A stretch of 64,000 nt of DNA from an uncultured Alphaproteobacteria bacterium (GTDB lineage: Bacteria; Pseudomonadota; Alphaproteobacteria; Rhizobiales; Afifellaceae): the NCBI GenBank assembly GCA_963805325.1, contig CAWDTS010000014.1:5544-69543 (forward strand). Direction: 5' to 3'. The notes under the pieces are model-generated. The model did not search any database. It saw only the letters and a program-made list of their open reading frames with translations, and was not told the DNA's origin. The stretch's first letter is position 1, and each line of letters begins with the position of its first letter. Shown one piece after another: positions 1 through 64,000 of this stretch. The position numbers and the translations under genes were made by a program.

Positions 1-462
1 ACCGAAGAGCGGATCAGCATCGTGTTGAAAGCGGATGCGGTCCGATCGCGGATCGGGATCCGGGACGCGGAAGACAGGGGCCGCACCGGCGACGAACTTG
101 CCCTCGACCTTCCCGTCTCGTTTCGGCGCCGCGGGGTTGAGACAAGGCTGATCATCGGGAAAGCAGGCAGTGCTGTGATCGCTCCCGATACGAAGCTGGT
201 CAGTCTTCTTGCACAGGCGCAACGATGGCTCGGCGAACTGCGCGCCGAACGCGAGCTGTCCCTCAACGCCCTTGCAGAGCGGCACCGCGTCGATTCCGGT
301 GATATCAGCCGCATTCTTCCGTTCGCCTTCCTTGCGCCCAATGTCGTCGAGGCCATCCTCGACGGGAGGCAGCCGCCTGAGCTGACCGCGGCGCGGCTGA
401 ACCGGATGAACAAGCTGCCGCCATCCTGGGCCAGGCAGCGGGACCTGCTCGGTTTCAACTGA
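1..462 (+). CDS. site-specific recombinase, C-terminal part (5' end lies outside the window)
   Basis: The frame of ORF 22..462 is open from base 1. The tail ...ISRILPFAFLAPNVVEAILDGRQPPELTAARL...LPPSWARQRDLLGF resembles the conserved C-terminus of recombinase-family proteins of alphaproteobacterial integrative elements. The gene reads toward the 3' end of a tRNA gene. Confidence 0.5.
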   Translation, partial: TEERISIVLKADAVRSRIGIRDAEDRGRTGDELALDLPVSFRRRGVETRLIIGKAGSAVIAPDTKLVSLLAQAQRWLGELRAERELSLNALAERHRVDSGDISRILPFAFLAPNVVEAILDGRQPPELTAARLNRMNKLPPSWARQRDLLGFN

Positions 463-534
463 GCAGGTCGCGGTCCGATCAACCCTTAACATCTTGCTTT
501 CGACCGCGTCGGCTCTGGGTGGGTAATTTGTTTG

Positions 535-576
535 CCGTGCGGCCCGGATTTCACCGGATCCGCACGGGACTTTTTG
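535..576 (+). terminator. stem-loop plus T-run downstream of the recombinase gene
   Basis: CCGTGCGG (535-542) pairs with CCGCACGG (560-567), with inner CCGG/CCGG pairing. It is followed by GGGACTTTTTGG. Confidence 0.4.
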
Positions 577-738
577 GTCGCCGAAATGGCAAACGGAGAC
601 GCTTGCGGGAATTCGCCCAAATTCAGGCCCGACGACAGTCTCCACGGCGCCTTTCGCGAGGAAGCTCCGGCAGAACCCGGGGAACCCCGGCACTTCTGCC
701 TGCAGGGCGAATTGGACAGAGGTTCTGAAGAGACTGGT

Positions 739-814
<76 letters not shown>

Positions 815-1064
815 AAGGGCGGTGGGATCACGTCCCACCGGCGGCGCGCATTTAGGGTCCGACCCCCTGGAGTGTCAAGCATCGCGCTCGGGGCCGGGCC
901 AATTCGGCTCGCGGGCGTGCGACCAGACCGCGCGCGGCTTCTTGCGGGGTGCTGGAGCCCCCGCGCGGCGCGTTACCGCCAGTTTAGAACGCCATCCGTC
1001 CGCTTGTAAGGCGAAGGCTCGGCGGCTAAATGCTGGGTTTGACCTCGCGCCGATCGGAGAAGCG

Positions 1065-1355
1065 ATGCAGGCCGTTCTTTATGTCGTGCTGTTGGCCCTC
1101 GACATCTATTGGTGGATCATCATCGCGAGCGCCGTGTTCTCGTGGCTCTATGCCTTCGGCGTCGTCAATCCGCGCAACCAGGTGGTGGCCGCGATCGGCC
1201 GGTCGCTCTATCAGCTGACGGAGCCGGCGCTCCGCCCGATCCGCCGTTTCGTGCCGAATTTCGGCGGACTCGACGTCACGCCGGTGATCCTGCTCCTGCT
1301 CGTGATCCTGGTTCAGCAGATCATCATCCGTTACATCTTCCCTTACGTGCCGTGA
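1065..1355 (+). CDS. YggT family membrane protein
   Basis: ATG at 1065 is preceded by GGAGA (1056-1060). The 96-aa product has hydrophobic ends and a central ...NPRNQVV..LTEPALRPIRRFVP.FGGLD.TP... motif typical of YggT. The longer listed ORF from 822 has an Arg/Gly-rich, non-protein-like head. Confidence 0.8.
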   Translation: MQAVLYVVLLALDIYWWIIIASAVFSWLYAFGVVNPRNQVVAAIGRSLYQLTEPALRPIRRFVPNFGGLDVTPVILLLLVILVQQIIIRYIFPYVP

Positions 1356-1675
1356 CGAAGGTCTCGGCCGCGGCGTACGCGGCCGATGCCGACGGGCTGA
1401 CGTTGCGCATCCGGCTGACGCCTCGCGGCGGCCGCGATGCGCTTGAAGGCATCGCCGCGATGGCGGATGGCAGCGCTGTGCTCAAGGCGCGTGTCAGCGC
1501 CGCGCCGGAGAAGGGCCTCGCCAATGCGGCGCTCGAGAAGCTGGTCGCCAAGACGCTCGGCGTGCCGAAATCGGCGGTCGCTGTGGTTGGCGGCGAAACC
1601 GCGCGGCTGAAGACGGTGCGGGTCTCGGGCGACGGTGCGCGCCTTGCCGCGCACTGCTTGTCCCTTTGGGAATGA
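1352..1675 (+). CDS. DUF167 (YggU) family protein
   Basis: GTG at 1352 overlaps the yggT stop (GTGA). The sequence LRIRLTPRGGRDALEGI...LKARVSAAPEKGLANAALEKLVAKTLGVPKSAVAVVGGETARLKTVRV matches the DUF167 pattern. yggT-yggU pairing is common. Confidence 0.75.
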   Translation: MTKVSAAAYAADADGLTLRIRLTPRGGRDALEGIAAMADGSAVLKARVSAAPEKGLANAALEKLVAKTLGVPKSAVAVVGGETARLKTVRVSGDGARLAAHCLSLWE

Positions 1676-1679
1676 ACCG

Positions 1680-2336
1680 TCAGGCGGCGAGGCGCGCAAG
1701 CAGCCGGGCGCTGATCTCGCGCGCCAGCGCGTAAATCTCATCCGCACCCTTGGAGCCGGGAGCCATCTCCATGACGGTGCTGCCTTCGCCCATCGACGCC
1801 GCGAAGGCGACGCGGTTTCCGATCCTCGCCGCTGCGACGTCGGCGCCGAACCCGAGAATCTGTTCGATCATGGCGTCGGTCACGCGGGCGCGGGGAGGCA
1901 CGCGGTTTATGACGACGAGCGGCGGAACGGATTCGCGATCGACGATTTTGAGCGTGGCGGAACACGACCATACGTCGACCGGCGTTGGCTGGATCGGAAT
2001 GACGACAAGGCTCGCGGCTTCGATCGCCGGCTTTGCCTCAAGGTCCGATTTCGGCGGCGTGTCGACGACGACGAAATCGTAATCGCGCGCAAGGCCGATC
2101 GCCTCGCGCCGTGCGCCCCAGCCGCTCGCGGTGCGGAAGCCCATGCCCGTATGGCGCTCGCCGAGCCGGCGCTCGCGCGCCTCGAACCATTCGCCGAGAC
2201 TTCCCTGCGGATCGACATCGAGGAGGGCGATGGTCGTGCCATTGAGCCGCGCCAGCGCGACCGCAAGGTGCGCTGCGACCGTCGTCTTGCCGGAGCCGCC
2301 CTTTTGCTGAGCGACCGTGATAACTCTGCCGGCCAT
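1680..2336 (-). CDS. ParA/MinD-like P-loop ATPase (orphan ParA family)
   Basis: MAGRVITVAQQKGGSGKTTVAAHLAVALA.. is a deviant Walker A, and DFVVVDTPP is a Walker B-like motif. ATG chosen at 2336 (CAT at 2334-2336). Confidence 0.8.
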   Translation of the reverse strand: MAGRVITVAQQKGGSGKTTVAAHLAVALARLNGTTIALLDVDPQGSLGEWFEARERRLGERHTGMGFRTASGWGARREAIGLARDYDFVVVDTPPKSDLEAKPAIEAASLVVIPIQPTPVDVWSCSATLKIVDRESVPPLVVINRVPPRARVTDAMIEQILGFGADVAAARIGNRVAFAASMGEGSTVMEMAPGSKGADEIYALAREISARLLARLAA

Positions 2337-2424
2337 GGGAATCATCCCTCTCGGCCGGCATTGTTGCATCGCAATATCGAGATCGGCAATGGCAAAGGCC
2401 GGAACCGGCCAGGCTTTGCACCGA

Positions 2425-2931
2425 TTAGGCGTGGAATTCGTACCAGATACACGGCAGCGTGCGCCCGCCGAGCGTTTCGTCCGTTCGGGCAACGACCTTG
2501 CCGCCATGGTGCAGGTAGAAGTCGTTGGCGCGATCGTTGTCGGCGAGGGCGCGGATAAGGACGCGCGAATAGCCGCGCGCCTTGATGCGTTTCAGAACCG
2601 CCCGGAACAGCCTTATGCCGAGGCCGATGCCCTGATATTCGGGACGTAGATAAAGTTCCTGGACCTCCGCCGCGTTCGGATGGCCGCGGCTGTTCCCGGG
2701 CGCAAAGCTTGCATAGCCGGCGACGGTCCCGCCGACGTCGAGCACCAGAACCGGGCGACGCCCGAGGAGGTCGCGCCACCACGGGCTGCTGCGCCGCACG
2801 ATCATGCGCTCCAGCGTGACGGCCGGGATGATTCCGGAATAGGCCTCGCGCCATGCGACCGCGTGCGTGTCGGCAAGCTGGATTGCGTCCGAGGGGCGGG
2901 CAGGGCGGACATCGATGACGAGCGCGGTCAT
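2425..2931 (-). CDS. GNAT family N-acetyltransferase
   Basis: The sequence ...ELYLRPEYQGIGLGIRLFRAVLKRIKARGYSRVLI... is an acetyl-CoA binding Q/RxxGxG motif. Length 168 aa. Confidence 0.8.
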   Translation of the reverse strand: MTALVIDVRPARPSDAIQLADTHAVAWREAYSGIIPAVTLERMIVRRSSPWWRDLLGRRPVLVLDVGGTVAGYASFAPGNSRGHPNAAEVQELYLRPEYQGIGLGIRLFRAVLKRIKARGYSRVLIRALADNDRANDFYLHHGGKVVARTDETLGGRTLPCIWYEFHA

Positions 2932-3041
2932 GATGAGATGCTACGCTCACTTTTGGAGGCGAGCCAAGTGGAAACGCAAAATTTGAAATCTTCGGAAATT
3001 TACGGCGCGGAAGTTGCGTCCCGGTCACGCCGTCGCCGCGA

Positions 3042-4269
3042 TTGCGTCGTGCGTCAGACGTGATTGCCGGATCGATTGCCGTCATCGTCGCAGCCGCGGC
3101 GATGGCGATGCTGGTTCGCCCGCGGCTCGTCCGCTCGCCCTTCTGGCGTGCCACCGCGACGCCGCTCGCTTCGATCATCGGCAGCGGCTTCCTCGTGTCC
3201 GCGCCGCTTCTGCGCGAGCTTGTCGGCTACTACGCTCCGATCGCGATCGCGGCGCTGCTGGCGCTCTCCTATTTGATCGGCGCGGCGATCCGCGAGAACA
3301 TCGCCTATGTCGAGCCGCTGCTTGAGGACGGCAAGAACCACCGCACGATCGTGCAGATCGAGCACCTCTCAAGCGTCACGCTCGCCTTCGCGTATTTCGT
3401 TTCCGTCGCCTACTACCTCGTGCTCTTCGCAAGCTTCCTGCTCAAGATCGGCGAGGTCGGCGAACCGCTGCCGATCAAGCTCGTCGTAACGGCGATCCTG
3501 CTCGCGATCGGGGTGCTCGGCTACTGGCGGGGTTTTGGCGCGGTGGAGCGGGTCGAGGTCTATGCCGTCTCCACGAAGCTTGCGGTGATCGCAGGAATCG
3601 TCGGGTGCGCTGATCGTCTTTGATCTGACGCTCGTCGCCGGCGGCTGGTCGCCTGCGCCCCTCGACGCGACGATCGACCGGAGCGATATCGCCCCGCTGC
3701 TCGGGCTCCTGATCGTCGTGCAGGGATTCGAGACATCGCGCTTCCTTGGCTCCGAGTATCCGGCTGCGCTGCGCATCCGCACCATGAAGGCCGCGCAGCT
3801 TCTCTCCGCGGCGATCTATCTGGCTTTCTTCGTTCTCGTCCTGCCGCTCTACGTATTGGAGACGAAGAGCGAAGGCGTCGCCGCGATCGTCGACTGGCTC
3901 GCCCCGGTCTCCGCGATCCTCCCGGTGATGATCATCGTGGGCGCGCTGGCCAGCCAGTCGAGCGCCGCGATCGCCGACGCCAACGGCGCAGCCGGGCTCC
4001 TCCATGATCTCACCGGCCACCGTATCCTGGTGCGCTCGGCCTATCCGCTGATCGCGCTCGTTGCGGCGCTCGTCACCTGGCAGACCGACGTTCTGAGCCT
4101 GATCGCCCTCGCGTCACGCTGTTTCGCGCTCTACTACGCGCTCCAATGCGTGGTGGCCGTGATCAGCGCCGTCAAGCGGGACAGCCGCGTGCATGCTGCG
4201 GGCTACTGCGCGCTCGCGCTGCTTTGCTTCGCCGTGGTGATTTTCGGAGCGCCGGTCGAGGGCGGATAA
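3042..4269 (+). pseudogene. polytopic membrane protein of unknown family, split by one frame change
   Basis: ORF 3042..3623 and the ORF ending at 4269 are both strongly hydrophobic. Frame 1 is already open and hydrophobic from about 3601 (SGALIVFDLTLVAGGW...). The two halves join if one base is removed at the GGG run 3603-3605. The start codon is uncertain (TTG 3042, GTG about 3057, or ATG 3102). Confidence 0.5.
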
Positions 4270-4385
4270 GCGTTTCGCCGGCTTGCTCACGGTCAAGTGA
4301 AGTGCCGATTGAAACTCGGTTAAAACCCGGAGGCTCCTGGCTCCGTAGCTCCTCTCGTCGACACAGACGTTAGGAGATCATCGAC

Positions 4386-4964
4386 ATGTTCAAATTGACC
4401 AATCTTGCCCGCACCACGCTCGTTGCATCGGCCGTCGGACTTGCTTCTGCCCTCGCCATGTCACCGGCAATCGCAGAGGAGCCGGTCATCGTCGGCGGCG
4501 CGGCGATGTACGCCCAGAAGAATATCATCGAGAACGCCGTCAACTCGAAGGACCACACGACGCTGGTCGCGGCAGTGAAGGCCGCCGGTCTCGTCGACAC
4601 GCTGTCAGGCCCGGGTCCTTTCACGGTCTTCGCGCCGACCAACGCGGCCTTTGACAAGCTGCCGCCGGGAACGGTGGAAGATCTTCTGAAGCCGGAGAAC
4701 AAGGACACACTGACGCACATCCTCACGTACCATGTCGTCCCGGCCAAGGCGACGTCGGAGGCCGCCATGAAGATGATCAAGGACGACGGCGGCGAGCATA
4801 AGGTGAAGACCGTTTCCGGCGACACGCTCACCCTCAAGATGGACGGTGATCATCTCGTCGTCATCGACGAGATGGGCAACACCGCCACCGTGACTCAGGC
4901 CGACGTCATGCAGTCGAACGGCGTGATCCATGTCATCGACACGGTGCTGATGCCGAAGATGTAG
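4386..4964 (+). CDS. secreted fasciclin (FAS1) domain protein
   Basis: It has a signal peptide (..SALAMSPAIA/EEP) and FAS1 motifs TVFAPTNAAFDKLP, LTYHVVPAK and GVIHVIDTVLMP. GGAGA is 6 nt upstream of the ATG. Confidence 0.85.
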   Translation: MFKLTNLARTTLVASAVGLASALAMSPAIAEEPVIVGGAAMYAQKNIIENAVNSKDHTTLVAAVKAAGLVDTLSGPGPFTVFAPTNAAFDKLPPGTVEDLLKPENKDTLTHILTYHVVPAKATSEAAMKMIKDDGGEHKVKTVSGDTLTLKMDGDHLVVIDEMGNTATVTQADVMQSNGVIHVIDTVLMPKM

Positions 4965-4987
4965 TCGTCACTTTCCGACATGAGACG

Positions 4988-5010
4988 GGCGGCCGGAAGT
5001 TCCGGCCGCC
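4988..5010. terminator. GC-rich hairpin between convergent genes
   Basis: GGCGGCCGGA-agt-TCCGGCCGCC is a perfect 10-bp stem. It lies between the fasciclin stop (4964) and the anti-sigma stop (5020). Confidence 0.5.
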
Positions 5011-5019
5011 TCGTCGCGT

Positions 5020-5715
5020 CTATTCGATCGGGATCAGGCGGCCGGTATAGACGACAGGACCGGTGGCGACGCCGGTCGGCGATCCTCCCTCCGGCTCCAC
5101 GGTCACGGCGATGATGCCGTTGACCGGACCCTTTCCGAGGGCGTCGCGGATCGTCTGTGCGCTCGCGCCGGCCTGAAGAATCCCGAGCGACTTCGCATTC
5201 TGCCCCTCGGGGATGTGCCAGAGCTCGAGGCTGTGTCCGCTGGGTACCTGGGCGGTGACGCTGCGCACGATGATCGTGCCGCTTGCCGTGTCGACCTCGG
5301 CGATCAGCGCCGGCTCGCGCCCACCGGAATCGACCACGGCGACATAGCGCCCCGTTTCGGGGGGCAGCGTCGAGAGCCGGTCGAGCACGACGACGACCGC
5401 TAGCCCCGCGGCGAGGGCGCCGAGCGCTGCTGCAGTGGTTTTCCAGGCCGTGATGCGTCGCCGCAGGGTCACAACATTCGGCGCCGCAGTCGAAGCGCCA
5501 CTGGCGATGGCCCGCTCGACCTTTGACCAGAGGCCGGCCGGCGGCGCGATTTCAGGGCTCGCTTCCGCCAGCGGGGAGAGCTTCTCTTCCCATTGCGCAA
5601 CGGCTTCCTGAAGCTCGGAATCGCTGGCGAGCCGGCGCGCGAAGGCATCCCGCTCCGGGCCGGAGAGGGTTCCCAGCACATACTCGGCAGCAGCGCGTTC
5701 GAGCTCCTCGTTCAT
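5020..5715 (-). CDS. anti-sigma factor, RskA (anti-sigma-K) like
   Basis: The N-terminal MNEELERAAAEYVLGTLSGPERDAFARRL is zinc-finger-less anti-sigma-like. It has one TM helix (AAALGALAAGLAVVVVL). The C-terminal LELWHIP.G...SLGIL...IAVTVEPEGGSPTGVATGPVV is typical of the RskA extracytoplasmic domain. Its ATG at 5715 overlaps the sigma stop (ATGA). Confidence 0.75.
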   Translation of the reverse strand: MNEELERAAAEYVLGTLSGPERDAFARRLASDSELQEAVAQWEEKLSPLAEASPEIAPPAGLWSKVERAIASGASTAAPNVVTLRRRITAWKTTAAALGALAAGLAVVVVLDRLSTLPPETGRYVAVVDSGGREPALIAEVDTASGTIIVRSVTAQVPSGHSLELWHIPEGQNAKSLGILQAGASAQTIRDALGKGPVNGIIAVTVEPEGGSPTGVATGPVVYTGRLIPIE

Positions 5716-6221
5716 TCCTGCTCCAGACAGGCTTTCAGCGCCTTCGTCGTCCGGTGTAACAGCGTCTTGATCGTGCCGACGGGGCGACCGAATTGCTCGG
5801 CAAGCTCCTCGCGAGAATAGCCCGAGCAATACGCGAGGATCACGCAGCGGCGCGCCTCCTCATCGAGAGCTCCCAGGCACTGCCTGAGGCTCTGTCTCGT
5901 CACCGGGTTCACCTCGGGCGCGGCAAGCCGCTCCAAGATGCTCTCGTCGTAGTCGCTTCTAGCCCGCTCGATGCGGCTGGCGCGGATGCGGTCCAGTGCG
6001 GCGTTGCGGGCTATCGCGGCAAGCCAGGCCATGGGCTGGCCCGCCTCGGGCCTGTAGAGGGACGCTTTTCGCCATACACGCACATAAGCATCCTGCAGGA
6101 TCTCTTCCGCTTCGGCTCTGTTGCCGGTGATACGAAGCACGATCCCGAATAGTTTTGGAGAGGTCGCATCGTAGAGCGCACGGAATGCCTCACGATCGCC
6201 AGCCGCGACTTTGCTCAGCAT
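5712..6221 (-). CDS. ECF (sigma-70 family) RNA polymerase sigma factor, SigK-like
   Basis: Region 2 reads GDREAFRALYDATSPKLFGIVLRITGNRAEAEEILQDAYVRVW. Region 4 reads CVILAYCSGYSREELAEQFGRPVGTIKTLLHRTTKALK. Start taken at MLSKVAAGD (6221). Confidence 0.85.
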   Translation of the reverse strand: MLSKVAAGDREAFRALYDATSPKLFGIVLRITGNRAEAEEILQDAYVRVWRKASLYRPEAGQPMAWLAAIARNAALDRIRASRIERARSDYDESILERLAAPEVNPVTRQSLRQCLGALDEEARRCVILAYCSGYSREELAEQFGRPVGTIKTLLHRTTKALKACLEQE

Positions 6222-6366
6222 CCTTTGGAGATCGACCCCGATCTTAATGCCTCCCCAGGCGCACGCTCGTGTCGGCATTGATGCCTTTGGCGCGTGGCCG
6301 AGAGTGGCGTAACGGACCTGCGAGAGCAAGGGCGGGGGGCGTGGCTTCCTGCCGGCCGAGGGGCCG

Positions 6367-7653
6367 CTATTCTGAAGCGGCGTAGATCTCCACGGGCTCC
6401 GCAACGCCACGGAAGCTGAAGTTGCCGAGAGGGTCGAGGGGCGTGTCGAGAAGCTCTGCGACGCGCTCGGTAAGCAGCAGCCGGCGGCCGGTTTCTTTCG
6501 CCAGCGGTTCCACGCGCGCGGCGAGGTTCACGGCCGGGCCGGTGGCGGTGAAATCCAGCCGGTCCGCCGAGCCGATGTTGCCGTAAAAGACAGGGCCGCG
6601 ATGCAGCGCAATCCCGGTATTGAGCGGCCGCCAGTCCCCGTTGATTGCAAGCAAGTCGCCGGCCTCGCCGTTCAGAGCGCGGATCGCGCCAAGACCGGCA
6701 CGCGCTGCCGAGAGCGCTGCCGCCGCAGCGTCGCGTGCGGAGGTCGTCGAACCGATCGGGAAGATCGCGAGCATCCCGTCGCCGATGAACTTCAGGACCT
6801 CTCCACCGTGATTGCTCACCGCCTCGACGAGGCCCTCGAAGTAGGCATTCATGACGCGGATCACGTCGGGACCGGGAAGACGGTCGGAGAGACCCGTATA
6901 GTCGCGCATGTCGGACACCCAGATGACCGCATCGATCATCTCGCCCGATCCGCGCCTGATCTCGCCGGCGAGTACGCGCCCGCCGCTCCGCTCGCCGAGA
7001 TAGGCGGTGAGCACATTCTCGGCGATGCGGCCGAGTGCGATCAGATCGAGATTGAGGGCCAGCGCCGGGATGAGAGCCTGCAAGGCCGCGAGGTCGCCCG
7101 CCTTGAAGCCGCCGCGGCCGCGGGTGGCCACCGTCATCGCACTGTGGAAACTGCGCGCGTGCGGGATCGGGAACGCCCAATAGTCGGTGATCCCGTCTGC
7201 TGCGAACGCGGCCATCATCGGAAACTGCATCGCCGTGTCCGGGTCCTGCGGATTGAGGCGGATGGCCGTTCGTTCGTCGATGACGGGGCGCAGGGGACTG
7301 AGCTTGAAATCGCTCGTCTCGCGTATATGCACGTTCACCTTAAGCTCGCTGCAGAATCCCTGCTTCGGGTTCCAGTTGGCCGTGAAGCCAAGGACCTGGG
7401 GATGCAGCGTCCCGATGTGGAATGTGGCGCGGTCGAAAAGGAAGCCTGCTGCGACGAGCCGCGACATGAGGCCGTCCATCAACTCGCAGAGCCCGGCGGC
7501 GCTCGCATCGCCGGAGAGGAGCCAGTCCAGCGGTGCGCCGTCGGTCTCGACGGGATTCGTCACCGGAATCCGGCGGACGAGCTGCATATCCCGAGGAAAT
7601 TCGGACTCGCGAGGCAGCGGGGCGGCTTGCGGAACGGGAGCGGAGAGGGACAT
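6367..7653 (-). CDS. class III adenylate/guanylate cyclase with an N-terminal domain of unknown type
   Basis: The C-terminal CYC domain reads VIWVSDMRDYTGLSD...KFIGDGMLAIFP...GIALHRGPVFYGNIGSADRLDFTATGPAVNLAARVE. ATG at 7653 is preferred over TTG at 7707, which abuts the typA stop. Confidence 0.8.
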   Translation of the reverse strand: MSLSAPVPQAAPLPRESEFPRDMQLVRRIPVTNPVETDGAPLDWLLSGDASAAGLCELMDGLMSRLVAAGFLFDRATFHIGTLHPQVLGFTANWNPKQGFCSELKVNVHIRETSDFKLSPLRPVIDERTAIRLNPQDPDTAMQFPMMAAFAADGITDYWAFPIPHARSFHSAMTVATRGRGGFKAGDLAALQALIPALALNLDLIALGRIAENVLTAYLGERSGGRVLAGEIRRGSGEMIDAVIWVSDMRDYTGLSDRLPGPDVIRVMNAYFEGLVEAVSNHGGEVLKFIGDGMLAIFPIGSTTSARDAAAAALSAARAGLGAIRALNGEAGDLLAINGDWRPLNTGIALHRGPVFYGNIGSADRLDFTATGPAVNLAARVEPLAKETGRRLLLTERVAELLDTPLDPLGNFSFRGVAEPVEIYAASE

Positions 7654-7708
7654 CGGACCGCCAGATTTTTCCGTGCCCGTAGATGGGCGCGTCGATCTGC
7701 CCTTCAAG

Positions 7709-9535
7709 TTACGCCGCGCTGGCCGCTTTGGCGCGGCTGGCGCGCTTGCGGTCGTTCGGATCGAGAATCACCTTGCGAAGCCGGATCGATTTCGGCGTCA
7801 CCTCCACCAGCTCGTCCTCCTGGATATAGGAGAGCGCGCGTTCGAGGCTGAGCTTCATCGGGGGCGTTAGGATCGTCGCCTCGTCCTTGCCGGAGGCGCG
7901 GACGTTGGTGAGCTGCTTTCCCTTCATGACGTTGATCTCGAGATCGTTGCCGCGCGTGTGCTCTCCGACGATCATGCCGCGATAGACGCGCATCCCCGGC
8001 TCGATCATCATCGGCCCGCGGTCCTGCAGGTTGAAGATCGCGTAGGCGACGGCTTCGCCCTGCGAATTGGAGAGAAGCACGCCGGTGTGACGACCGGGAA
8101 TCTCGCCGCGGAACGGTTCCCATGCATGGAAGATGCGGTTCATGATCGCGGTGCCGCGCGTGTCCGACAGAAGCTGCGGCTGGTAGCCGATCAGCCCGCG
8201 CGTCGGGATGTAGAAGCGCAGGCGCACGCGGCCGGCGCCCGAGGGACGCATCTCGACCAGCTCGCCCTTGCGACTCGACAGCGTCTCGATGACGATTCCG
8301 GAATGCTCCTCGTCCACGTCGATGATGACTTCCTCGATCGGTTCGAGCTTGACGCCGTTCTCCTCGCGAACGACGACGCGCGGCTTGCCGATGGTGAGCT
8401 CGAAACCTTCACGCCGCATCGTCTCGATCAGGATGCCGAGCTGCAATTCGCCGCGGCCTGCGACCTCGAAGGAATCCTTGTCCTCGCCCTCAGTGATCTT
8501 GAGCGCAACGTTGCCTTCCGCTTCGCGCAGGAGCCGGTCGCGGATGACGCGGCTTTGCACCTTGTCGCCCTCCTGTCCGGCGAGCGGCCCGTCGTTGATG
8601 CGAAAGGTCATGGCGAGTGTCGGCGGGTCGATTGGCTGCGCCGAAATCGGCGTCTCCACCGATGGATCGCATAGCGTGTCGGCGACGCTCGCCTCCTGAA
8701 GCCCGGCGATCGCGACGATGTCGCCCGCCTCGCCGGAGTCGATGCCGCGCCGCTCCAGTCCGCGGAAGGCAAGCACCTTGGAGATGCGAAAGGTCTCAAC
8801 CGTTTCGCCTTCGCGCGACAGCGCCTTGACGGTCTGCCCGGCTTTCACCGAGCCGGAACGGATGCGGCCGGTCAGGATGCGGCCCAGAAACGCGTCAGCC
8901 TCCAGCGTCGTCGCCAGCATGCGAAAGGGACCCGGCTCAGTGACCGGCGGCGCGACGTGCTCCAGCACCTTGTCGAGGAGCGGCGCGATGCCGTCCTTCG
9001 GGCCGTCCGGCGAGAGCGCCATCCAGCCCTGCTTGGCGGAACCGTAGAGGACGGGGAAATCGAGCTGCGCCTCGTTGGCGTCGAGCGCCGCAAAGAGATC
9101 GAAGACGGCGTTCAGCGTGACGTCAGGCTGCGCGTCCGGCCGGTCCACCTTGTTGACGACGACGATCGGCTTCAGCCCGATGGCGAGCGCCTTCATGAGC
9201 ACGAACTTGGTCTGCGGCATCGGCCCTTCGGCCGCATCGACGAGGAGAATCGCGCCGTCAACCATGTTCAGGATTCGCTCCACCTCGCCGCCGAAATCGG
9301 CGTGACCGGGCGTATCGACGATGTTGATGCGCGTGCCCTTCCACAGGAGCGAGGTCACCTTGGCGAGGATGGTGATGCCGCGCTCCTGCTCGAGCGCGTT
9401 GGAGTCCATGGCGCGTTCGGCCACCTTTTGGCCGGCCCGGAAGGTGCCGGAGGCGCCGAGAAGCACGTCGATCAGGGTCGTCTTGCCATGATCGACATGC
9501 GCGATGATGGCGACGTTGCGAAGGGTCGCGGGCAC
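7709..9535 (-). CDS. typA: translational GTPase TypA/BipA
   Basis: Motifs seen: [34 protein letters not shown]. The full-length 608-aa product has the EF-G-like domain order. Confidence 0.95.
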
Positions 9536-9660
9536 GAAAAACCTGCTGGATTTGGAAGTCGCGGCCGAGATAGCCGATTTTCAAAGCCCAAGATAGGTAC
9601 GCTGAGGCCGCGTTTCATCCCCGGGGGCCCGGGCTTTCCGGTGCTTTTCCCCGTGCTAGG

Positions 9661-10020
9661 ATGCGAATCATCAATGGAGCCAGCCGGGCCGTGCGTCGCA
9701 TTCTCGCTGCCGGACTTGCCGGGATGGCGCTCGTCGGCCTGACGGGCGAAGCGGCGGCGTTCGACCGCCGGGTCAGGATCGTCAACGATTCGCACCACAA
9801 GATCGTCGGCTTCTATGCAACGAATACCGCGCTCAAGGACTGGCCAGAGAGCCTGCTTGGCGACGACGTGCTGCCGGCAGCCGCCTCGGTCGTGCTGAAT
9901 TTCGAGGACGGCAGCGGCTATTGTCGCTACCGCTTCCGCGCCGTGTTCGATGACGGCGTGACGCTTGAGCGGGCGAGCGTGAACATCTGCGAGGTCGGAA
10001 CCTATCGCTACACAGACTGA
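9661..10020 (+). CDS. small secreted hypothetical protein
   Basis: 119 aa with a signal-like N-terminus (AGLAGMALVGLTGEAAA/FD). The two Cys residues and the composition look protein-like. No family recognised. Confidence 0.5.
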   Translation: MRIINGASRAVRRILAAGLAGMALVGLTGEAAAFDRRVRIVNDSHHKIVGFYATNTALKDWPESLLGDDVLPAAASVVLNFEDGSGYCRYRFRAVFDDGVTLERASVNICEVGTYRYTD

Positions 10021-10082
10021 GGGGACGCCGGTGACCCGAAACGGCCTGACGCTTCGGTCTGCCGCACGGTCGCGATAGAGGC

Positions 10083-11865
10083 ATGACCCCGATCCGCATC
10101 CGCACGCTACTCGCGGCGAGCATAGGCGCGCTGGTGCTGGTGGCGACCGCGACAGTGCTGACGATCGCCCTCTTCGCTAGTGCGCAGAACACCTTCGAGC
10201 TCCTGAACGACCGCACGGTGCTGGTCGTCGACGGCATCGAGAAGGAGGTCCGCTACTCGCTTGGCGGGGCCTCCGATCTCGTCGACGGATTTGTGCGCGA
10301 GGTCCAGTCGGGCAGCCTGCGCGACGCGACGCCGGAGGAATTGCAGAGGGCGCTGAGCGTGGCCCTGGCGACGGCGCCGGGCGTGCAGGCGTTGCTCTAC
10401 TGGACCAAGGCCATGGAGCGGCGGATCGCGTTCCGCCAACCCGATGGCGCGATCGGGCAGGACGACCCGGCCACGGAAACCAACGCGCGCATTCGAGCGA
10501 CGCTGGAGGTCATGCCGCGGAAATCGCATCAATGGGGGCCGCCGGTCGTCGAAGAGAACCTGGGATACGTGGACTTCGCCGCCAATGTCGGTTCGAGCAC
10601 GCCTGATGTTGCCTTCATCGTCGCGGCCGTTTCGCTCGAGCACTTCTCCAATGTCGTTGCCGAAATCGGCCGCCGCTACGGCGCGACCGCCTTCATCCTT
10701 TATGGGGACAAGTGCGGTGCTCGCGCATCCGAGCTTCGTGGGAAGCGATTTGGCGAAGGGCCGCGCCGTGGTTCCGATCGCCGACGTGCACGACCCGGTC
10801 CTCGACAATCTGGCCAAGGGGACTCCGGTGCAGTTCCTGGATCCGGCGCGTCGCCAATACGTGGAGACGTTCCGGGTCGAAGCCGGCGGGACGTATTATC
10901 TTGTCATGTACCGATGGCTTTACGGCTTCGGGCCGGAGCCGATCGCCGTCGGCGCCTACTTTCCGCGCACCGAGATCGGCGACTCGATCCGCCGCCTCGC
11001 GCTCTCGGCGGGCGCGGGAATCCTCGTCGCGCTTGTCGGCGTCGGCGCGGCGATCGTGCTCGGCGGCTACATCGCGCGGCCGGTGCGCCGGCTGGCGGCG
11101 AGCGCCTCGGCGGTCGCCCGCCTCGACCTTGACTCGGTGCCGCGGCCGCTCCGCAGCCTGGTCGCGGAGGTCGACGAGCAGGCGCGCGCTTTCGGGATGA
11201 TGCTCGATGCGTTGCGGGTGTTCGAGACCTACGTTCCGCACCGGCTCGTGCAGCGTCTGATCGCGCTCGGCGGCGAAGCGGGCATGCAGTCTGAGACACG
11301 CGAACTGACGGTGATGTTCACCGACATCGTCAAGTTCTCAGAGATCGCCGAGCGCATGAGCGCGGAGGAGACGGCGGCGTTCCTGAACCGCCACTTCGGC
11401 CTGCTCGGTGAATGCATCGAAAGCGAGGGCGGCACCATCGACAAATATATCGGCGACGCGGTGATGGCGTTCTGGGGCGCGCCGGACCGCATGGGCGACC
11501 ATGCCCTGCGCGCGGTTCGCGCCGCGCGGTGCATTGCCGAGACGATCGCCGCCGACAACGCGCGGCGGGCGAAGAAGGGATTGAGGCCGGTCAGGGTGCG
11601 GATTGGCATCCATACTGGGCCGGCTGTGGTCGGCAACATCGGGACAGCGGAGCGGGTGAACTATACGATCGTCGGCGAAACGGTGAACGACGCGCAACGT
11701 CTCGAAGCCTTGGGCCACAAACTCGATGCAGGCGCTGACGTGACCGTGTTGATCAGCGCGGTGACCGCGGATCTGGCGGGCATCGACGACAGCGAAGCGG
11801 AAGACGTGGGCGCGCATCCGCTTGCCGGAGCGACGCATGCAGCGGCAGTGCGCCGGCTGATCTGA
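10083..11865 (+). pseudogene. membrane sensor-HAMP-class III adenylate cyclase, one frame change as assembled
   Basis: ORF 10083.. gives a TM helix and periplasmic domain up to ...GATAFILYG. The frame-1 ORF continues SAVLAHPSFVG..., then a second TM, a HAMP (ARPVRRLAASASAVARLDLD) and a CYC domain (LTVMFTDIVKFSE...KYIGDAVMAFWGAP...RIGIHTGPAVVGNIG...YTIVGETVNDAQRLE). The junction is at the GGGG run 10704-10707. Confidence 0.75.
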
Positions 11866-11887
11866 AGGTCCGGAGCCCGTTTTGCGG

Positions 11888-13018
11888 CTACTGCGGCAGC
11901 AGCGGGCCGGTTGGGCGAGGGGAGCCGCCGCGACCGCTGTCGGCGCCCGCGCGCTTGACCATCATCAGCTCGCCAACGTTTTCGGAGGTGATATAGCCGA
12001 CGAGCTTGCCGCTTCGATCGACGACGCCGACGGCCGGCGTATTATGCCCCTGCAGGAGCTTTAAGGCCGCCTCGAGGCTTGAGCCCAACGCGACCGTTGG
12101 TACCTCACCTGTCATCGCCTCGATCACCGGGGTTGCGGCCCCAGACTTCGACAGCGCTGCGATCATCGCGTTGCGAGTGAGAATGCCCCGGAGCTTGCCG
12201 CTGCCGTCCACCACCGGAAATTCATGCTGCGTGGTCCTGAGCAGAAGCTCGGCCGCGTCGCCGATCGTCGCCTGCGGCCCGAGGGACTCGAAGCGGGTGA
12301 TCATGGCGTCGCCGACGCCGACATGCCGCGAGACATCCTGCAGTCCCACCATCTGCGCCTCCGCGGTCGCCGCGAGGTAGACGAAGATCGCGATGAAGAT
12401 CAGCAGCGGGTTGCCCCCGACAAGCCCGAGAAAGCCAAAGCCGAAGGCGAGCGCCTGGCCGACTCGCGCCGCGATGTTGGTGGCCCGGGCGCGCGGATAC
12501 CAGATCGCGAGCACCGCGCGGAATACGCGGCCGCCGTCCATCGGGAAGGCCGGAATCAAGTTGAATACGACGAGGAAGATGTTCACCGAGGCCAGTCGAG
12601 TAAGGAAGCTCAGGCTCGTATTGTCGATCCCCTGCAGCGCCTCGAGGTTGAATCCTGAATTCAGCACCAGAATCAGCACGGCCGCGATGACCACGTTCAC
12701 CGCCGGCCCGGCGAGCGCCACGATGATCTCCTGGCGCGGGTTCTCCGGCATGCGCTCGAGTCGTGCGAGCCCACCGATAGGAAGAAGCGTGATGTCCGGC
12801 GTGCGAATGCCATAGCGGCGTGCCGCGAGTGCATGTCCGAACTCGTGCGCGATGACGCAGGCGAAAAGCGCAAGGATGAAGGCGATGCCCTCAACGGCGG
12901 CTTGCGTGCCGCCTTGCTGGTAGTAAGCGACTCCAATCCAGGCCAGGAGCAGGAAGAAGGTGACGTGGACGCGAACTTCCGAGCCGAAAAGTCGGCCGAT
13001 CGGGAAGGACCAGGACAT
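11888..13018 (-). CDS. site-2 protease family (M50) metalloprotease with tandem CBS domains
   Basis: It has the HEFGHALAARRYG (HExxH) motif, LIPAFPMDGGRV, and a C-terminal CBS pair (..HEFPVVDGSGKLRGILT.. and ..PAVGVVDRSGKLVGYIT..). Confidence 0.85.
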   Translation of the reverse strand: MSWSFPIGRLFGSEVRVHVTFFLLLAWIGVAYYQQGGTQAAVEGIAFILALFACVIAHEFGHALAARRYGIRTPDITLLPIGGLARLERMPENPRQEIIVALAGPAVNVVIAAVLILVLNSGFNLEALQGIDNTSLSFLTRLASVNIFLVVFNLIPAFPMDGGRVFRAVLAIWYPRARATNIAARVGQALAFGFGFLGLVGGNPLLIFIAIFVYLAATAEAQMVGLQDVSRHVGVGDAMITRFESLGPQATIGDAAELLLRTTQHEFPVVDGSGKLRGILTRNAMIAALSKSGAATPVIEAMTGEVPTVALGSSLEAALKLLQGHNTPAVGVVDRSGKLVGYITSENVGELMMVKRAGADSGRGGSPRPTGPLLPQ

Positions 13019-13124
13019 TCAATGCGCCTCCGCGGGTCTGCACCTTAAGGTATGGCGTCGGGGCCGACATTCAATGATGCCTCGCACGGAAAGGGCGCTT
13101 GACGCCGCGCTGCGCATGAATAAT

Positions 13125-13143
13125 TAGTAAGTCCTCCTTACTA
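13125..13143. promoter_or_regulatory. inverted repeat TAGTAAG-N5-CTTACTA, candidate MarR operator
   Basis: A perfect 7-5-7 palindrome 13 bp upstream of the marR-family start. It lies in the only AT-rich patch of this intergenic region. A TTGACG hexamer lies at 13099-13104. Confidence 0.45.
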
Positions 13144-13155
13144 TAAGGCTGAATT

Positions 13156-13611
13156 ATGAAGAGGTCCGGCCCCGACACGATCGGTTTCCTCCTCGGAGAC
13201 GCATCGCGCTCCTTCCGGCGGCGCTTTGAAGCGGAGGTCGCCGCCGCCGGGCTTGAAGTCACCGTGGGCGAGTCGCGGACGCTCTTCCATGCGGCGCGGC
13301 AGGAAGGCATCCGGCAGGCGGCGCTGGCCGAGCGCATGGGCATCGAGCCGATGACGCTCGTGAATTTCCTCGACAGGCTGGAGGCGCGCGGCTGGATCGC
13401 GCGCGAGCCCGATCCGAGCGACCGTCGCGCCAAGATCGTCCGCGTGACGCCACCGGCGCAGCCACTCCTGGAGCGGCTTGAGGGCATCGCGCGGCATGTT
13501 CGCAGGCAGGCCGTGGAGGGCCTCTCCCAGCGCGAGATGGACATCGTCGCGCGCGCGCTTGAGCGGATGCGCGACAACCTCTCCGCGTCGGTGGAGGAAG
13601 CCGCCGCGTGA
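13156..13611 (+). CDS. MarR family transcriptional regulator
   Basis: The winged-helix core reads ..RQAALAERMGIEPMTLVNFLDRLEARGWIAREPDPSDRRAKIVRVT... 151 aa. Its stop overlaps the start of the downstream MFS gene. Confidence 0.85.
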   Translation: MKRSGPDTIGFLLGDASRSFRRRFEAEVAAAGLEVTVGESRTLFHAARQEGIRQAALAERMGIEPMTLVNFLDRLEARGWIAREPDPSDRRAKIVRVTPPAQPLLERLEGIARHVRRQAVEGLSQREMDIVARALERMRDNLSASVEEAAA

Positions 13612-14855
13612 GCAAGCCGTTGATGAGCGAGGGGCGGCTCGCGGTGATTGGCGGGCTGCTTGTTGCGCTCGGTCCGATCTCGCTATCCCTCTACACCCCG
13701 GCGATGCCGCAGCTGGTGCACGTCTTCTCCACCGACGTCGCGACGATCAAGCTGACGCTCACCACCTATTTCGCGGGCTTCGCGCTGTCGCAGCTCGTCT
13801 GCGGCCCGCTTTCCGATGGCTTCGGCCGACGCCGGACGGCGCTCGGCTTCACCTTCATCTATCTCGTCGCTAGCGTCGTGGCGGCGAGCGCCCCTTCGGT
13901 CGAATGGCTGCTCGGCGCCCGCTTGGTGCAGGGTATAGGGGCAGCGGCGGGGGTTTCGGTCGCGCGCGCCATGGTGCGGGACCTGCACACCGGCGAAGCG
14001 TCGGTCCGCATCCTGAACATGATCGGCGTGTTGCTGGCGATCGGGCCGGCGGCGTCGCCGACCTTGGGCGGCATCGCTCTCGATCTCTTCGGCTGGCGGT
14101 CGATCTTCTTCTTCATGGTTGGCTACGGTGCGATTCTGACCATCGTTCTCCTGACGCTCACGCCGGAAACGCTGGCGCACCCGGATCCTTCGCGGCTGCG
14201 CCCGGCGCGCCTCGTCCGCAACTACGGGCGGCTTCTCGTCAGCCCGGCATTCCTCGGCCCGAGCCTCGTCTTCGGCTGTACCGCGGGCGGGCTCTACACG
14301 ATGGCGACGCTGCTTCCCTTCGTCATGATCGACGAGGTGGGGCTGACGCCGACGTTTTTCGGCTTCTCGATGATCATGCAGTCGGGCTCGTATCTCATCG
14401 GCGCCATCGTGATGCGGCGTCTTCTTCGTCGCTTCGAGGCGCATCGGATGGTGCCCTTCGGCATCCTGATGATGGTCATCGCCGGCGTGTTGCTGGCCAC
14501 TGGCTTGCGCCTTGCACCGCCGAGTTTCCTGAACGTGATGGGGCCGGTCGCGCTCTTCGCCTTCGGCATCGCCTTCATATCGCCCTCGATGCAGACGGCG
14601 GCGCTCGCGTATTTTCCCGACATCGCGGGATCGGCGGCGGCGATGATGGGCTTCTTCCAGATGGGCGGCGGGTTCCTCGGTTCCGCGGTGTCCGCGGCGA
14701 TCGGGCGGCCGGTCTTTTCTCTCGCGACGATCATCCCGACGATGATCGCCATCGCCGTCGTCGCACACTACGGCCTGCGCGCGCTGGCAGGCCCGCAGCG
14801 CATGCTCGACAGCGTAGCCGACCGGATCATCAAGCCAGAGGCGCCGGCGGAATAG
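13608..14855 (+). CDS. MFS transporter, Bcr/CflA drug-resistance subfamily
   Basis: Motifs seen: LSLYTPAMPQL, GPLSDGFGRRR (MFS motif A), LVQGIGAAAG. About 12 hydrophobic segments. Confidence 0.85.
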   Translation: MSKPLMSEGRLAVIGGLLVALGPISLSLYTPAMPQLVHVFSTDVATIKLTLTTYFAGFALSQLVCGPLSDGFGRRRTALGFTFIYLVASVVAASAPSVEWLLGARLVQGIGAAAGVSVARAMVRDLHTGEASVRILNMIGVLLAIGPAASPTLGGIALDLFGWRSIFFFMVGYGAILTIVLLTLTPETLAHPDPSRLRPARLVRNYGRLLVSPAFLGPSLVFGCTAGGLYTMATLLPFVMIDEVGLTPTFFGFSMIMQSGSYLIGAIVMRRLLRRFEAHRMVPFGILMMVIAGVLLATGLRLAPPSFLNVMGPVALFAFGIAFISPSMQTAALAYFPDIAGSAAAMMGFFQMGGGFLGSAVSAAIGRPVFSLATIIPTMIAIAVVAHYGLRALAGPQRMLDSVADRIIKPEAPAE

Positions 14856-14865
14856 AGACCTCGCG

Positions 14866-15520
14866 TCAGCCCTTCGCGCCGGCGCTTCGACCGGCGTGGA
14901 GATCGAGGAAGGCCGCGTATTCCGCTGCATGCGAGCCGTCGTGGTTCGCCATGCCGGGCTTCGTAAGCCAGCCGAGCCGCGGCGGGATGTAGCTGCGGAT
15001 CGCGCGGCGCGGGCGCTCGCGCCAGCCGAGATTGAACGCCGCGTATTTCGGAAAGAACTCCATCTCCGAATAGGGGAGGTGGTCGTGCACCCACCACGCC
15101 ATCGCCTCCCAGTGGCCGGTCTCGTCGTAGTAGGGAATCAGCGCATGCACGATGATCGTCGCCATCGCGCCGATCTCGCCGTTTGCGTCGCGCCGATCCC
15201 AGATGTGGCTGGCGAAGCTCTTCTCGTTCTGTGCGCAGTTGAAGCCGCGCTCGTTGCCGAAGCGGTTCACCTCCGGCGTGCGGTAGGCGGAGCGGATCGA
15301 GATGCGCCCGAATTTTTCGCGCAGCGGCTCAAGCAGGTTCGGCGCAGAGCGCCGTGCCGGCTTCGATCGCGAGGTCGGGATCGTCCGGGACGTTCGGAAG
15401 GCCGTAGAGATTGGCGATCTCCGAATAGAGGAAATCGCGCATGAAGAAATTCTCCGAGAGCCGCACACGGCCAAGCTCTTCGAGCGCCTTTACGCTGCCG
15501 GGCTTCTTGCGCTTCGTCAT
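14866..15520 (-). pseudogene. conserved hypothetical protein (possibly peptidase M15-like), one frame change
   Basis: The N-terminus MTKRKKPGSVKALEELGRVRLSENFFMRDFLYSEIANLYGLPNVPDDPDLAIEAG.. lies in the frame of ORF 15329..16240. The rest, NLLEPLREKFGRISIRSAYRTPEVN...HIWD..., lies in ORF 14866..15474. The junction is near 15337-15346. The family call is weak. Confidence 0.4.
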
Positions 15521-16757
15521 GGCCGCATCAGCCCCGTAAACCAGAGCCAGGCCAGCGTGGCGGCAAAGCTTGCAAGCGTCATCGGTACACCGCTTCGCGC
15601 GAAATCGCGGAAGCTCAGCCGCACGCCCGCCGCTTCGGCGCGCTCCGCCACGATGATGTTGCAGAGCGAGCCGGTCAGAAGCAGGTTGCCGGCGAAGGTG
15701 GAGAGAAGCGCCAGGCCCGCGAGCGCGCCGTTCGAGAGGTCGGGCAGCAGCCTCAGGATCAGGATCACCGCCGGAACATTGCCGATGGTGTTGGAGGCGC
15801 GCGAGCGCGAGCGGGCCCATGACCGCGAGCCGGTCCGGGAAGGAGGCCGCTGGTCCGCCAGAAATGCGAGCCCGTCGCGCGCGAGGCCGGTCTTGGCGAA
15901 GGCCGCCGTCACGCCGAAGAGGCAGACGAAGAGCAGGAGCAGATGCCAGTCGACCGCGCCGATCATGGCGCGCGACGAGATGCGCCGCGAAAGAAGCAGC
16001 GCGCCGGCGACGGCAAGCGCGGAAAGCTCGCGCGGCAGCGGGCTCAGGAAGAGAACGACGAGCGCCACGACCGCGACGATCGCCTTGCGCCAGCTGGAAC
16101 CGGTCGAGGCGCGTCGCGGCGGCCGGCTCGGCCGGCGCTGACGCCGGTCGCGCCGGAGAAGCTCCCGCGCCACGTGAAGACGACGGCGAAATAGACCGCG
16201 GCGAGCGAAAGGATCGTCGGCGGCAGCGCGAAGCCGACATAGGGCCAGAAGGCGATATGCGCCGCCTGGCCGATCAGGATGTTCTGCGGGTTGCCGATCA
16301 GCGTCGCGGCGGAGCCGGCATTCGCCGCGCCGGCGAGCGCGATCAGATAGGGCCGCGCCTCGAGCCGCTGCGCCAGCAGCCCGGCGGCGACGAGCGGCGT
16401 CAGCGCGACGGCGATCACGTCGTTGGTGAGGAGCGCCGAGAGCAATCCGGTGACGGCGACGAGCACCGCGAGCACGGCCTTCGGATTTTTCGCCGCGTGC
16501 GTCGCCCGCTCGGCGACCCAGCCGTAGAAGCCGCAGCTCTCGAACTGCGCCGAGAGGATCATCAGCGCGAAGAGGAGCGCGATCGTCGGCATGTCGATCG
16601 CGCGCCCGGCCTCGTCGAGCGGCAGGTCGCCGCTCGCCAGGAGCACGATCAGCCCGAGCAGCGCGACGCCCGTGCGGTCGAGCGCCAGGCCCGGCACGCG
16701 CCCGAGCGCCATGCCGAGATAGACGAGGATGAAAACGAGGACGGAGAGCGTGGTCAC
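15517..16757 (-). pseudogene. ArsB/NhaD-superfamily (SLC13-like) anion permease, at least three frame changes
   Basis: Hydrophobic permease sequence is spread over three minus-strand frames. One runs from GTG 16757 (VTTLSVLVFILVYLGMALG...NPQNILIGQ...). A middle segment reads IVAVVALVVLFLSPLPRELSALAVAGALLL...FVCLFGV. A short segment DRLAVMGPLALA lies in a third frame. The last runs SNTIGNVPAVILIL...SLCNIIVAE to the stop at 15517. Frame switches are near 16170, 15850 and 15790. Confidence 0.6.
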
Positions 16758-16800
16758 ATGAAGTCTCGGGCGGCGACGGATTGCCCGCGTCGCCGGAACG

Positions 16801-18633
<1,833 letters not shown>

Positions 18634-18862
18634 GACTGGCCGATTCGCGCTTCATATGCCAGAGCCGGAGGGACAACGCGATTCCGCGGCGGTCGCCGTA
18701 TGCACGCGTGCGCGGCCGGGCAGAGGCGCGGGGAGCCCTCCTCCTGGGGACCGGGTCGCGTTTCTCGATTTGCAAGTGGGTCGCTTCGCTAGGCTCATGG
18801 CGGGACTTGGTTCATGGTGGTGACGATCGAGCGCCACTCGCATCCCGTGGAAGCAACGGCGA

Positions 18863-19888
18863 ATGAACACCTCCGGCAACTTCTATCGGGCTCTAGCGGT
18901 GCTCTGTTTCGGATTGCCGCAACAGGCGTCGGCGGGCGTGGGGGACTGGCCGCAGCTCAAGCACACGAGCGGTCTCGCCGTTTGCGGCGAGGCGCTGAAA
19001 ATCGCCGTCTCGGCCTTTCAGTCGGCTCGCGTCCATCTCGACGATCGGCCGGCGATTCCGGCGGACGTCGGCAGCACGCTCGTGTTTCCGGTCGAGCGGC
19101 AGGCCGGCAGCGATTTTATCGGCGATCCGGACGTGTTCGAGGCCATACCGCGGGGCGACAAAGCCCACGACACGATCTATTGGCAAAAAGAGCCCGCCAA
19201 CGGATTTCGCCTTGCCATCTCGGAGGAAGAGATCGGCTGGCGCGGCGATACATACGCCTTGGTCGCGGTCCCCGAGGGGCTGTCCCCCGCGACCTTCATC
19301 GCACAAGACGCCGACATGCAGAGGCACGGTCTGAAGCCGATCTTGGAAGGAGTTTGGCGACCGCCGTTCTTGTTGCGCCAGAACGACACTGGCGAGGTAT
19401 GGGCCATCGACGTCTATCCCTGGACGTCGTTCATGGGCGACTGGACTGTTTACACAGTCGGAGCCGACGGTGCGAAGCCGCGCTGCACCGTCAGCTTTCA
19501 CGAAGATGCCGACACGCCACTCGCCTTGCTGCCCCCCGCGGTCAGACGGCTTGCCACGTCTCTCGACGGGACCGTCGGAAGCGGCAACGACGAGGGGACG
19601 TTGCACCCGACGGCACAGATACGCATCGTGGTGGAGGATGTGTGGGGAAATATCGCAATGCGGCCATGGGCGGCTTTGAAGATGGAGCCCTACAACGACA
19701 GAAGGCAGGTCGATGCCGAGTTGAAGGCTTGGTCGAAGAAGGCGCGGAGCTTCGCGGCGCTCTACCGGCGCATCAATGCTGAATATCCGCGGGCGGAGCG
19801 GGCGCTGGCCCTTTACTACGGAGCCGAGTTCGGCAGAACCGCCGAAGAGGCGCTGGCCATGGCAGAACCGACGCTGGACATTGCCTAG
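18863..19888 (+). CDS. secreted hypothetical protein (341 aa), no recognisable family
   Basis: It has a signal peptide ([17 protein letters not shown]), a balanced non-shadow composition rich in Trp and Asp, and an intact ORF. It sits between recQ and argG. Confidence 0.55.
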
Positions 19889-19953
19889 CCGCTCGTATTT
19901 CACTTTCCACAAAGAACCGTAGCGCGAGCCTGTCGCCCGGCGCGCCAAGCTAG

Positions 19954-21182
19954 TTACCTGCGCTTCGTCTTGTCCCGCATCGCGAGCGTCCTGAGCCGGA
20001 GCGCATTCAGGCGGATGAAGCCCGCCGCGTCCTTCTGGTCGTAGGCGCCGCGGTCGTCCTCGAAGGTGACGAGCGCGTCGGAATAGAGCGAATTCTCGGC
20101 AGGCGCGGCCGATGACGATGACGTTGCCCTTGTAGAGCTTCAGCCGCACCGTGCCGTCGACCTTCTCCTGGCTCCTGTCGGCCATCGCCTGGATCATCTC
20201 GCGCTCCGGCGCGAACCAGAAGCCGTTATAGACGAGCTCCGCGTAGCGCGGCATCAGCTCGTCCTTCAGGTGCGCGGCGCCGCGGTCGAGCGTGATCGAT
20301 TCGATCGCCCGGTGCGCGACGGAGAGGATCGTGCCGCCGGGCGTCTCGTAGATGCCGCGGCTCTTCATGCCGACGAAGCGGTTTTCGACCAGATCGACGC
20401 GGCCGATGCCGTTCGTCGCCGCCGAGCTCGTTGAGCTTCGTCAGAAGCGTCGCGGGCGAAAGCGCCTTGCCGTCGATCGAGACGGCATCGCCCTTCTTGA
20501 AGCCGATCTCGATCGTGGTCGCCTTGTCGGGCGCTTCCTCCGGCGAGACCGTGCGCATGAAGACGTAAGGCGGCGGCTCCTTCGCCGGGTCCTCCAGCAC
20601 TTTCCCCTCGGAGGAGGAGTGCAGAAGGTTCGCGTCGACGGAGAAGGGCGCCTCGCCGCGCTTGTCCTTGGTGACGAGGATCTGGTTCTTCTCGGCGAAG
20701 TCGATCAGGTCGGTGCGCGACTTGAACTCCCATTCGCGCCATGGCGCGATGACCTTGATGTTGGGATCGAGCGCATAGGCGGTCAGCTCGAATCGCACCT
20801 GGTCGTTGCCCTTGCCGGTCGCGCCGTGGGCGATCGCGTCGGCGCCCGACGCGTGCGCGATCTCGACCAGCCGCTTGGCGATCAGCGGCCGCGCGATCGA
20901 GGTGCCGAGCAGGTAGACGCCCTCGTAGAGCGCGTTCATGCGGAACATCGGGAAGACGAAGTCGCGCACGAATTCCTCGCGCAGATCCTCGATGTGGATC
21001 TCCTTGATGCCGAGCATCTCGGCCTTCTTGCGCGCCGGCTCCAGCTCCTCGCCCTGGCCGAGATCGGCGGTGAAGGTCACCACCTCCGCGCCGTAGGTCG
21101 TCTGCAGCCACTTCAGAATGATGGAGGTGTCGAGCCCGCCCGAATAAGCGAGCACGACCTTCTTGATGTTACGCGCAGTCAT
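19954..21182 (-). pseudogene. argG: argininosuccinate synthase, two frame changes as assembled
   Basis: The N-terminus reads [14 protein letters not shown]..., [14 protein letters not shown]. The middle continues in another frame ([28 protein letters not shown]...) after a shift near 20408-20416. The tail [48 protein letters not shown] lies in the third frame after a shift near 20100-20108. Stop is TAA at 19954-19956. Confidence 0.9.
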
Positions 21183-21357
21183 GATGGGTCCGTCCGGGGC
21201 AAAGCGGCGGCACTATAGGGACGGCGAAGAGGGGCGCAAGACGAGGGATGGCACGCTCCGCCCTGCCTTTCCCAAATTTGTTGGAATTCACCGCTGAATA
21301 AGTGAACCCGATCGGGTAGGCTCGGCCAAGTCGGTTCCACTATTCGACGAGACGTGG

Positions 21358-22629
21358 ATGTCCGCAAGCCGCAGAATCCTCATTGCTTTCGTCCTCGTCC
21401 AGCTGGCATGCGGCGCCCTGGTTGTCGGCTGGTACTTCTACATTCTTCGGTCCGAGCTCGTTGGCCTGACGCGGCAGAGCGTGCAGGATTTGGTTGTGGG
21501 CTCGATCGAGTTGATCGAGGACTATTTCCGCCCGACCGAGGCCCTTGCAGACGCGGCACACTATCTGCTTGCAGAAGGGGTCATTGGCGCCGATCAGCCG
21601 GCCGAGCTTGAGCGCTATTTTGTGGCGCAGTTGCACGCTCGCCCCGAGATCGCAGGGCTCTATGTCGGTTATCCCGACGGCGCGTTCTTCTATGTCATGA
21701 GAAGCGACGAGGAGAGCGCGGGCGGCACACGCACCAAGATCGTCCGACAGCGGCCCGAGGGACGCCAGGTGGAGCTTACGTGGCGCGACCAGGACTTCGC
21801 GGTCGTGAGGAACGCGCTCGACACGCAAGATCAGTACGACCCGCGCACGCGGGACTGGTACAAGGCCGCCCTTAAGACCGATGGCCAGACGTGGACCGAG
21901 CCCTACGTTTTCTTCACCTCCAAGAAGCCTGGCATCACACTTGCTTCGGCGATCAGGGGCTCCGGCGGCGCGGTCTCCGGCGTTCTCGGCATCGACATCG
22001 AGATCAGCGAGATCTCAAAGCTTCTGACGCGCAGCAGCCTCAGTGTGCGCGGCTCGGCCTATATCGTCACCGGTGACGGCAAGGTGATCGCCAACCCCAC
22101 TGCCGACCCGGTCATGTCGGGCGGCGGCGGGGATGCGCCGCGCTTTCGTACGATCTCCGAATTCGACGGGGCCGAAGGCGCGCTCGATTTGAAAACTCTT
22201 GAACCGTTCATCCAGCGATCCGACTCGTCGCAGTTGACGATTTCGGACGCCAATATCGGAGGCCAGGATTCCTTCGTCGCCGTGGGGCAGATGTCGAATG
22301 TAAACTGGCCTTGGCAAGTGGTTGTCGTCGCGCCGAGATCGGTCGGGAAAGGAGCGGCGAGCCGTGCCGGCATCACGCTTTACAGCGTGTTGTTCTTCTG
22401 CGCGCTTTTGGCCTGCGTTGTCGGATATGCGGTCGCGCGAAGCATAGGGCGGCCGATGGAGCTTCTGCGCTCCAATGCAAAGCATGCGCGCTACGGCAAT
22501 TTCGAAATCATGGAGCCGGTGGAAACGTCCGCGGAGGAAATCACCGAGACGGACGAAGCCCTGCGCCACCTAGCCAAGCTGTCGAGGACACAAGGGTCGC
22601 AGACCGGGCCGGAGCGCACTGACGACTAG
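21358..22629 (+). CDS. membrane Cache-domain sensor with a HAMP-like tail and no output domain
   Basis: It has a first TM helix (ILIAFVLVQLACGALVVGWYFYIL) and a periplasmic region with Cache hallmarks (YDPRTRDWYKAA, GVLGIDIEISEIS, YIVTGDGKVIANP). A second TM helix and the sequence ARSIGRPMELLRSNAKHARYGNFE follow. The ORF then ends, about 60 aa after the second TM helix. Confidence 0.7.
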   Translation: MSASRRILIAFVLVQLACGALVVGWYFYILRSELVGLTRQSVQDLVVGSIELIEDYFRPTEALADAAHYLLAEGVIGADQPAELERYFVAQLHARPEIAGLYVGYPDGAFFYVMRSDEESAGGTRTKIVRQRPEGRQVELTWRDQDFAVVRNALDTQDQYDPRTRDWYKAALKTDGQTWTEPYVFFTSKKPGITLASAIRGSGGAVSGVLGIDIEISEISKLLTRSSLSVRGSAYIVTGDGKVIANPTADPVMSGGGGDAPRFRTISEFDGAEGALDLKTLEPFIQRSDSSQLTISDANIGGQDSFVAVGQMSNVNWPWQVVVVAPRSVGKGAASRAGITLYSVLFFCALLACVVGYAVARSIGRPMELLRSNAKHARYGNFEIMEPVETSAEEITETDEALRHLAKLSRTQGSQTGPERTDD

Positions 22630-22641
22630 ACCTGCGGCGAC

Positions 22642-23142
22642 TCAGCGGCCCGAGGCCACCTTCCGCTTTTCCATCACAAGGTGCTCGCTGCCCTCGATGA
22701 CGTTCCGTCCGACTTCTTCAAAGCCGGCGCGGCGGTAGAAGGCGACGCCCTTCTCGTTCTTCGCTTCGACATCGAGGCGCAGGATCCTGCTTTCAGGATG
22801 CTCGGCCAGAGCAGCCGCAAGCAGCCGCGCGCCGATCCCGCCCCGCTGGTGCGGGGGACGCACGTAAAGGCGCGCAATGACGAGATCGGGCGGTTTTCGG
22901 GCATCGACAAGGATGTGCCCGACGATCCTCCCCTGATCGACCGCCACCAGGAACGAGGTGTCCGGTTCGCCAAGCTGCATCTGGAGATTTTCGAGCGTAT
23001 GCCATCTGCCGCTGACCTCGCTCACCCAGTCCGCGCCCATCAGCGAATCGTAGGTGTCGTGCCAAGTCTCGGCGAGGAGCGCGCGCACGGCCGGTAGGTC
23101 GTCGGCCGCTGCCTGCCGAATCGTGATGTCGCCTTCCGCCAT
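22642..23142 (-). CDS. GNAT family N-acetyltransferase
   Basis: The sequence ..ARLYVRPPHQRGGIGARLLAAAL..AKNEKGVAFYRRAGFEEVG.. is typical of GNAT motifs A and B. Confidence 0.8.
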   Translation of the reverse strand: MAEGDITIRQAAADDLPAVRALLAETWHDTYDSLMGADWVSEVSGRWHTLENLQMQLGEPDTSFLVAVDQGRIVGHILVDARKPPDLVIARLYVRPPHQRGGIGARLLAAALAEHPESRILRLDVEAKNEKGVAFYRRAGFEEVGRNVIEGSEHLVMEKRKVASGR

Positions 23143-23300
23143 GTCTCTGCCGCTCTCTCCGTCCCCCAGACCGCTCTCCCTCCAAGGGTGAGATAGGGTG
23201 CTTTACGCGGAAGACCAACATTCGCCAGCCAAGAATTTACATCCAAGAATCGTGTGGCGTGGGCGTCCGGGAAACGGCATGTTCCGCGCGGAGTTCCAGC

Positions 23301-23945
23301 ATGACCTTCCTTCCGACCCTTCCCGTGTTCGCCGCCTATCTCGCGGCGGTCCTCATCATCACCTTCACGCCCGGCCCCGACATGACCCTGTTCCTCGGCA
23401 AGGCGGTCAGGCAGGGGCGGGCGGCCGGCATGGCGGCGATGCTCGGCGCCTCGACCGGCGTCCTGATCCATACGACGCTGGTGGCGCTCGGCCTTTCGGC
23501 GCTCCTTGCCGCAAGCGTCACGGCCTTCTCCATCCTGAAGGTCGCCGGCGCGCTCTATCTTCTGTGGCTGGCGGTGCAGACGGTCCGGCACGGATCGGCG
23601 CTGAACGTCGCCACGAGCGGGTCGCAGGCGGCCCGCGAGCCGCTCTATCGCTCCTGGCTGGCCGGGCTTGGCGTGAACCTGATGAACCCGAAGATCATCA
23701 TGTTCATGGTGACCTTCCTGCCGCAGTTCGTGGCGGCGGGCGACGCACATGCGGCGCAGAAGCTCATCTTCCTCGGCGTCGTCCTGGTTGTCGTCGCGCT
23801 GCCGTTCTCGATCGCCATGATCGTCTCGGCCTCGCGCCTCGCGCTTTTCCTGAGGCGCACGCCGCGCGTCATGCGGGCGATCGACTGGGTCTTCGCCGGC
23901 GTGTTCAGCGCTTTCGCCGCAAGGCTTCTGCTGGCGCGGCACTAG
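23301..23945 (+). CDS. LysE/RhtB family amino-acid exporter
   Basis: The N-terminus reads MTFLPTLPVFAAYLAAVLIITFTPGPDMTLFLGKAV... A central motif is LNPK. The 214-aa product has six hydrophobic segments. Confidence 0.85.
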   Translation: MTFLPTLPVFAAYLAAVLIITFTPGPDMTLFLGKAVRQGRAAGMAAMLGASTGVLIHTTLVALGLSALLAASVTAFSILKVAGALYLLWLAVQTVRHGSALNVATSGSQAAREPLYRSWLAGLGVNLMNPKIIMFMVTFLPQFVAAGDAHAAQKLIFLGVVLVVVALPFSIAMIVSASRLALFLRRTPRVMRAIDWVFAGVFSAFAARLLLARH

Positions 23946-23970
23946 GGCAGCGGCGTGCCCGGGAAAGAGT

Positions 23971-24591
23971 TCAGCCCCCGGCGTTCGCCTCAAGCAGTCG
24001 CGCGATCTTCTGCTGCGCGCTCTCCTCCGTCTCGTCGTAGCCGATCGAATCGGCATAGCCGCCGTCAGCGTTGAAGAGCATGGCCGACGCCGTGTGGTCG
24101 ATCGTGTAGTCGCCGTTCTCAAGGTCGATCTTGCGATAGAAGATGCGGTAGGCCTTGGCCGCCTCCGCAACGGCCTCGGGCGAGCCGGTCAGGCCGATGA
24201 AGTCCGCGTTGAAGGCCGAAACGTAGTCCTTCATCACCGAGGCCGTGTCGTGCTCCGGGTCGACGGTGACGAAGACGACCTTCAGCGGCGCAGCTTCGTC
24301 GCCGAGCTTTTCGACGACGCTGGCGAGCAGGAACAACGTCGTCGGACAAAGATCCGGGCAGAGTGTGAAGCCGAAATAGATGACATGCGGATGGCCGAGG
24401 AGGTCGTCGCGGGTGAACGGCTTGCCGTCGGCCGTCATCAGGGTGAAAGGCCCGCCGATCGTGGTGACGTTGTTGGCGAGCCAGCGGTCCACGTCCTCCC
24501 GGAAGAAAGTGAGCGCGGCGCCGACGGCGAGCGACACGGCGACTGCCGCATAGATCGTGCGCGCGATGATGCGGTCGGTCCTCGACGCCAT
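23971..24591 (-). CDS. SCO1/SenC family copper chaperone (thioredoxin fold)
   Basis: It has a TM anchor, then IGGPFTLMTADGKPF, FGFTLCPDLCPTTL (CxxxC) and a distal DHTASAMLF His. ATG at 24591. Confidence 0.85.
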   Translation of the reverse strand: MASRTDRIIARTIYAAVAVSLAVGAALTFFREDVDRWLANNVTTIGGPFTLMTADGKPFTRDDLLGHPHVIYFGFTLCPDLCPTTLFLLASVVEKLGDEAAPLKVVFVTVDPEHDTASVMKDYVSAFNADFIGLTGSPEAVAEAAKAYRIFYRKIDLENGDYTIDHTASAMLFNADGGYADSIGYDETEESAQQKIARLLEANAGG

Positions 24592-24641
24592 CGGACGATT
24601 TGCCACCTGTGAAGGGTTTTGGGCGCGCAATATGGAACCCT

Positions 24642-25097
24642 ATGCCACCGGTGAAAAGGCAAGTCGCTGCGGCTTTTCGGACGGAGAGGGGATGCGCCAT
24701 CGCCCGTCGCTCCGCCGCCTATCGGCGCGACGAGGCGATTTCTTTCCCGGCGGCTTTCGCCGTCGCGCTGCTCCTCGTCCTTCACACCTTTCTGACCGCG
24801 CTTGCCGCGGGCGCACATGCGTCGCCCGCTACGCTCGATGCCTTTGGAAATCCGCTTTGCCACGGATTCGTCGGCTTCAATGGCGGGGATGGCACACCCG
24901 CCGACGACCATCCGACAGGGGATTGCTGCACCTTCGGCTGCCATATTGCCGCCGCGGTGCCGTTGCCGGTGCGCGTTCCGGTCATCGTGCGTTTTGCGAC
25001 GGCGCTGCCGGTCGCGTGGCGCGTCGAGAAGCTGCCGCCGTATTTCAGTTCCGATCGCTCTTCGATCCGGTCGCGCGGTCCGCCGCGCTTCGTCTGA
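24642..25097 (+). CDS. DUF2946-like cysteine-rich small protein (start uncertain)
   Basis: It has a hydrophobic leader (FPAAFAVALLLVLHTFLTALAAGAHA), then ..NPLCHG...GDCCTFGCH.., reminiscent of DUF2946 proteins that accompany copper and TonB loci. The alternative frame over the same DNA is Arg-rich shadow sequence. Confidence 0.45.
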   Translation: MPPVKRQVAAAFRTERGCAIARRSAAYRRDEAISFPAAFAVALLLVLHTFLTALAAGAHASPATLDAFGNPLCHGFVGFNGGDGTPADDHPTGDCCTFGCHIAAAVPLPVRVPVIVRFATALPVAWRVEKLPPYFSSDRSSIRSRGPPRFV

Positions 25098-25183
25098 TGC
25101 CGTCCGTTGATACGGGCAATCGCAAACAACGTCAGACTATCGCCCGCACGCGCCTCGCGGTGTGGAGCTACCGGAGTACGGAT

Positions 25184-25696
25184 ATGAGATTTGAAGCTTC
25201 GCTTTCGCGCCTGACCAGGATCAGGCTTCTTTCAGGACTGCTCGCGCTTGGATTTATGCTCGCCGCCGGCTGCGCTTCCGCGCATGATTTCAAGGCGGGC
25301 TCGATCAAGATCGACCATCCGTGGGCGCGCGCGACGCCGCCGGGCGCGCAGGTCGCCGGCGGTTACTTCACCATCGAGAACAGCGGGTCGGATGCCGACC
25401 GTCTCGTGTCCGTCACGGCGGAGATCGCCGGGCGCGCGGAGCTTCACGAGATGGCCGTCGAGGGCGGTATCATGAAGATGCGGCCGCTCAAGGAGGGTGT
25501 GGAGATTCCGCCTGGCGGCACGGTGAAGTTCGATCCGAAGGCGTATCATGTGATGTTCATGGACCTGAAGAAGCCGCTGAAGGAAGGCCAGGAGTTCAAG
25601 GGAACGCTCACTTTCGAGAAGGCCGGGACGGTCGACGTGACCTATTCCGTCGGTTCTATCGGTGCCACCAATGGTGACGAAGCGATGGGACACTGA
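25184..25696 (+). CDS. periplasmic copper chaperone PCuAC (DUF461)
   Basis: It has a signal peptide, then IDHPWARATPPGAQVAGGYFTIENSG. The Cu(I) ligand pattern is present as H-x10-M (HEMAVEGGIMKM), with YHVMFMDL (HxM) following after a spacer about as long as the canonical x21. Confidence 0.85.
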   Translation: MRFEASLSRLTRIRLLSGLLALGFMLAAGCASAHDFKAGSIKIDHPWARATPPGAQVAGGYFTIENSGSDADRLVSVTAEIAGRAELHEMAVEGGIMKMRPLKEGVEIPPGGTVKFDPKAYHVMFMDLKKPLKEGQEFKGTLTFEKAGTVDVTYSVGSIGATNGDEAMGH

Positions 25697-26678
25697 CATA
25701 CGCCGCCTGGGTCGCCGGCTCCTGCCGGCGGCCTTTGTCGCCGTGCTTCTTGCCGGCGTGGCGGTCTATCTCGCGCTCCATCCGCGTGAGGCGGCGCAGG
25801 AGGCGGCGGCGTTTCGCGCCGGCCGGCTGCGGATCGCCGAGCCCTTCACGCTTGCCACGGAGCCCGGCGCGAAAAGCGCGGCGGGCTATATGCGGATCGA
25901 GAACAGCGGGAGCGAGAGCGACCGCCTTCTTTCCGCGACCGCCGAGATCACGCCACGCGTTGAAATCCAGGAGACGAAGGACACTGGCGGCATGCTGGAC
26001 GTGCGCCTGCTGGACGGCGGGCTCGAAGTTCCGCCGGGCGTCACGCTTCAGCTTCGGCCCGGCTCCTACCGTCTGCTTTTCCGCGACCTCGACCGGCAGC
26101 TGAAGGAGGGCGAGCGCTTTTCGGGCACGCTCACTTTCGAGAAGGCCGGAACCGCCGCGGTAACCTACGAGGTCGGGGCATTCGTTCCGTCGATCGGCGG
26201 GCCGTTCGCGCTGATCGACCAGAACGGCAAGCCGTTCTCAAATGCCGATCTTCTGGGCAAGCCCTACGCGATCTTCTTCGGCTACACGCACTGCCCCGAC
26301 GTCTGCCCGACCACGCTCTTCGAGATGTCGGCGGCGCTTCAAAAGCTCGGCGCGGATGCGGACCGGCTCAGGCTCGTCTTCGTCACCGTCGACCCGGAGC
26401 GCGACACGTCCGATCTTCTGAAGGAATATCTCAGCGCCTTCGACGACCGCATCGTCGGTCTGACCGGCACGGCTGAGACGATCGACGCGGCGGCGAAGGC
26501 CTTCCACACCTTCTATCAGAAGGTCCCGGGCGAGAACGGCGATTACAGCATGGACCATTCCGCCTCGGTGATCCTGATGGACGCGGAGGGAAAGTTCGTC
26601 GGGACGATCAGCTATCGCGAAGACGTCGACGTGCGGTTCGATAAGCTCAAGCGACTGATCGCCGCCACGCGGTCCTGA
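25671..26678 (+). CDS. fusion protein: TM anchor + PCuAC-like domain with substituted ligand positions + SCO1 domain
   Basis: The N-terminal half aligns to the neighbouring PCuAC (AEPFTLATEPGAKSAAGYMRIENSG...FSGTLTFEKAGTAAVTYEV). It has Q, V, R and L where that protein has H, M, H and M. The C-terminal half is a complete SCO1 (IGGPFALIDQNGKPF, FGYTHCPDVCPTTL, DHSASVILMD). It is a single uninterrupted ORF. Its start (ATG 25671 or nearby GTG) overlaps the end of the PCuAC gene. Confidence 0.75.
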   Translation: MVTKRWDTDIRRLGRRLLPAAFVAVLLAGVAVYLALHPREAAQEAAAFRAGRLRIAEPFTLATEPGAKSAAGYMRIENSGSESDRLLSATAEITPRVEIQETKDTGGMLDVRLLDGGLEVPPGVTLQLRPGSYRLLFRDLDRQLKEGERFSGTLTFEKAGTAAVTYEVGAFVPSIGGPFALIDQNGKPFSNADLLGKPYAIFFGYTHCPDVCPTTLFEMSAALQKLGADADRLRLVFVTVDPERDTSDLLKEYLSAFDDRIVGLTGTAETIDAAAKAFHTFYQKVPGENGDYSMDHSASVILMDAEGKFVGTISYREDVDVRFDKLKRLIAATRS

Positions 26679-26783
26679 TTGCCCCGGACCGCATCTGCGT
26701 TACCCGCAACTCTTGCGACCGATCGGCGCGAAGGGCGTCGGCGATTCCCGTCTTGACTCCTCTTCCGCCTATGGCATGTTTGA

Positions 26784-26798
26784 GAACAAACGTAGAAC
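26784..26798. promoter_or_regulatory. alphaproteobacterial-type LexA (SOS) box GAAC-N7-GAAC
   Basis: GAACAAACGTAGAAC lies 20 bp upstream of the imuA ATG. It matches the direct-repeat GTTC-N7-GTTC / GAAC-N7-GAAC consensus described for alphaproteobacterial LexA. Confidence 0.7.
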
Positions 26799-26817
26799 AA
26801 TCGCATCCGAGACCGCC

Positions 26818-27756
26818 ATGGCTATCGACGCCGTGGCGCAGGCAACGCTTTTGCGCCTGCGCCGGGACATCGCCGAGATCGAGGGCCGCCTCGCCGAGGA
26901 CGGCCGGCTGGCGCTCGATCCCGCGCGCGTTGAATCCCTCGGCGGCCATGCTGTCCGCGCTACCGCTGACCTTAAGGCGCGTAAGCCAAGGAGGCGGCTC
27001 CTCCTCGGCCTGCCGTCGCTCGACAGAGCGTTAGGCGGCGGTCTGCCGCTTCCCGCGCTCCTGGAAGTCCGCGCCGGCGAGAGCCGCGACGGGGGTGCTG
27101 CCGGCGGCTTCGTCATGGCGCTCGTCGCGCGCCTCGCCGTCTGCGGGACCCCGCCTTCGATGGTGTGGATCAGCGAGGCTGATGTGCGGCGTGAGACGGG
27201 CGGGCTTTACGCGCCGGGGCTCGCGGCGCTCGGCCTCGACCCGGGTCTCGTCGTCGAGGTCGCCGTGCGCACCGAGGCGGAGGCGCTGTGGGCCTTCGAG
27301 GCGGCGCTTTCCTGCGCCGGTCTCGGGGTTGCGGTCTGCGAGCTTCGCCAGGCGTCGCTCGACCTTTCCGCCACCCGGCGCTGCGCGCTTCGCGCCCGCG
27401 ATAAGGGCGTCGCCGGTTTCCTCCTGCGGCTTGGCAATCCGCAGGCCGAGCCGAGCGCGGCGGAGCTGCGCTTTGCCGTGTCACCGGCGCCGGCAGGCGC
27501 GGTCGGCGGCTTTACCCAAGGCGTCGGCCGCATGGCCTGGCGCCTTAACCTCGAAAAGAACCGCCTCGGTGCGACCGGCGTCTTCACGGTGGAGTGGAAT
27601 TCCCATGAGCGAAGCTTTGCCGAACGGGCCGGATTGGAACGCGGAGGCGAAAGCGGGGAGGGGAGCGCCCATGCGCGTCCTGAGCCTCTTCCTTCCCCGC
27701 CTCTCGACCGATCGGCTCATCCGGCAGCGCGGGATCTCGTCCGACGCGCCTCCTGA
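26818..27756 (+). CDS. imuA: ImuA-like SOS-mutagenesis protein (RecA/SulA-like fold)
   Basis: Evidence: position upstream of imuB behind a LexA box, and the motifs LGLPSLDRALGGGLPLPALLEV, ..VWISEA...LYAPGLAALGLDP, GVAGFLLR. The last 29-50 codons overlap imuB, so the 3' end is uncertain. Confidence 0.65.
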   Translation: MAIDAVAQATLLRLRRDIAEIEGRLAEDGRLALDPARVESLGGHAVRATADLKARKPRRRLLLGLPSLDRALGGGLPLPALLEVRAGESRDGGAAGGFVMALVARLAVCGTPPSMVWISEADVRRETGGLYAPGLAALGLDPGLVVEVAVRTEAEALWAFEAALSCAGLGVAVCELRQASLDLSATRRCALRARDKGVAGFLLRLGNPQAEPSAAELRFAVSPAPAGAVGGFTQGVGRMAWRLNLEKNRLGATGVFTVEWNSHERSFAERAGLERGGESGEGSAHARPEPLPSPPLDRSAHPAARDLVRRAS

Positions 27757-29281
27757 GGGGCGTCCGCTCGCCGTCGTGGCGAAGATCAAGAACGCGCTTC
27801 GCGTGACCGCCGTTGACGTGAACGCGGAGCGGCGCGGCATCCGTCTCGGCACGAGCCTTGCCGATGCGCGCGGCGCCGTCCCCGATCTTTTCGTGGTGGA
27901 GGCGGACGAGGCGGCCGACCGCGCGCTCCTTGAAAAGCTCGCCGACTGGGCCGACCGCTATACGCCGCTCGTCGCGTTCGATTCCCCCGACGGCCTCTTC
28001 CTCGATATTTCCGGCTGCGCGCATCTCTTCGCTCGCGGCGGCTCGCATGGGAACGAAGACGGGGAGGCGGGGCTCCTCGCCGATTGTCTCAACCGCCTTG
28101 CGCGCCAGGGCTTTGCAGCGCGGGCTGCTATCGCCTCGACGGCCGGCGTCGCCTCGGCGCTCGCCCGCTATGGCGCAAGCGGGCGCGTCCCGGCGGGCGC
28201 GGAGGCGGAAGCGATCGCCGATCTGCCGGTGGCGGCGCTTCGGATCGGCGCGGAGACGGAAGCGCTCCTCGACCGGCTCGGGCTGAAGCAGATCGGGCAA
28301 CTGATCGGCAAGCCGCGTGCGCCGCTCGCCGCCCGCTTCGGCATCGGCCTCGTCACGCGCCTCGACCAGGCGCTCGGCCATCTCGACGAGGTGCTGTCGC
28401 CGCGCCGTCCGGCGCCGCGGCTTTCGGCCGAACGGCGCTTCGCCGAGCCAGTCGTCGACGAGGCTTCGCTGCTTGAGACCGTAGCTTCGCTTGCGAGCAC
28501 GCTTTCCCCGGCGCTCGAGCGGCATGGGCTTGGCGCGCGGGTTCTCGAAGTCGCCTTCTTCCGCACCGACGGCGCAGTTTCCCGCGCCTCGGTCGGCACG
28601 GCCGCGCCGTTGCGGGAGGCGAAGGACGTTGCGGCGCTTTTCTCCGAGCGGCTGGCGGCGCTCGGCTCCGACTGGGATGCCGGATTCGGCTTCGACATGG
28701 TGCGGCTCGCGGTCATCCACGCCGAGCCGCTCGATGCGGCGCAGATCGACCTTTCCGGCGCGGAGAACGAGAGCGCCGGCCTTGAGCGTCTCTACGACCG
28801 GCTCGGCGCGCGGCTCGGGCCGGCACGCATCACCCGCTTCGAGCCGGTCGACACGCATATTCCCGAGCGCGCCGTCCGCGCCAGCCCGCTGGCGCAATCG
28901 ACGGCCTTGGCAGCTTCCCACTCAAGAGGAAGGTCGAACGGTGCCGCCTTGGCGTGGGACATGCCGGAAGAGGGAGAGGTCCCGCCCGACCGGCCGCTGC
29001 GGCTTTTCCAGCAGCCGGAACCGGTCGAAGTGCTGGCCGGGGTGCCGGACGGCCCGCCGATTCGCTTCCGCTGGCGCCGCGTGGTGCACGAGGTCCTGCG
29101 CGCCGAAGGACCGGAGCGCATCGCGCCGGAATGGTGGCGGGTGGAAGACAATGGGCGGCTGACGCGCGACTATTTCCGCGTGGAGGATCGAAGCGGCCGT
29201 CGCTACTGGCTTTTTCGCGAAGGGCTTTACGGCCGCGAGACGGCAAGCCCGCTCTGGTATGTGCACGGGCTGTTTGCTTGA
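27671..29281 (+). CDS. imuB: ImuB, Y-family polymerase-like protein
   Basis: Evidence: MRVLSLFLPRLSTDRL...PLAVVAKIKNALRVTAVDVNAERRGIRLGTSLADARGAVPDL, a Y-family-like fold without the DxD/E catalytic start, and the C-terminal ..RDYFRVEDRSGRRYWLFREGLY.... An alternative ATG is at 27605. Confidence 0.8.
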   Translation: MRVLSLFLPRLSTDRLIRQRGISSDAPPEGRPLAVVAKIKNALRVTAVDVNAERRGIRLGTSLADARGAVPDLFVVEADEAADRALLEKLADWADRYTPLVAFDSPDGLFLDISGCAHLFARGGSHGNEDGEAGLLADCLNRLARQGFAARAAIASTAGVASALARYGASGRVPAGAEAEAIADLPVAALRIGAETEALLDRLGLKQIGQLIGKPRAPLAARFGIGLVTRLDQALGHLDEVLSPRRPAPRLSAERRFAEPVVDEASLLETVASLASTLSPALERHGLGARVLEVAFFRTDGAVSRASVGTAAPLREAKDVAALFSERLAALGSDWDAGFGFDMVRLAVIHAEPLDAAQIDLSGAENESAGLERLYDRLGARLGPARITRFEPVDTHIPERAVRASPLAQSTALAASHSRGRSNGAALAWDMPEEGEVPPDRPLRLFQQPEPVEVLAGVPDGPPIRFRWRRVVHEVLRAEGPERIAPEWWRVEDNGRLTRDYFRVEDRSGRRYWLFREGLYGRETASPLWYVHGLFA

Positions 29282-29292
29282 TCCCGCGGCCC

Positions 29293-29829
29293 TCACGCCG
29301 CGAGCGGATAGGCCTCTTCCATGAGGTAGGGCCCGCCCCCCTTGGACGCCCGGGAGGAGAGAAGCACGAAACGGCCGACGGGAAAGGGCGGCGTGCGGAA
29401 ATCGCCGCGCAGCGCAAGATAGGTCGCCGCGTCGGACTCGCTGGCGCTTCTGATTCGCGCGAGCGACACGTGCGGCCGGAACTTTCGCCGCTCCGGCTCA
29501 AGCCCGATTCGCTGGATGATGCGCTCGTGCTCGGCCTGCAGTTCCCTCAGCGCCGGCGTGATCTTCGCGCAGGCGACAATCGAATGCGGCTTCTTGCCTC
29601 CGAAGGCGTCGAGCCCGGAAAGTGCAAGCTCGAAGCTCGGCCTGTCGACCCGCATCAGCGCACGGCCGATCTCGTCGGCGGTCCGCGGGTCGATGTCGCC
29701 GATGAATCGGAGCGTGATGTGATAGTTTTCCGGGTCGATCCAGCGGGCACCCGGCAGGCCGCCGCGAAGCAGCGAGAGGTGGAAGCCGATTCGCGCGGGG
29801 ATTTCCAACGCGGTGAACAGACGCGGCAT
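29293..29829 (-). CDS. thpR: RNA 2',3'-cyclic phosphodiesterase (2H family, ThpR/LigT)
   Basis: The two HxT/S motifs are present: NYHITLRF and RPHVSLAR. It starts MPRLFTALEIP. 178 aa. Confidence 0.85.
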   Translation of the reverse strand: MPRLFTALEIPARIGFHLSLLRGGLPGARWIDPENYHITLRFIGDIDPRTADEIGRALMRVDRPSFELALSGLDAFGGKKPHSIVACAKITPALRELQAEHERIIQRIGLEPERRKFRPHVSLARIRSASESDAATYLALRGDFRTPPFPVGRFVLLSSRASKGGGPYLMEEAYPLAA

Positions 29830-29952
29830 GTCGGCCCCCCGAATCACGCTTCGACGAGAGAATACTAGACGCTCGCACCGCACGTTGAAGGCCGGAACGC
29901 TACAGGTCGTCGCGGAACTAGGGGTGGTAAAAGCCTCGGAAACCCACGAAAG

Positions 29953-29975
29953 AGGCCGGCCCAACGGGCCGGCCT
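29953..29975 (-). other. perfect 10-bp GC hairpin in a divergent intergenic region (possible terminator of an unannotated minus-strand transcript)
   Basis: AGGCCGGCCC-aac-GGGCCGGCCT. On the minus strand it is followed by CTTTCGTGGGTTTCC. No CDS ends next to it. Confidence 0.3.
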
Positions 29976-30217
29976 AGGGGAAATTACCTCTGGGGGATTG
30001 AACCATACTGACTTCCCGGCTGGAAAGCGTTGGGGGCTGGGGGCTGGATTTCCGCCGCTTTCCGATGCCGGCCTGAGGCAACGATCAAAGGATCGGCAGG
30101 TAGCATGGCGCGCGAAAGGCTGAATCGGGGCATCATTGTGGAATTGCCCATTCGGGCCGGAATCCCTGGCTCCGCGCGAGTCAATGAATTGTTGCTGCGC
30201 ACCCGTGCTTTCGCGCT

Positions 30218-30619
30218 ATGCTTCGCTCAACGCGAAGGGAGGCGCGATTGAGCGAGAGTGAAGACTGGTCTTTCGGCGGACGGCGGACCGCCACGAATGT
30301 CCGTCCGTCCGCGAATCAACGGGTGTCCTTCGAAAGAAGGGAACTCGACGCCATCCTCCGGATCTATGGACGCAAGGTCGCCGAGGGCGAGTGGCGCGAC
30401 TACGCGATCGACCACCTAGCGGACCGCGCGGTGTTCTCGATCTTCAGGCGCGCAAGCGAAATGCCGATGTTCAGGGTCGAGAAGATTCCGGCGCTGGCGC
30501 GCAAACAGGGTGCCTACCGCATCGTCGCGGCGACCGGCCTGATCCTGAAGCGCGGCCACGAACTCGCTGCGGTGCTGAAAGTCCTCGACAAGCCGAAGCT
30601 TTCGCTCGTCCGCGCGTAG
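30218..30619 (+). CDS. DUF2794-like conserved alphaproteobacterial protein
   Basis: The core reads VSFERRELDAILRIYGRKVAEGEWRDYAIDHLADRAVFSIFRRASEMPMFRVEK. I recognise this as the small conserved family usually annotated DUF2794. The start codon is uncertain. Confidence 0.55.
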   Translation: MLRSTRREARLSESEDWSFGGRRTATNVRPSANQRVSFERRELDAILRIYGRKVAEGEWRDYAIDHLADRAVFSIFRRASEMPMFRVEKIPALARKQGAYRIVAATGLILKRGHELAAVLKVLDKPKLSLVRA

Positions 30620-30634
30620 CTCAACTCGCGCTCT

Positions 30635-30668
30635 CGCAAAACAAAACGCGGCGCCGAAGCGCCGCGTT
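30635..30668 (-). terminator. rho-independent terminator of the BI-1 gene (also usable from the plus strand)
   Basis: AACGCGGCGC-cgaa-GCGCCGCGTT is a 10-bp stem (30645-30668). On the minus strand it is followed by TTTTGTTTTG (30635-30644). Confidence 0.7.
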
Positions 30669-30691
30669 CGAAGCTTTATGTCCGGCTGCGA

Positions 30692-31444
30692 TCAGTTGCG
30701 GTTGCCCATGAACTGCAGCAGGAACATGAAGAGGTTGATGAAGTCGAGGTAGAGCTGCAGCGCCCCGATGATGGAGGCGCGGCCCGCCGCAAGCTGATCG
30801 CCAGCGACGAAGCTGTAGATGTTCTTCAGCCGCTGCGTGTCATAGGCGGTGAGGCCCGCGAAGATCAGCACGCCGATCGCCGAGACCGCGAACTGGATTG
30901 CTGCTGAGTGCAGGAAGATGTTCACGATCATGGCGATCACCAAGCCGATGACGCCCATGAACAGGAACGATCCCCAGCCGGAGATGTCGCGCTTCGTGGT
31001 GTAGCCCCAGAGGCTGAGCGCGCCGAACGACGCCGCGGTCACGAAGAAGGTCTGCGCGATGCTCTGGTGCGTGAAGACCAGGAAGATCGACGACATCGAA
31101 AGGCCCATCACCGCCGCGAAGGCGAGGAATACCAGCCGCGCCGTCGCCGGCTGCATGCGGTTCACCGCCGCCGACAGGCCGAACACGAAGGCCAGCGGCG
31201 CGAGCATGATCACCCAGCGCAGCGGGCTCGTGTAGATGGTGCTTCCGAAGCTTGTCAGCGCGCCGTTTTGGCCAACCGCCATCGTGAACGCGCCGTATGC
31301 GACGATGCCCGTTAACGCCAGGCCAATCGCCATGTTGTTGTAGATGCCGAGCATGAAGGCGCGCAGGCCCTGGTCGATTGTATCGGCCCGTGCGCCAGTC
31401 CCGCTGCGAGTGGCAGTCTGGTACCGCCGGTCGAAGTCGGCCAT
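30692..31444 (-). CDS. Bax inhibitor-1/YccA family membrane protein
   Basis: Evidence: MADFDRRYQ....IDQGLRAFMLGIYNNMAIGLALTG, seven hydrophobic segments, and the C-terminal LYLDFINLFMFLLQFMG. Confidence 0.85.
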   Translation of the reverse strand: MADFDRRYQTATRSGTGARADTIDQGLRAFMLGIYNNMAIGLALTGIVAYGAFTMAVGQNGALTSFGSTIYTSPLRWVIMLAPLAFVFGLSAAVNRMQPATARLVFLAFAAVMGLSMSSIFLVFTHQSIAQTFFVTAASFGALSLWGYTTKRDISGWGSFLFMGVIGLVIAMIVNIFLHSAAIQFAVSAIGVLIFAGLTAYDTQRLKNIYSFVAGDQLAAGRASIIGALQLYLDFINLFMFLLQFMGNRN

Positions 31445-31570
31445 TGGAAATCCTCCTAAGGCATCGCCCGGCCAATCGGGCGTCCGGGCTGGAATATGGC
31501 GACAAGGGGCCGGCCACACAAGCCTTTGCGGCCAGAACTCGGGACCTTACGGGATTTTAATGCTGCGATT

Positions 31571-34123
31571 TCAAAGGTTTTTCAGAAGCGGCGCAGGCTT
31601 CACCGAGAGGATCCGCCATGTACCGGCGAGGCCGAGGCCGAGGGTTACGGCGAGCGCGGTCGCGGCAGCGGTCGCTGCGACGCTCGGATAGAGGGTGAAT
31701 TCCATCTCCATGATGTGGCGGACCACGTACCAGGCTGCCGCCGTTCCGGCGGCAAGCGCAAAGAGCGCCGTGGCCAGGCCAAGAAGCCCATATTCGAGCG
31801 AGAAAGCGGAGAGAAGCACGGGACGCGTTGCGCCAAGCGTCTTCAGGATGACGGCGTCCTGGCGGCGCTGACGGTGCCCGGCCGCAAGCGCGCCACCGAG
31901 CACCAGCATCGAAACGATCAACGCGAGCGACGCCGCCACCCGGACCGCGAGCGCCAGCTGCGCCACGATTTCGTTAACGGATTCGATCGCTTCGCGGACG
32001 GATATCGAGGTCACTCCGGGAAAGGCCTTGGTCACGGCGGAAAGCACGGCGCGCTCGGCGTCCCGTCCGGCGGCCGGCGGCAGCCGCAGCGTGGCGAGAT
32101 CGGTGTGCGGGGCGCTCTTCAGCGTGTTGGGCGAGAACACCATCACGAAATTGATGGAGAGCGTCTCCCATTCGAGCTTGCGCAGATTGGCGATCCGCGC
32201 GGTGACGTTACGGCCGAGCACGTTCACGGTGATCGTGTCGCCGACCTTGAGCCCGAGATCGTCCGCGATTTCCTTTTCAAGAGAGACGAGGGGCTCACCA
32301 TCATAATTCGGCGGCCACCATGCGCCCTCCACGAGCGTGGAATTCTGCGGCAGCGTGTCGGAGTAGGTCAGACCGCGGTCGCCGCGAAGCGCCCAGCTCG
32401 AGTGCTCCGTGCCGACGAGTGACGCGGCCGGCGTTCCGTTCACGAGCGCGATGCGGCCACGAAGCATAGGCACCGTCTCAAGAGTTCCGCCGGGAACGGT
32501 CGCGTCGATCAGGTGAACGAAATCGCTGCGCTCGCTCTCCTGGATGTCGATGAAGAAGAAGGCCGGAGCCTTGGCGGTGATGGTGCCGGAAAGCTGGCCG
32601 CGCAGATTGCTGTCGATCAGCGCAAGGCTGACGAGAAGCGTCAGCCCGAGGCCGAGCGACAGCACGACGCTCGGCGTAAGCGCACCCGGCCGATGCACAT
32701 TTCTGACCGCAAGCCGGAGCGCCGTCCCGGGCACCGTCCCGAGGCGCCGGGCGCCTGCCATGATGGCGATCGCGACGAGCCGCAGCACGATGAAGGCGCC
32801 GATGACCGCGCCCACATAGAAAAGCGATAGCTGCCGGTCCCCGGCGAGCCGTATGGCGAGCGCAGCGAGCGCAATAAGTGCGGCAGCCTGGGCGAGGCGG
32901 TAGAGGATGGGTGGTTGCTGCGGCGCGTGTACGGCTCGGTCCGCGAAAAGGCTCGATGCCGGCAGCTGACGCGCGCGGCCGAGCGGGCCAAGCGCAAAGC
33001 CGAGGGTGACAAGAATTCCGTAGATAACGGCGAAGCCTAGCTGCGCCGGATATATCCTGACGCCGGAGACCGGTACCAGGTCGGAAAGAGCCGCCTTGGC
33101 GATGAAGGGCATGGTTGCGCCGACGACAAGGCCGAGCGCGATGCCGACGCAGGCGAGGATGAGAATCTGGATCAGGTAGATTTGGAACACGACGCCGTTC
33201 CGCGCTCCGAGGCACTTCAAGGTGGCGATTGCCGGGCGCTTCAGATCGACGAAGCTCGACACCGCGTTGGCGACACCGACCCCGCCGACGACGAGCGCGG
33301 TAAGCCCGACCAGGGTCAGGAACTGCGAAAAGCGCTCGATGTCGCGCTTCAAGCTCGGCGCAGCGTCGTCGCGCGAGCGCACGTTCCAGCCGGCGGAGGG
33401 AAAGAGGGTATCGGCTTCCGCCCGCAGCAACTCGATTGCCGCAAGATCGTTGGCGGCCTCGGGGAGCCGCAGACGGTAGGTCCAGGTGACCAGGCTTCCG
33501 GGCCGGACCAGCCCCGAAGCCCGCAACGCATCGATCGAGGCGATGAGGCGCGGTCCGAAACCGAGGCCGGTCGACAGCCGGTCGGGCTCGGAGCGAATCA
33601 CGCCGCGGATTTGGAGTGTCTCGGTGCCGAGAAGGATGCGGTCTCCATTTTTGGCGTGCAGTTTGTCGAGCAGCTCCGGCGCGACCAGTGCGCCGAATAC
33701 GCCGCCCTGTGCCGCCATGAGGCTCTGGCCGTCGGTCGAGCCGTCTTCGAGACGCAGGGTTCCACCGTGCGGATAGGAGGAATCGACGGCCCTCAATTCG
33801 ACCAGTGCCGTGTTGCTTTCGTCACCGCTTCGCACCATGGCGCGCAGCGAGGCGACCACGCCGACGCGGCCCTTCGATTCGAAGAAGCGCAGCTCCTCGG
33901 GCGACGCCTCGCGCTGCACGAAGGAGAAGGCGACATCGCCGCCAAGGATCACGCGCCCCTGCGACGAGATTCCATCGGTCAGGGCGCGTGAGACGGAGTT
34001 CACGCCGGCGATCGCCGCAACGCCAAGCGCGATGCAGGCGACGAAGACGTAGAACCCGGAAAGCCCGCCGCGCAGCTCGCGGAGCGCGAGACGAAAAGCA
34101 ATGGCGGTGTCGGCGACGCTCAT
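31571..34123 (-). CDS. ABC transporter permease with duplicated FtsX domains (YbbP-like)
   Basis: An 850-aa product with two MacB/FtsX-type modules, each four TM helices plus a large periplasmic loop. It is translationally coupled to the upstream ATPase gene. Confidence 0.85.
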   Translation of the reverse strand: MSVADTAIAFRLALRELRGGLSGFYVFVACIALGVAAIAGVNSVSRALTDGISSQGRVILGGDVAFSFVQREASPEELRFFESKGRVGVVASLRAMVRSGDESNTALVELRAVDSSYPHGGTLRLEDGSTDGQSLMAAQGGVFGALVAPELLDKLHAKNGDRILLGTETLQIRGVIRSEPDRLSTGLGFGPRLIASIDALRASGLVRPGSLVTWTYRLRLPEAANDLAAIELLRAEADTLFPSAGWNVRSRDDAAPSLKRDIERFSQFLTLVGLTALVVGGVGVANAVSSFVDLKRPAIATLKCLGARNGVVFQIYLIQILILACVGIALGLVVGATMPFIAKAALSDLVPVSGVRIYPAQLGFAVIYGILVTLGFALGPLGRARQLPASSLFADRAVHAPQQPPILYRLAQAAALIALAALAIRLAGDRQLSLFYVGAVIGAFIVLRLVAIAIMAGARRLGTVPGTALRLAVRNVHRPGALTPSVVLSLGLGLTLLVSLALIDSNLRGQLSGTITAKAPAFFFIDIQESERSDFVHLIDATVPGGTLETVPMLRGRIALVNGTPAASLVGTEHSSWALRGDRGLTYSDTLPQNSTLVEGAWWPPNYDGEPLVSLEKEIADDLGLKVGDTITVNVLGRNVTARIANLRKLEWETLSINFVMVFSPNTLKSAPHTDLATLRLPPAAGRDAERAVLSAVTKAFPGVTSISVREAIESVNEIVAQLALAVRVAASLALIVSMLVLGGALAAGHRQRRQDAVILKTLGATRPVLLSAFSLEYGLLGLATALFALAAGTAAAWYVVRHIMEMEFTLYPSVAATAAATALAVTLGLGLAGTWRILSVKPAPLLKNL

Positions 34124-34827
34124 GAGCCGGCGGCGGCCTTGCGAAGCGGCGCGGGGTCCGCCTCGATCCGTCCGGCGGCGATCCTGACCGTGCGGTCGCA
34201 GCGCGCCGCAAGGCCGAAGTCGTGGGTGACGAGGACCAGCGTCGTGTCGCGCTCGGCGACGGCGGAGAAGAGAAGGTCGGCGATCTCGGCGCCGGTCGCG
34301 CCGTCGAGATTGCCCGTCGGTTCGTCGGCGATCAGGATCGCGGGCTCGATGGCAAGCGCGCGGGCGATCGCAACGCGCTGCTGTTCGCCCCCCGAAAGCT
34401 GCGCGGGATAGTGCGCGAGCCGCTCGCCGAGTCCGACCTGGCCGAGCACAGCGCGAGCGCGGTCAAAGGCATCGTCGCGCCCGGCAAGCTCCATCGGCAC
34501 GGCGACATTCTCAAGCGCTGTCATCGTCTGCATCAGATGAAAGGCCTGGAAGACGAAGCCGATGGAGCGGCCGCGGAAGCGGGCGAGGCGATCCTCGCCG
34601 AGATCCGCGTAGTCCTGTCCGGCAACCACGACGCGGCCGCCGTCGATCTGTTCAAGGCCCGCGATCACCATCAGCAGCGTCGATTTTCCCGACCCAGAAG
34701 GCCCGACGAGGCCCAGGCTTTCGCCGCGGGCGACCGAAAAATCCACGCCACGCAGGACGTGCACGCGCGCTGGGCCGGTGCCAAGCGTCAGATCGACGTT
34801 GTCGAGCAGGATGACGGGTTCGTTCAC
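34120..34827 (-). CDS. ABC transporter ATP-binding protein (YbbA/LolD-like)
   Basis: Motifs seen: GPSGSGKSTLL (Walker A), LSGGEQQRVAIARAL (signature), ILIADEPTGNLD (Walker B). GTG start at 34827. Confidence 0.9.
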   Translation of the reverse strand: MNEPVILLDNVDLTLGTGPARVHVLRGVDFSVARGESLGLVGPSGSGKSTLLMVIAGLEQIDGGRVVVAGQDYADLGEDRLARFRGRSIGFVFQAFHLMQTMTALENVAVPMELAGRDDAFDRARAVLGQVGLGERLAHYPAQLSGGEQQRVAIARALAIEPAILIADEPTGNLDGATGAEIADLLFSAVAERDTTLVLVTHDFGLAARCDRTVRIAAGRIEADPAPLRKAAAGS

Positions 34828-34873
34828 GTGCAACCGCCTATATGAGACGCGGAATTCGGCATATGGGTAGCAG

Positions 34874-35527
34874 GTGAAGAAGTCCAAAACACCGCACGCA
34901 GCCTGGCTGATCGCTCTGGCCGCGGCATTTTTCCTGGCGGCGGCGCCCGCGGCGGCGGCGAAGCCGATCGCGATCGTGGCGCTCGGCGACAGCCTGACGG
35001 CCGGCTACGGGGTTCTGCCGGGCAAATCCTTCCCGGAGCAACTCGACGCGGCGCTCAAGGCCAAGGGGTATGACGTGACGGTCGCCAATGCCGGCGTGTC
35101 CGGCGACACGGCGGCCGACGGTCTGGCAAGGCTCGACTGGTCGGTGCCCGCCGATGCCGACATCGTCATCGTGGAACTCGGGGCCAACGATGCGCTTCGC
35201 GGCATCGACCCGGCGCTGACGAGGAAGTCGCTCTCCGAGATTTTGGCGAAGCTCAAGGCGAGAGGGCAGGCGGTGCTTCTCGCCGGCATGCTTGCGCCGC
35301 GCAATCTCGGCGACGCCTATGGCAAGATATTCGACGCGATCTATCCCGATCTCGCCGCGCAATATGATGTCGCGCTCTATCCGTTCTTCCTCGCCGGAGT
35401 GGTGGCCGATCCGGCGCTGAACCAGGCGGACGGAATGCATCCGACGGCGGCGGGCGTCGCCAAGATCGTCGCCGCGATGCTTCCTGATGTCGAGAAGCTC
35501 GTGGCCGCGGCGAGCGCGGCCGACTGA
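34874..35527 (+). CDS. SGNH/GDSL arylesterase (TesA-like), secreted
   Basis: It has a signal peptide, then IVALGDSLTAGYG (block I), GANDALRG (block III) and DGMHPT (block V). It is divergent from the ybbA/ybbP-like pair, as in E. coli. Confidence 0.85.
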   Translation: MKKSKTPHAAWLIALAAAFFLAAAPAAAAKPIAIVALGDSLTAGYGVLPGKSFPEQLDAALKAKGYDVTVANAGVSGDTAADGLARLDWSVPADADIVIVELGANDALRGIDPALTRKSLSEILAKLKARGQAVLLAGMLAPRNLGDAYGKIFDAIYPDLAAQYDVALYPFFLAGVVADPALNQADGMHPTAAGVAKIVAAMLPDVEKLVAAASAAD

Positions 35528-35529
35528 GG

Positions 35530-36273
35530 CTACTGCCAACCGCCGAGCCAGGCGGCGCCGATGATGGCGCCAGGGCCCTTCGGGTCGTCTTCCTGAACGA
35601 TGATGGCGCAGCCGTCGACGCCCTTCGGCATGATCTCATGCGCCGGCAGCGTGATCTTGACGGCCTCGCCGTCCCACATGCCGACCGGGCGCATGGCGCG
35701 CACGACGTTATAGTAGTCGATCGTCGAACCGGCGTTCTCACCGCGCGCGATCGCGACCTTGGCTTCCGACGTCAGGAGCACGAGCCGGATGGTCGCCGGC
35801 AGGTGGTGCGCCGCGGGCCGCGCGCCGACCTCGATCTCCACGGTGCCGTCTCCGCGGCGCATGGTGACGGGGACGGGAAGCTTTGCGTGGGCGATTGCCG
35901 CGTTCACGGAGCGGCGGTCAGAACCGACGAAGTCGTCCGTTCCGTTTACCACGATCTGCGGCGTGTAGATGCGGCGGCTGCCGTGGACGGCCGCATAATC
36001 GCGCTGCCGTTCCGTGTGCGCCGGATCGCCAAGCGTGTCGCGCCAGCCAAGGTAGTCCCAGTAATCGACGTGGAGCGAAAGTGCCACGACGTCGCTGCGC
36101 TTTGCGAGATCGGCGAAATAGTCATCGGCGGCCACGCAGGACGAGCAGCCCTGGCTGGTGAAGAGCTCGACGATGGCGCGGGGCTGGCTCGACACGACAG
36201 GCGTTTCTGCGGCGACCGACGATGCGATCGCGCAGGCGCCAAGAACGCCGAGGAGCGCGGAAACATGTTTCAT
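35530..36273 (-). CDS. DUF1223 family secreted thioredoxin-like protein
   Basis: It has a signal peptide, then VELFTSQGCSSCVAADDYFADLAKRSDVVALSLHVDYWDYLGWRDT, the typical DUF1223 head. Confidence 0.7.
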   Translation of the reverse strand: MKHVSALLGVLGACAIASSVAAETPVVSSQPRAIVELFTSQGCSSCVAADDYFADLAKRSDVVALSLHVDYWDYLGWRDTLGDPAHTERQRDYAAVHGSRRIYTPQIVVNGTDDFVGSDRRSVNAAIAHAKLPVPVTMRRGDGTVEIEVGARPAAHHLPATIRLVLLTSEAKVAIARGENAGSTIDYYNVVRAMRPVGMWDGEAVKITLPAHEIMPKGVDGCAIIVQEDDPKGPGAIIGAAWLGGWQ

Positions 36274-36415
36274 GCGCTGCAGGTAACGACCGAGACTCCG
36301 TCACGGGCCAGTCACAATGGATTGACACACACGTATTTGAACCTGGCGACTTGAAGCAAGCGACGGAGAGCGGCCGATTATCGGCCGCGCGTGCCCCCTG
36401 GCTAAAGCCCCCTTC

Positions 36416-39115
<2,700 letters not shown>

Positions 39116-39273
39116 GTCTTGGGCTCCTTCGTGGAATGCGGCGGTGGCGTCGCCGCCTTCAAATCGACATCTCACGACCGGCGGGGAGGAGCGCCTGTCG
39201 CGCCGGGTTGCCGCGGATATACTGGATTTTGTAAGCCGACGCCAGAGACTGGAAACGTTCAAAACTGCGGGGC

Positions 39274-39921
39274 GTGAAGTTCGGATGCCGGTACGGAGCT
39301 TTCGCCCCGATTGTTCTCGACGTGCGCGATCTCGCCTGCACGCGTGGGGGGCGGCCGGTCTTTTCCGGTGTCTCCTTCCGGCTGGAGGCGGGACAGGCGC
39401 TCGCCGTCGTCGGCCCAAACGGGGCGGGGAAGTCGAGCCTGCTTCGCCTGATCGCGGGACTGCTTCGTCCGGCGGGCGGCGCGATCCGGATCGAGGGCCG
39501 CGAAGAGGACGTGGCGGCCGCGCATTATCTCGGCCACGCCGAAGCACTGAAGCCCGCGCTGACGCTGCGCGAGACGCTCCGCTTCTGGGGCGGTGTCTAT
39601 CGGCAGCAGGGGCGGGTGCCTCTCGACGACGACATCGACGAGGCGGCCGAGATCGCCGGCCTCGGGCACGCGCTCGATCTCCACGTGACGGTGCTCTCCG
39701 CCGGTCAGCGAAAGCGCGCCGGACTCGCGCGGCTTCTTCTCTCGCCGCGACCGTTGTGGCTGCTCGACGAGCCGGCGTCCTCGCTCGACAGCGACGGCGA
39801 GGCGTTGCTCGGCCGGCTCATGGCGGAGCATCTTGCACAGGGTGGGCTGATCGTCGCTGCGACGCATCAGGACCTCCCGATCCCGTCGTATTCCTCACTG
39901 ACGCTGGGGGCGTGCGAATGA
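39274..39921 (+). CDS. ccmA: heme exporter ATP-binding protein CcmA
   Basis: Evidence: [44 protein letters not shown]. The start is uncertain (GTG 39274 or GTG 39322). Confidence 0.85.
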
Positions 39922-40586
39922 CGACGCTTATCGCCGTCGCTGCACAGACGCTTCGGCTCGGACTTCGCGCCGGCGGCGGTGCGATCGTCGCGCTGATCTT
40001 CTTTCTCGCCGTCATCACGGTCATTCCGTTCGGCGTCGGACCGGACATCAAGCTTCTGGCGCGGATCGGGCCGGCGTTGCTTTGGATCGCGGCGCTGCTC
40101 GCGTCGCTGCTCGGGCTTGAGCGCCTGTTCGGCGCGGATCGCGAGGACGGCTCGCTCGACCTTTATGTCGTTTCGGGGGAGCCACTTGTTCTTTATGTGC
40201 TCGGCCGTGTCGCCGGCCATTGGATTGCGACGGGACTGCCGATCGTCGTCGCGGCGCCGATCCTCGGCATTCTTCTCAATCTCGAGCCGCTTGCCATGGG
40301 CTCGGTCGCGCTGACGCTTCTCGTCGGCTCGCCGGCATTGACTCTGATCGGCGCGGTCGGCGCGGCGCTGACCGCCGGGCTTCCTCGCGGCGGATTGCTG
40401 ATCGCCGTGCTGGTGCTGCCGCTTACCGTGCCAGTGCTGATCTTCGGCGTGGCGGCAACGCTCGGCGCGATTTCCGACCCTGAGCCGTTTCTGTCGCCGT
40501 TCCTGCTGCTTGCCGCCGGCACGCTCGCAGCGCTCGTGCTTGCGCCGATCGCGGCGGCGGCGGCGCTCAGGCTCGCGCTCGAGTGA
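39918..40586 (+). CDS. ccmB: heme exporter permease CcmB
   Basis: ATG overlaps the ccmA stop (ATGA). Six hydrophobic segments. ..FGADREDGSLDLY.. is typical of CcmB. Confidence 0.85.
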   Translation: MTTLIAVAAQTLRLGLRAGGGAIVALIFFLAVITVIPFGVGPDIKLLARIGPALLWIAALLASLLGLERLFGADREDGSLDLYVVSGEPLVLYVLGRVAGHWIATGLPIVVAAPILGILLNLEPLAMGSVALTLLVGSPALTLIGAVGAALTAGLPRGGLLIAVLVLPLTVPVLIFGVAATLGAISDPEPFLSPFLLLAAGTLAALVLAPIAAAAALRLALE

Positions 40587-40644
40587 TCGAAGGCGCGTCA
40601 TCTGCCGCATTGCCCATTAATCCGTCCGGCAATAGGTTCCAGCC

Positions 40645-41421
40645 ATGCCGAGCCTGATCGCGCCCCTGACGACCTTGGCCAATCCGGCCCGATTTCTGGC
40701 GCTTTCCGCGCGGCTTCTGCCGTGGCTCGCGGGGTTGACTGCGATCCTCTTTATCCTCGGCCTCTATTTCGCGCTCTATGCTTCACCGGCTGACTATCAG
40801 CAGGGCGACAGCGTCAGGATCATGTACGTGCACGTGCCGGCGGCGACGCTTGCGATGGGCTGCTACGTCCTGATGGCGATCGCCGCGCTCGGCACTCTTG
40901 TCTGGCGGCATCCGCTCGCCGATGTGGCGGCGAAGAGCGCCGCGCCGCTCGGCGCCGCGCTGACGCTCCTCGGCCTCATCACCGGCTCGATCTGGGGGAA
41001 GCCGATGTGGGGCGCATGGTGGGTGTGGGACGCGCGGCTCACCTCGTTCCTCGTGCTCTTCATCATGTATCTCGGGCTGATCGCGCTGTGGCGCGCTTTC
41101 GACGATCCGTCGCGCGCGAGCCGCGTCGTGGCGGTCATGATCCTGGTCGGCTCCGTCAACATCCCGATCATCAAGTTCTCGGTCGAATGGTGGAACACGC
41201 TGCACCAGGGCGAGAGCATCTTCCGCCTGAACGGGCCGAGCATAGATCCGTCGATGCTCTATCCGCTCTTCATCATGCTGAGCGCTTTCGCGATGCTTTT
41301 CCTGACGCTGCTTCTTGCGGCGATGCGCGCGGAGATCTTCCGACGCCGCGTGCGCGCCGCGGAATTGGTGGCGGCGCGGCCGGCGGGCGCGGTGCGGCCG
41401 GTGCTGCAGGGCTCGCCATGA
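40645..41421 (+). CDS. ccmC: heme lyase/exporter subunit CcmC
   Basis: Evidence: the Trp-rich motif WGKPMWGAWWVWDARLTS, and MYVHVPAA. Confidence 0.9.
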   Translation: MPSLIAPLTTLANPARFLALSARLLPWLAGLTAILFILGLYFALYASPADYQQGDSVRIMYVHVPAATLAMGCYVLMAIAALGTLVWRHPLADVAAKSAAPLGAALTLLGLITGSIWGKPMWGAWWVWDARLTSFLVLFIMYLGLIALWRAFDDPSRASRVVAVMILVGSVNIPIIKFSVEWWNTLHQGESIFRLNGPSIDPSMLYPLFIMLSAFAMLFLTLLLAAMRAEIFRRRVRAAELVAARPAGAVRPVLQGSP

Positions 41422-41576
41422 CACATCTCGGCTACATCGTCGCCGCCTATAGCGCGACCGCGATCGTTCTTCTCGGCATGATCGCGGGCGTGGCCTTCGA
41501 TCTCAGAACACAGAAGCGGAAGCTCGTGCGGCTCGAGGAGAGCGGCGTGCGGCGGCGCTCAGGAGTGCAGCGATGA
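41418..41576 (+). CDS. ccmD: heme exporter protein CcmD
   Basis: A 52-aa single-TM peptide (MTHLGYIVAAYSATAIVLLGMIAGVAF). It overlaps the ccmC stop and the ccmG start. Confidence 0.75.
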   Translation: MTHLGYIVAAYSATAIVLLGMIAGVAFDLRTQKRKLVRLEESGVRRRSGVQR

Positions 41577-42160
41577 GCAATGCGACCGAAGCCGCACGCG
41601 GAGAACCCTCGCCATCGCCGATGCGCCGGCTCTGGCTGGTGCTGCCGCTCCTGGGCTTTGCAGCGCTTGCGATCCTCTTTGCCTTTCGGCTCCAATCCGG
41701 CGATCCCTCGCGCCTGCCCTCGGCGCTCATCGACAAGCCGGTGCCGCAGTTCTCGCTGCCGCCGGTCGAAGAGGGAGCGAAGCCAGGCCTTTCCAGCGCT
41801 GACCTCTCGAAGGGGGTCCACCTCGTCAATGTCTGGGCCTCGTGGTGCGGGCCCTGCCGGTTCGAGCACCCAATCCTGATGCAGCTCGCGACCGACAAGC
41901 GCTTCGAGCTGGTGGGCATCAACTACAAGGACGTGCCGGAGAATGCGCAGCGCTTCCTGGGCGCGCTCGGCGATCCGTTCACCAAGATCGGCGCCGACAC
42001 GAGCGGCAAGACAGGCATCGACTGGGGCGTCTATGGCGTGCCCGAGACCTTCGTCGTGAAGGACGGCGTCGTCACGCACAAATTCGTCGGCCCGCTCACT
42101 GAAGAGGGGCTCGCGAGCGATCTTATTCCGGCGCTGGAGAAGGCGCTCGCGCCCGGCTGA
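41573..42160 (+). CDS. ccmG: thiol:disulfide oxidoreductase CcmG/DsbE
   Basis: It has a TM anchor, WASWCGPCRFEHP (CxxC) and GVYGVPETFVV. Confidence 0.9.
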   Translation: MSNATEAARGEPSPSPMRRLWLVLPLLGFAALAILFAFRLQSGDPSRLPSALIDKPVPQFSLPPVEEGAKPGLSSADLSKGVHLVNVWASWCGPCRFEHPILMQLATDKRFELVGINYKDVPENAQRFLGALGDPFTKIGADTSGKTGIDWGVYGVPETFVVKDGVVTHKFVGPLTEEGLASDLIPALEKALAPG

Positions 42161-42179
42161 CGACTCTGTCTGTTTGTTT

Positions 42180-42221
42180 GAGCATGATCTTTTCCAAGAA
42201 CCGGTTCCCGGGATCATGCTC
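42180..42221. terminator. nested palindrome between convergent ccmG and yciB
   Basis: GAGCATGATC (42180-89) pairs with GATCATGCTC (42212-21). They enclose the perfect palindrome GAACCGGTTC (42198-42207). A TGTTTGTTTG run precedes it. Confidence 0.45.
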
Positions 42222-42862
42222 TAGGATTCCTCCGCCTCCGGCAGCGAATGGCGCTGGATCAGCGGCATCTGGGAAAGCGTGAAGACGATGGTGAGCGGCA
42301 TGATGCCGAACACCTTGAAGTTCACCCAGGCATCGTCCGAGAAGTTCCGCCACACCACCTCGTTCGCTATCGCGAGGAAGAAGAAAAACAGGCCCCAGCG
42401 GAATGTGAGCTTGCGCCAGCCCTCATCGTCGAGGCGGAAGACGGTGTCGAAGACGTAGCCAAGCAGCGAGCGCTTGAAGAGAAGCCCGCCGAGCAGCGTC
42501 GAGCCGAAGAGCAAGTTCACGATCGTCGGCTTCATCTTGATGAAGACCTCGTCCTGCAAAGCGAGCGTGAGCCCGCCGAAAACCAGGACGACGATCCCAG
42601 TGACGACCGGCATGATCGGCAGCCGCCGGGTCAGGATCAGCGAGGCGGCGAGCGCAATCACGGTCGCGGCAATGAACAGTGCGGTCGCAACGAAAAGCTT
42701 TCCGCCAAGCGCCGCGAGCGGCGGAAAAATCCGCGCGAGCTGTGCGCCATAGGCGTTGCCGAAGAAGAAGACGGCGAGAGGCCCGAGCTCAAGCACAAGC
42801 TTCAGGATCGGATTGACCTGGGCGTGGCTTGGGTCGTTCGGCCCGCGCTCGAAAATGCCCAT
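42221..42862 (-). CDS. yciB: inner-membrane septation-associated protein YciB/IspZ
   Basis: Evidence: [20 protein letters not shown], five hydrophobic segments, and ..[14 protein letters not shown]... Its ATG overlaps the ftsY stop. Confidence 0.8.
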
Positions 42863-43905
42863 CAGGCCAGCCCCGCAATGGCGCGGGAGAAGTCGCGCGC
42901 AGAAAAAGGCTGAAGATCGTCAATCGCTTCGCCAACTCCGATGAAGTGCACGGGGAGCTTGTACCTGGCGGCGATGGCGACCAGGATGCCGCCGCGCGCG
43001 GTGCCATCGAGCTTGGTCATCACGAGACCCGTCACGCCTGCCTCCGCACGAAAAACGTCGACTTGATTCAAGGCGTTCTGACCTGTCGTCGCGTCGAGGG
43101 TCAAGAGGACCGCGTGCGGCGCGGTGGCGTCCTGCTTCTTCAGGACGCGCACGATCTTGGCGAGCTCGGCCATCAGCTCGGCCTTGTTGTGGAGCCGGCC
43201 GGCGGTGTCGATCAGGAGCACATCGGAGGCGGATTCCTTCGCTTCCTCAAGCGCTTCGAAGGCGAGGCTCGCAGCGTCGGAGCCAGGCGCGCGGGCGACG
43301 ACGGGGGCGTCGGCGCGCTCGCCCCAGATTTTCAGCTGCTCGATGGCGGCGGCGCGGAACGTGTCGCCGGCGGCAAGCGTCACGGACTTGCCTTCGGCGC
43401 GGAAGCGGGCGGCGAGCTTGCCGATCGTGGTCGTCTTGCCAGTGCCGTTGACGCCCACGACCAGGATCACGAACGGGTGTTGATTTCCGTCCAGTTTCAA
43501 CGGCTTGGCGACGGGAGCCAAAGTCTTTTCGACTTCCGCCGAAAGGACCTCGCGCACTTCCTCCGGGGTGACTTCCTTGTTCAGCCGCCTGGCCGACAGC
43601 GCCTCGACCACGCGGCCGGCGGTGTCCATGCCGAGGTCGGCCTTCAGCAGCAATTCCTCAAGCTCTTCAATGGATTCTGCGTCGAGCTTGCGCTTGGTGA
43701 AAACGTCGGCGATGCCGGTGGTCAGGGACTGGGAGGAGCGGGCGAGGCCGGACTTCAGCCGGTCCCACCAGCGCCGCTTCTCCGGTTCCGGGGAGGATTC
43801 CGCAGGCGGGTCAGCGGCTTGCGGGGAGGGGCTCTCGGCTTCCGGAGGGGGCTCAGCCTCGCCCCCGAAAAGCCGCCCAAGCAGACCCTTGCGCGACTCC
43901 GCCAT
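42862..43905 (-). CDS. ftsY: signal recognition particle receptor FtsY
   Basis: It has an acidic N-terminus and an NG domain with [34 protein letters not shown]. Confidence 0.95.
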
Positions 43906-45236
43906 CAGGCCGCGGCCTGAATCTTTTGCGCGGAGAGGGACTTATCGGAAGCGGCTGCAATCCTCGCTGACATGATCTGACCCGCTGCGCCGCCTTCGAA
44001 CATGACCGGAAGATAATGCTCCGTGCGCCCAAATCCTGGTTTCTCCACGAGGATATTTCGAACCTTGCCCACCTCCGAGGATAGACGCGCGGACAGCGCA
44101 CTATGGCCCTGCCGCCGTACCGTCTGCGCGCGCGACCGCACAACGTCCGGCGCCGTCTGCGGCATGCGAGCGGCGGGCGTGCCGGGGCGCGGGGAGAAGG
44201 GGAAGACGTGGAGCAGCGTCAGCCCGCAATCGTCGATGAGCGCGCGCGTGTTCTGAAACATCTCTTCCGTCTCGGTCGGGAAGCCGGCGATCAGATCCGC
44301 GCCGAGGACGACATCAGTGCGCAGGCGGCGGACCACTTCGCAGAAGCGGATCGCGTCAGCGCGGCTGTGGCGCCGCTTCATGCGCTTCAGGATCATGTCG
44401 TCGCCGGACTGAAGCGAGAGGTGCAGGTGCGGCATCAGCCGCTCCTCCTCGGCGATGGCGCGCATCAGATCGTCGTCGACCTCGACGGAATCGATCGAGG
44501 TCAGGCGCAGGCGCGGAAGCTCCGGCACATGCTTCAGGATTTTCCGCACCAGCGCGCCGAGCTTCGGGCGGCCGGGAAGGTCGGCGCCGTAGGCGGTGAC
44601 ATCGACGCCGGTCAACACAATTTCCCGGGCGCCGCGCTCCACAAGCCGGCGCACCGCGTCGACCACCGCGCCCATCGGCACGGAACGCGAATTGCCCCGC
44701 CCGTAAGGGATGACGCAGAAGGTGCAGCGATGATCGCAGCCGTTCTGCACCTGCACGAAGGCGCGGGCTTTTTCCTTCGCGGCGCTGAAGCCGTCGAGCA
44801 GATGCGCGGCGGTGTCGCGCACCGAGAAGATGTCGCCGACGCGGATTTTTGCTGAAGTCGAGAGACCGAAGTCGGGGAGGGGCGACCTTGTTCCAAGCAC
44901 CTCAGCATGAGGGGGATTGAGTGAGTTCCGTAGGCGTTGATAGGACTCCGCGTGAAGCTTCTCCTCGTTGCCGAGGACGAGATCGACCTCCGGCATCGCG
45001 GCAAATTTTTCCGGCTCGGTCTGCGCGGCGCAGCCGGAGACGACGATCTTTTTGCGCGGATGCTCGCGGCGAGCCCTGCGGATCGCCTGCCGCGCCTGTC
45101 GCACGGCCTCCGACGTCACCGCGCAGGTGTTGACGAGGATCGCGTCGTTCAGGCCAGCCTCCTGCGCGCGGGATTGCATGGCGCGCAACTCCGCGGCGTT
45201 CAGACGACAGCCGAAGGTGAGGGTTGTGGGGGGCAT
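43905..45236 (-). CDS. mtaB: tRNA methylthiotransferase MtaB (radical SAM, MiaB family)
   Basis: Evidence: the N-terminal TFGCRLN...NTCAVT...SGC cluster, the radical-SAM motif NGCDHRCTFCVIPYGRG, and a TRAM tail. ATG at 45236. Confidence 0.85.
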   Translation of the reverse strand: MPPTTLTFGCRLNAAELRAMQSRAQEAGLNDAILVNTCAVTSEAVRQARQAIRRARREHPRKKIVVSGCAAQTEPEKFAAMPEVDLVLGNEEKLHAESYQRLRNSLNPPHAEVLGTRSPLPDFGLSTSAKIRVGDIFSVRDTAAHLLDGFSAAKEKARAFVQVQNGCDHRCTFCVIPYGRGNSRSVPMGAVVDAVRRLVERGAREIVLTGVDVTAYGADLPGRPKLGALVRKILKHVPELPRLRLTSIDSVEVDDDLMRAIAEEERLMPHLHLSLQSGDDMILKRMKRRHSRADAIRFCEVVRRLRTDVVLGADLIAGFPTETEEMFQNTRALIDDCGLTLLHVFPFSPRPGTPAARMPQTAPDVVRSRAQTVRRQGHSALSARLSSEVGKVRNILVEKPGFGRTEHYLPVMFEGGAAGQIMSARIAAASDKSLSAQKIQAAA

Positions 45237-45725
45237 TGGCGGAGATGTAGCGGGGATGGGGCGGGTGTCAAATGTCGGAGGCGATTTTGCCCGATGAACC
45301 GACTGGGCCGGATTCCTGCGACGAGAAGGTGATCGCGCAGCGCCCTGGAGCCGCGCGTTAATCGTGCGGTCGCCGCGGATATCTTCAACGCTCCACATCG
45401 AAAAGCTCTTCTTGTAAATCCGTGTTTCGTTCGCGTTGTGACAAGTTGACGGAAATAAAATGAGGGAAGAGAAGCAGAAGAAAACGAGTTGATCTTCCGT
45501 ACTGGAGGCGAATTTTATATCTTTTCGGCGCGTAATGGCGTAAGGTGCATTTTGCGTTCGGCTTGCGGTCTGCGTGAATTCCTGCCGGTCCGGTCTTGCC
45601 TGGCGCTCTTAGGATACATGCAGCGCGAATCCGGCACGTCATAACGCAGCGGCGCCGTCGCGTTGAGCTTTGCAGCGTGATCCCATGCTGCGCTCAGGCT
45701 GCCTTTCCCGAGGAGGGAAAATCGG

Positions 45726-45944
45726 ATGGCAATCAGTGGACTCGCGCGACGAAGCGGTGGGCTCGATATCGTGACGCATCATCTTCATGCGGCGCAGGCG
45801 AAGTGGGACCGGCTGACGGCCTCCGACTATGCAGCCGTCCGGACTGCGCGCGACCTGATCTCCTCTGTTCAGACCCGCTACAGCCTGACGCACGAACAGG
45901 CGAAGCGCGACGTCGAGCTTTGGCTGCAAGATGTCGGACGCTAG
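45726..45944 (+). CDS. small CsbD-like protein (divergent)
   Basis: 72 aa. KWDRLTASDYAAVRTARDLISSVQTRYSLTHEQAKRDVELWL parallels the CsbD pattern KWGKLTDDDL..I.G.RD.L.GKIQE.YG....EA..EV..W. GGAGGG is upstream. Confidence 0.45.
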   Translation: MAISGLARRSGGLDIVTHHLHAAQAKWDRLTASDYAAVRTARDLISSVQTRYSLTHEQAKRDVELWLQDVGR

Positions 45945-46254
45945 CCCTTCATCGATCCCGACTGCAGAGCGCGTTGCGCGCGAGAGCGTCACCTTCGCGA
46001 AGCCGTTCTTCGTCGAGGGCCTCGGCCGCGAACAGCCGGCCGGGACCTACAAGGTCGAGATCGTCGAAGAGCTGATCGAAGGCCTTTCGTTCCTCGCCTA
46101 TCGCGTCGTGTCGACGTCGATCGTGCTTCCGCTAGCGGGAGGCGGCGCGCATTCCTATCAGCACGTGCCGATCAATTCCGCACTGGTTCGCGCGGCATTG
46201 CGGAAGGACAGCGGCGGGCGGCAGCCGCTGCACTATTCGAGCGTGCAGGATTGA
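45931..46254 (+). CDS. hypothetical protein (107 aa)
   Basis: It overlaps the previous ORF by 14 nt. The composition is protein-like (FFVEGLGREQPAGTYKVEIVEELIEGLSFLAYRVV). No family recognised. Confidence 0.45.
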   Translation: MSDASPSSIPTAERVARESVTFAKPFFVEGLGREQPAGTYKVEIVEELIEGLSFLAYRVVSTSIVLPLAGGGAHSYQHVPINSALVRAALRKDSGGRQPLHYSSVQD

Positions 46255-46309
46255 TGCCGCGAGGTCGTAGGCGCTTCGGCGCGCACGCCATGCCCTTCTG
46301 CAGGCGTCG

Positions 46310-46651
46310 ATGACGAATCGGACGATCGAGCTCGACAAGCATCGCGGAATGGCGGCGCAGAAAGCGACCGAGCTGCGGCGGCTGGTGGGCGAGGTCGCCG
46401 CCGACCGCGCGAACCTCAAGGCGCGACAGGACGAGCTTGAAAAGCACCTGGTGGCGGCGCCGGCCACGACCTGGCCCGACGTCGCGGCGAAGACGCGCTA
46501 CCTTCTCTCGCTTTTCTCCGCCACGTCGGAAGCCCAGGACCCGCGCCGCAAGACGCTCATCGCCAATCTCCTCGACGACTTCGAGCGACTCATCGGCGAC
46601 TCAGATTCCGATTCTGACGACCCGCAGACGCCGGCGGACGGCGAAGAGTGA
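46310..46651 (+). CDS. hypothetical coiled-coil protein with acidic tail (113 aa)
   Basis: It has a heptad-like N-terminal half and a DSDSDSDDPQTPADGEE tail. No family recognised. Confidence 0.4.
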   Translation: MTNRTIELDKHRGMAAQKATELRRLVGEVAADRANLKARQDELEKHLVAAPATTWPDVAAKTRYLLSLFSATSEAQDPRRKTLIANLLDDFERLIGDSDSDSDDPQTPADGEE

Positions 46652-46764
46652 TCGCGCCGACGGGAAATTCCGTACGAGGCTCGGGCCAAATCCAGATCGG
46701 CGCGCGTTTCTCTTAATCAAAGGATATCGCAGCGCTTTTCCTGAATTCTTGGCCCGACATCGGG

Positions 46765-46906
46765 TCAGTATTTGAGCGCTGCCTGGATCATAATCAGTAT
46801 TTATGTTTGCCTAATTTATAATAAAGGCGCACAGTATTACTGTCGGATATCCCTATTGGCTTCGAAACCGAATGCGGGCCCGTATCGATCCCGATTTTAT
46901 TCGAAA
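46765..46906. repeat. AT-rich control region with repeated CAGTATT and TTCGAAA motifs
   Basis: TCAGTATTT occurs at 46765-73 and 46794-802. The palindrome ACAGTA-t-TACTGT lies at 46831-43. TTCGAAA occurs at 46861-67 and 46900-06. All lie in the roughly 150 bp upstream of the ATG at 46924. Confidence 0.6.
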
Positions 46907-46923
46907 TAGAGGGAGAGATACCC

Positions 46924-47265
46924 ATGACATTCAGCGAACGCATTGAGGCGAGCAAGCCTTACCTGGCGGGCATCGTTATCGGGCTCATCGCCGCGCCGAT
47001 CATCGGCTTCAGCGCCGGATGGGTTTCAACGACCGGGGCGCGCACAGAGGCGGTCCAGAACGCCCGCGTCGAGACGCTGGCCAGCGTCTGCTCGGCGACG
47101 GCTGAGAAGATGGCGGCTGCCGATGCCACGGATCTTGCGACGATCAAGGGCTACGAGAATCGCGCCAAGCGCGAGGCGCTGGTCGCCGCAGCGATGGGCG
47201 ACATGCAGACGCCGGACGCGCTTGTGAGGCAGGTCACCAACAGCTGCAATCGCACGCTGGCGTAA
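46924..47265 (+). CDS. membrane-anchored hypothetical protein (113 aa)
   Basis: GAGGGAGAG is upstream. It has one N-terminal TM helix (YLAGIVIGLIAAPIIGFSAGWV). No family recognised. Confidence 0.5.
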   Translation: MTFSERIEASKPYLAGIVIGLIAAPIIGFSAGWVSTTGARTEAVQNARVETLASVCSATAEKMAAADATDLATIKGYENRAKREALVAAAMGDMQTPDALVRQVTNSCNRTLA

Positions 47266-47323
47266 AGCAGGCGGCGGAAGGGAGCGCCGCTGAGGCGCTC
47301 CAGGGCGAACAGGAGGCGCGCTG

Positions 47324-47533
47324 CTATTCCAGCGCGCCGCGGATTTCCTTGAGAGCGCCGAGGATCTGCTGGGGCGTGACCTTGGCGATGTCCTCCGGCG
47401 CCGGACGGATGTCTTCAGGGAGCACGGCCGCGAAGAGGGTCGGCCCGTAGCGTAGCGCGCCGAGCAGCAGCAGGGCGCTGAACATCATCCACAGGAGCGT
47501 GCGGGAAAGAACTGAGAGCGCGGCGCGCAGCAT
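47324..47533 (-). CDS. small membrane protein (69 aa), downstream of dapF on the same strand
   Basis: It has a single hydrophobic helix (TLLWMMFSALLLLGAL) and a charged tail. The call is tentative. Confidence 0.35.
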   Translation of the reverse strand: MLRAALSVLSRTLLWMMFSALLLLGALRYGPTLFAAVLPEDIRPAPEDIAKVTPQQILGALKEIRGALE

Positions 47534-47769
47534 GGATATGCTCCATCAGACTGCGGCCTCCTCGCGGATATGTCTAAAGCATTGGGCGCAAAGGGCAAGG
47601 GGAGCCGGCGCCTCGACGCTGCCGTGTTCCGGATGAGGTGCGCGCAGGCTACCGCGAACCCTCTCCTGGACCACACCCCCTCTCGCTGCCGTCGGCGTTG
47701 TTGGTCGTTTCGCGACCTCTCCCAGAGCTTGCGGAACGCAAGCTCTCCGCCTTCCCCATATGGTCGAGA

Positions 47770-48645
47770 TTACGCCGCGACGCCTTCGCGCGTGAAAGCG
47801 CCGGTCTCCGGATCGAAGGCGCCAGTGAATTCAAGCTCCGCCGGGCCGGTCATCCAGATGTGATCGCGGGCGTCCCACTCGATAAAGAGGTCGCCGCCGG
47901 GAAGGCTGATGGTCGCAGCACGGCCCGTGCGTCTGGTGCGGGCGGCGCAGACGAGCGTCGCACAGGCACCGGTGCCGCAGGCGCGCGTCTCGCCGACGCC
48001 GCGCTCCCAGGTGCGGAGCTTGATCGCGTCCGGCGCCGTCACCTGCGCGAGCGAGATGTTGGCGCGCTCCGGGAAGATCGGGTGGTTTTCAAGCATCGGG
48101 CCGAAGCGCGCGAGGTCATAGGCGTCGACGTCCTCGACCCAGAAGATCGCGTGCGGATTGCCGACATTGGCGACCGAGGGCGAATGCAGCACCGGCGCTT
48201 CGATCGGCCCAACCTGAAGCTCGATCGCGCGCGTGTCGCGGAACTCCTCGGCGAGCGGGATATACTGCCAGCCAAACTTCGGCACGCCCATGTCGACGGA
48301 GATGAGGTCCGCGTCGCCCGTCGGCCGCGCGAAGAGGAGGCCGGCGACGGTCTCGATCGCGGCTGTGTTGCGGCCGGTCTCCGACATCAGGAGCCGCCCG
48401 ACGCAGCGGGTGGCGTTGCCGCAGGCCTCGACCTCGCCACCGTCGGCGTTGTCGATGCGCATGAAGGCGTCGGCCGGGGACCTGCCCGGCTCGATGGTGA
48501 TGAACTGGTCGAAGCCGACGCCGGTCTTGCGGTTGGCGAGCACGCGGATGACTTCCGGCCGCGGGCGCACGGGCGCTGCCCTCGCGTCAACGACCAGGAA
48601 GTCGTTGCCGAGGCCGTTCATCTTGCGGAACGGGATCATGGGCAT
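47770..48645 (-). CDS. dapF: diaminopimelate epimerase
   Basis: Evidence: [15 protein letters not shown], the catalytic Cys motifs GNATRC and [10 protein letters not shown], and a 291-aa length. Confidence 0.9.
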
Positions 48646-48783
48646 TTCAGGACCTTGGGGGCGCGCTGCTCCTAAGGCTGCTATATGGCTGAAAGGGACG
48701 AGGGGTTAAAGGGCCTCGCGCGCCGCCGCGCTCGAGGCTAATTTCACCAGCGGGGCGTTTTTCGCCATCCGAGAGAGGACACC

Positions 48784-48927
48784 ATGGCCAAGGGACAACA
48801 ACGTAGCGCCAAGGAAGACCGAAAAAAGAAGAGCGAGGACAAAAAGGACAAGACGCCGCGCTATCTGCGGGGCACTTCGGCCACCGCGATCGGCAAGGCG
48901 AGCGCCGCGACGGAGTCGAAGAAATAG
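48784..48927 (+). CDS. small highly basic protein (47 aa), below the ORF-track length cutoff
   Basis: ATG at 48784 is preceded by GAGAGAGGA. The product is MAKGQQRSAKEDRKKKSEDKKDKTPRYLRGTSATAIGKASAATESKK, with stop TAG at 48925-27. It resembles the short Lys-rich peptides common in Rhizobiales. Confidence 0.4.
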   Translation: MAKGQQRSAKEDRKKKSEDKKDKTPRYLRGTSATAIGKASAATESKK

Positions 48928-48959
48928 CCATCGCCGGTCTTCTGCACCGGGTTTTTGGC

Positions 48960-49748
48960 TTGGCGCTCATTCTTTTCGTCGCGGCGCCTGCATCCGCGGC
49001 GGAAATGCTCGATCTTTACCAGGCGCGGCCGATCGTGACGGGGACGGGCGAGACGAACCGCGCGATCGGGTTCGCCCTGGCGCTGGAAGAGGTGCTGATC
49101 AAGGTTTCGGGCGACGCACGGCTGCTCGGCGATCCGCGGCTCAAGACGATCGACGCCGGCGCGCTCGTCGCGTCTTTCACCTATCGCGACCGCATGGAGG
49201 GCATCCCGCTCCACGACGAGCAGGGCTCGCACGACCGGCCGCATGATCTGACCGTCACCTTCGATCACGACAAGATCGACGCGGCGTTAGCCTCGCTTGG
49301 CGACGCGCCGTGGACCGCGCCGCGCCCGACGCTCGTCATGTTTCTCGGCGTGACCAATGGCGATCGCCGCTTCGTGCTCTCGGCGGAAAACGAGCGCGGC
49401 ATCGACATGCGCGCGTCGCTCGACAACGCCACGTTCCGCGTCAACATCCCGGTGAAAGAGCCGAGCGACGCGGCGCTGGCGGCTGCGGGGCTTACCGTCG
49501 CGACGCTGCCCGATGCCGACCTTGAGACGCTCGACAGGCTGGCGAAGGAGGCGGGAGGCGACAAGGCTATTGCTGGCACGCTCGACTTTTCCGATCAGGC
49601 GCATGGTTGGCTCGTGCATTGGCGGATGCGCGGGGCGGACGGGAAAACCTATGAATGGCGGCAGGCGGGAGTCAGCTTCGACGACGCCTTCCGCAACGCC
49701 GTGCGCGGCGCGGCGCAGGTGCTTTCCGGGCACGGCCAGCCTGAATGA
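48960..49748 (+). CDS. secreted DUF2066-like protein (start uncertain)
   Basis: Evidence: ..LYQARPIVTGTGETNRAIGFALALEEVLIKVSGD.., as in DUF2066 proteins. The only in-frame start is TTG at 48960, which gives a very short signal n-region. Confidence 0.5.
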   Translation: MALILFVAAPASAAEMLDLYQARPIVTGTGETNRAIGFALALEEVLIKVSGDARLLGDPRLKTIDAGALVASFTYRDRMEGIPLHDEQGSHDRPHDLTVTFDHDKIDAALASLGDAPWTAPRPTLVMFLGVTNGDRRFVLSAENERGIDMRASLDNATFRVNIPVKEPSDAALAAAGLTVATLPDADLETLDRLAKEAGGDKAIAGTLDFSDQAHGWLVHWRMRGADGKTYEWRQAGVSFDDAFRNAVRGAAQVLSGHGQPE

Positions 49749-49758
49749 GCCGAAAAGG

Positions 49759-51273
49759 CTAAAGCTCGCAGACGACGCGCATCCCGACGCGCCCCTGCCA
49801 GCCGACGGAGTCGCTGCGCATCGCGTCGCGGTAGGCTGAGCGGCAGATAGCGGCGTTGTGCGACCAGGCGCCGCCGCGCAGAACATGATCGCCGCCGGGC
49901 CCGACATAGGGCGCGCCGTCCTTCGGGATCAGGCGATACTCGGCGAGCGCGGTGTCGAGGCAATGCTCCCAGACGTTGCCATGCATCTGGAAGAGGCCGA
50001 AGCGGTTCGGCGGATAGGCGCGCGCCGGCATCGTCCCGTTCTTGAAGCCGCCGATCGGCCCACGGTCATAGGCGCCGCGCGGAAAGGCCATGTTGTTGTA
50101 CACGTCGCTCGATATGTCCTCGCCCCGGTCCATGCCGCAGACGGCGCCGCCGGTGCCGCAATAGTTGGCGAGATCCGAGGTCAGCGTCGGTCCGAAATGA
50201 AACGGCGTCGTGGTGCGGGCGCGGCAGGCGTATTCCCATTCCGCCTCGCTCGGCAGCCGGCAGCGGAACCCAGTCACCTTCGACAGGCGGCGGCAGAACT
50301 CCGTCGCGTGATTCCAGCTGATCGTCTCGACCGGCAGATCGTCGCCGCGGAAGAAAGACGGGTAGGGCGCAAGCGTCTGTCCGCCGGTCTCCTCCACCCG
50401 GTTGACCACCGCGGCCCATTGGCCTTGCGTGATCGCGGTGCGGGTCATCGCGAATTCCTTGAGCTCGACGAACTCCTGCGGGCCCTCGTTCGACCGCCGT
50501 TGCGGCTCGTGCTCGGGCGAGCCAATCTGGAATCCGCCGGCCGGAACAATGGAGAATTCGAGCGACGTGGTGTCGTTCAGCGGCGCGTCGAAGACGTCAA
50601 TCGTCTGCGGCTGCGAAGGCTGCTCGTCGCCGGTGTCGTCGACGGTGACGAGATCGAATTTTTCCGCGTGCGGCGCCGGAACGCCGCGGCGCAGCCGCGC
50701 CGGCATGTCGAACATCATCATCGCAGCAGCGGATGCGACGCCCACTCCAGCGACGCCGAGCCCGAGCTGCAGGAGTCGGCGTCGCGGTATCGAGGTCCGC
50801 AACGGAGCGGCGGGCGCCGTCGCCGGAGCGACCGCGATCGGCACGCGAGCAGCGCCCGCGTCTGTGGGGATCGGCGCGGCGCCGTCGCGCACGAGACGCC
50901 TGACGCCGGCCAAGAATTGCACGGCGCGATGATCTTCGGCGTCGCCGGACCAGTTGGAGAAGTCGGGCGTCTGATATTGCCGAAAGCCGAGCGGCGGCGT
51001 GACGCCGTCAAGGCTTAGCGGAACGAGGATGCCGCGGTCACGGCCCGCCGCCGCTTCGTCGCATACCCAAACGGCGTTGACGGAGCTTGCCGACCACGCG
51101 ACGACCACGCAGCGCGCCGTCTCGATCTCGCGATGAATGACGAGACCGAAGCGCTCTCCCGCGACGAGCGTCGGGTCCCACCAGACGGAGAAGCCCTCGC
51201 GCTCAAGCAGGCGCACCAAGGGCTCTACGCGCGCGCGATCCTCGCGCTTGTAGCTGACAAATATCTCGGCCAT
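49759..51273 (-). CDS. TIR domain / single TM / FGE-sulfatase (SUMF1-like) domain protein
   Basis: aa 1-130 form a TIR_2-like domain (EIFVSYKREDR, CVVVAWSASSVNAVWVCDEAAAG with Glu73). aa 166-188 form a TM helix preceded by RRR. aa 235-504 are FGE-sulfatase-like (ISWNHATEFCRRLS, LPSEAEWEYACRA, NRFGLFQMHGNVWEHCLD, HVLRGGAWSHNAAICRSAYR). The 504-aa ORF is intact. Confidence 0.8.
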   Translation of the reverse strand: MAEIFVSYKREDRARVEPLVRLLEREGFSVWWDPTLVAGERFGLVIHREIETARCVVVAWSASSVNAVWVCDEAAAGRDRGILVPLSLDGVTPPLGFRQYQTPDFSNWSGDAEDHRAVQFLAGVRRLVRDGAAPIPTDAGAARVPIAVAPATAPAAPLRTSIPRRRLLQLGLGVAGVGVASAAAMMMFDMPARLRRGVPAPHAEKFDLVTVDDTGDEQPSQPQTIDVFDAPLNDTTSLEFSIVPAGGFQIGSPEHEPQRRSNEGPQEFVELKEFAMTRTAITQGQWAAVVNRVEETGGQTLAPYPSFFRGDDLPVETISWNHATEFCRRLSKVTGFRCRLPSEAEWEYACRARTTTPFHFGPTLTSDLANYCGTGGAVCGMDRGEDISSDVYNNMAFPRGAYDRGPIGGFKNGTMPARAYPPNRFGLFQMHGNVWEHCLDTALAEYRLIPKDGAPYVGPGGDHVLRGGAWSHNAAICRSAYRDAMRSDSVGWQGRVGMRVVCEL

Positions 51274-51365
51274 GCCCAGTCGGAGCCAATCCGAAGTCGA
51301 CGCGGGAAGGATAGATCAGGGCGAGGGGAGGCGCGCAAGTTTCGGGAGCAGACGCGGGGCCGTCG

Positions 51366-51762
51366 CTCAATTCATTCCGCCGCCTCCGCTACCGCCGCCC
51401 CATGCCGCCACCAGTGCCACTACTGTTCATGCCGCCGGTATCGCCGCCGGTATTACCGCTCCCGGAGGAGCTGCTGCCGCGGGTGGACGCCGGAGTCGTC
51501 GGTCGTGCCGGGTGCTTGCGGGGGTTGTTTGCCGGTCGACAAGCTTCGCGGTGGCGGGTTGCCGTGCGCCGTTCTTCGGACAGGCCCAAAGCGACTGGCC
51601 GCCGAACTTCTGGAGGCCGCACCAGGGATCGGGGCGCGGAACGTCTTCGCCGCTCGGCGTGGTCGTGTAGTAGTAGCGCACGTTCTCGTCGCTTTGTGCA
51701 AAGGACTGACCGGCGCCGGCCGATAACACGCAAAGCGCGAATGCCAAGAGACGTGCCTGCAT
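51366..51762 (-). pseudogene. small secreted protein with Gly/Ser-rich tail, frame uncertain
   Basis: It has a signal peptide (MQARLLAFALCVLSAGAGQSFA/QS) and a Cys pair (WCGLQKFGGQSLWACP). The Gly-rich tail (GSSSSGSGNTGGDTGGMNSSGTGGGMG.., ..GGGSGGGGMN*) appears only in the other two frames, implying one or two frame changes near 51400-51560. Confidence 0.3.
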
Positions 51763-51863
51763 GAGCTCCTCGCGAGAGCGATACCCCTAAGAATCTCGCA
51801 GCTTCCGAATGTGTTGTCCACCCGGCGAAAGGGTCACACGCCGCGCGCGTTCGTTCGCCGACT

Positions 51864-53066
51864 CTACTCCGCGGGCTGCGGGGCGAGGCGGCGGCGGCCG
51901 AGCGTCAGCCGCGCGAGCACGAAAGCCCCAACCGCGCAGGCGGCGATCGTCGACACCATCGGCAGCGCCGTGCCGTCGAAGAAAACGCTGACAACGACGA
52001 TCATCAGTGCGCCGGTCAGCATCTGCAACGTGCCGCCGAGTGCGGCGGCCATGCCGGCGATCGGCCCGTGCGCGTCGAGCGCCAGCACCATGGTCGTGGG
52101 GATGACGAGACCGAGGAAGGCGAAGGAGCAGAAGAGCATCACGATAAGGACGCCGAGACTATCGGCGCCGGCCAGCGTCACGATGAAGAGCGCGACGGCG
52201 ACTGTCGTGTAGCAGGTCACTGCCGTGGTCACGACGCGCCCCATCCCGAAGCGGCCGCCGAGCTTTGCCGCAAACTGCGAGGAGCCGATAAAGCCGACTG
52301 CGTTCACCGAGAAAGCGAGGCTGTACTGGGTCGGCGTCAATCCGAAATGGTCGATGTAGATGAAGGAGGACGAGGCCAGGAAGGAGAAGAAGCTCGACAT
52401 GCCGAGGCCGGCGATGAAGGTGAGCCCCAGGAAATGCCAGTCGCGGAAGAGCGTACCAAAGCCCGCCGCGAGACTGGCGACGCTGATCCGCACGCGGTCC
52501 TTCGGAAGCCGCGTCTCCGGCTGGAAGAGCGCCAGCAGGACAAGGCCCAGAAGCGCGGCAATCGTCACCGCCACGAAGACCGCGCGCCAGCCGAAAGGCA
52601 CGATCAGCGCGCTTCCAGTCAGCGGCGCGAGGATCGGCGAGACGGAGAAGACGAGCATCATCAGCGCCATCAGGCGCGTCGCCTCGACGCCGGTGTGCAT
52701 GTCGCGCACGATGGCGCGCGGGATCACCATCACCGAGGATGCGCCGATACCCTGCAGCGTGCGGAACGCGATCAGCCAGCCGATCGACGGCGACAGCGCG
52801 CAGCCGATCGAGCCGAGGGCGAACAGCGCCAGCCCGAAATAGAGCGGCGGCTTGCGCCCGACCATGTCGGAGAGCGGGCCATAGACGATCTGGCAGACGC
52901 CGAAGGTCAGGAAGAAGACCATCAGCGTCATCTGCGTCGCGGCCGTCGACGCGCCGAGGCTCTCGGAGATCGTCGGCAGCGCCGGCAGATACATGTCGAT
53001 CGCGAACGGGCCAACGGCGGCGAGAAGGCCGAGCACAATCGCGCTCTTGGCGAAGCTTGCACGCAT
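51864..53066 (-). CDS. MFS transporter, Bcr/CflA subfamily
   Basis: Evidence: FAIDMYLPALPTI, GPLSDMVGRKPP, LQGIGASS, and 12 hydrophobic segments. It is a paralogue of 13608..14855. Confidence 0.85.
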   Translation of the reverse strand: MRASFAKSAIVLGLLAAVGPFAIDMYLPALPTISESLGASTAATQMTLMVFFLTFGVCQIVYGPLSDMVGRKPPLYFGLALFALGSIGCALSPSIGWLIAFRTLQGIGASSVMVIPRAIVRDMHTGVEATRLMALMMLVFSVSPILAPLTGSALIVPFGWRAVFVAVTIAALLGLVLLALFQPETRLPKDRVRISVASLAAGFGTLFRDWHFLGLTFIAGLGMSSFFSFLASSSFIYIDHFGLTPTQYSLAFSVNAVGFIGSSQFAAKLGGRFGMGRVVTTAVTCYTTVAVALFIVTLAGADSLGVLIVMLFCSFAFLGLVIPTTMVLALDAHGPIAGMAAALGGTLQMLTGALMIVVVSVFFDGTALPMVSTIAACAVGAFVLARLTLGRRRLAPQPAE

Positions 53067-53459
53067 TTATTCGGCTTTCAGAGGTTCGGGCCCTGGGAGG
53101 CGGACGCGCGTTTTCGCGCAATCCACGGAAAGGATCAAGCCGCGCACGGATTGCGCCGACAGACTACTGACAATTGGCCCTCGGGTGGCGTGATCTGCTT
53201 CAGAAAGAGGCGCATTCATGCCGAATTCTCCGCCAGAGGAACCGCCGGTCAATGTCGAAACGACCGCTTTCATCCCTTCGTCGATCCGCGGCGCTCCGAA
53301 TCGACAGGGGCGCGATTTTTCTTTTCCGGAGGCGTTTCTGCTTGAGCCGGTTCGCCACGGGTGGAACTCCGGCGCTTCAGCCGGTTTAATCATGCAACAA
53401 CCGGACTCGATGGCTTTTTGACCGAAGACCCAGCGGACACGATCAAGCGCAAGCACGAA

Positions 53460-55250
53460 ATGCCCTTCAGCGCCGCGGTAACGCGACGCGGGCGTGCGGT
53501 TTCGACTGTGGGCGCCGAATCACGCGCGCGTCGGCCTGAGGATCGAGGGCGACGAGCAGGGTGCGCCCGATGCGGCGGGAGGGCGAGCTGGCACACGCTT
53601 CAGACCGATGCGGCGCGGGCCGGCTCTCTCTATCGCTTCGTGCTCTCCGACGGCATGGCGATCCCCGATCCCGCCTCGCGCTTTCAGCCTCAGGACGTGC
53701 ATGGCCCGAGCGAGGTGATCGACCCCACGGCCTACGAGTGGCGCGATCGGAATTGGCGCGGCCGGCCGTGGGAGGAGGCGGTGCTCTACGAACTGCACGT
53801 CGGCGCCTTCACACAGGACGGAACATTTCGGGCAGCGATCGACAGGCTCGACGCTCTCGTCGAGCTCGGCGTCACCGCAATCGAGCTGATGCCGCTCGCG
53901 GATTTTCCAGGCAGATGGAACTGGGGCTATGACGGCGTGCAGCTCTTCGCGCCGGATTCAAGCTACGGACGGCCGGAGGACCTGAAGGCGCTCGTCGACG
54001 CCGCGCATCTGCGCGGGCTGATGGTCTTTCTCGATGTCGTCTACAACCACTTCGGCCCCGAGGGGAATTACTGGCCGGTCTGCGGGCCGATCTTCACGGA
54101 GCGTCATCACACGCCCTGGGGCGCAGCGATGAATTTCGACACCGAAGGCTCGGACGTCGTGCGCGAGCTGGTCGTCACGAATGCGCTCTACTGGATCGAA
54201 GAGTATCACCTGGACGGGCTGCGGCTCGACGCCGTCCACGCCATCCTCGACGACAGTCCTCAGCATATTCTCGACGAGATCGCGCTTCGTGTGCGTGCTG
54301 CCGCCGGCGAGCGTCATGTGCATTTGACTCTTGAGAACGAGGAGAATCATTCCGCGCGGCTGAAGCGCAGTCCAGACGGCACGCCGCTCGAATACACCGC
54401 GCAGTGGAATGATGACCTGCATCATGTGCTTCACACGGCGGTGACGGGGGAGAGCGCCAGCTATTATGGGCCTTATGCGGGCGACACGGAGAAGCTCGGC
54501 CGCGCGCTCGCGCAGGGTTTCGCGTTCCAGGGCGAGGTGATGGCGCATCGCGGCAAGGCGCGCGGCCAGCCGAGCGCCGGCCTTCCGCCTACCGCCTTCG
54601 TCGGCTTCGTCCAGAATCATGATCAGGTCGGCAACCGCGCCTTCGGCGAGCGGCTGACATCGCTCGCGCCGAAGGAGGCGCTTCGGGCGATCATCGCGAT
54701 CTATCTGCTGTCGCCGCAGATACCGATGCTCTTCATGGGGGAGGAATGGGGCTCGACGCGGCCCTTCCAGTTCTTCTGCGACTTCGAGCCAGGGCTCGCC
54801 GAGGCGGTCCGCAACGGCCGCCGGCAGGAGTTCGCGCGGTTCCCCGCGTTCCAGGACCCGGCGACGCGCGAGCGCATTCCTGACCCGACCGCCGAGGCGA
54901 CCTTTCTTGCCTCGAAGCTCGATTGGGAGGATGCAGGAGACGGTGCGCACGCAGAATGGCGGGACTTCTATGCCAGGGTGCTCGCGGTGCGCCGCCAGGA
55001 GATCGTGCCGAGACTTTTCGGTACAGCCGGGCACGCGGGACACTACACCGTGCTGGGCCACGAGGCGGTCGGCGTCGAATGGCGTCTCGGCGACCGCTCG
55101 ATGCTGACCCTTCTCGCCAATCTGTCTGACAAGCCGATCCCGCTCGCGGGCCCGGCGGCGGGGAGGGTGATCTGGGAGGAGGGGGTGGCGACCGGCGAGA
55201 GTCTTGCGCCTTGGACCGCTCTTTTCACGCTGATCGATGGAGTTTCTTGA
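53460..55250 (+). pseudogene. treZ: malto-oligosyltrehalose trehalohydrolase TreZ, three single-base frame changes near the 5' end
   Basis: The catalytic part is intact (GYDGVQLFAPDSSYGRPEDLKALVDAAHLRGLMVFLDVVYNHFGPEGNY, GLRLDAVH, ENEEN, VQNHDQVGNR). The N-terminus reads MPFSAAVTRRG in frame 0, VRFRLWAPNHARVGLRIEGDEQ in frame 1, VRPMRREGE in frame 2, then WHTLQTDAARAGSLYRF back in frame 0. The switches are at about 53490-93, 53559-61 and 53586-90. Confidence 0.85.
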
Positions 55251-58008
<2,758 letters not shown>

Positions 58009-58012
<4 letters not shown>

Positions 58013-58521
58013 GCGGCTTTCACGATCGCGGCGGAGACCGGCGGCGCGCTGCGCAGCGTCTGCAGCACGACGCAATAGCGCTCGGTGAGCTTCAGGAGCT
58101 GGTCGAGCTTCTCCCTGGGCGCGTCGGTCTCGACGTCGAAGGCAAGGCGGATGTCGCGGAAGCCGACCGGCGCCTCGCGGTCGACGGCGAGCGTGCCGCG
58201 GAAGTCGAGGTCGCCCTCGGCGCGGACATGCGCGCTCTTCAGCTCGACGCCGATGGCGGTCGCGACGGCCTTCAGCGTCACGCCGGCGCAGGCGACGAGC
58301 GCCTCAAGCAGCATGTCGCCGGAGCAGGCTTCCATACCCGTGCCGCCGGTCGCCGGATGCAGGCCGGCGGTGACGAGCGCGCGGCCCGTCTCCACCTTGC
58401 AGGCGATCTTGGCCTCGTCGATCGACCCTTCGGCCTTCAGCGTGATGACGGCGGCGTCGGGGTCGCCCTTGTACTTTTCCTTCAGCGGCGCCTGCGTGGC
58501 GCGGAGGGTTTCGGCGTCCAT
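58009..58521 (-). CDS. OsmC/Ohr family peroxiredoxin-like protein
   Basis: It has two conserved Cys contexts (GMEACSGDMLLEALVACAG and TERYCVVLQTL), as in OsmC. 170 aa. Confidence 0.8.
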
Positions 58522-58662
58522 TCGGGGCTCCCAATTCTTGGCCCGATCGCGGGCGTGGGCTCCGGCGATTCCAGAGCGGCCGACCCTTCTAGGGCATGTC
58601 GCGTGGCGAGGCTCTTCAACACTTTTCGATTAAAGCGGAGCGGGTGGCAGCCAGCTCAAGAG

Positions 58663-59121
58663 CTAGCGGTCGGTCATCCATTTCTTGCGCGCTTGCTCAA
58701 GCGACGCGGGCCAGGCCGAGTCCGGACGGACGAGCGTGAATTTCTCGTTCTCAAGAAGCCCGACGAAGACCTTGCAGGAGGATTCCTCGATGCCGAGGAA
58801 GCCCTCGTCGACGGTGCAGTTGTGCGGCATGCAGGCGGCCGCATAGACATAGCCGTCGCCCGTCGATTCAAACGGGACCTGCACCTGATAGCGCTGGTCG
58901 AAACGCTTGAAGGCCTTGCCGAGGAGAGACTTCAGCGACGCCGTCAACGCTGCGTTCTTTACGTCGAAGAGGTATTGCCCGGTGAGGCCATGGCAATCGG
59001 CGGCGGAGGCAGGCGTGCCAGCAAGGGCGAGCGCCAGCGCGAGCGCCGCGCTCAGCCCAATGCGACGGGCTCCTTCTCGTCGCGGCGGCGCCAGCGTGGT
59101 GCGGAGAGGTTCGGCGTCCAT
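58663..59121 (-). CDS. Ivy-family (inhibitor of vertebrate lysozyme) periplasmic protein
   Basis: It has a signal peptide (..ALALALAGTPASA/AD). The loop AACMPHNCTVDEGFLGI parallels the E. coli Ivy SACKPHDCGSQRIAVMW motif (CKPHDC). Start taken at MDAEPL (59121). Confidence 0.55.
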   Translation of the reverse strand: MDAEPLRTTLAPPRREGARRIGLSAALALALALAGTPASAADCHGLTGQYLFDVKNAALTASLKSLLGKAFKRFDQRYQVQVPFESTGDGYVYAAACMPHNCTVDEGFLGIEESSCKVFVGLLENEKFTLVRPDSAWPASLEQARKKWMTDR

Positions 59122-59174
59122 CGTGCTTTCTCCGAAGCTGTAATGGCCATCACGTCGCGGATCGGAGCGAGACT

Positions 59175-59500
59175 TCAATCCGGAAGCAGCCAGACAAAGA
59201 GCGGGCCGACACCCGTGCCGCCATAAAGGCAGATGAAGCGCACCTTCTTCGATCCGTCGGAGGATTTGAGCATCGCCGGCCCGTGCAGAACCGACGACAC
59301 GTACTCCTTGCCGGCTTTCACCTCAGCCCTGTCGACATTCAATGCGTCACGGTCGATCTGGAGCCGCGAGTTGCGCGCCTCTTTCGGAAAGTCGAACGCA
59401 GCGAGGCTCTCGCACTCCGAAACCTCGTCGGCCCTCGCGGGAAGCGGGACGAGGACCAGGGGGAAGCGAGGAGAGCGACGAGCGCGAGAAGGGTTTTCAC
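59175..59500 (-). pseudogene. small secreted hypothetical protein, one frame change in the signal peptide
   Basis: GTG at 59500 (overlapping the leuD stop) gives [14 protein letters not shown]. The mature part (LVLVPLPARADEVSECESLAAFDF...RFICLYGGTGVGPLFVWLLPD) lies in the frame of ORF 59175..59534. The junction is near 59455. Confidence 0.4.
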
Positions 59501-60102
59501 ACCCAGGGCCGGTCGGACTCGTGCTTCTTCTCATAGGCGGCGATCTGATCGGCCTTCTGCTCGGTGATCCCGATGCCGTCGAGGCCGTTCAGCAGACAGT
59601 ATTTCTTGAACGGATCGATCTCGAACTTCACGACGCCGCCGTCCGGCCCATGGATCTCCTGCTTCTCAAGGTCGATGGTGAGCGTCGCATTGGCGCCGCG
59701 CTCCGCGTCGTCCATCAGCTTCTCCAGATCCTCCGGCTTGACGATCGCGGGGAGGAGCCCGTTCTGGAAGCAGTTCGTATAGAAGATGTCGGCGAAGCTC
59801 GTGGAGATCACGCAGGTGATGCCGTAGTCCTTGAGCGCCCAGGGCGCGTGCTCACGACTTGAGCCGCAGCCGAAATTGTCGCCGGCGACGATGACCTTGG
59901 CGTTCTTGTAAGCGGGCTTGTTCAGGATGAAATCGGGATTGTCCGAGCCATCGTCCTTGTAGCGCCACTCCGAGAAGAGGCCTTTGCCGAGGCCGGTCCG
60001 CCGGATCGTCTTCAGATACTGCTTCGGGATGATCGCGTCGGTGTCGATGTTGATGCGCGGCATCGGCGCGGCGACGGCGGTCAGCGTGGTGAACTTGTCC
60101 AT
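59497..60102 (-). CDS. leuD: 3-isopropylmalate dehydratase small subunit
   Basis: Evidence: [50 protein letters not shown]. 201 aa. Confidence 0.9.
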
Positions 60103-60248
60103 GGGGATGCTCCTTGGGCCGCTGATTAGCCGAGCGCGGCGCGAATGGGAAGGGCGGCGTCTTGACAGCCCGCGCCGCGATTGCGCTGATTTCGGCAGTC
60201 GGCGCATTGATCCTGCCCTGCGCAGGGGACCATCCTTCGGGCAGCGGC

Positions 60249-62967
60249 ATGGACTGGCTTGTCGAATACGCCATCTGGACGTGGGTCGCTGTCTACGCCG
60301 TGGCGCTGCTCGGGTTCATGCTTCTGCTGCTGACGCGGTTCGTGGTCTGGATCCTGCGCAAATTGCCGCCGCTTCGAACGCGGCTAGAGCCGCTCGCCGA
60401 CACCCTGGCGGGTCTTTCCGACAGGATCCTTTACAGCGCGCTGGCGATCTTCTGGGCCGGCGGGCTGGCGCCCGTCCTTCTCGTCGCGATCCCGGTGCTG
60501 GCCTTCGGCGTCTTCAGCATGAAGCTGCTCGTCCCACGCGTGGCCAGCGAAGGTCACGCGCATGGCGCCGGGCACCCGTGGTGGCCGTCGTTCGCGACGA
60601 TGGACTGGCCGCTGCGGCTGATCACCGTCACCGCCCTGGCGCAGGTCCTCGGGGCGGCGGCTATCCTGTGGATGCTCAAGGACCCGATCACGCCGATCGT
60701 GGTCGGCATCGTCGAAGGACAGACGATCGAGATCGACCGGCTTGTCGTCGTCGCAACGGGCTTCTTCCTTGCCGCGGCCTTCGGCTTTTCGCTGGCCGGC
60801 GCATGGCCATCCGCGCCCACCCGTATCCTCGTGCTCGCGATCTTCGCCGTGACCGGCAGGCCCCCGCAGTGGGAGGGCGCCACGGCGACGATCTGGTGGG
60901 CGACGGTCGGCGCGCTGACTCTCGCGACCGCTGTCACGTTTGCTCCGCAGGTCCGCGACAGCCTGCGCAGGCAGGAGCGTCTCGTATCCTTTGGCATTGC
61001 GCTGGCGCTCGGCTTTGCCGTCTTCTATGGGCTGACCGAGCACGCGATGGATGCGGCGGGCGCGAGCTACGCCGCGTTCCTGGACCGGCAGATCACCGAA
61101 CTGGCCATCGCCATGACGCCGGTGCTGTTTCTGGCCGGCACCGATTTCGCCGAGATCGGCGAAGCCGCGGGGCAGCAGGTTGCCCGTTTGACCCGATGGG
61201 GCAGCCACCTTTGGGTAGTCGCCGCCGGCGCGATCATCGTGCCCATAGGCACCGTCGCGACGGTGGCATGGGTGGGGGACATCGACGTTTCGGGATTGGA
61301 GAGCGCGGGAGCCGCCGCCTTTGCGTTCGCCGCGCTGGTGACGATCCTCGTGATCGTGGTGGCTGCGAGCGACAAGGGACGTCTCGGATGCTTGATTGGC
61401 GGAATCATAGGCATCGTGCTCGCCATCCTCGCGCTCTATGCCCTGCATGTCTTCGAGGCGCATACGCACCCCCTTTATCTCGTGACGCTCGCGGCGCCGG
61501 TCATCGCGGCGGTGACCGTCGGCGTGGTCGTCGGGCAATCGGGACTGCGGCGTTGGTCGTCGTACCGAGTCCCGTTTGCTGCCATGGCCGTGACCGCGCT
61601 ACTCATGGCGGGCACGCGCGAAGCCTTGAACGTGTTCTGGGCATACCGCGCAGTCCCGCCGCAGGCCGAGGCTCAGCACTTTAAGGTCGTGACGTTCGAT
61701 GAAACGCCGCAGGCCAGCTTCGCGATTCCGGAATCGTGGAGCGTAGAGCCGCTTGAAACGGGCGGCGTGCTCATGGGCGACGGCGGCGACGACTACGAAC
61801 ACGGGCGGATGGTGATCGTGGCGATTCCGTTGCAGGGCGCCCGCGAAGTCGGATTCGACAGGGAGGCGGGTCTCGGTAGCGCTTGGCCCGGGCTCGCCGC
61901 GCGGATGGAGAAAAGCTCGGGAAGGATTTCATCTTACCTTGGACTCGGACGTCAGCGTCGAAGGGTTCGACTGGTCGCTCAGCAGCGGGGCGTTTCTTGA
62001 GAACGGCCGGCGCTATGCCGTCCGCGTCTACGCACGAATCGCCGAGAACGAGTGGTGGCTTGCCGTCAGCTTGGCCGGGGCGCGCTACGACCGCTACTTC
62101 GACGCCCTGTTCGACGTGATCGTCGCCAGCATGCGTCCGGACCTGCTGGCGAAACCGTTCATCGAAGAGCTTCCGGCCATCGATCTGTCGCGGCGGGTGA
62201 CACATGTCGGAGGCTTCGGCTACCTGCCGCTCGTCTTCGCCCCGATCGGGATGATCCTGCTTTTCGTCCGATTCTGGCCAGACACAGGGCTTTTCCGATG
62301 GGTCCGGAAGACGCCAACGGGGTTGCCGATCGAGGTGGCCGGGCTGCTCCTGATTACCGTCGCGGCCACCGCCGTCTTCTTCCTTCCCGAGACGGAGTTG
62401 CTCGAATATTGGAGGGAGGCGGCGGCGAAAACCAATCCGCTCGGCAGCCTGCAGCTTGCCGTCGCCGGCGCGACAATCGTCACGGTGCTCGTCGCGCTGT
62501 TCCGCCGGAAGCTTGCCGCGTGGGCGGACGCGATCCGCGATCTGATCGCGCTCAACGTGGCCGTTCTGACGATGTTCGGAATCTACGCCGTCTACGGCGC
62601 CACCATTCCGCTCGGCGAGCACAATGTCGCGATCGAGGTCAGCATCTTCCTGATCAGCATCCTCTGGGACTTCCTGCGGTCGGGCGAGCAGATTACCAAT
62701 GTCGACGGGCGGCTCTTCCGCCGCCCGGCGCGCATCATGGCCTATCTCGGCTACATCGCGCTGATCGGCACGATGACGCTGTTCATCTCGGCGCAGTCTG
62801 TCGGAGAGGGCGGGGAGCCGATCGGGAAGGTGCTGGAGGGCGAGGAAATCGCGCGGCAGGGAATTATCTGGCTCGGCACGCCGGTCCTCTTGCTGCGGTT
62901 CCTCCTGGGCTGGATCAAGGCGCATCCGGCGGAGCGTCGTGAAGAGGTCACGCCCTATGGGCGATAA
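60249..62967 (+). pseudogene. large polytopic membrane protein of unknown family (about 900 aa), one or two frame changes near 61895-61940
   Basis: ORF 60162..62000 has about 12 hydrophobic segments followed by a soluble region. ORF 61939..62967 has a soluble region followed by about 7 hydrophobic segments. They abut, and the frames can be joined through ..ADGEKLGKDFILP.. in the third frame. No motif recognised. Confidence 0.5.
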
Positions 62968-62984
62968 CGTGGAGACGAATCCAT

Positions 62985-63620
62985 ATGAAGCTTTACAACG
63001 CCGATCTGTCGCCGAACGCGCTTCGCGTTCGTGCGGTCGCGAAGGAACTCGGCATCGCGCTCGAGATCATCGATGTCGATTTCCGCAAGGGCGAGCACAA
63101 GACCGAGGCCTACCTGGCCATCAACCCGAACGGCAAGGTGCCGACGCTCGTCGACGGTGACTTCATGCTTTGGGAAAGCCGCGCCATCAACGGCTATCTC
63201 GCGAGCCTCAAGCCCGAGCGTGGGCTCTATCCAGACGACGCGAAGAAGCGCGCGATCGTCGAACAATGGAGCTACTGGCACGCGGTGCATCTCGGTCCGG
63301 CGATGCAGCGGGTGGTGTTTGAGCGGATCGTCAAGAAGATGTTCGGCCGGGGTGAGCCGGACGAGGCCGTGGTCGAGGCGGGTCTCAAGGAAGTGGCGCA
63401 GCTTTTTCCGGTGCTCGATGCTGATCTGAAGGACAAGGAATGGGTCGCCGGGGGCCTGAGCGTCGCCGACTTCGCGGTCGCGAGCACCTTCGTCTACTGC
63501 AAGCCCGCGGGCATTCCGCTCGAAGCGACGCCGCATATCTCGGCCTGGCTGAAGCGGATGGAAGAGCGGCCGTCATGGCAGGCGGCGACGGCGCCGATCA
63601 AGGCGATGATGAAGGGCTGA
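62985..63620 (+). CDS. glutathione S-transferase
   Basis: Evidence: MKLYNADLSPNALRVRAVAKELGI...NPNGKVPTLVDGDFMLWESRAINGYL (N-terminal thioredoxin-like GST fold), followed by an alpha-helical C-domain. Confidence 0.85.
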   Translation: MKLYNADLSPNALRVRAVAKELGIALEIIDVDFRKGEHKTEAYLAINPNGKVPTLVDGDFMLWESRAINGYLASLKPERGLYPDDAKKRAIVEQWSYWHAVHLGPAMQRVVFERIVKKMFGRGEPDEAVVEAGLKEVAQLFPVLDADLKDKEWVAGGLSVADFAVASTFVYCKPAGIPLEATPHISAWLKRMEERPSWQAATAPIKAMMKG

Positions 63621-63643
63621 TCGCGGCGGAGGCGTGATCTTCC

Positions 63644-64000
63644 CTAGACCCGCTTGATGGAATCGGCGGCTGTAGGCGCCGGCTTGTGGACGGCGACGCC
63701 GAGCATGACGAGAAGCACGCCGACGACATCCCTGGCGCTCGGGATCTGAGCGAGCACGATCGCGCCGATGATGGTTGCCGTTGCGGGGAGGAGCGCGAGG
63801 AGCAGGGCGAAGCTCGTGCGCGGCAGCCGCGACATCGCGAGCTGGTCACAGATGTACGGGATCACCGAAGAAGAGATGCCGACGCCGATGCCGGCGAGGA
63901 GAAGCAGCGGGCTGGCGAAAGCGTGGAGCGCATCGAGGAAGCCGACCGGCATGACGACGAGGAAGGCGACGGACATCGCCGCGCCGAGCCGCTTGACACC
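63644..64000 (-). CDS. EamA/DMT family transporter, C-terminal part (5' end beyond window)
   Basis: It shows hydrophobic EamA repeat sequence (..GISSSVIPYICDQLAMSRLPRTSFALLLALLPATATIIGAIVLAQIP..). The ORF stays open to the window edge. Confidence 0.7.
   Translation of the reverse strand, partial: GVKRLGAAMSVAFLVVMPVGFLDALHAFASPLLLLAGIGVGISSSVIPYICDQLAMSRLPRTSFALLLALLPATATIIGAIVLAQIPSARDVVGVLLVMLGVAVHKPAPTAADSIKRV

Follow-up and report, generated by a model that had tools for sequence, protein, structure and literature searches.

The locus described here lies in a 64-kb stretch of DNA (the window) from an uncultured alphaproteobacterium of the order Hyphomicrobiales. It carries a single intact open reading frame (ORF) that starts with ATG and encodes a protein of 504 residues, in which an N-terminal TIR domain is joined to a C-terminal domain related to formylglycine-generating enzymes (FGE-sulfatase) through a tether, a predicted membrane segment and a beta-hairpin (Table 1). 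Full-length homologs of this protein are 47–66% identical to it. An earlier note on the same DNA, made from the sequence alone, had described this ORF and a convergent DUF2066-like gene (48960–49748, plus strand) that ends 10 bp from its stop codon, and both calls are confirmed.

The GC content of the TIR-FGE gene (0.68) equals that of its flanks, and the neighbors with checked domains, within about 6 kb on each side, are housekeeping genes (rSAM/MiaB-like, DapF, DUF2066, MFS and alpha-amylase-family). The gene order of amylase genes, MFS, a small gene, TIR-FGE, DapF and MiaB is common to the window and a 66%-identical relative, and a syntenic locus, L001, has the same content as the window neighborhood. 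A tblastn search found no paralogs of the TIR-FGE gene within the window, and Rfam searches over the window returned one tRNA only, far from this gene. A scan for promoters and terminators across 49400–52100 was empty, although the 68% GC of this genome makes such a scan uninformative.

The earlier note had also placed the gene among unrelated housekeeping genes and suggested that it might act as a one-gene device. The neighbors are indeed housekeeping genes, but a conserved small partner gene sits directly upstream, and the idea of a one-gene device falls with it, as that gene encodes a conserved secreted Gly/Met-rich protein. The gene order that the window has in common with the 66%-identical relative is not recognizable as a defense island.

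Table 1. Features of the TIR-FGE gene and its upstream partner, in window coordinates (aa, residues of the 504-residue protein)
Feature	Coordinates	Strand	Basis
Whole ORF: TIR, tether, twin-arginine signal-anchor, beta-hairpin, FGE-like domain	49759..51273	-	ORF call and full-length homologs
TIR_2 domain, aa 4–113	50935..51264	-	Pfam PF13676
Glu73 codon, predicted catalytic glutamate in VWVCDE	51055..51057	-	Translation and RUN1/RPV1 alignment
Helix aa 115–130, then unconstrained Pro/Ala-rich tether aa 131–163	50785..50934	-	pLDDT, identity
Invariant twin arginine R164-R165 in [S/T]-R-R-x-x-L	50779..50784	-	Homolog alignment
Gly/Ala-rich hydrophobic segment aa 166–188, predicted membrane span and Tat-type h-region	50710..50778	-	Hydropathy
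All-beta pre-domain aa 200–241 (FDLVTVD...IDVFD), before the FGE fold	50551..50676	-	AF2 strands
FGE-sulfatase-like (C-type-lectin fold) domain aa 242–501, predicted periplasmic sensor	49771..50550	-	Pfam PF03781
His472 (49858–49860) at first FGE catalytic Cys, to Cys477 (49843–49845) at second	49843..49860	-	S. coelicolor FGE alignment
Partner gene: Sec-type signal peptide, Cys loop (PDPWC...SLWACP), Gly/Ser/Met-rich tail	51389..51762	-	Translation, homologous genes

A secreted partner gene upstream

Within the window, the tail of the partner (51389–51520) is out of frame with its N-terminal part (51520–51762), so this copy carries an apparent 1-nt frameshift. Partner genes lie beside the sensor cassette in nine of the 11 informative loci, namely the window, L001, L002, L005, L087, L088 and L092 with TIR versions, and L089 and L171 with caspase versions. 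L004, a locus of Pseudonocardia, lacks the partner, and L091 yielded none. The partner is also absent from all seven loci that encode TIR-FGE proteins lacking a membrane segment (TM-less), and a screen of the retrieved loci placed it beside none of 175 other FGE genes. Its subtype tracks the clade of the sensor cassette, not the effector. A Pfam search with the partner protein gave no match, and a word-indexed homolog search gave three matches. We considered a copper role for the partner, given that Cu(I) is bound by Met-rich motifs and that FGE works with Cu; copper binding by this Gly/Met-rich protein is a purely compositional speculation.

One sensor cassette with several effectors

The combination of TIR_2 and FGE domains is very common and the family is widespread: a homolog search returned 7,313 matches, and 85 of the best 120 have this architecture. 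Effectors are swapped on the same sensor, as caspase, CHAT and MinD-like domains are found joined to cassettes 50–70% identical to that of the window, and in the caspase versions (L089 and L171) the next gene downstream encodes Pepco. In Thiothrix, Adonisia and Accumulibacter, TIR-FGE proteins occur in TM-less form, which makes the membrane version a single clade within a larger family. Searches of genome and metagenome contigs for related loci gave at least 600 matches each; among the matches listed, most were cyanobacterial and generic FGE genes and few were close relatives, and they served as the source of the negative controls and of the TM-less examples. A search of protein representatives with residues 150–245 of the cassette yielded only eight matches and is unsuitable as a census.

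The FGE-like domain and its cysteines

The C-terminal region has the FGE-sulfatase/SUMF1 fold that had been read from its hallmark blocks. PF03781 matches residues 242–501 at 141 bits (cutoff 23.3, E=6.9e-41), and the best PDB matches by Foldseek are PvdO (5hha, E=1.4e-16), TvpA (2y3c) and FGEs (about 1e-11). The AF2 model has a mean pLDDT of 80.9 with confident TIR (1–130) and FGE (200–504) parts. The strands of the pre-domain (202–208, 221–231 and 237–243) exceed a pLDDT of 90, and this pre-domain is conserved in the cassette irrespective of the N-terminal effector.

True FGEs have two catalytic Cu-binding cysteines, C336 and C341 in the human enzyme. That only one of the two is kept here had been judged by eye and proves correct: in a HMMER alignment to the S. 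coelicolor FGE, His472 takes the first catalytic position and Cys477 the second. His472 is present in 85 of 85 TIR-FGE homologs and Cys477 in 84 of them, whereas TM-less relatives have D, C, Y or T at the position of His472. Since a clade-invariant histidine replaces the first catalytic cysteine, we rejected the identification of the domain as a formylglycine-generating enzyme (SUMF1/FGE). The PvdO, EgtB, GldK/PorK, SenA and OvoA equivalogs were rejected as well, as none of the NCBIfam equivalog models comes near its cutoff (PvdO, 121.5 against 500 bits; GldK, 56.9 against 350; EgtB, 46 against 360; SenA, 38.9 against 420).

PvdO (5hha) and FGEs remain the best fold and sequence matches of residues 238–500, and PvdO is itself a periplasmic FGE-fold protein without the FGE catalytic cysteine pair. 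The three differ at these two positions, with histidine and cysteine here, cysteine at both in FGE and at neither in PvdO, and our protein is further set apart from PvdO and the FGEs by a Cys-containing insert of about 40 residues (370–412) and by the lack of a pyoverdine context. Cysteines covary as the pairs C327/C502 and C438/C477, and a further pair, C372/C379, is confined to the membrane clade. The domain is probably a ligand-binding, non-enzymatic sensor.

With Cys477 and Cys438, the invariant His472 could also make up a metal or catalytic site, in which case the domain would be a periplasmic metal-dependent oxidase that modifies the co-encoded peptide or another envelope substrate, with the TIR domain in a regulatory or secondary role. 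W470, S471, R478 and R482 are, like H472 and C477, invariant or nearly so, which resembles a conserved site of catalysis or binding; the relatives of FGE are enzymes that use Cu or Fe and act on sulfur; partner homologs align with a conserved Cys-Pro and many Met residues; and NCBI names relatives of the protein 'SUMF1/EgtB/PvdO family nonheme iron enzyme'. We nonetheless consider an oxidase unlikely, as the FGE cysteine pair is incomplete, the scores against enzyme equivalogs fall far short, the FGE target motif CxPxR is absent from the partner alignment, and the covariation of C477 with C438 is that of a structural pair. Fusion of the cassette to death effectors, caspase with its downstream Pepco among them, is also easier to reconcile with a sensor than with a maturation enzyme.

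The TIR domain and Glu73

The reading of residues 1–130 as a TIR_2 domain with Glu73 in its W-x-x-x-E element is borne out in each of its parts. PF13676 matches residues 4–113 at 70.1 bits (cutoff 28, E=3.1e-19), and the AF2 model is a confident beta-alpha fold through residue 130, in which strands and helices alternate in a flavodoxin-like manner at a pLDDT of about 90 (strand 4–7, helices 10–25 and 42–52, strand 55–60, helix 68–79 and strand 83–87). Glu73 aligns with the Glu of WCLDEL in the RUN1 and RPV1 TIRs, which are plant TIR NADases; matches of the TIR part to PDB sequences, to the AbTir, RUN1 and SARM1 TIRs, are weak. The expected conservation holds too, with Glu in 84 of 85 TIR-FGE homologs, and among seven TM-less proteins the residue is Glu in six and Asp in one. 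We predict that the domain is an enzyme that cleaves NAD+ or produces a signal.

A non-enzymatic TIR adaptor would make of the protein an ordinary receptor for envelope stress or cell-cell signaling, part of core physiology and devoid of any suicide or defense effector. Much about the locus would suit such a receptor, including vertical inheritance, a housekeeping context with conserved synteny, a sensor that is conserved and not diversifying, and a neighborhood without defense genes; PADLOC matches are weak and limited to the TIR part, the best being a SAVED-TIR model (E=2e-7). Adaptor TIRs do not require a catalytic Glu, however, and here it is kept in all but one of the 85 relatives. Caspase, CHAT and Pepco-linked modules can, moreover, take the place of the TIR domain on this sensor, and the TIR-FGE gene diverges faster than the neighboring DapF gene (66% against 86% identity to the relative, with the genome pairing inferred). 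We consider an adaptor receptor unlikely too.

The membrane segment and topology

Between the two domains, pLDDT falls below 50 (residues 134–183), and the mean pairwise identity of the tether is 19%, compared with 68% for TIR and 66% for FGE, a pattern that points to purifying selection on the TIR and FGE domains and to a tether free of it. The protein has one hydrophobic segment, the helix of residues 166–188 that the earlier note had described as flanked by RRR, with a maximum Kyte–Doolittle mean over 19 residues of 1.86; no N-terminal signal peptide appeared in the hydropathy scan. R164-R165-R166 stand directly before this segment and a basic c-region (ARLRR) follows it.

All relatives share the design (Kyte–Doolittle values of 1.1–2.0). 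A hydrophobic stretch of 22–23 residues with the twin arginine is kept in 102 of 102 clade members, comprising all 85 TIR-FGE proteins and all 17 caspase-, CHAT- or MinD-FGE proteins, and in the TIR-FGE set the arginines are preceded by Ser or Thr at −1 (76/85) and followed by Leu at +3 (75/85). With its Gly/Ala-rich core and basic tail, the segment looks like an internal twin-arginine (Tat) signal-anchor, the putative motif lying inside the protein at residues 163–190. Matches of the Tat models TIGR01409 and PF10518 to segments excised from homologs were recurrent and ranged from weak to passing: the TIGR01409 TAT_signal model scored that of P0055 at 19.1 bits, above its cutoff of 16.7, and those of caspase P0035, CHAT P0039 and P0003 at 15.8, 14.5 and 10.9 bits; the window protein's own segment gave no match to either model.

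Three features, the twin-arginine-type signal-anchor, the clade-specific cysteine pairs and the Sec-secreted partner confined to the membrane-anchored clade, make a single pass the best reading, with a predicted cytoplasmic TIR domain and an FGE-like domain outside, in agreement with the earlier note. Both domains could instead be cytoplasmic, the hydrophobic stretch serving as a peripheral or re-entrant anchor or as a linker and the FGE-like domain sensing an intracellular ligand. The TM-less TIR-FGE proteins and the cytoplasmic FGE-like sensors of STAND receptors offer precedents; in addition, the charges flanking the segment give no clear orientation under the positive-inside rule alone (+3 on the N-terminal side, +3/−1 on the C-terminal side) and AF2 confidence in the membrane segment is low. 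Against these stand the invariance of the twin arginine and hydrophobic segment throughout the clade, a signal-peptide-bearing partner found only with this clade and the additional cysteine pairs specific to it, and we regard a wholly cytoplasmic protein as quite improbable.

Among Tat-dependent signal-anchored membrane proteins are the Rieske Fe-S proteins, of which the actinobacterial form carries its Tat signal internally (Keller et al. 2012, PMC3471235). The motif, [S/T]-R-R-x-hydrophobic, is common to such proteins and the one described here, as would be an h-region of weak hydrophobicity kept as an anchor and a folded C-terminal domain outside. Whereas Tat signals of that kind are N-terminal or lie behind other TM helices, the putative signal here comes after a soluble, folded domain of about 130 residues that is predicted to be cytoplasmic. 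If real, such an internal signal-anchor would widen the scope of Tat biology to include proteins whose folded N-terminal domain stays cytoplasmic.

Relation to known conflict systems

[quoted passage not shown] 2024, PMC10907252). A sensor role has been proposed for FGS/FGE domains both in conflict systems and in STAND receptors, where they are cytoplasmic. The protein described here shares the C-terminal FGE-like domain, the N-terminal effector and the all-beta extension. It differs in that it has no vWA, MoxR, STAND or DGR context, in that its sensor is conserved and not hypervariable, and in having a putative twin-arginine signal-anchor between effector and sensor and a dedicated secreted partner, a gene of which searches of PMC7159879 and PMC10907252 found no mention. 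Computational work has already described the joining of TIR or caspase effectors to sensors of the FGE type, and the function that we propose here is one that we infer; in line with the earlier note, literature searches found no experimental study of the TIR and FGE-sulfatase architecture.

Membership in a defined system, for which weak TIR matches to ThsB, SAVED-TIR and ThcB4 models and the occurrence of FGS domains in DGR and conflict systems might speak, is highly improbable: Thoeris is rejected by scores far below cutoffs (ThsB models, E=0.04–0.06; ThcB4, 16.4 against 220 bits) and the lack of ThsA among the checked neighbors, a DGR-diversified FGS receptor by a highly conserved C-terminus and no template/variable repeat matching the 3' end of the gene in the 64 kb, and a vWA-MoxR (VMAP/iSTAND) ternary system by checked neighbors that are housekeeping genes, with no vWA, MoxR or STAND gene among them, as in L001.

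Other bacterial TIR effectors (AbTir, ThsB, TIR-SAVED, TIR-STING and SpbK) share the TIR_2-type domain with its conserved catalytic Glu. They have a cytoplasmic nucleotide- or protein-binding sensor, unlike the membrane-tethered FGE-like ectodomain predicted here, which comes with no partner effector gene.

Proposed mechanism

We hold it to be somewhat more probable than otherwise that the locus is a two-gene receptor-effector module, made up of a bitopic inner-membrane TIR-FGE protein and a secreted partner. The TIR domain would remain in the cytoplasm, where it is predicted to cleave NAD+ or produce a signal in a Glu73-dependent manner. A tether of about 35 unconstrained residues would lead from it to the internal twin-arginine-type signal-anchor, which would put the beta-hairpin and the FGE-like domain in the periplasm, probably folded before Tat export. 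There the Sec-secreted partner would meet the ectodomain, likely as its ligand, co-sensor or guarded bait.

Because the tether is flexible and unconstrained, the only plausible transmembrane signal would be a change of oligomeric state. A changed state of ligand or partner could cluster the ectodomains and lead the TIR domains to self-associate, with consumption of NAD+ or production of a signal nucleotide, and the end result would be growth arrest or death, as abortive infection or as suicide upon envelope damage. The sensor is conserved in sequence and not hypervariable, which is at least as compatible with a ligand that is itself conserved, from the cell or its envelope, as with one from a phage.

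A more detailed version, which we put forward only tentatively, is that of a transmembrane innate-immune-type receptor pair, in which the ectodomain, exported folded via the internal Tat anchor, monitors the partner, clustering switches on the TIR NADase, and the same cassette drives caspase-Pepco elsewhere. In such a pair, the partner would be a guarded bait, an autocrine ligand or a redox- or metal-sensitive reporter of envelope integrity. We know of no demonstration in bacteria of immune sensing from periplasm to cytoplasm by induced proximity; to our knowledge, the immune sensors of the TIR, caspase and STAND types characterized in bacteria recognize triggers within the cell. If true, the coupling of a TIR effector to a periplasmic sensor that has a secreted partner of its own would amount to outside-in signaling by induced proximity in the style of Toll-like receptors, and a two-gene module would be a tractable system for identifying what is sensed at the envelope.

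The Toll-like-receptor-style layout suggested in the earlier note holds only in part. A predicted single pass with a cytoplasmic TIR domain and an extracytoplasmic ligand-binding domain would be common to this protein and to Toll-like and IL-1 receptors, and induced proximity is a logic that we infer for it. Order and orientation are reversed, however, with the TIR domain N-terminal and the protein predicted to be N-in/C-out, and the ectodomain is unrelated, being FGE-like where those receptors have LRR or Ig domains. Unlike theirs, the TIR domain here retains the Glu by which enzymatic, NADase-type TIRs are recognized. The likeness is an analogy only, as the architecture as a whole is not homologous.

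Pepco is an experimentally shown, protease-activated, pore-forming death effector whose proteases are reported to be fused to FGE sensors, although the pair tested was Avs4-Pepco and not the FGE-sensor version (Evans et al. 2025 preprint, PMC12642450). Among caspase- or trypsin-Pepco modules are the closest non-TIR relatives of our cassette, the caspase-TM-FGE proteins with Pepco at L089 and L171, which also have a Gly/Met-rich partner. The protein in the window has neither Pepco nor a protease and instead carries its TIR effector in the same polypeptide. Since one cassette serves TIR, caspase-Pepco, CHAT and MinD-like effectors, identification of its ligand would annotate thousands of proteins that now bear the nonheme iron enzyme name.

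Domain architecture and predicted structure

The TIR-FGE protein is encoded by one intact ORF, and the sequence-level statements of the earlier note about it were all correct. Both domains that it had named score above their Pfam cutoffs, the glutamate codon lies where it had been placed, and a hydropathy scan recovered the single RRR-flanked hydrophobic helix (maximum 19-residue Kyte-Doolittle mean 1.86, R164-R165-R166 just before it). An AlphaFold2 model built on 85 homologues (mean pLDDT 80.9) is confident over the TIR domain (residues 1-130) and over a beta-hairpin plus the FGE-like domain (200-504), with low confidence at residues 134-183. Searched against the PDB with Foldseek, the model matches PvdO (5hha, E=1.4e-16), TvpA (2y3c), which is a DGR variable protein, and FGEs of both bacterial and human origin. 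The GC content of the gene, 0.68, equals that of its flanks.

Coordinates of features in the window and at related loci
Feature	Position	Strand and placement	Basis or remark
TIR-FGE ORF	49759-51273	minus	single, intact, ATG start, 504 aa
TIR_2 (PF13676)	aa 4-113		Pfam E=3.1e-19, 70 bits, cutoff 28
FGE-sulfatase (PF03781)	aa 242-501		Pfam E=6.9e-41, 141 bits, cutoff 23.3
Glu73 codon	51055-51057	minus	translation
Hydrophobic segment RLLQLGLGVAGVGVASAAAMMMF	aa 166-188		sole one in the TIR-FGE protein
Partner ORF	51427-51762	minus, directly upstream	Sec-type signal peptide, conserved Cys loop VRYYYTTTPSGEDVPRPDPWCGLQKFGGQSLWACP
Partner gene, whole extent	51389-51762	minus	apparent 1-nt frameshift
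DUF2066 gene	48960-49748	plus, convergent	E=3.6e-29; end 10 bp from TIR-FGE stop codon
TIR_2 gene, P0032 contig (JGI 3300041965)	2251-2868
MinD-like ATPase-TM-FGE gene, same contig	2865-4994	after the TIR_2 gene
Pepco (PF24393), locus L089	8139-8546	directly downstream of caspase-TM-FGE gene
Pepco (PF24393), locus L171	4743-5123	directly downstream of caspase-TM-FGE gene

A putative twin-arginine signal-anchor

Within the clade of membrane-anchored relatives, the TIR and FGE-like domains are equally constrained (mean identity 68% and 66%) and the tether between them is free, at only about 19% in an alignment of 85 homologues that are 40-69% identical overall. R164 and R165 are nevertheless invariant in all 85, preceded by S or T in 76 and followed by Leu at the third residue past the pair in 75. 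A Gly/Ala-rich stretch of 20-23 residues comes next, of no more than moderate hydrophobicity (1.1-2.0), and after it a Pro and a basic cluster (consensus AAPxIRR; MPARLRR in the window protein). The arginine pair is also invariant in 17/17 relatives with an N-terminal caspase, CHAT or MinD-like ATPase domain. Textbook twin-arginine signal peptides have three marks: an invariant RR in which neither Arg gives way to Lys, an h-region of weak hydrophobicity and a c-region with basic residues. On excised segments TIGR01409 gave recurrent but marginal matches (19.1 bits for the homologue P0055 against a cutoff of 16.7; 15.8 for a caspase version, 14.5 for a CHAT version and 10.9 for the homologue P0003), and PF10518 was likewise marginal (9.5-16.1 bits on four segments); neither matched the window protein's own excised segment. 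In these motifs the membrane segment resembles an internal Tat signal-anchor, and on balance we lean towards Tat export of the FGE-like domain.

An N-in/C-out topology in general is probable. With no N-terminal signal peptide and one span, the TIR domain would be cytoplasmic and the FGE-like domain outside; charge balance around the segment leaves the orientation undecided by charges alone. Independent backing comes from cysteine features of the clade, namely a conserved pair (C372/C379) within a clade-specific insert and the covarying C327 and C502, all missing from most membrane-less relatives, and also from the secreted partner described below. Actinobacterial Rieske proteins have internal Tat signals after other TM helices (PMC3471235), whereas the putative signal here follows a folded soluble domain, a placement for which the literature searched gave no reported internal Tat signal.

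A conserved secreted partner upstream

The earlier note proposed a one-gene device; the intact ORF stands, and the single-gene part gives way to a conserved secreted partner encoded directly upstream. The N-terminal frame of this gene encodes the signal peptide and a PDPWC...SLWACP loop. Its Gly/Ser/Met-type tail, ...GSSSSGSGNTGGDTGGMNSSGTGGGMGRR before the stop, lies in a different frame and ends at 51389, which implies a 1-nt indel near 51500-51530, a region that holds a C5 run at about 51524-51528. In this metagenome-assembled contig the frameshift most probably reflects a mistake of assembly, and may instead be a real disruption.

Small homologous genes precede the orthologues at two TIR-version loci (L001, L002) and a Rhizobium caspase-TM-FGE gene (L089), and all three end in a Gly/Ser/Met-rich tail (...GGGMDGGGGGGMD). 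Y30, G38, P44, C48, G54, L58, W59, C61 and P62 are invariant in the partner alignment. In a second TIR clade (L005, L087, L088, L092) and at the caspase locus L171, there in divergent orientation, the order is permuted, running from signal peptide through GGM-type repeats (for example 5 x GGMNGGMTA) to a C-terminal Cys loop. Altogether the partner was found at 9/11 clade loci having upstream sequence; it is absent at L004 (Pseudonocardia), was not found at L091 and is absent at 7/7 membrane-less TIR-FGE loci. An automated screen of all loci examined detected it at 7/12 close-clade loci, with three more recognised by eye only, and beside 0/175 other FGE-encoding ORFs. It matched no Pfam family and is seldom called as a gene in databases. 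Partner subtype tracks the clade of the sensor cassette (RR membrane segment, beta pre-domain and FGE-like domain), whatever effector is attached: the caspase cassette of L171 shares 68-70% identity with clade-2 TIR cassettes, while identity between the two TIR clades is only about 51%. An interaction between partner and ectodomain would be expected to give such a pattern.

The near-identical loci L005 and L006 differ in the partner region, at about 7400-7970. L005 has a 143-aa Gly/Met-rich ORF there; in L006 only a 64-aa opposite-strand ORF is called and the screen found no partner. An indel in low-complexity repeats may explain the discrepancy.

Effector exchange and relation to known systems

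In all, 7313 homologues fell within E<=1e-5. The best 120 comprise 85 TIR_2+FGE and 14 Peptidase_C14 (caspase)+FGE proteins, one each of CHAT+FGE, MinD-like ATPase+FGE and Ser/Thr kinase+FGE, and a remainder recorded as FGE-only, most of which, among 13 sequences read, are pieces of TIR-FGE proteins. Their source labels read 'formylglycine-generating enzyme…' or 'SUMF1/EgtB/PvdO family nonheme iron enzyme'. The sensor is a mobile cassette with exchangeable effectors. TIR-FGE proteins of Thiothrix, Adonisia and Accumulibacter and a kinase-FGE protein of Trichodesmium have no membrane segment, so the anchored form is one clade.

The L089 and L171 caspase-TM-FGE genes share the sensor cassette and the Gly/Met-rich partner, and their adjacency to Pepco ties the cassette to an experimentally characterised effector, a protease-activated pore-forming death protein whose associated proteases also occur fused to FGE sensors (2025 preprint, PMC12642450). 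At the P0032 locus a separate 205-aa TIR_2 gene overlaps the start of the MinD-like ATPase-TM-FGE gene by 4 nt, placing TIR effector and sensor on two polypeptides. In a Candidatus Accumulibacter affinis MAG (L075), the gene at 3829-7890 is the immediate upstream neighbour of a TM-less TIR-FGE gene. Its 1353-aa product, judged by eye only, appears to have a MinD/ParA-like N-terminus like that of P0032, to contain a TIR-like stretch and a TM helix, and to end in an FGE-like domain, which would make it a giant relative in the same modular family.

The TIR-FGE observation is real and was correctly read, and FGE sensor-effector fusions are an already known category. Comparative genomics has described fusions of TIR, caspase and other effectors to a C-terminal FGE/FGS domain read as the sensor (PMC7159879, PMC10907252, PMC13581612), and metacaspase-FGE-sulfatase fusions were catalogued in 2012, one with TM helices between both domains (PMC3501461). 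The literature searched contained no experimental study of any TIR-FGE protein, in line with the earlier note, and described neither the twin-arginine signal-anchor nor the secreted partner. Interest lies in the chance that sensing in the periplasm drives a TIR effector, and in the two-gene module; the abundance of the architecture in databases lowers it.

Proposed mechanism and alternatives

The best-supported model overall, held with modest confidence, is a membrane TIR receptor with a periplasmic sensor and a secreted partner. A flexible linker would hold a cytoplasmic TIR enzyme to the signal-anchor, and the periplasmic FGE-like ectodomain would bind or monitor the secreted partner with its Cys loop and Gly/Met-rich part, or else a ligand presented alongside that partner. 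An altered partner or ligand state would alter receptor clustering, and the TIR domains would then assemble, self-association being the general activation route of TIR NADases; NAD+ would be consumed or a signal nucleotide made, with growth arrest or death as the outcome. Of this picture, the sequence comparisons establish the domains, the conserved residues, the RR motif, the adjacency of the partner gene and the exchange of effectors; topology, Tat export, partner binding, enzymatic activity, mode of activation and biological role are inferred from them.

We consider it unlikely that the FGE-like domain is instead a periplasmic enzyme acting on the partner. An HMMER alignment to the S. coelicolor FGE pairs LRGGAWSHNAAICRSAYR with LRGGSYLCHDSYCN-RYR, so that His472 replaces the first catalytic cysteine and Cys477 corresponds to the second, as expected from the claim that only one is kept. 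By sequence the protein belongs to the FGE-sulfatase superfamily and, with His472 in place of the first cysteine, lacks the defining feature of a true FGE. H472 is conserved in 85/85 clade members and C477 in 84/85; membrane-less relatives have D, C, Y or T at position 472. Joint loss of C477 and C438 in those relatives (seven sequences only) suggests a structural pair. The NCBIfam equivalog models for the enzymes PvdO, EgtB, SenA, GldK and OvoA all score far under their cutoffs.

Slightly less probable still is a TIR domain that serves as a non-suicidal adaptor or signalling domain. A phmmer search of PDB sequences pairs ...SVNAVWVCDEA with ...SRWCLDEL of grapevine RUN1 and RPV1, placing E73 on the conserved Glu that is catalytic in TIR NADases; the matches to AbTir, RUN1 and SARM1 are each weak (E=0.05-0.8) and mutually consistent. 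Glu73 is kept in 84/85 full-length homologues, and seven distant TIR-FGE proteins have Glu (six) or Asp (one). A wholly cytoplasmic TIR-FGE protein is very improbable beside the clade-specific cysteines and the secreted partner.

Genomic context

The housekeeping setting described earlier holds for the neighbours checked (a MiaB/RimO-like radical-SAM enzyme, DapF, the convergent DUF2066 gene placed correctly by the earlier note, an MFS transporter and two alpha-amylase-family genes); that the surroundings are unrelated throughout does not hold, given the partner gene. No defence island, vWA/MoxR/STAND gene or ThsA gene was found among these neighbours, and no DGR repeat in the window. L001, whose TIR-FGE is 66% identical, has the order amylase, amylase, MFS, small gene, TIR-FGE, ..., DapF, ..., MiaB. 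A DapF (P0144) with 86% identity to the one in the window seems to belong to the same genome as P0122, a close relative of the L001 TIR-FGE; if so, the module has been passed down vertically there and changes more quickly than the genes beside it. The nearest named relatives of the window DapF are from Faunimonas and Propylenella (Hyphomicrobiales). Other loci have unrelated housekeeping surroundings, with toxin-antitoxin genes, transposases or an integrase now and then.

The two consecutive alpha-amylase-family genes at 53361-58088(+) encode 629 and 945 aa, the former including DUF3459, and probably serve trehalose or glycogen metabolism; their synteny with the MFS gene and the module is kept in L001. 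The interval that separates DapF from the MiaB-like gene, 45385-47600 in the window and 13764-16923 in L001, holds series of small ORFs that match no Pfam family, with GC (0.61) below that of the flanks. Scanning the window with Rfam gave a single match, a tRNA at 742-814(-) (62.6 bits). The second arm of a 103-nt inverted repeat (13893-13995 versus 52688-52790, 74% complementary) falls within the MFS transporter gene (51864-53066), an overlap that suggests a transporter paralogue encoded near 13.9 kb on the other strand.
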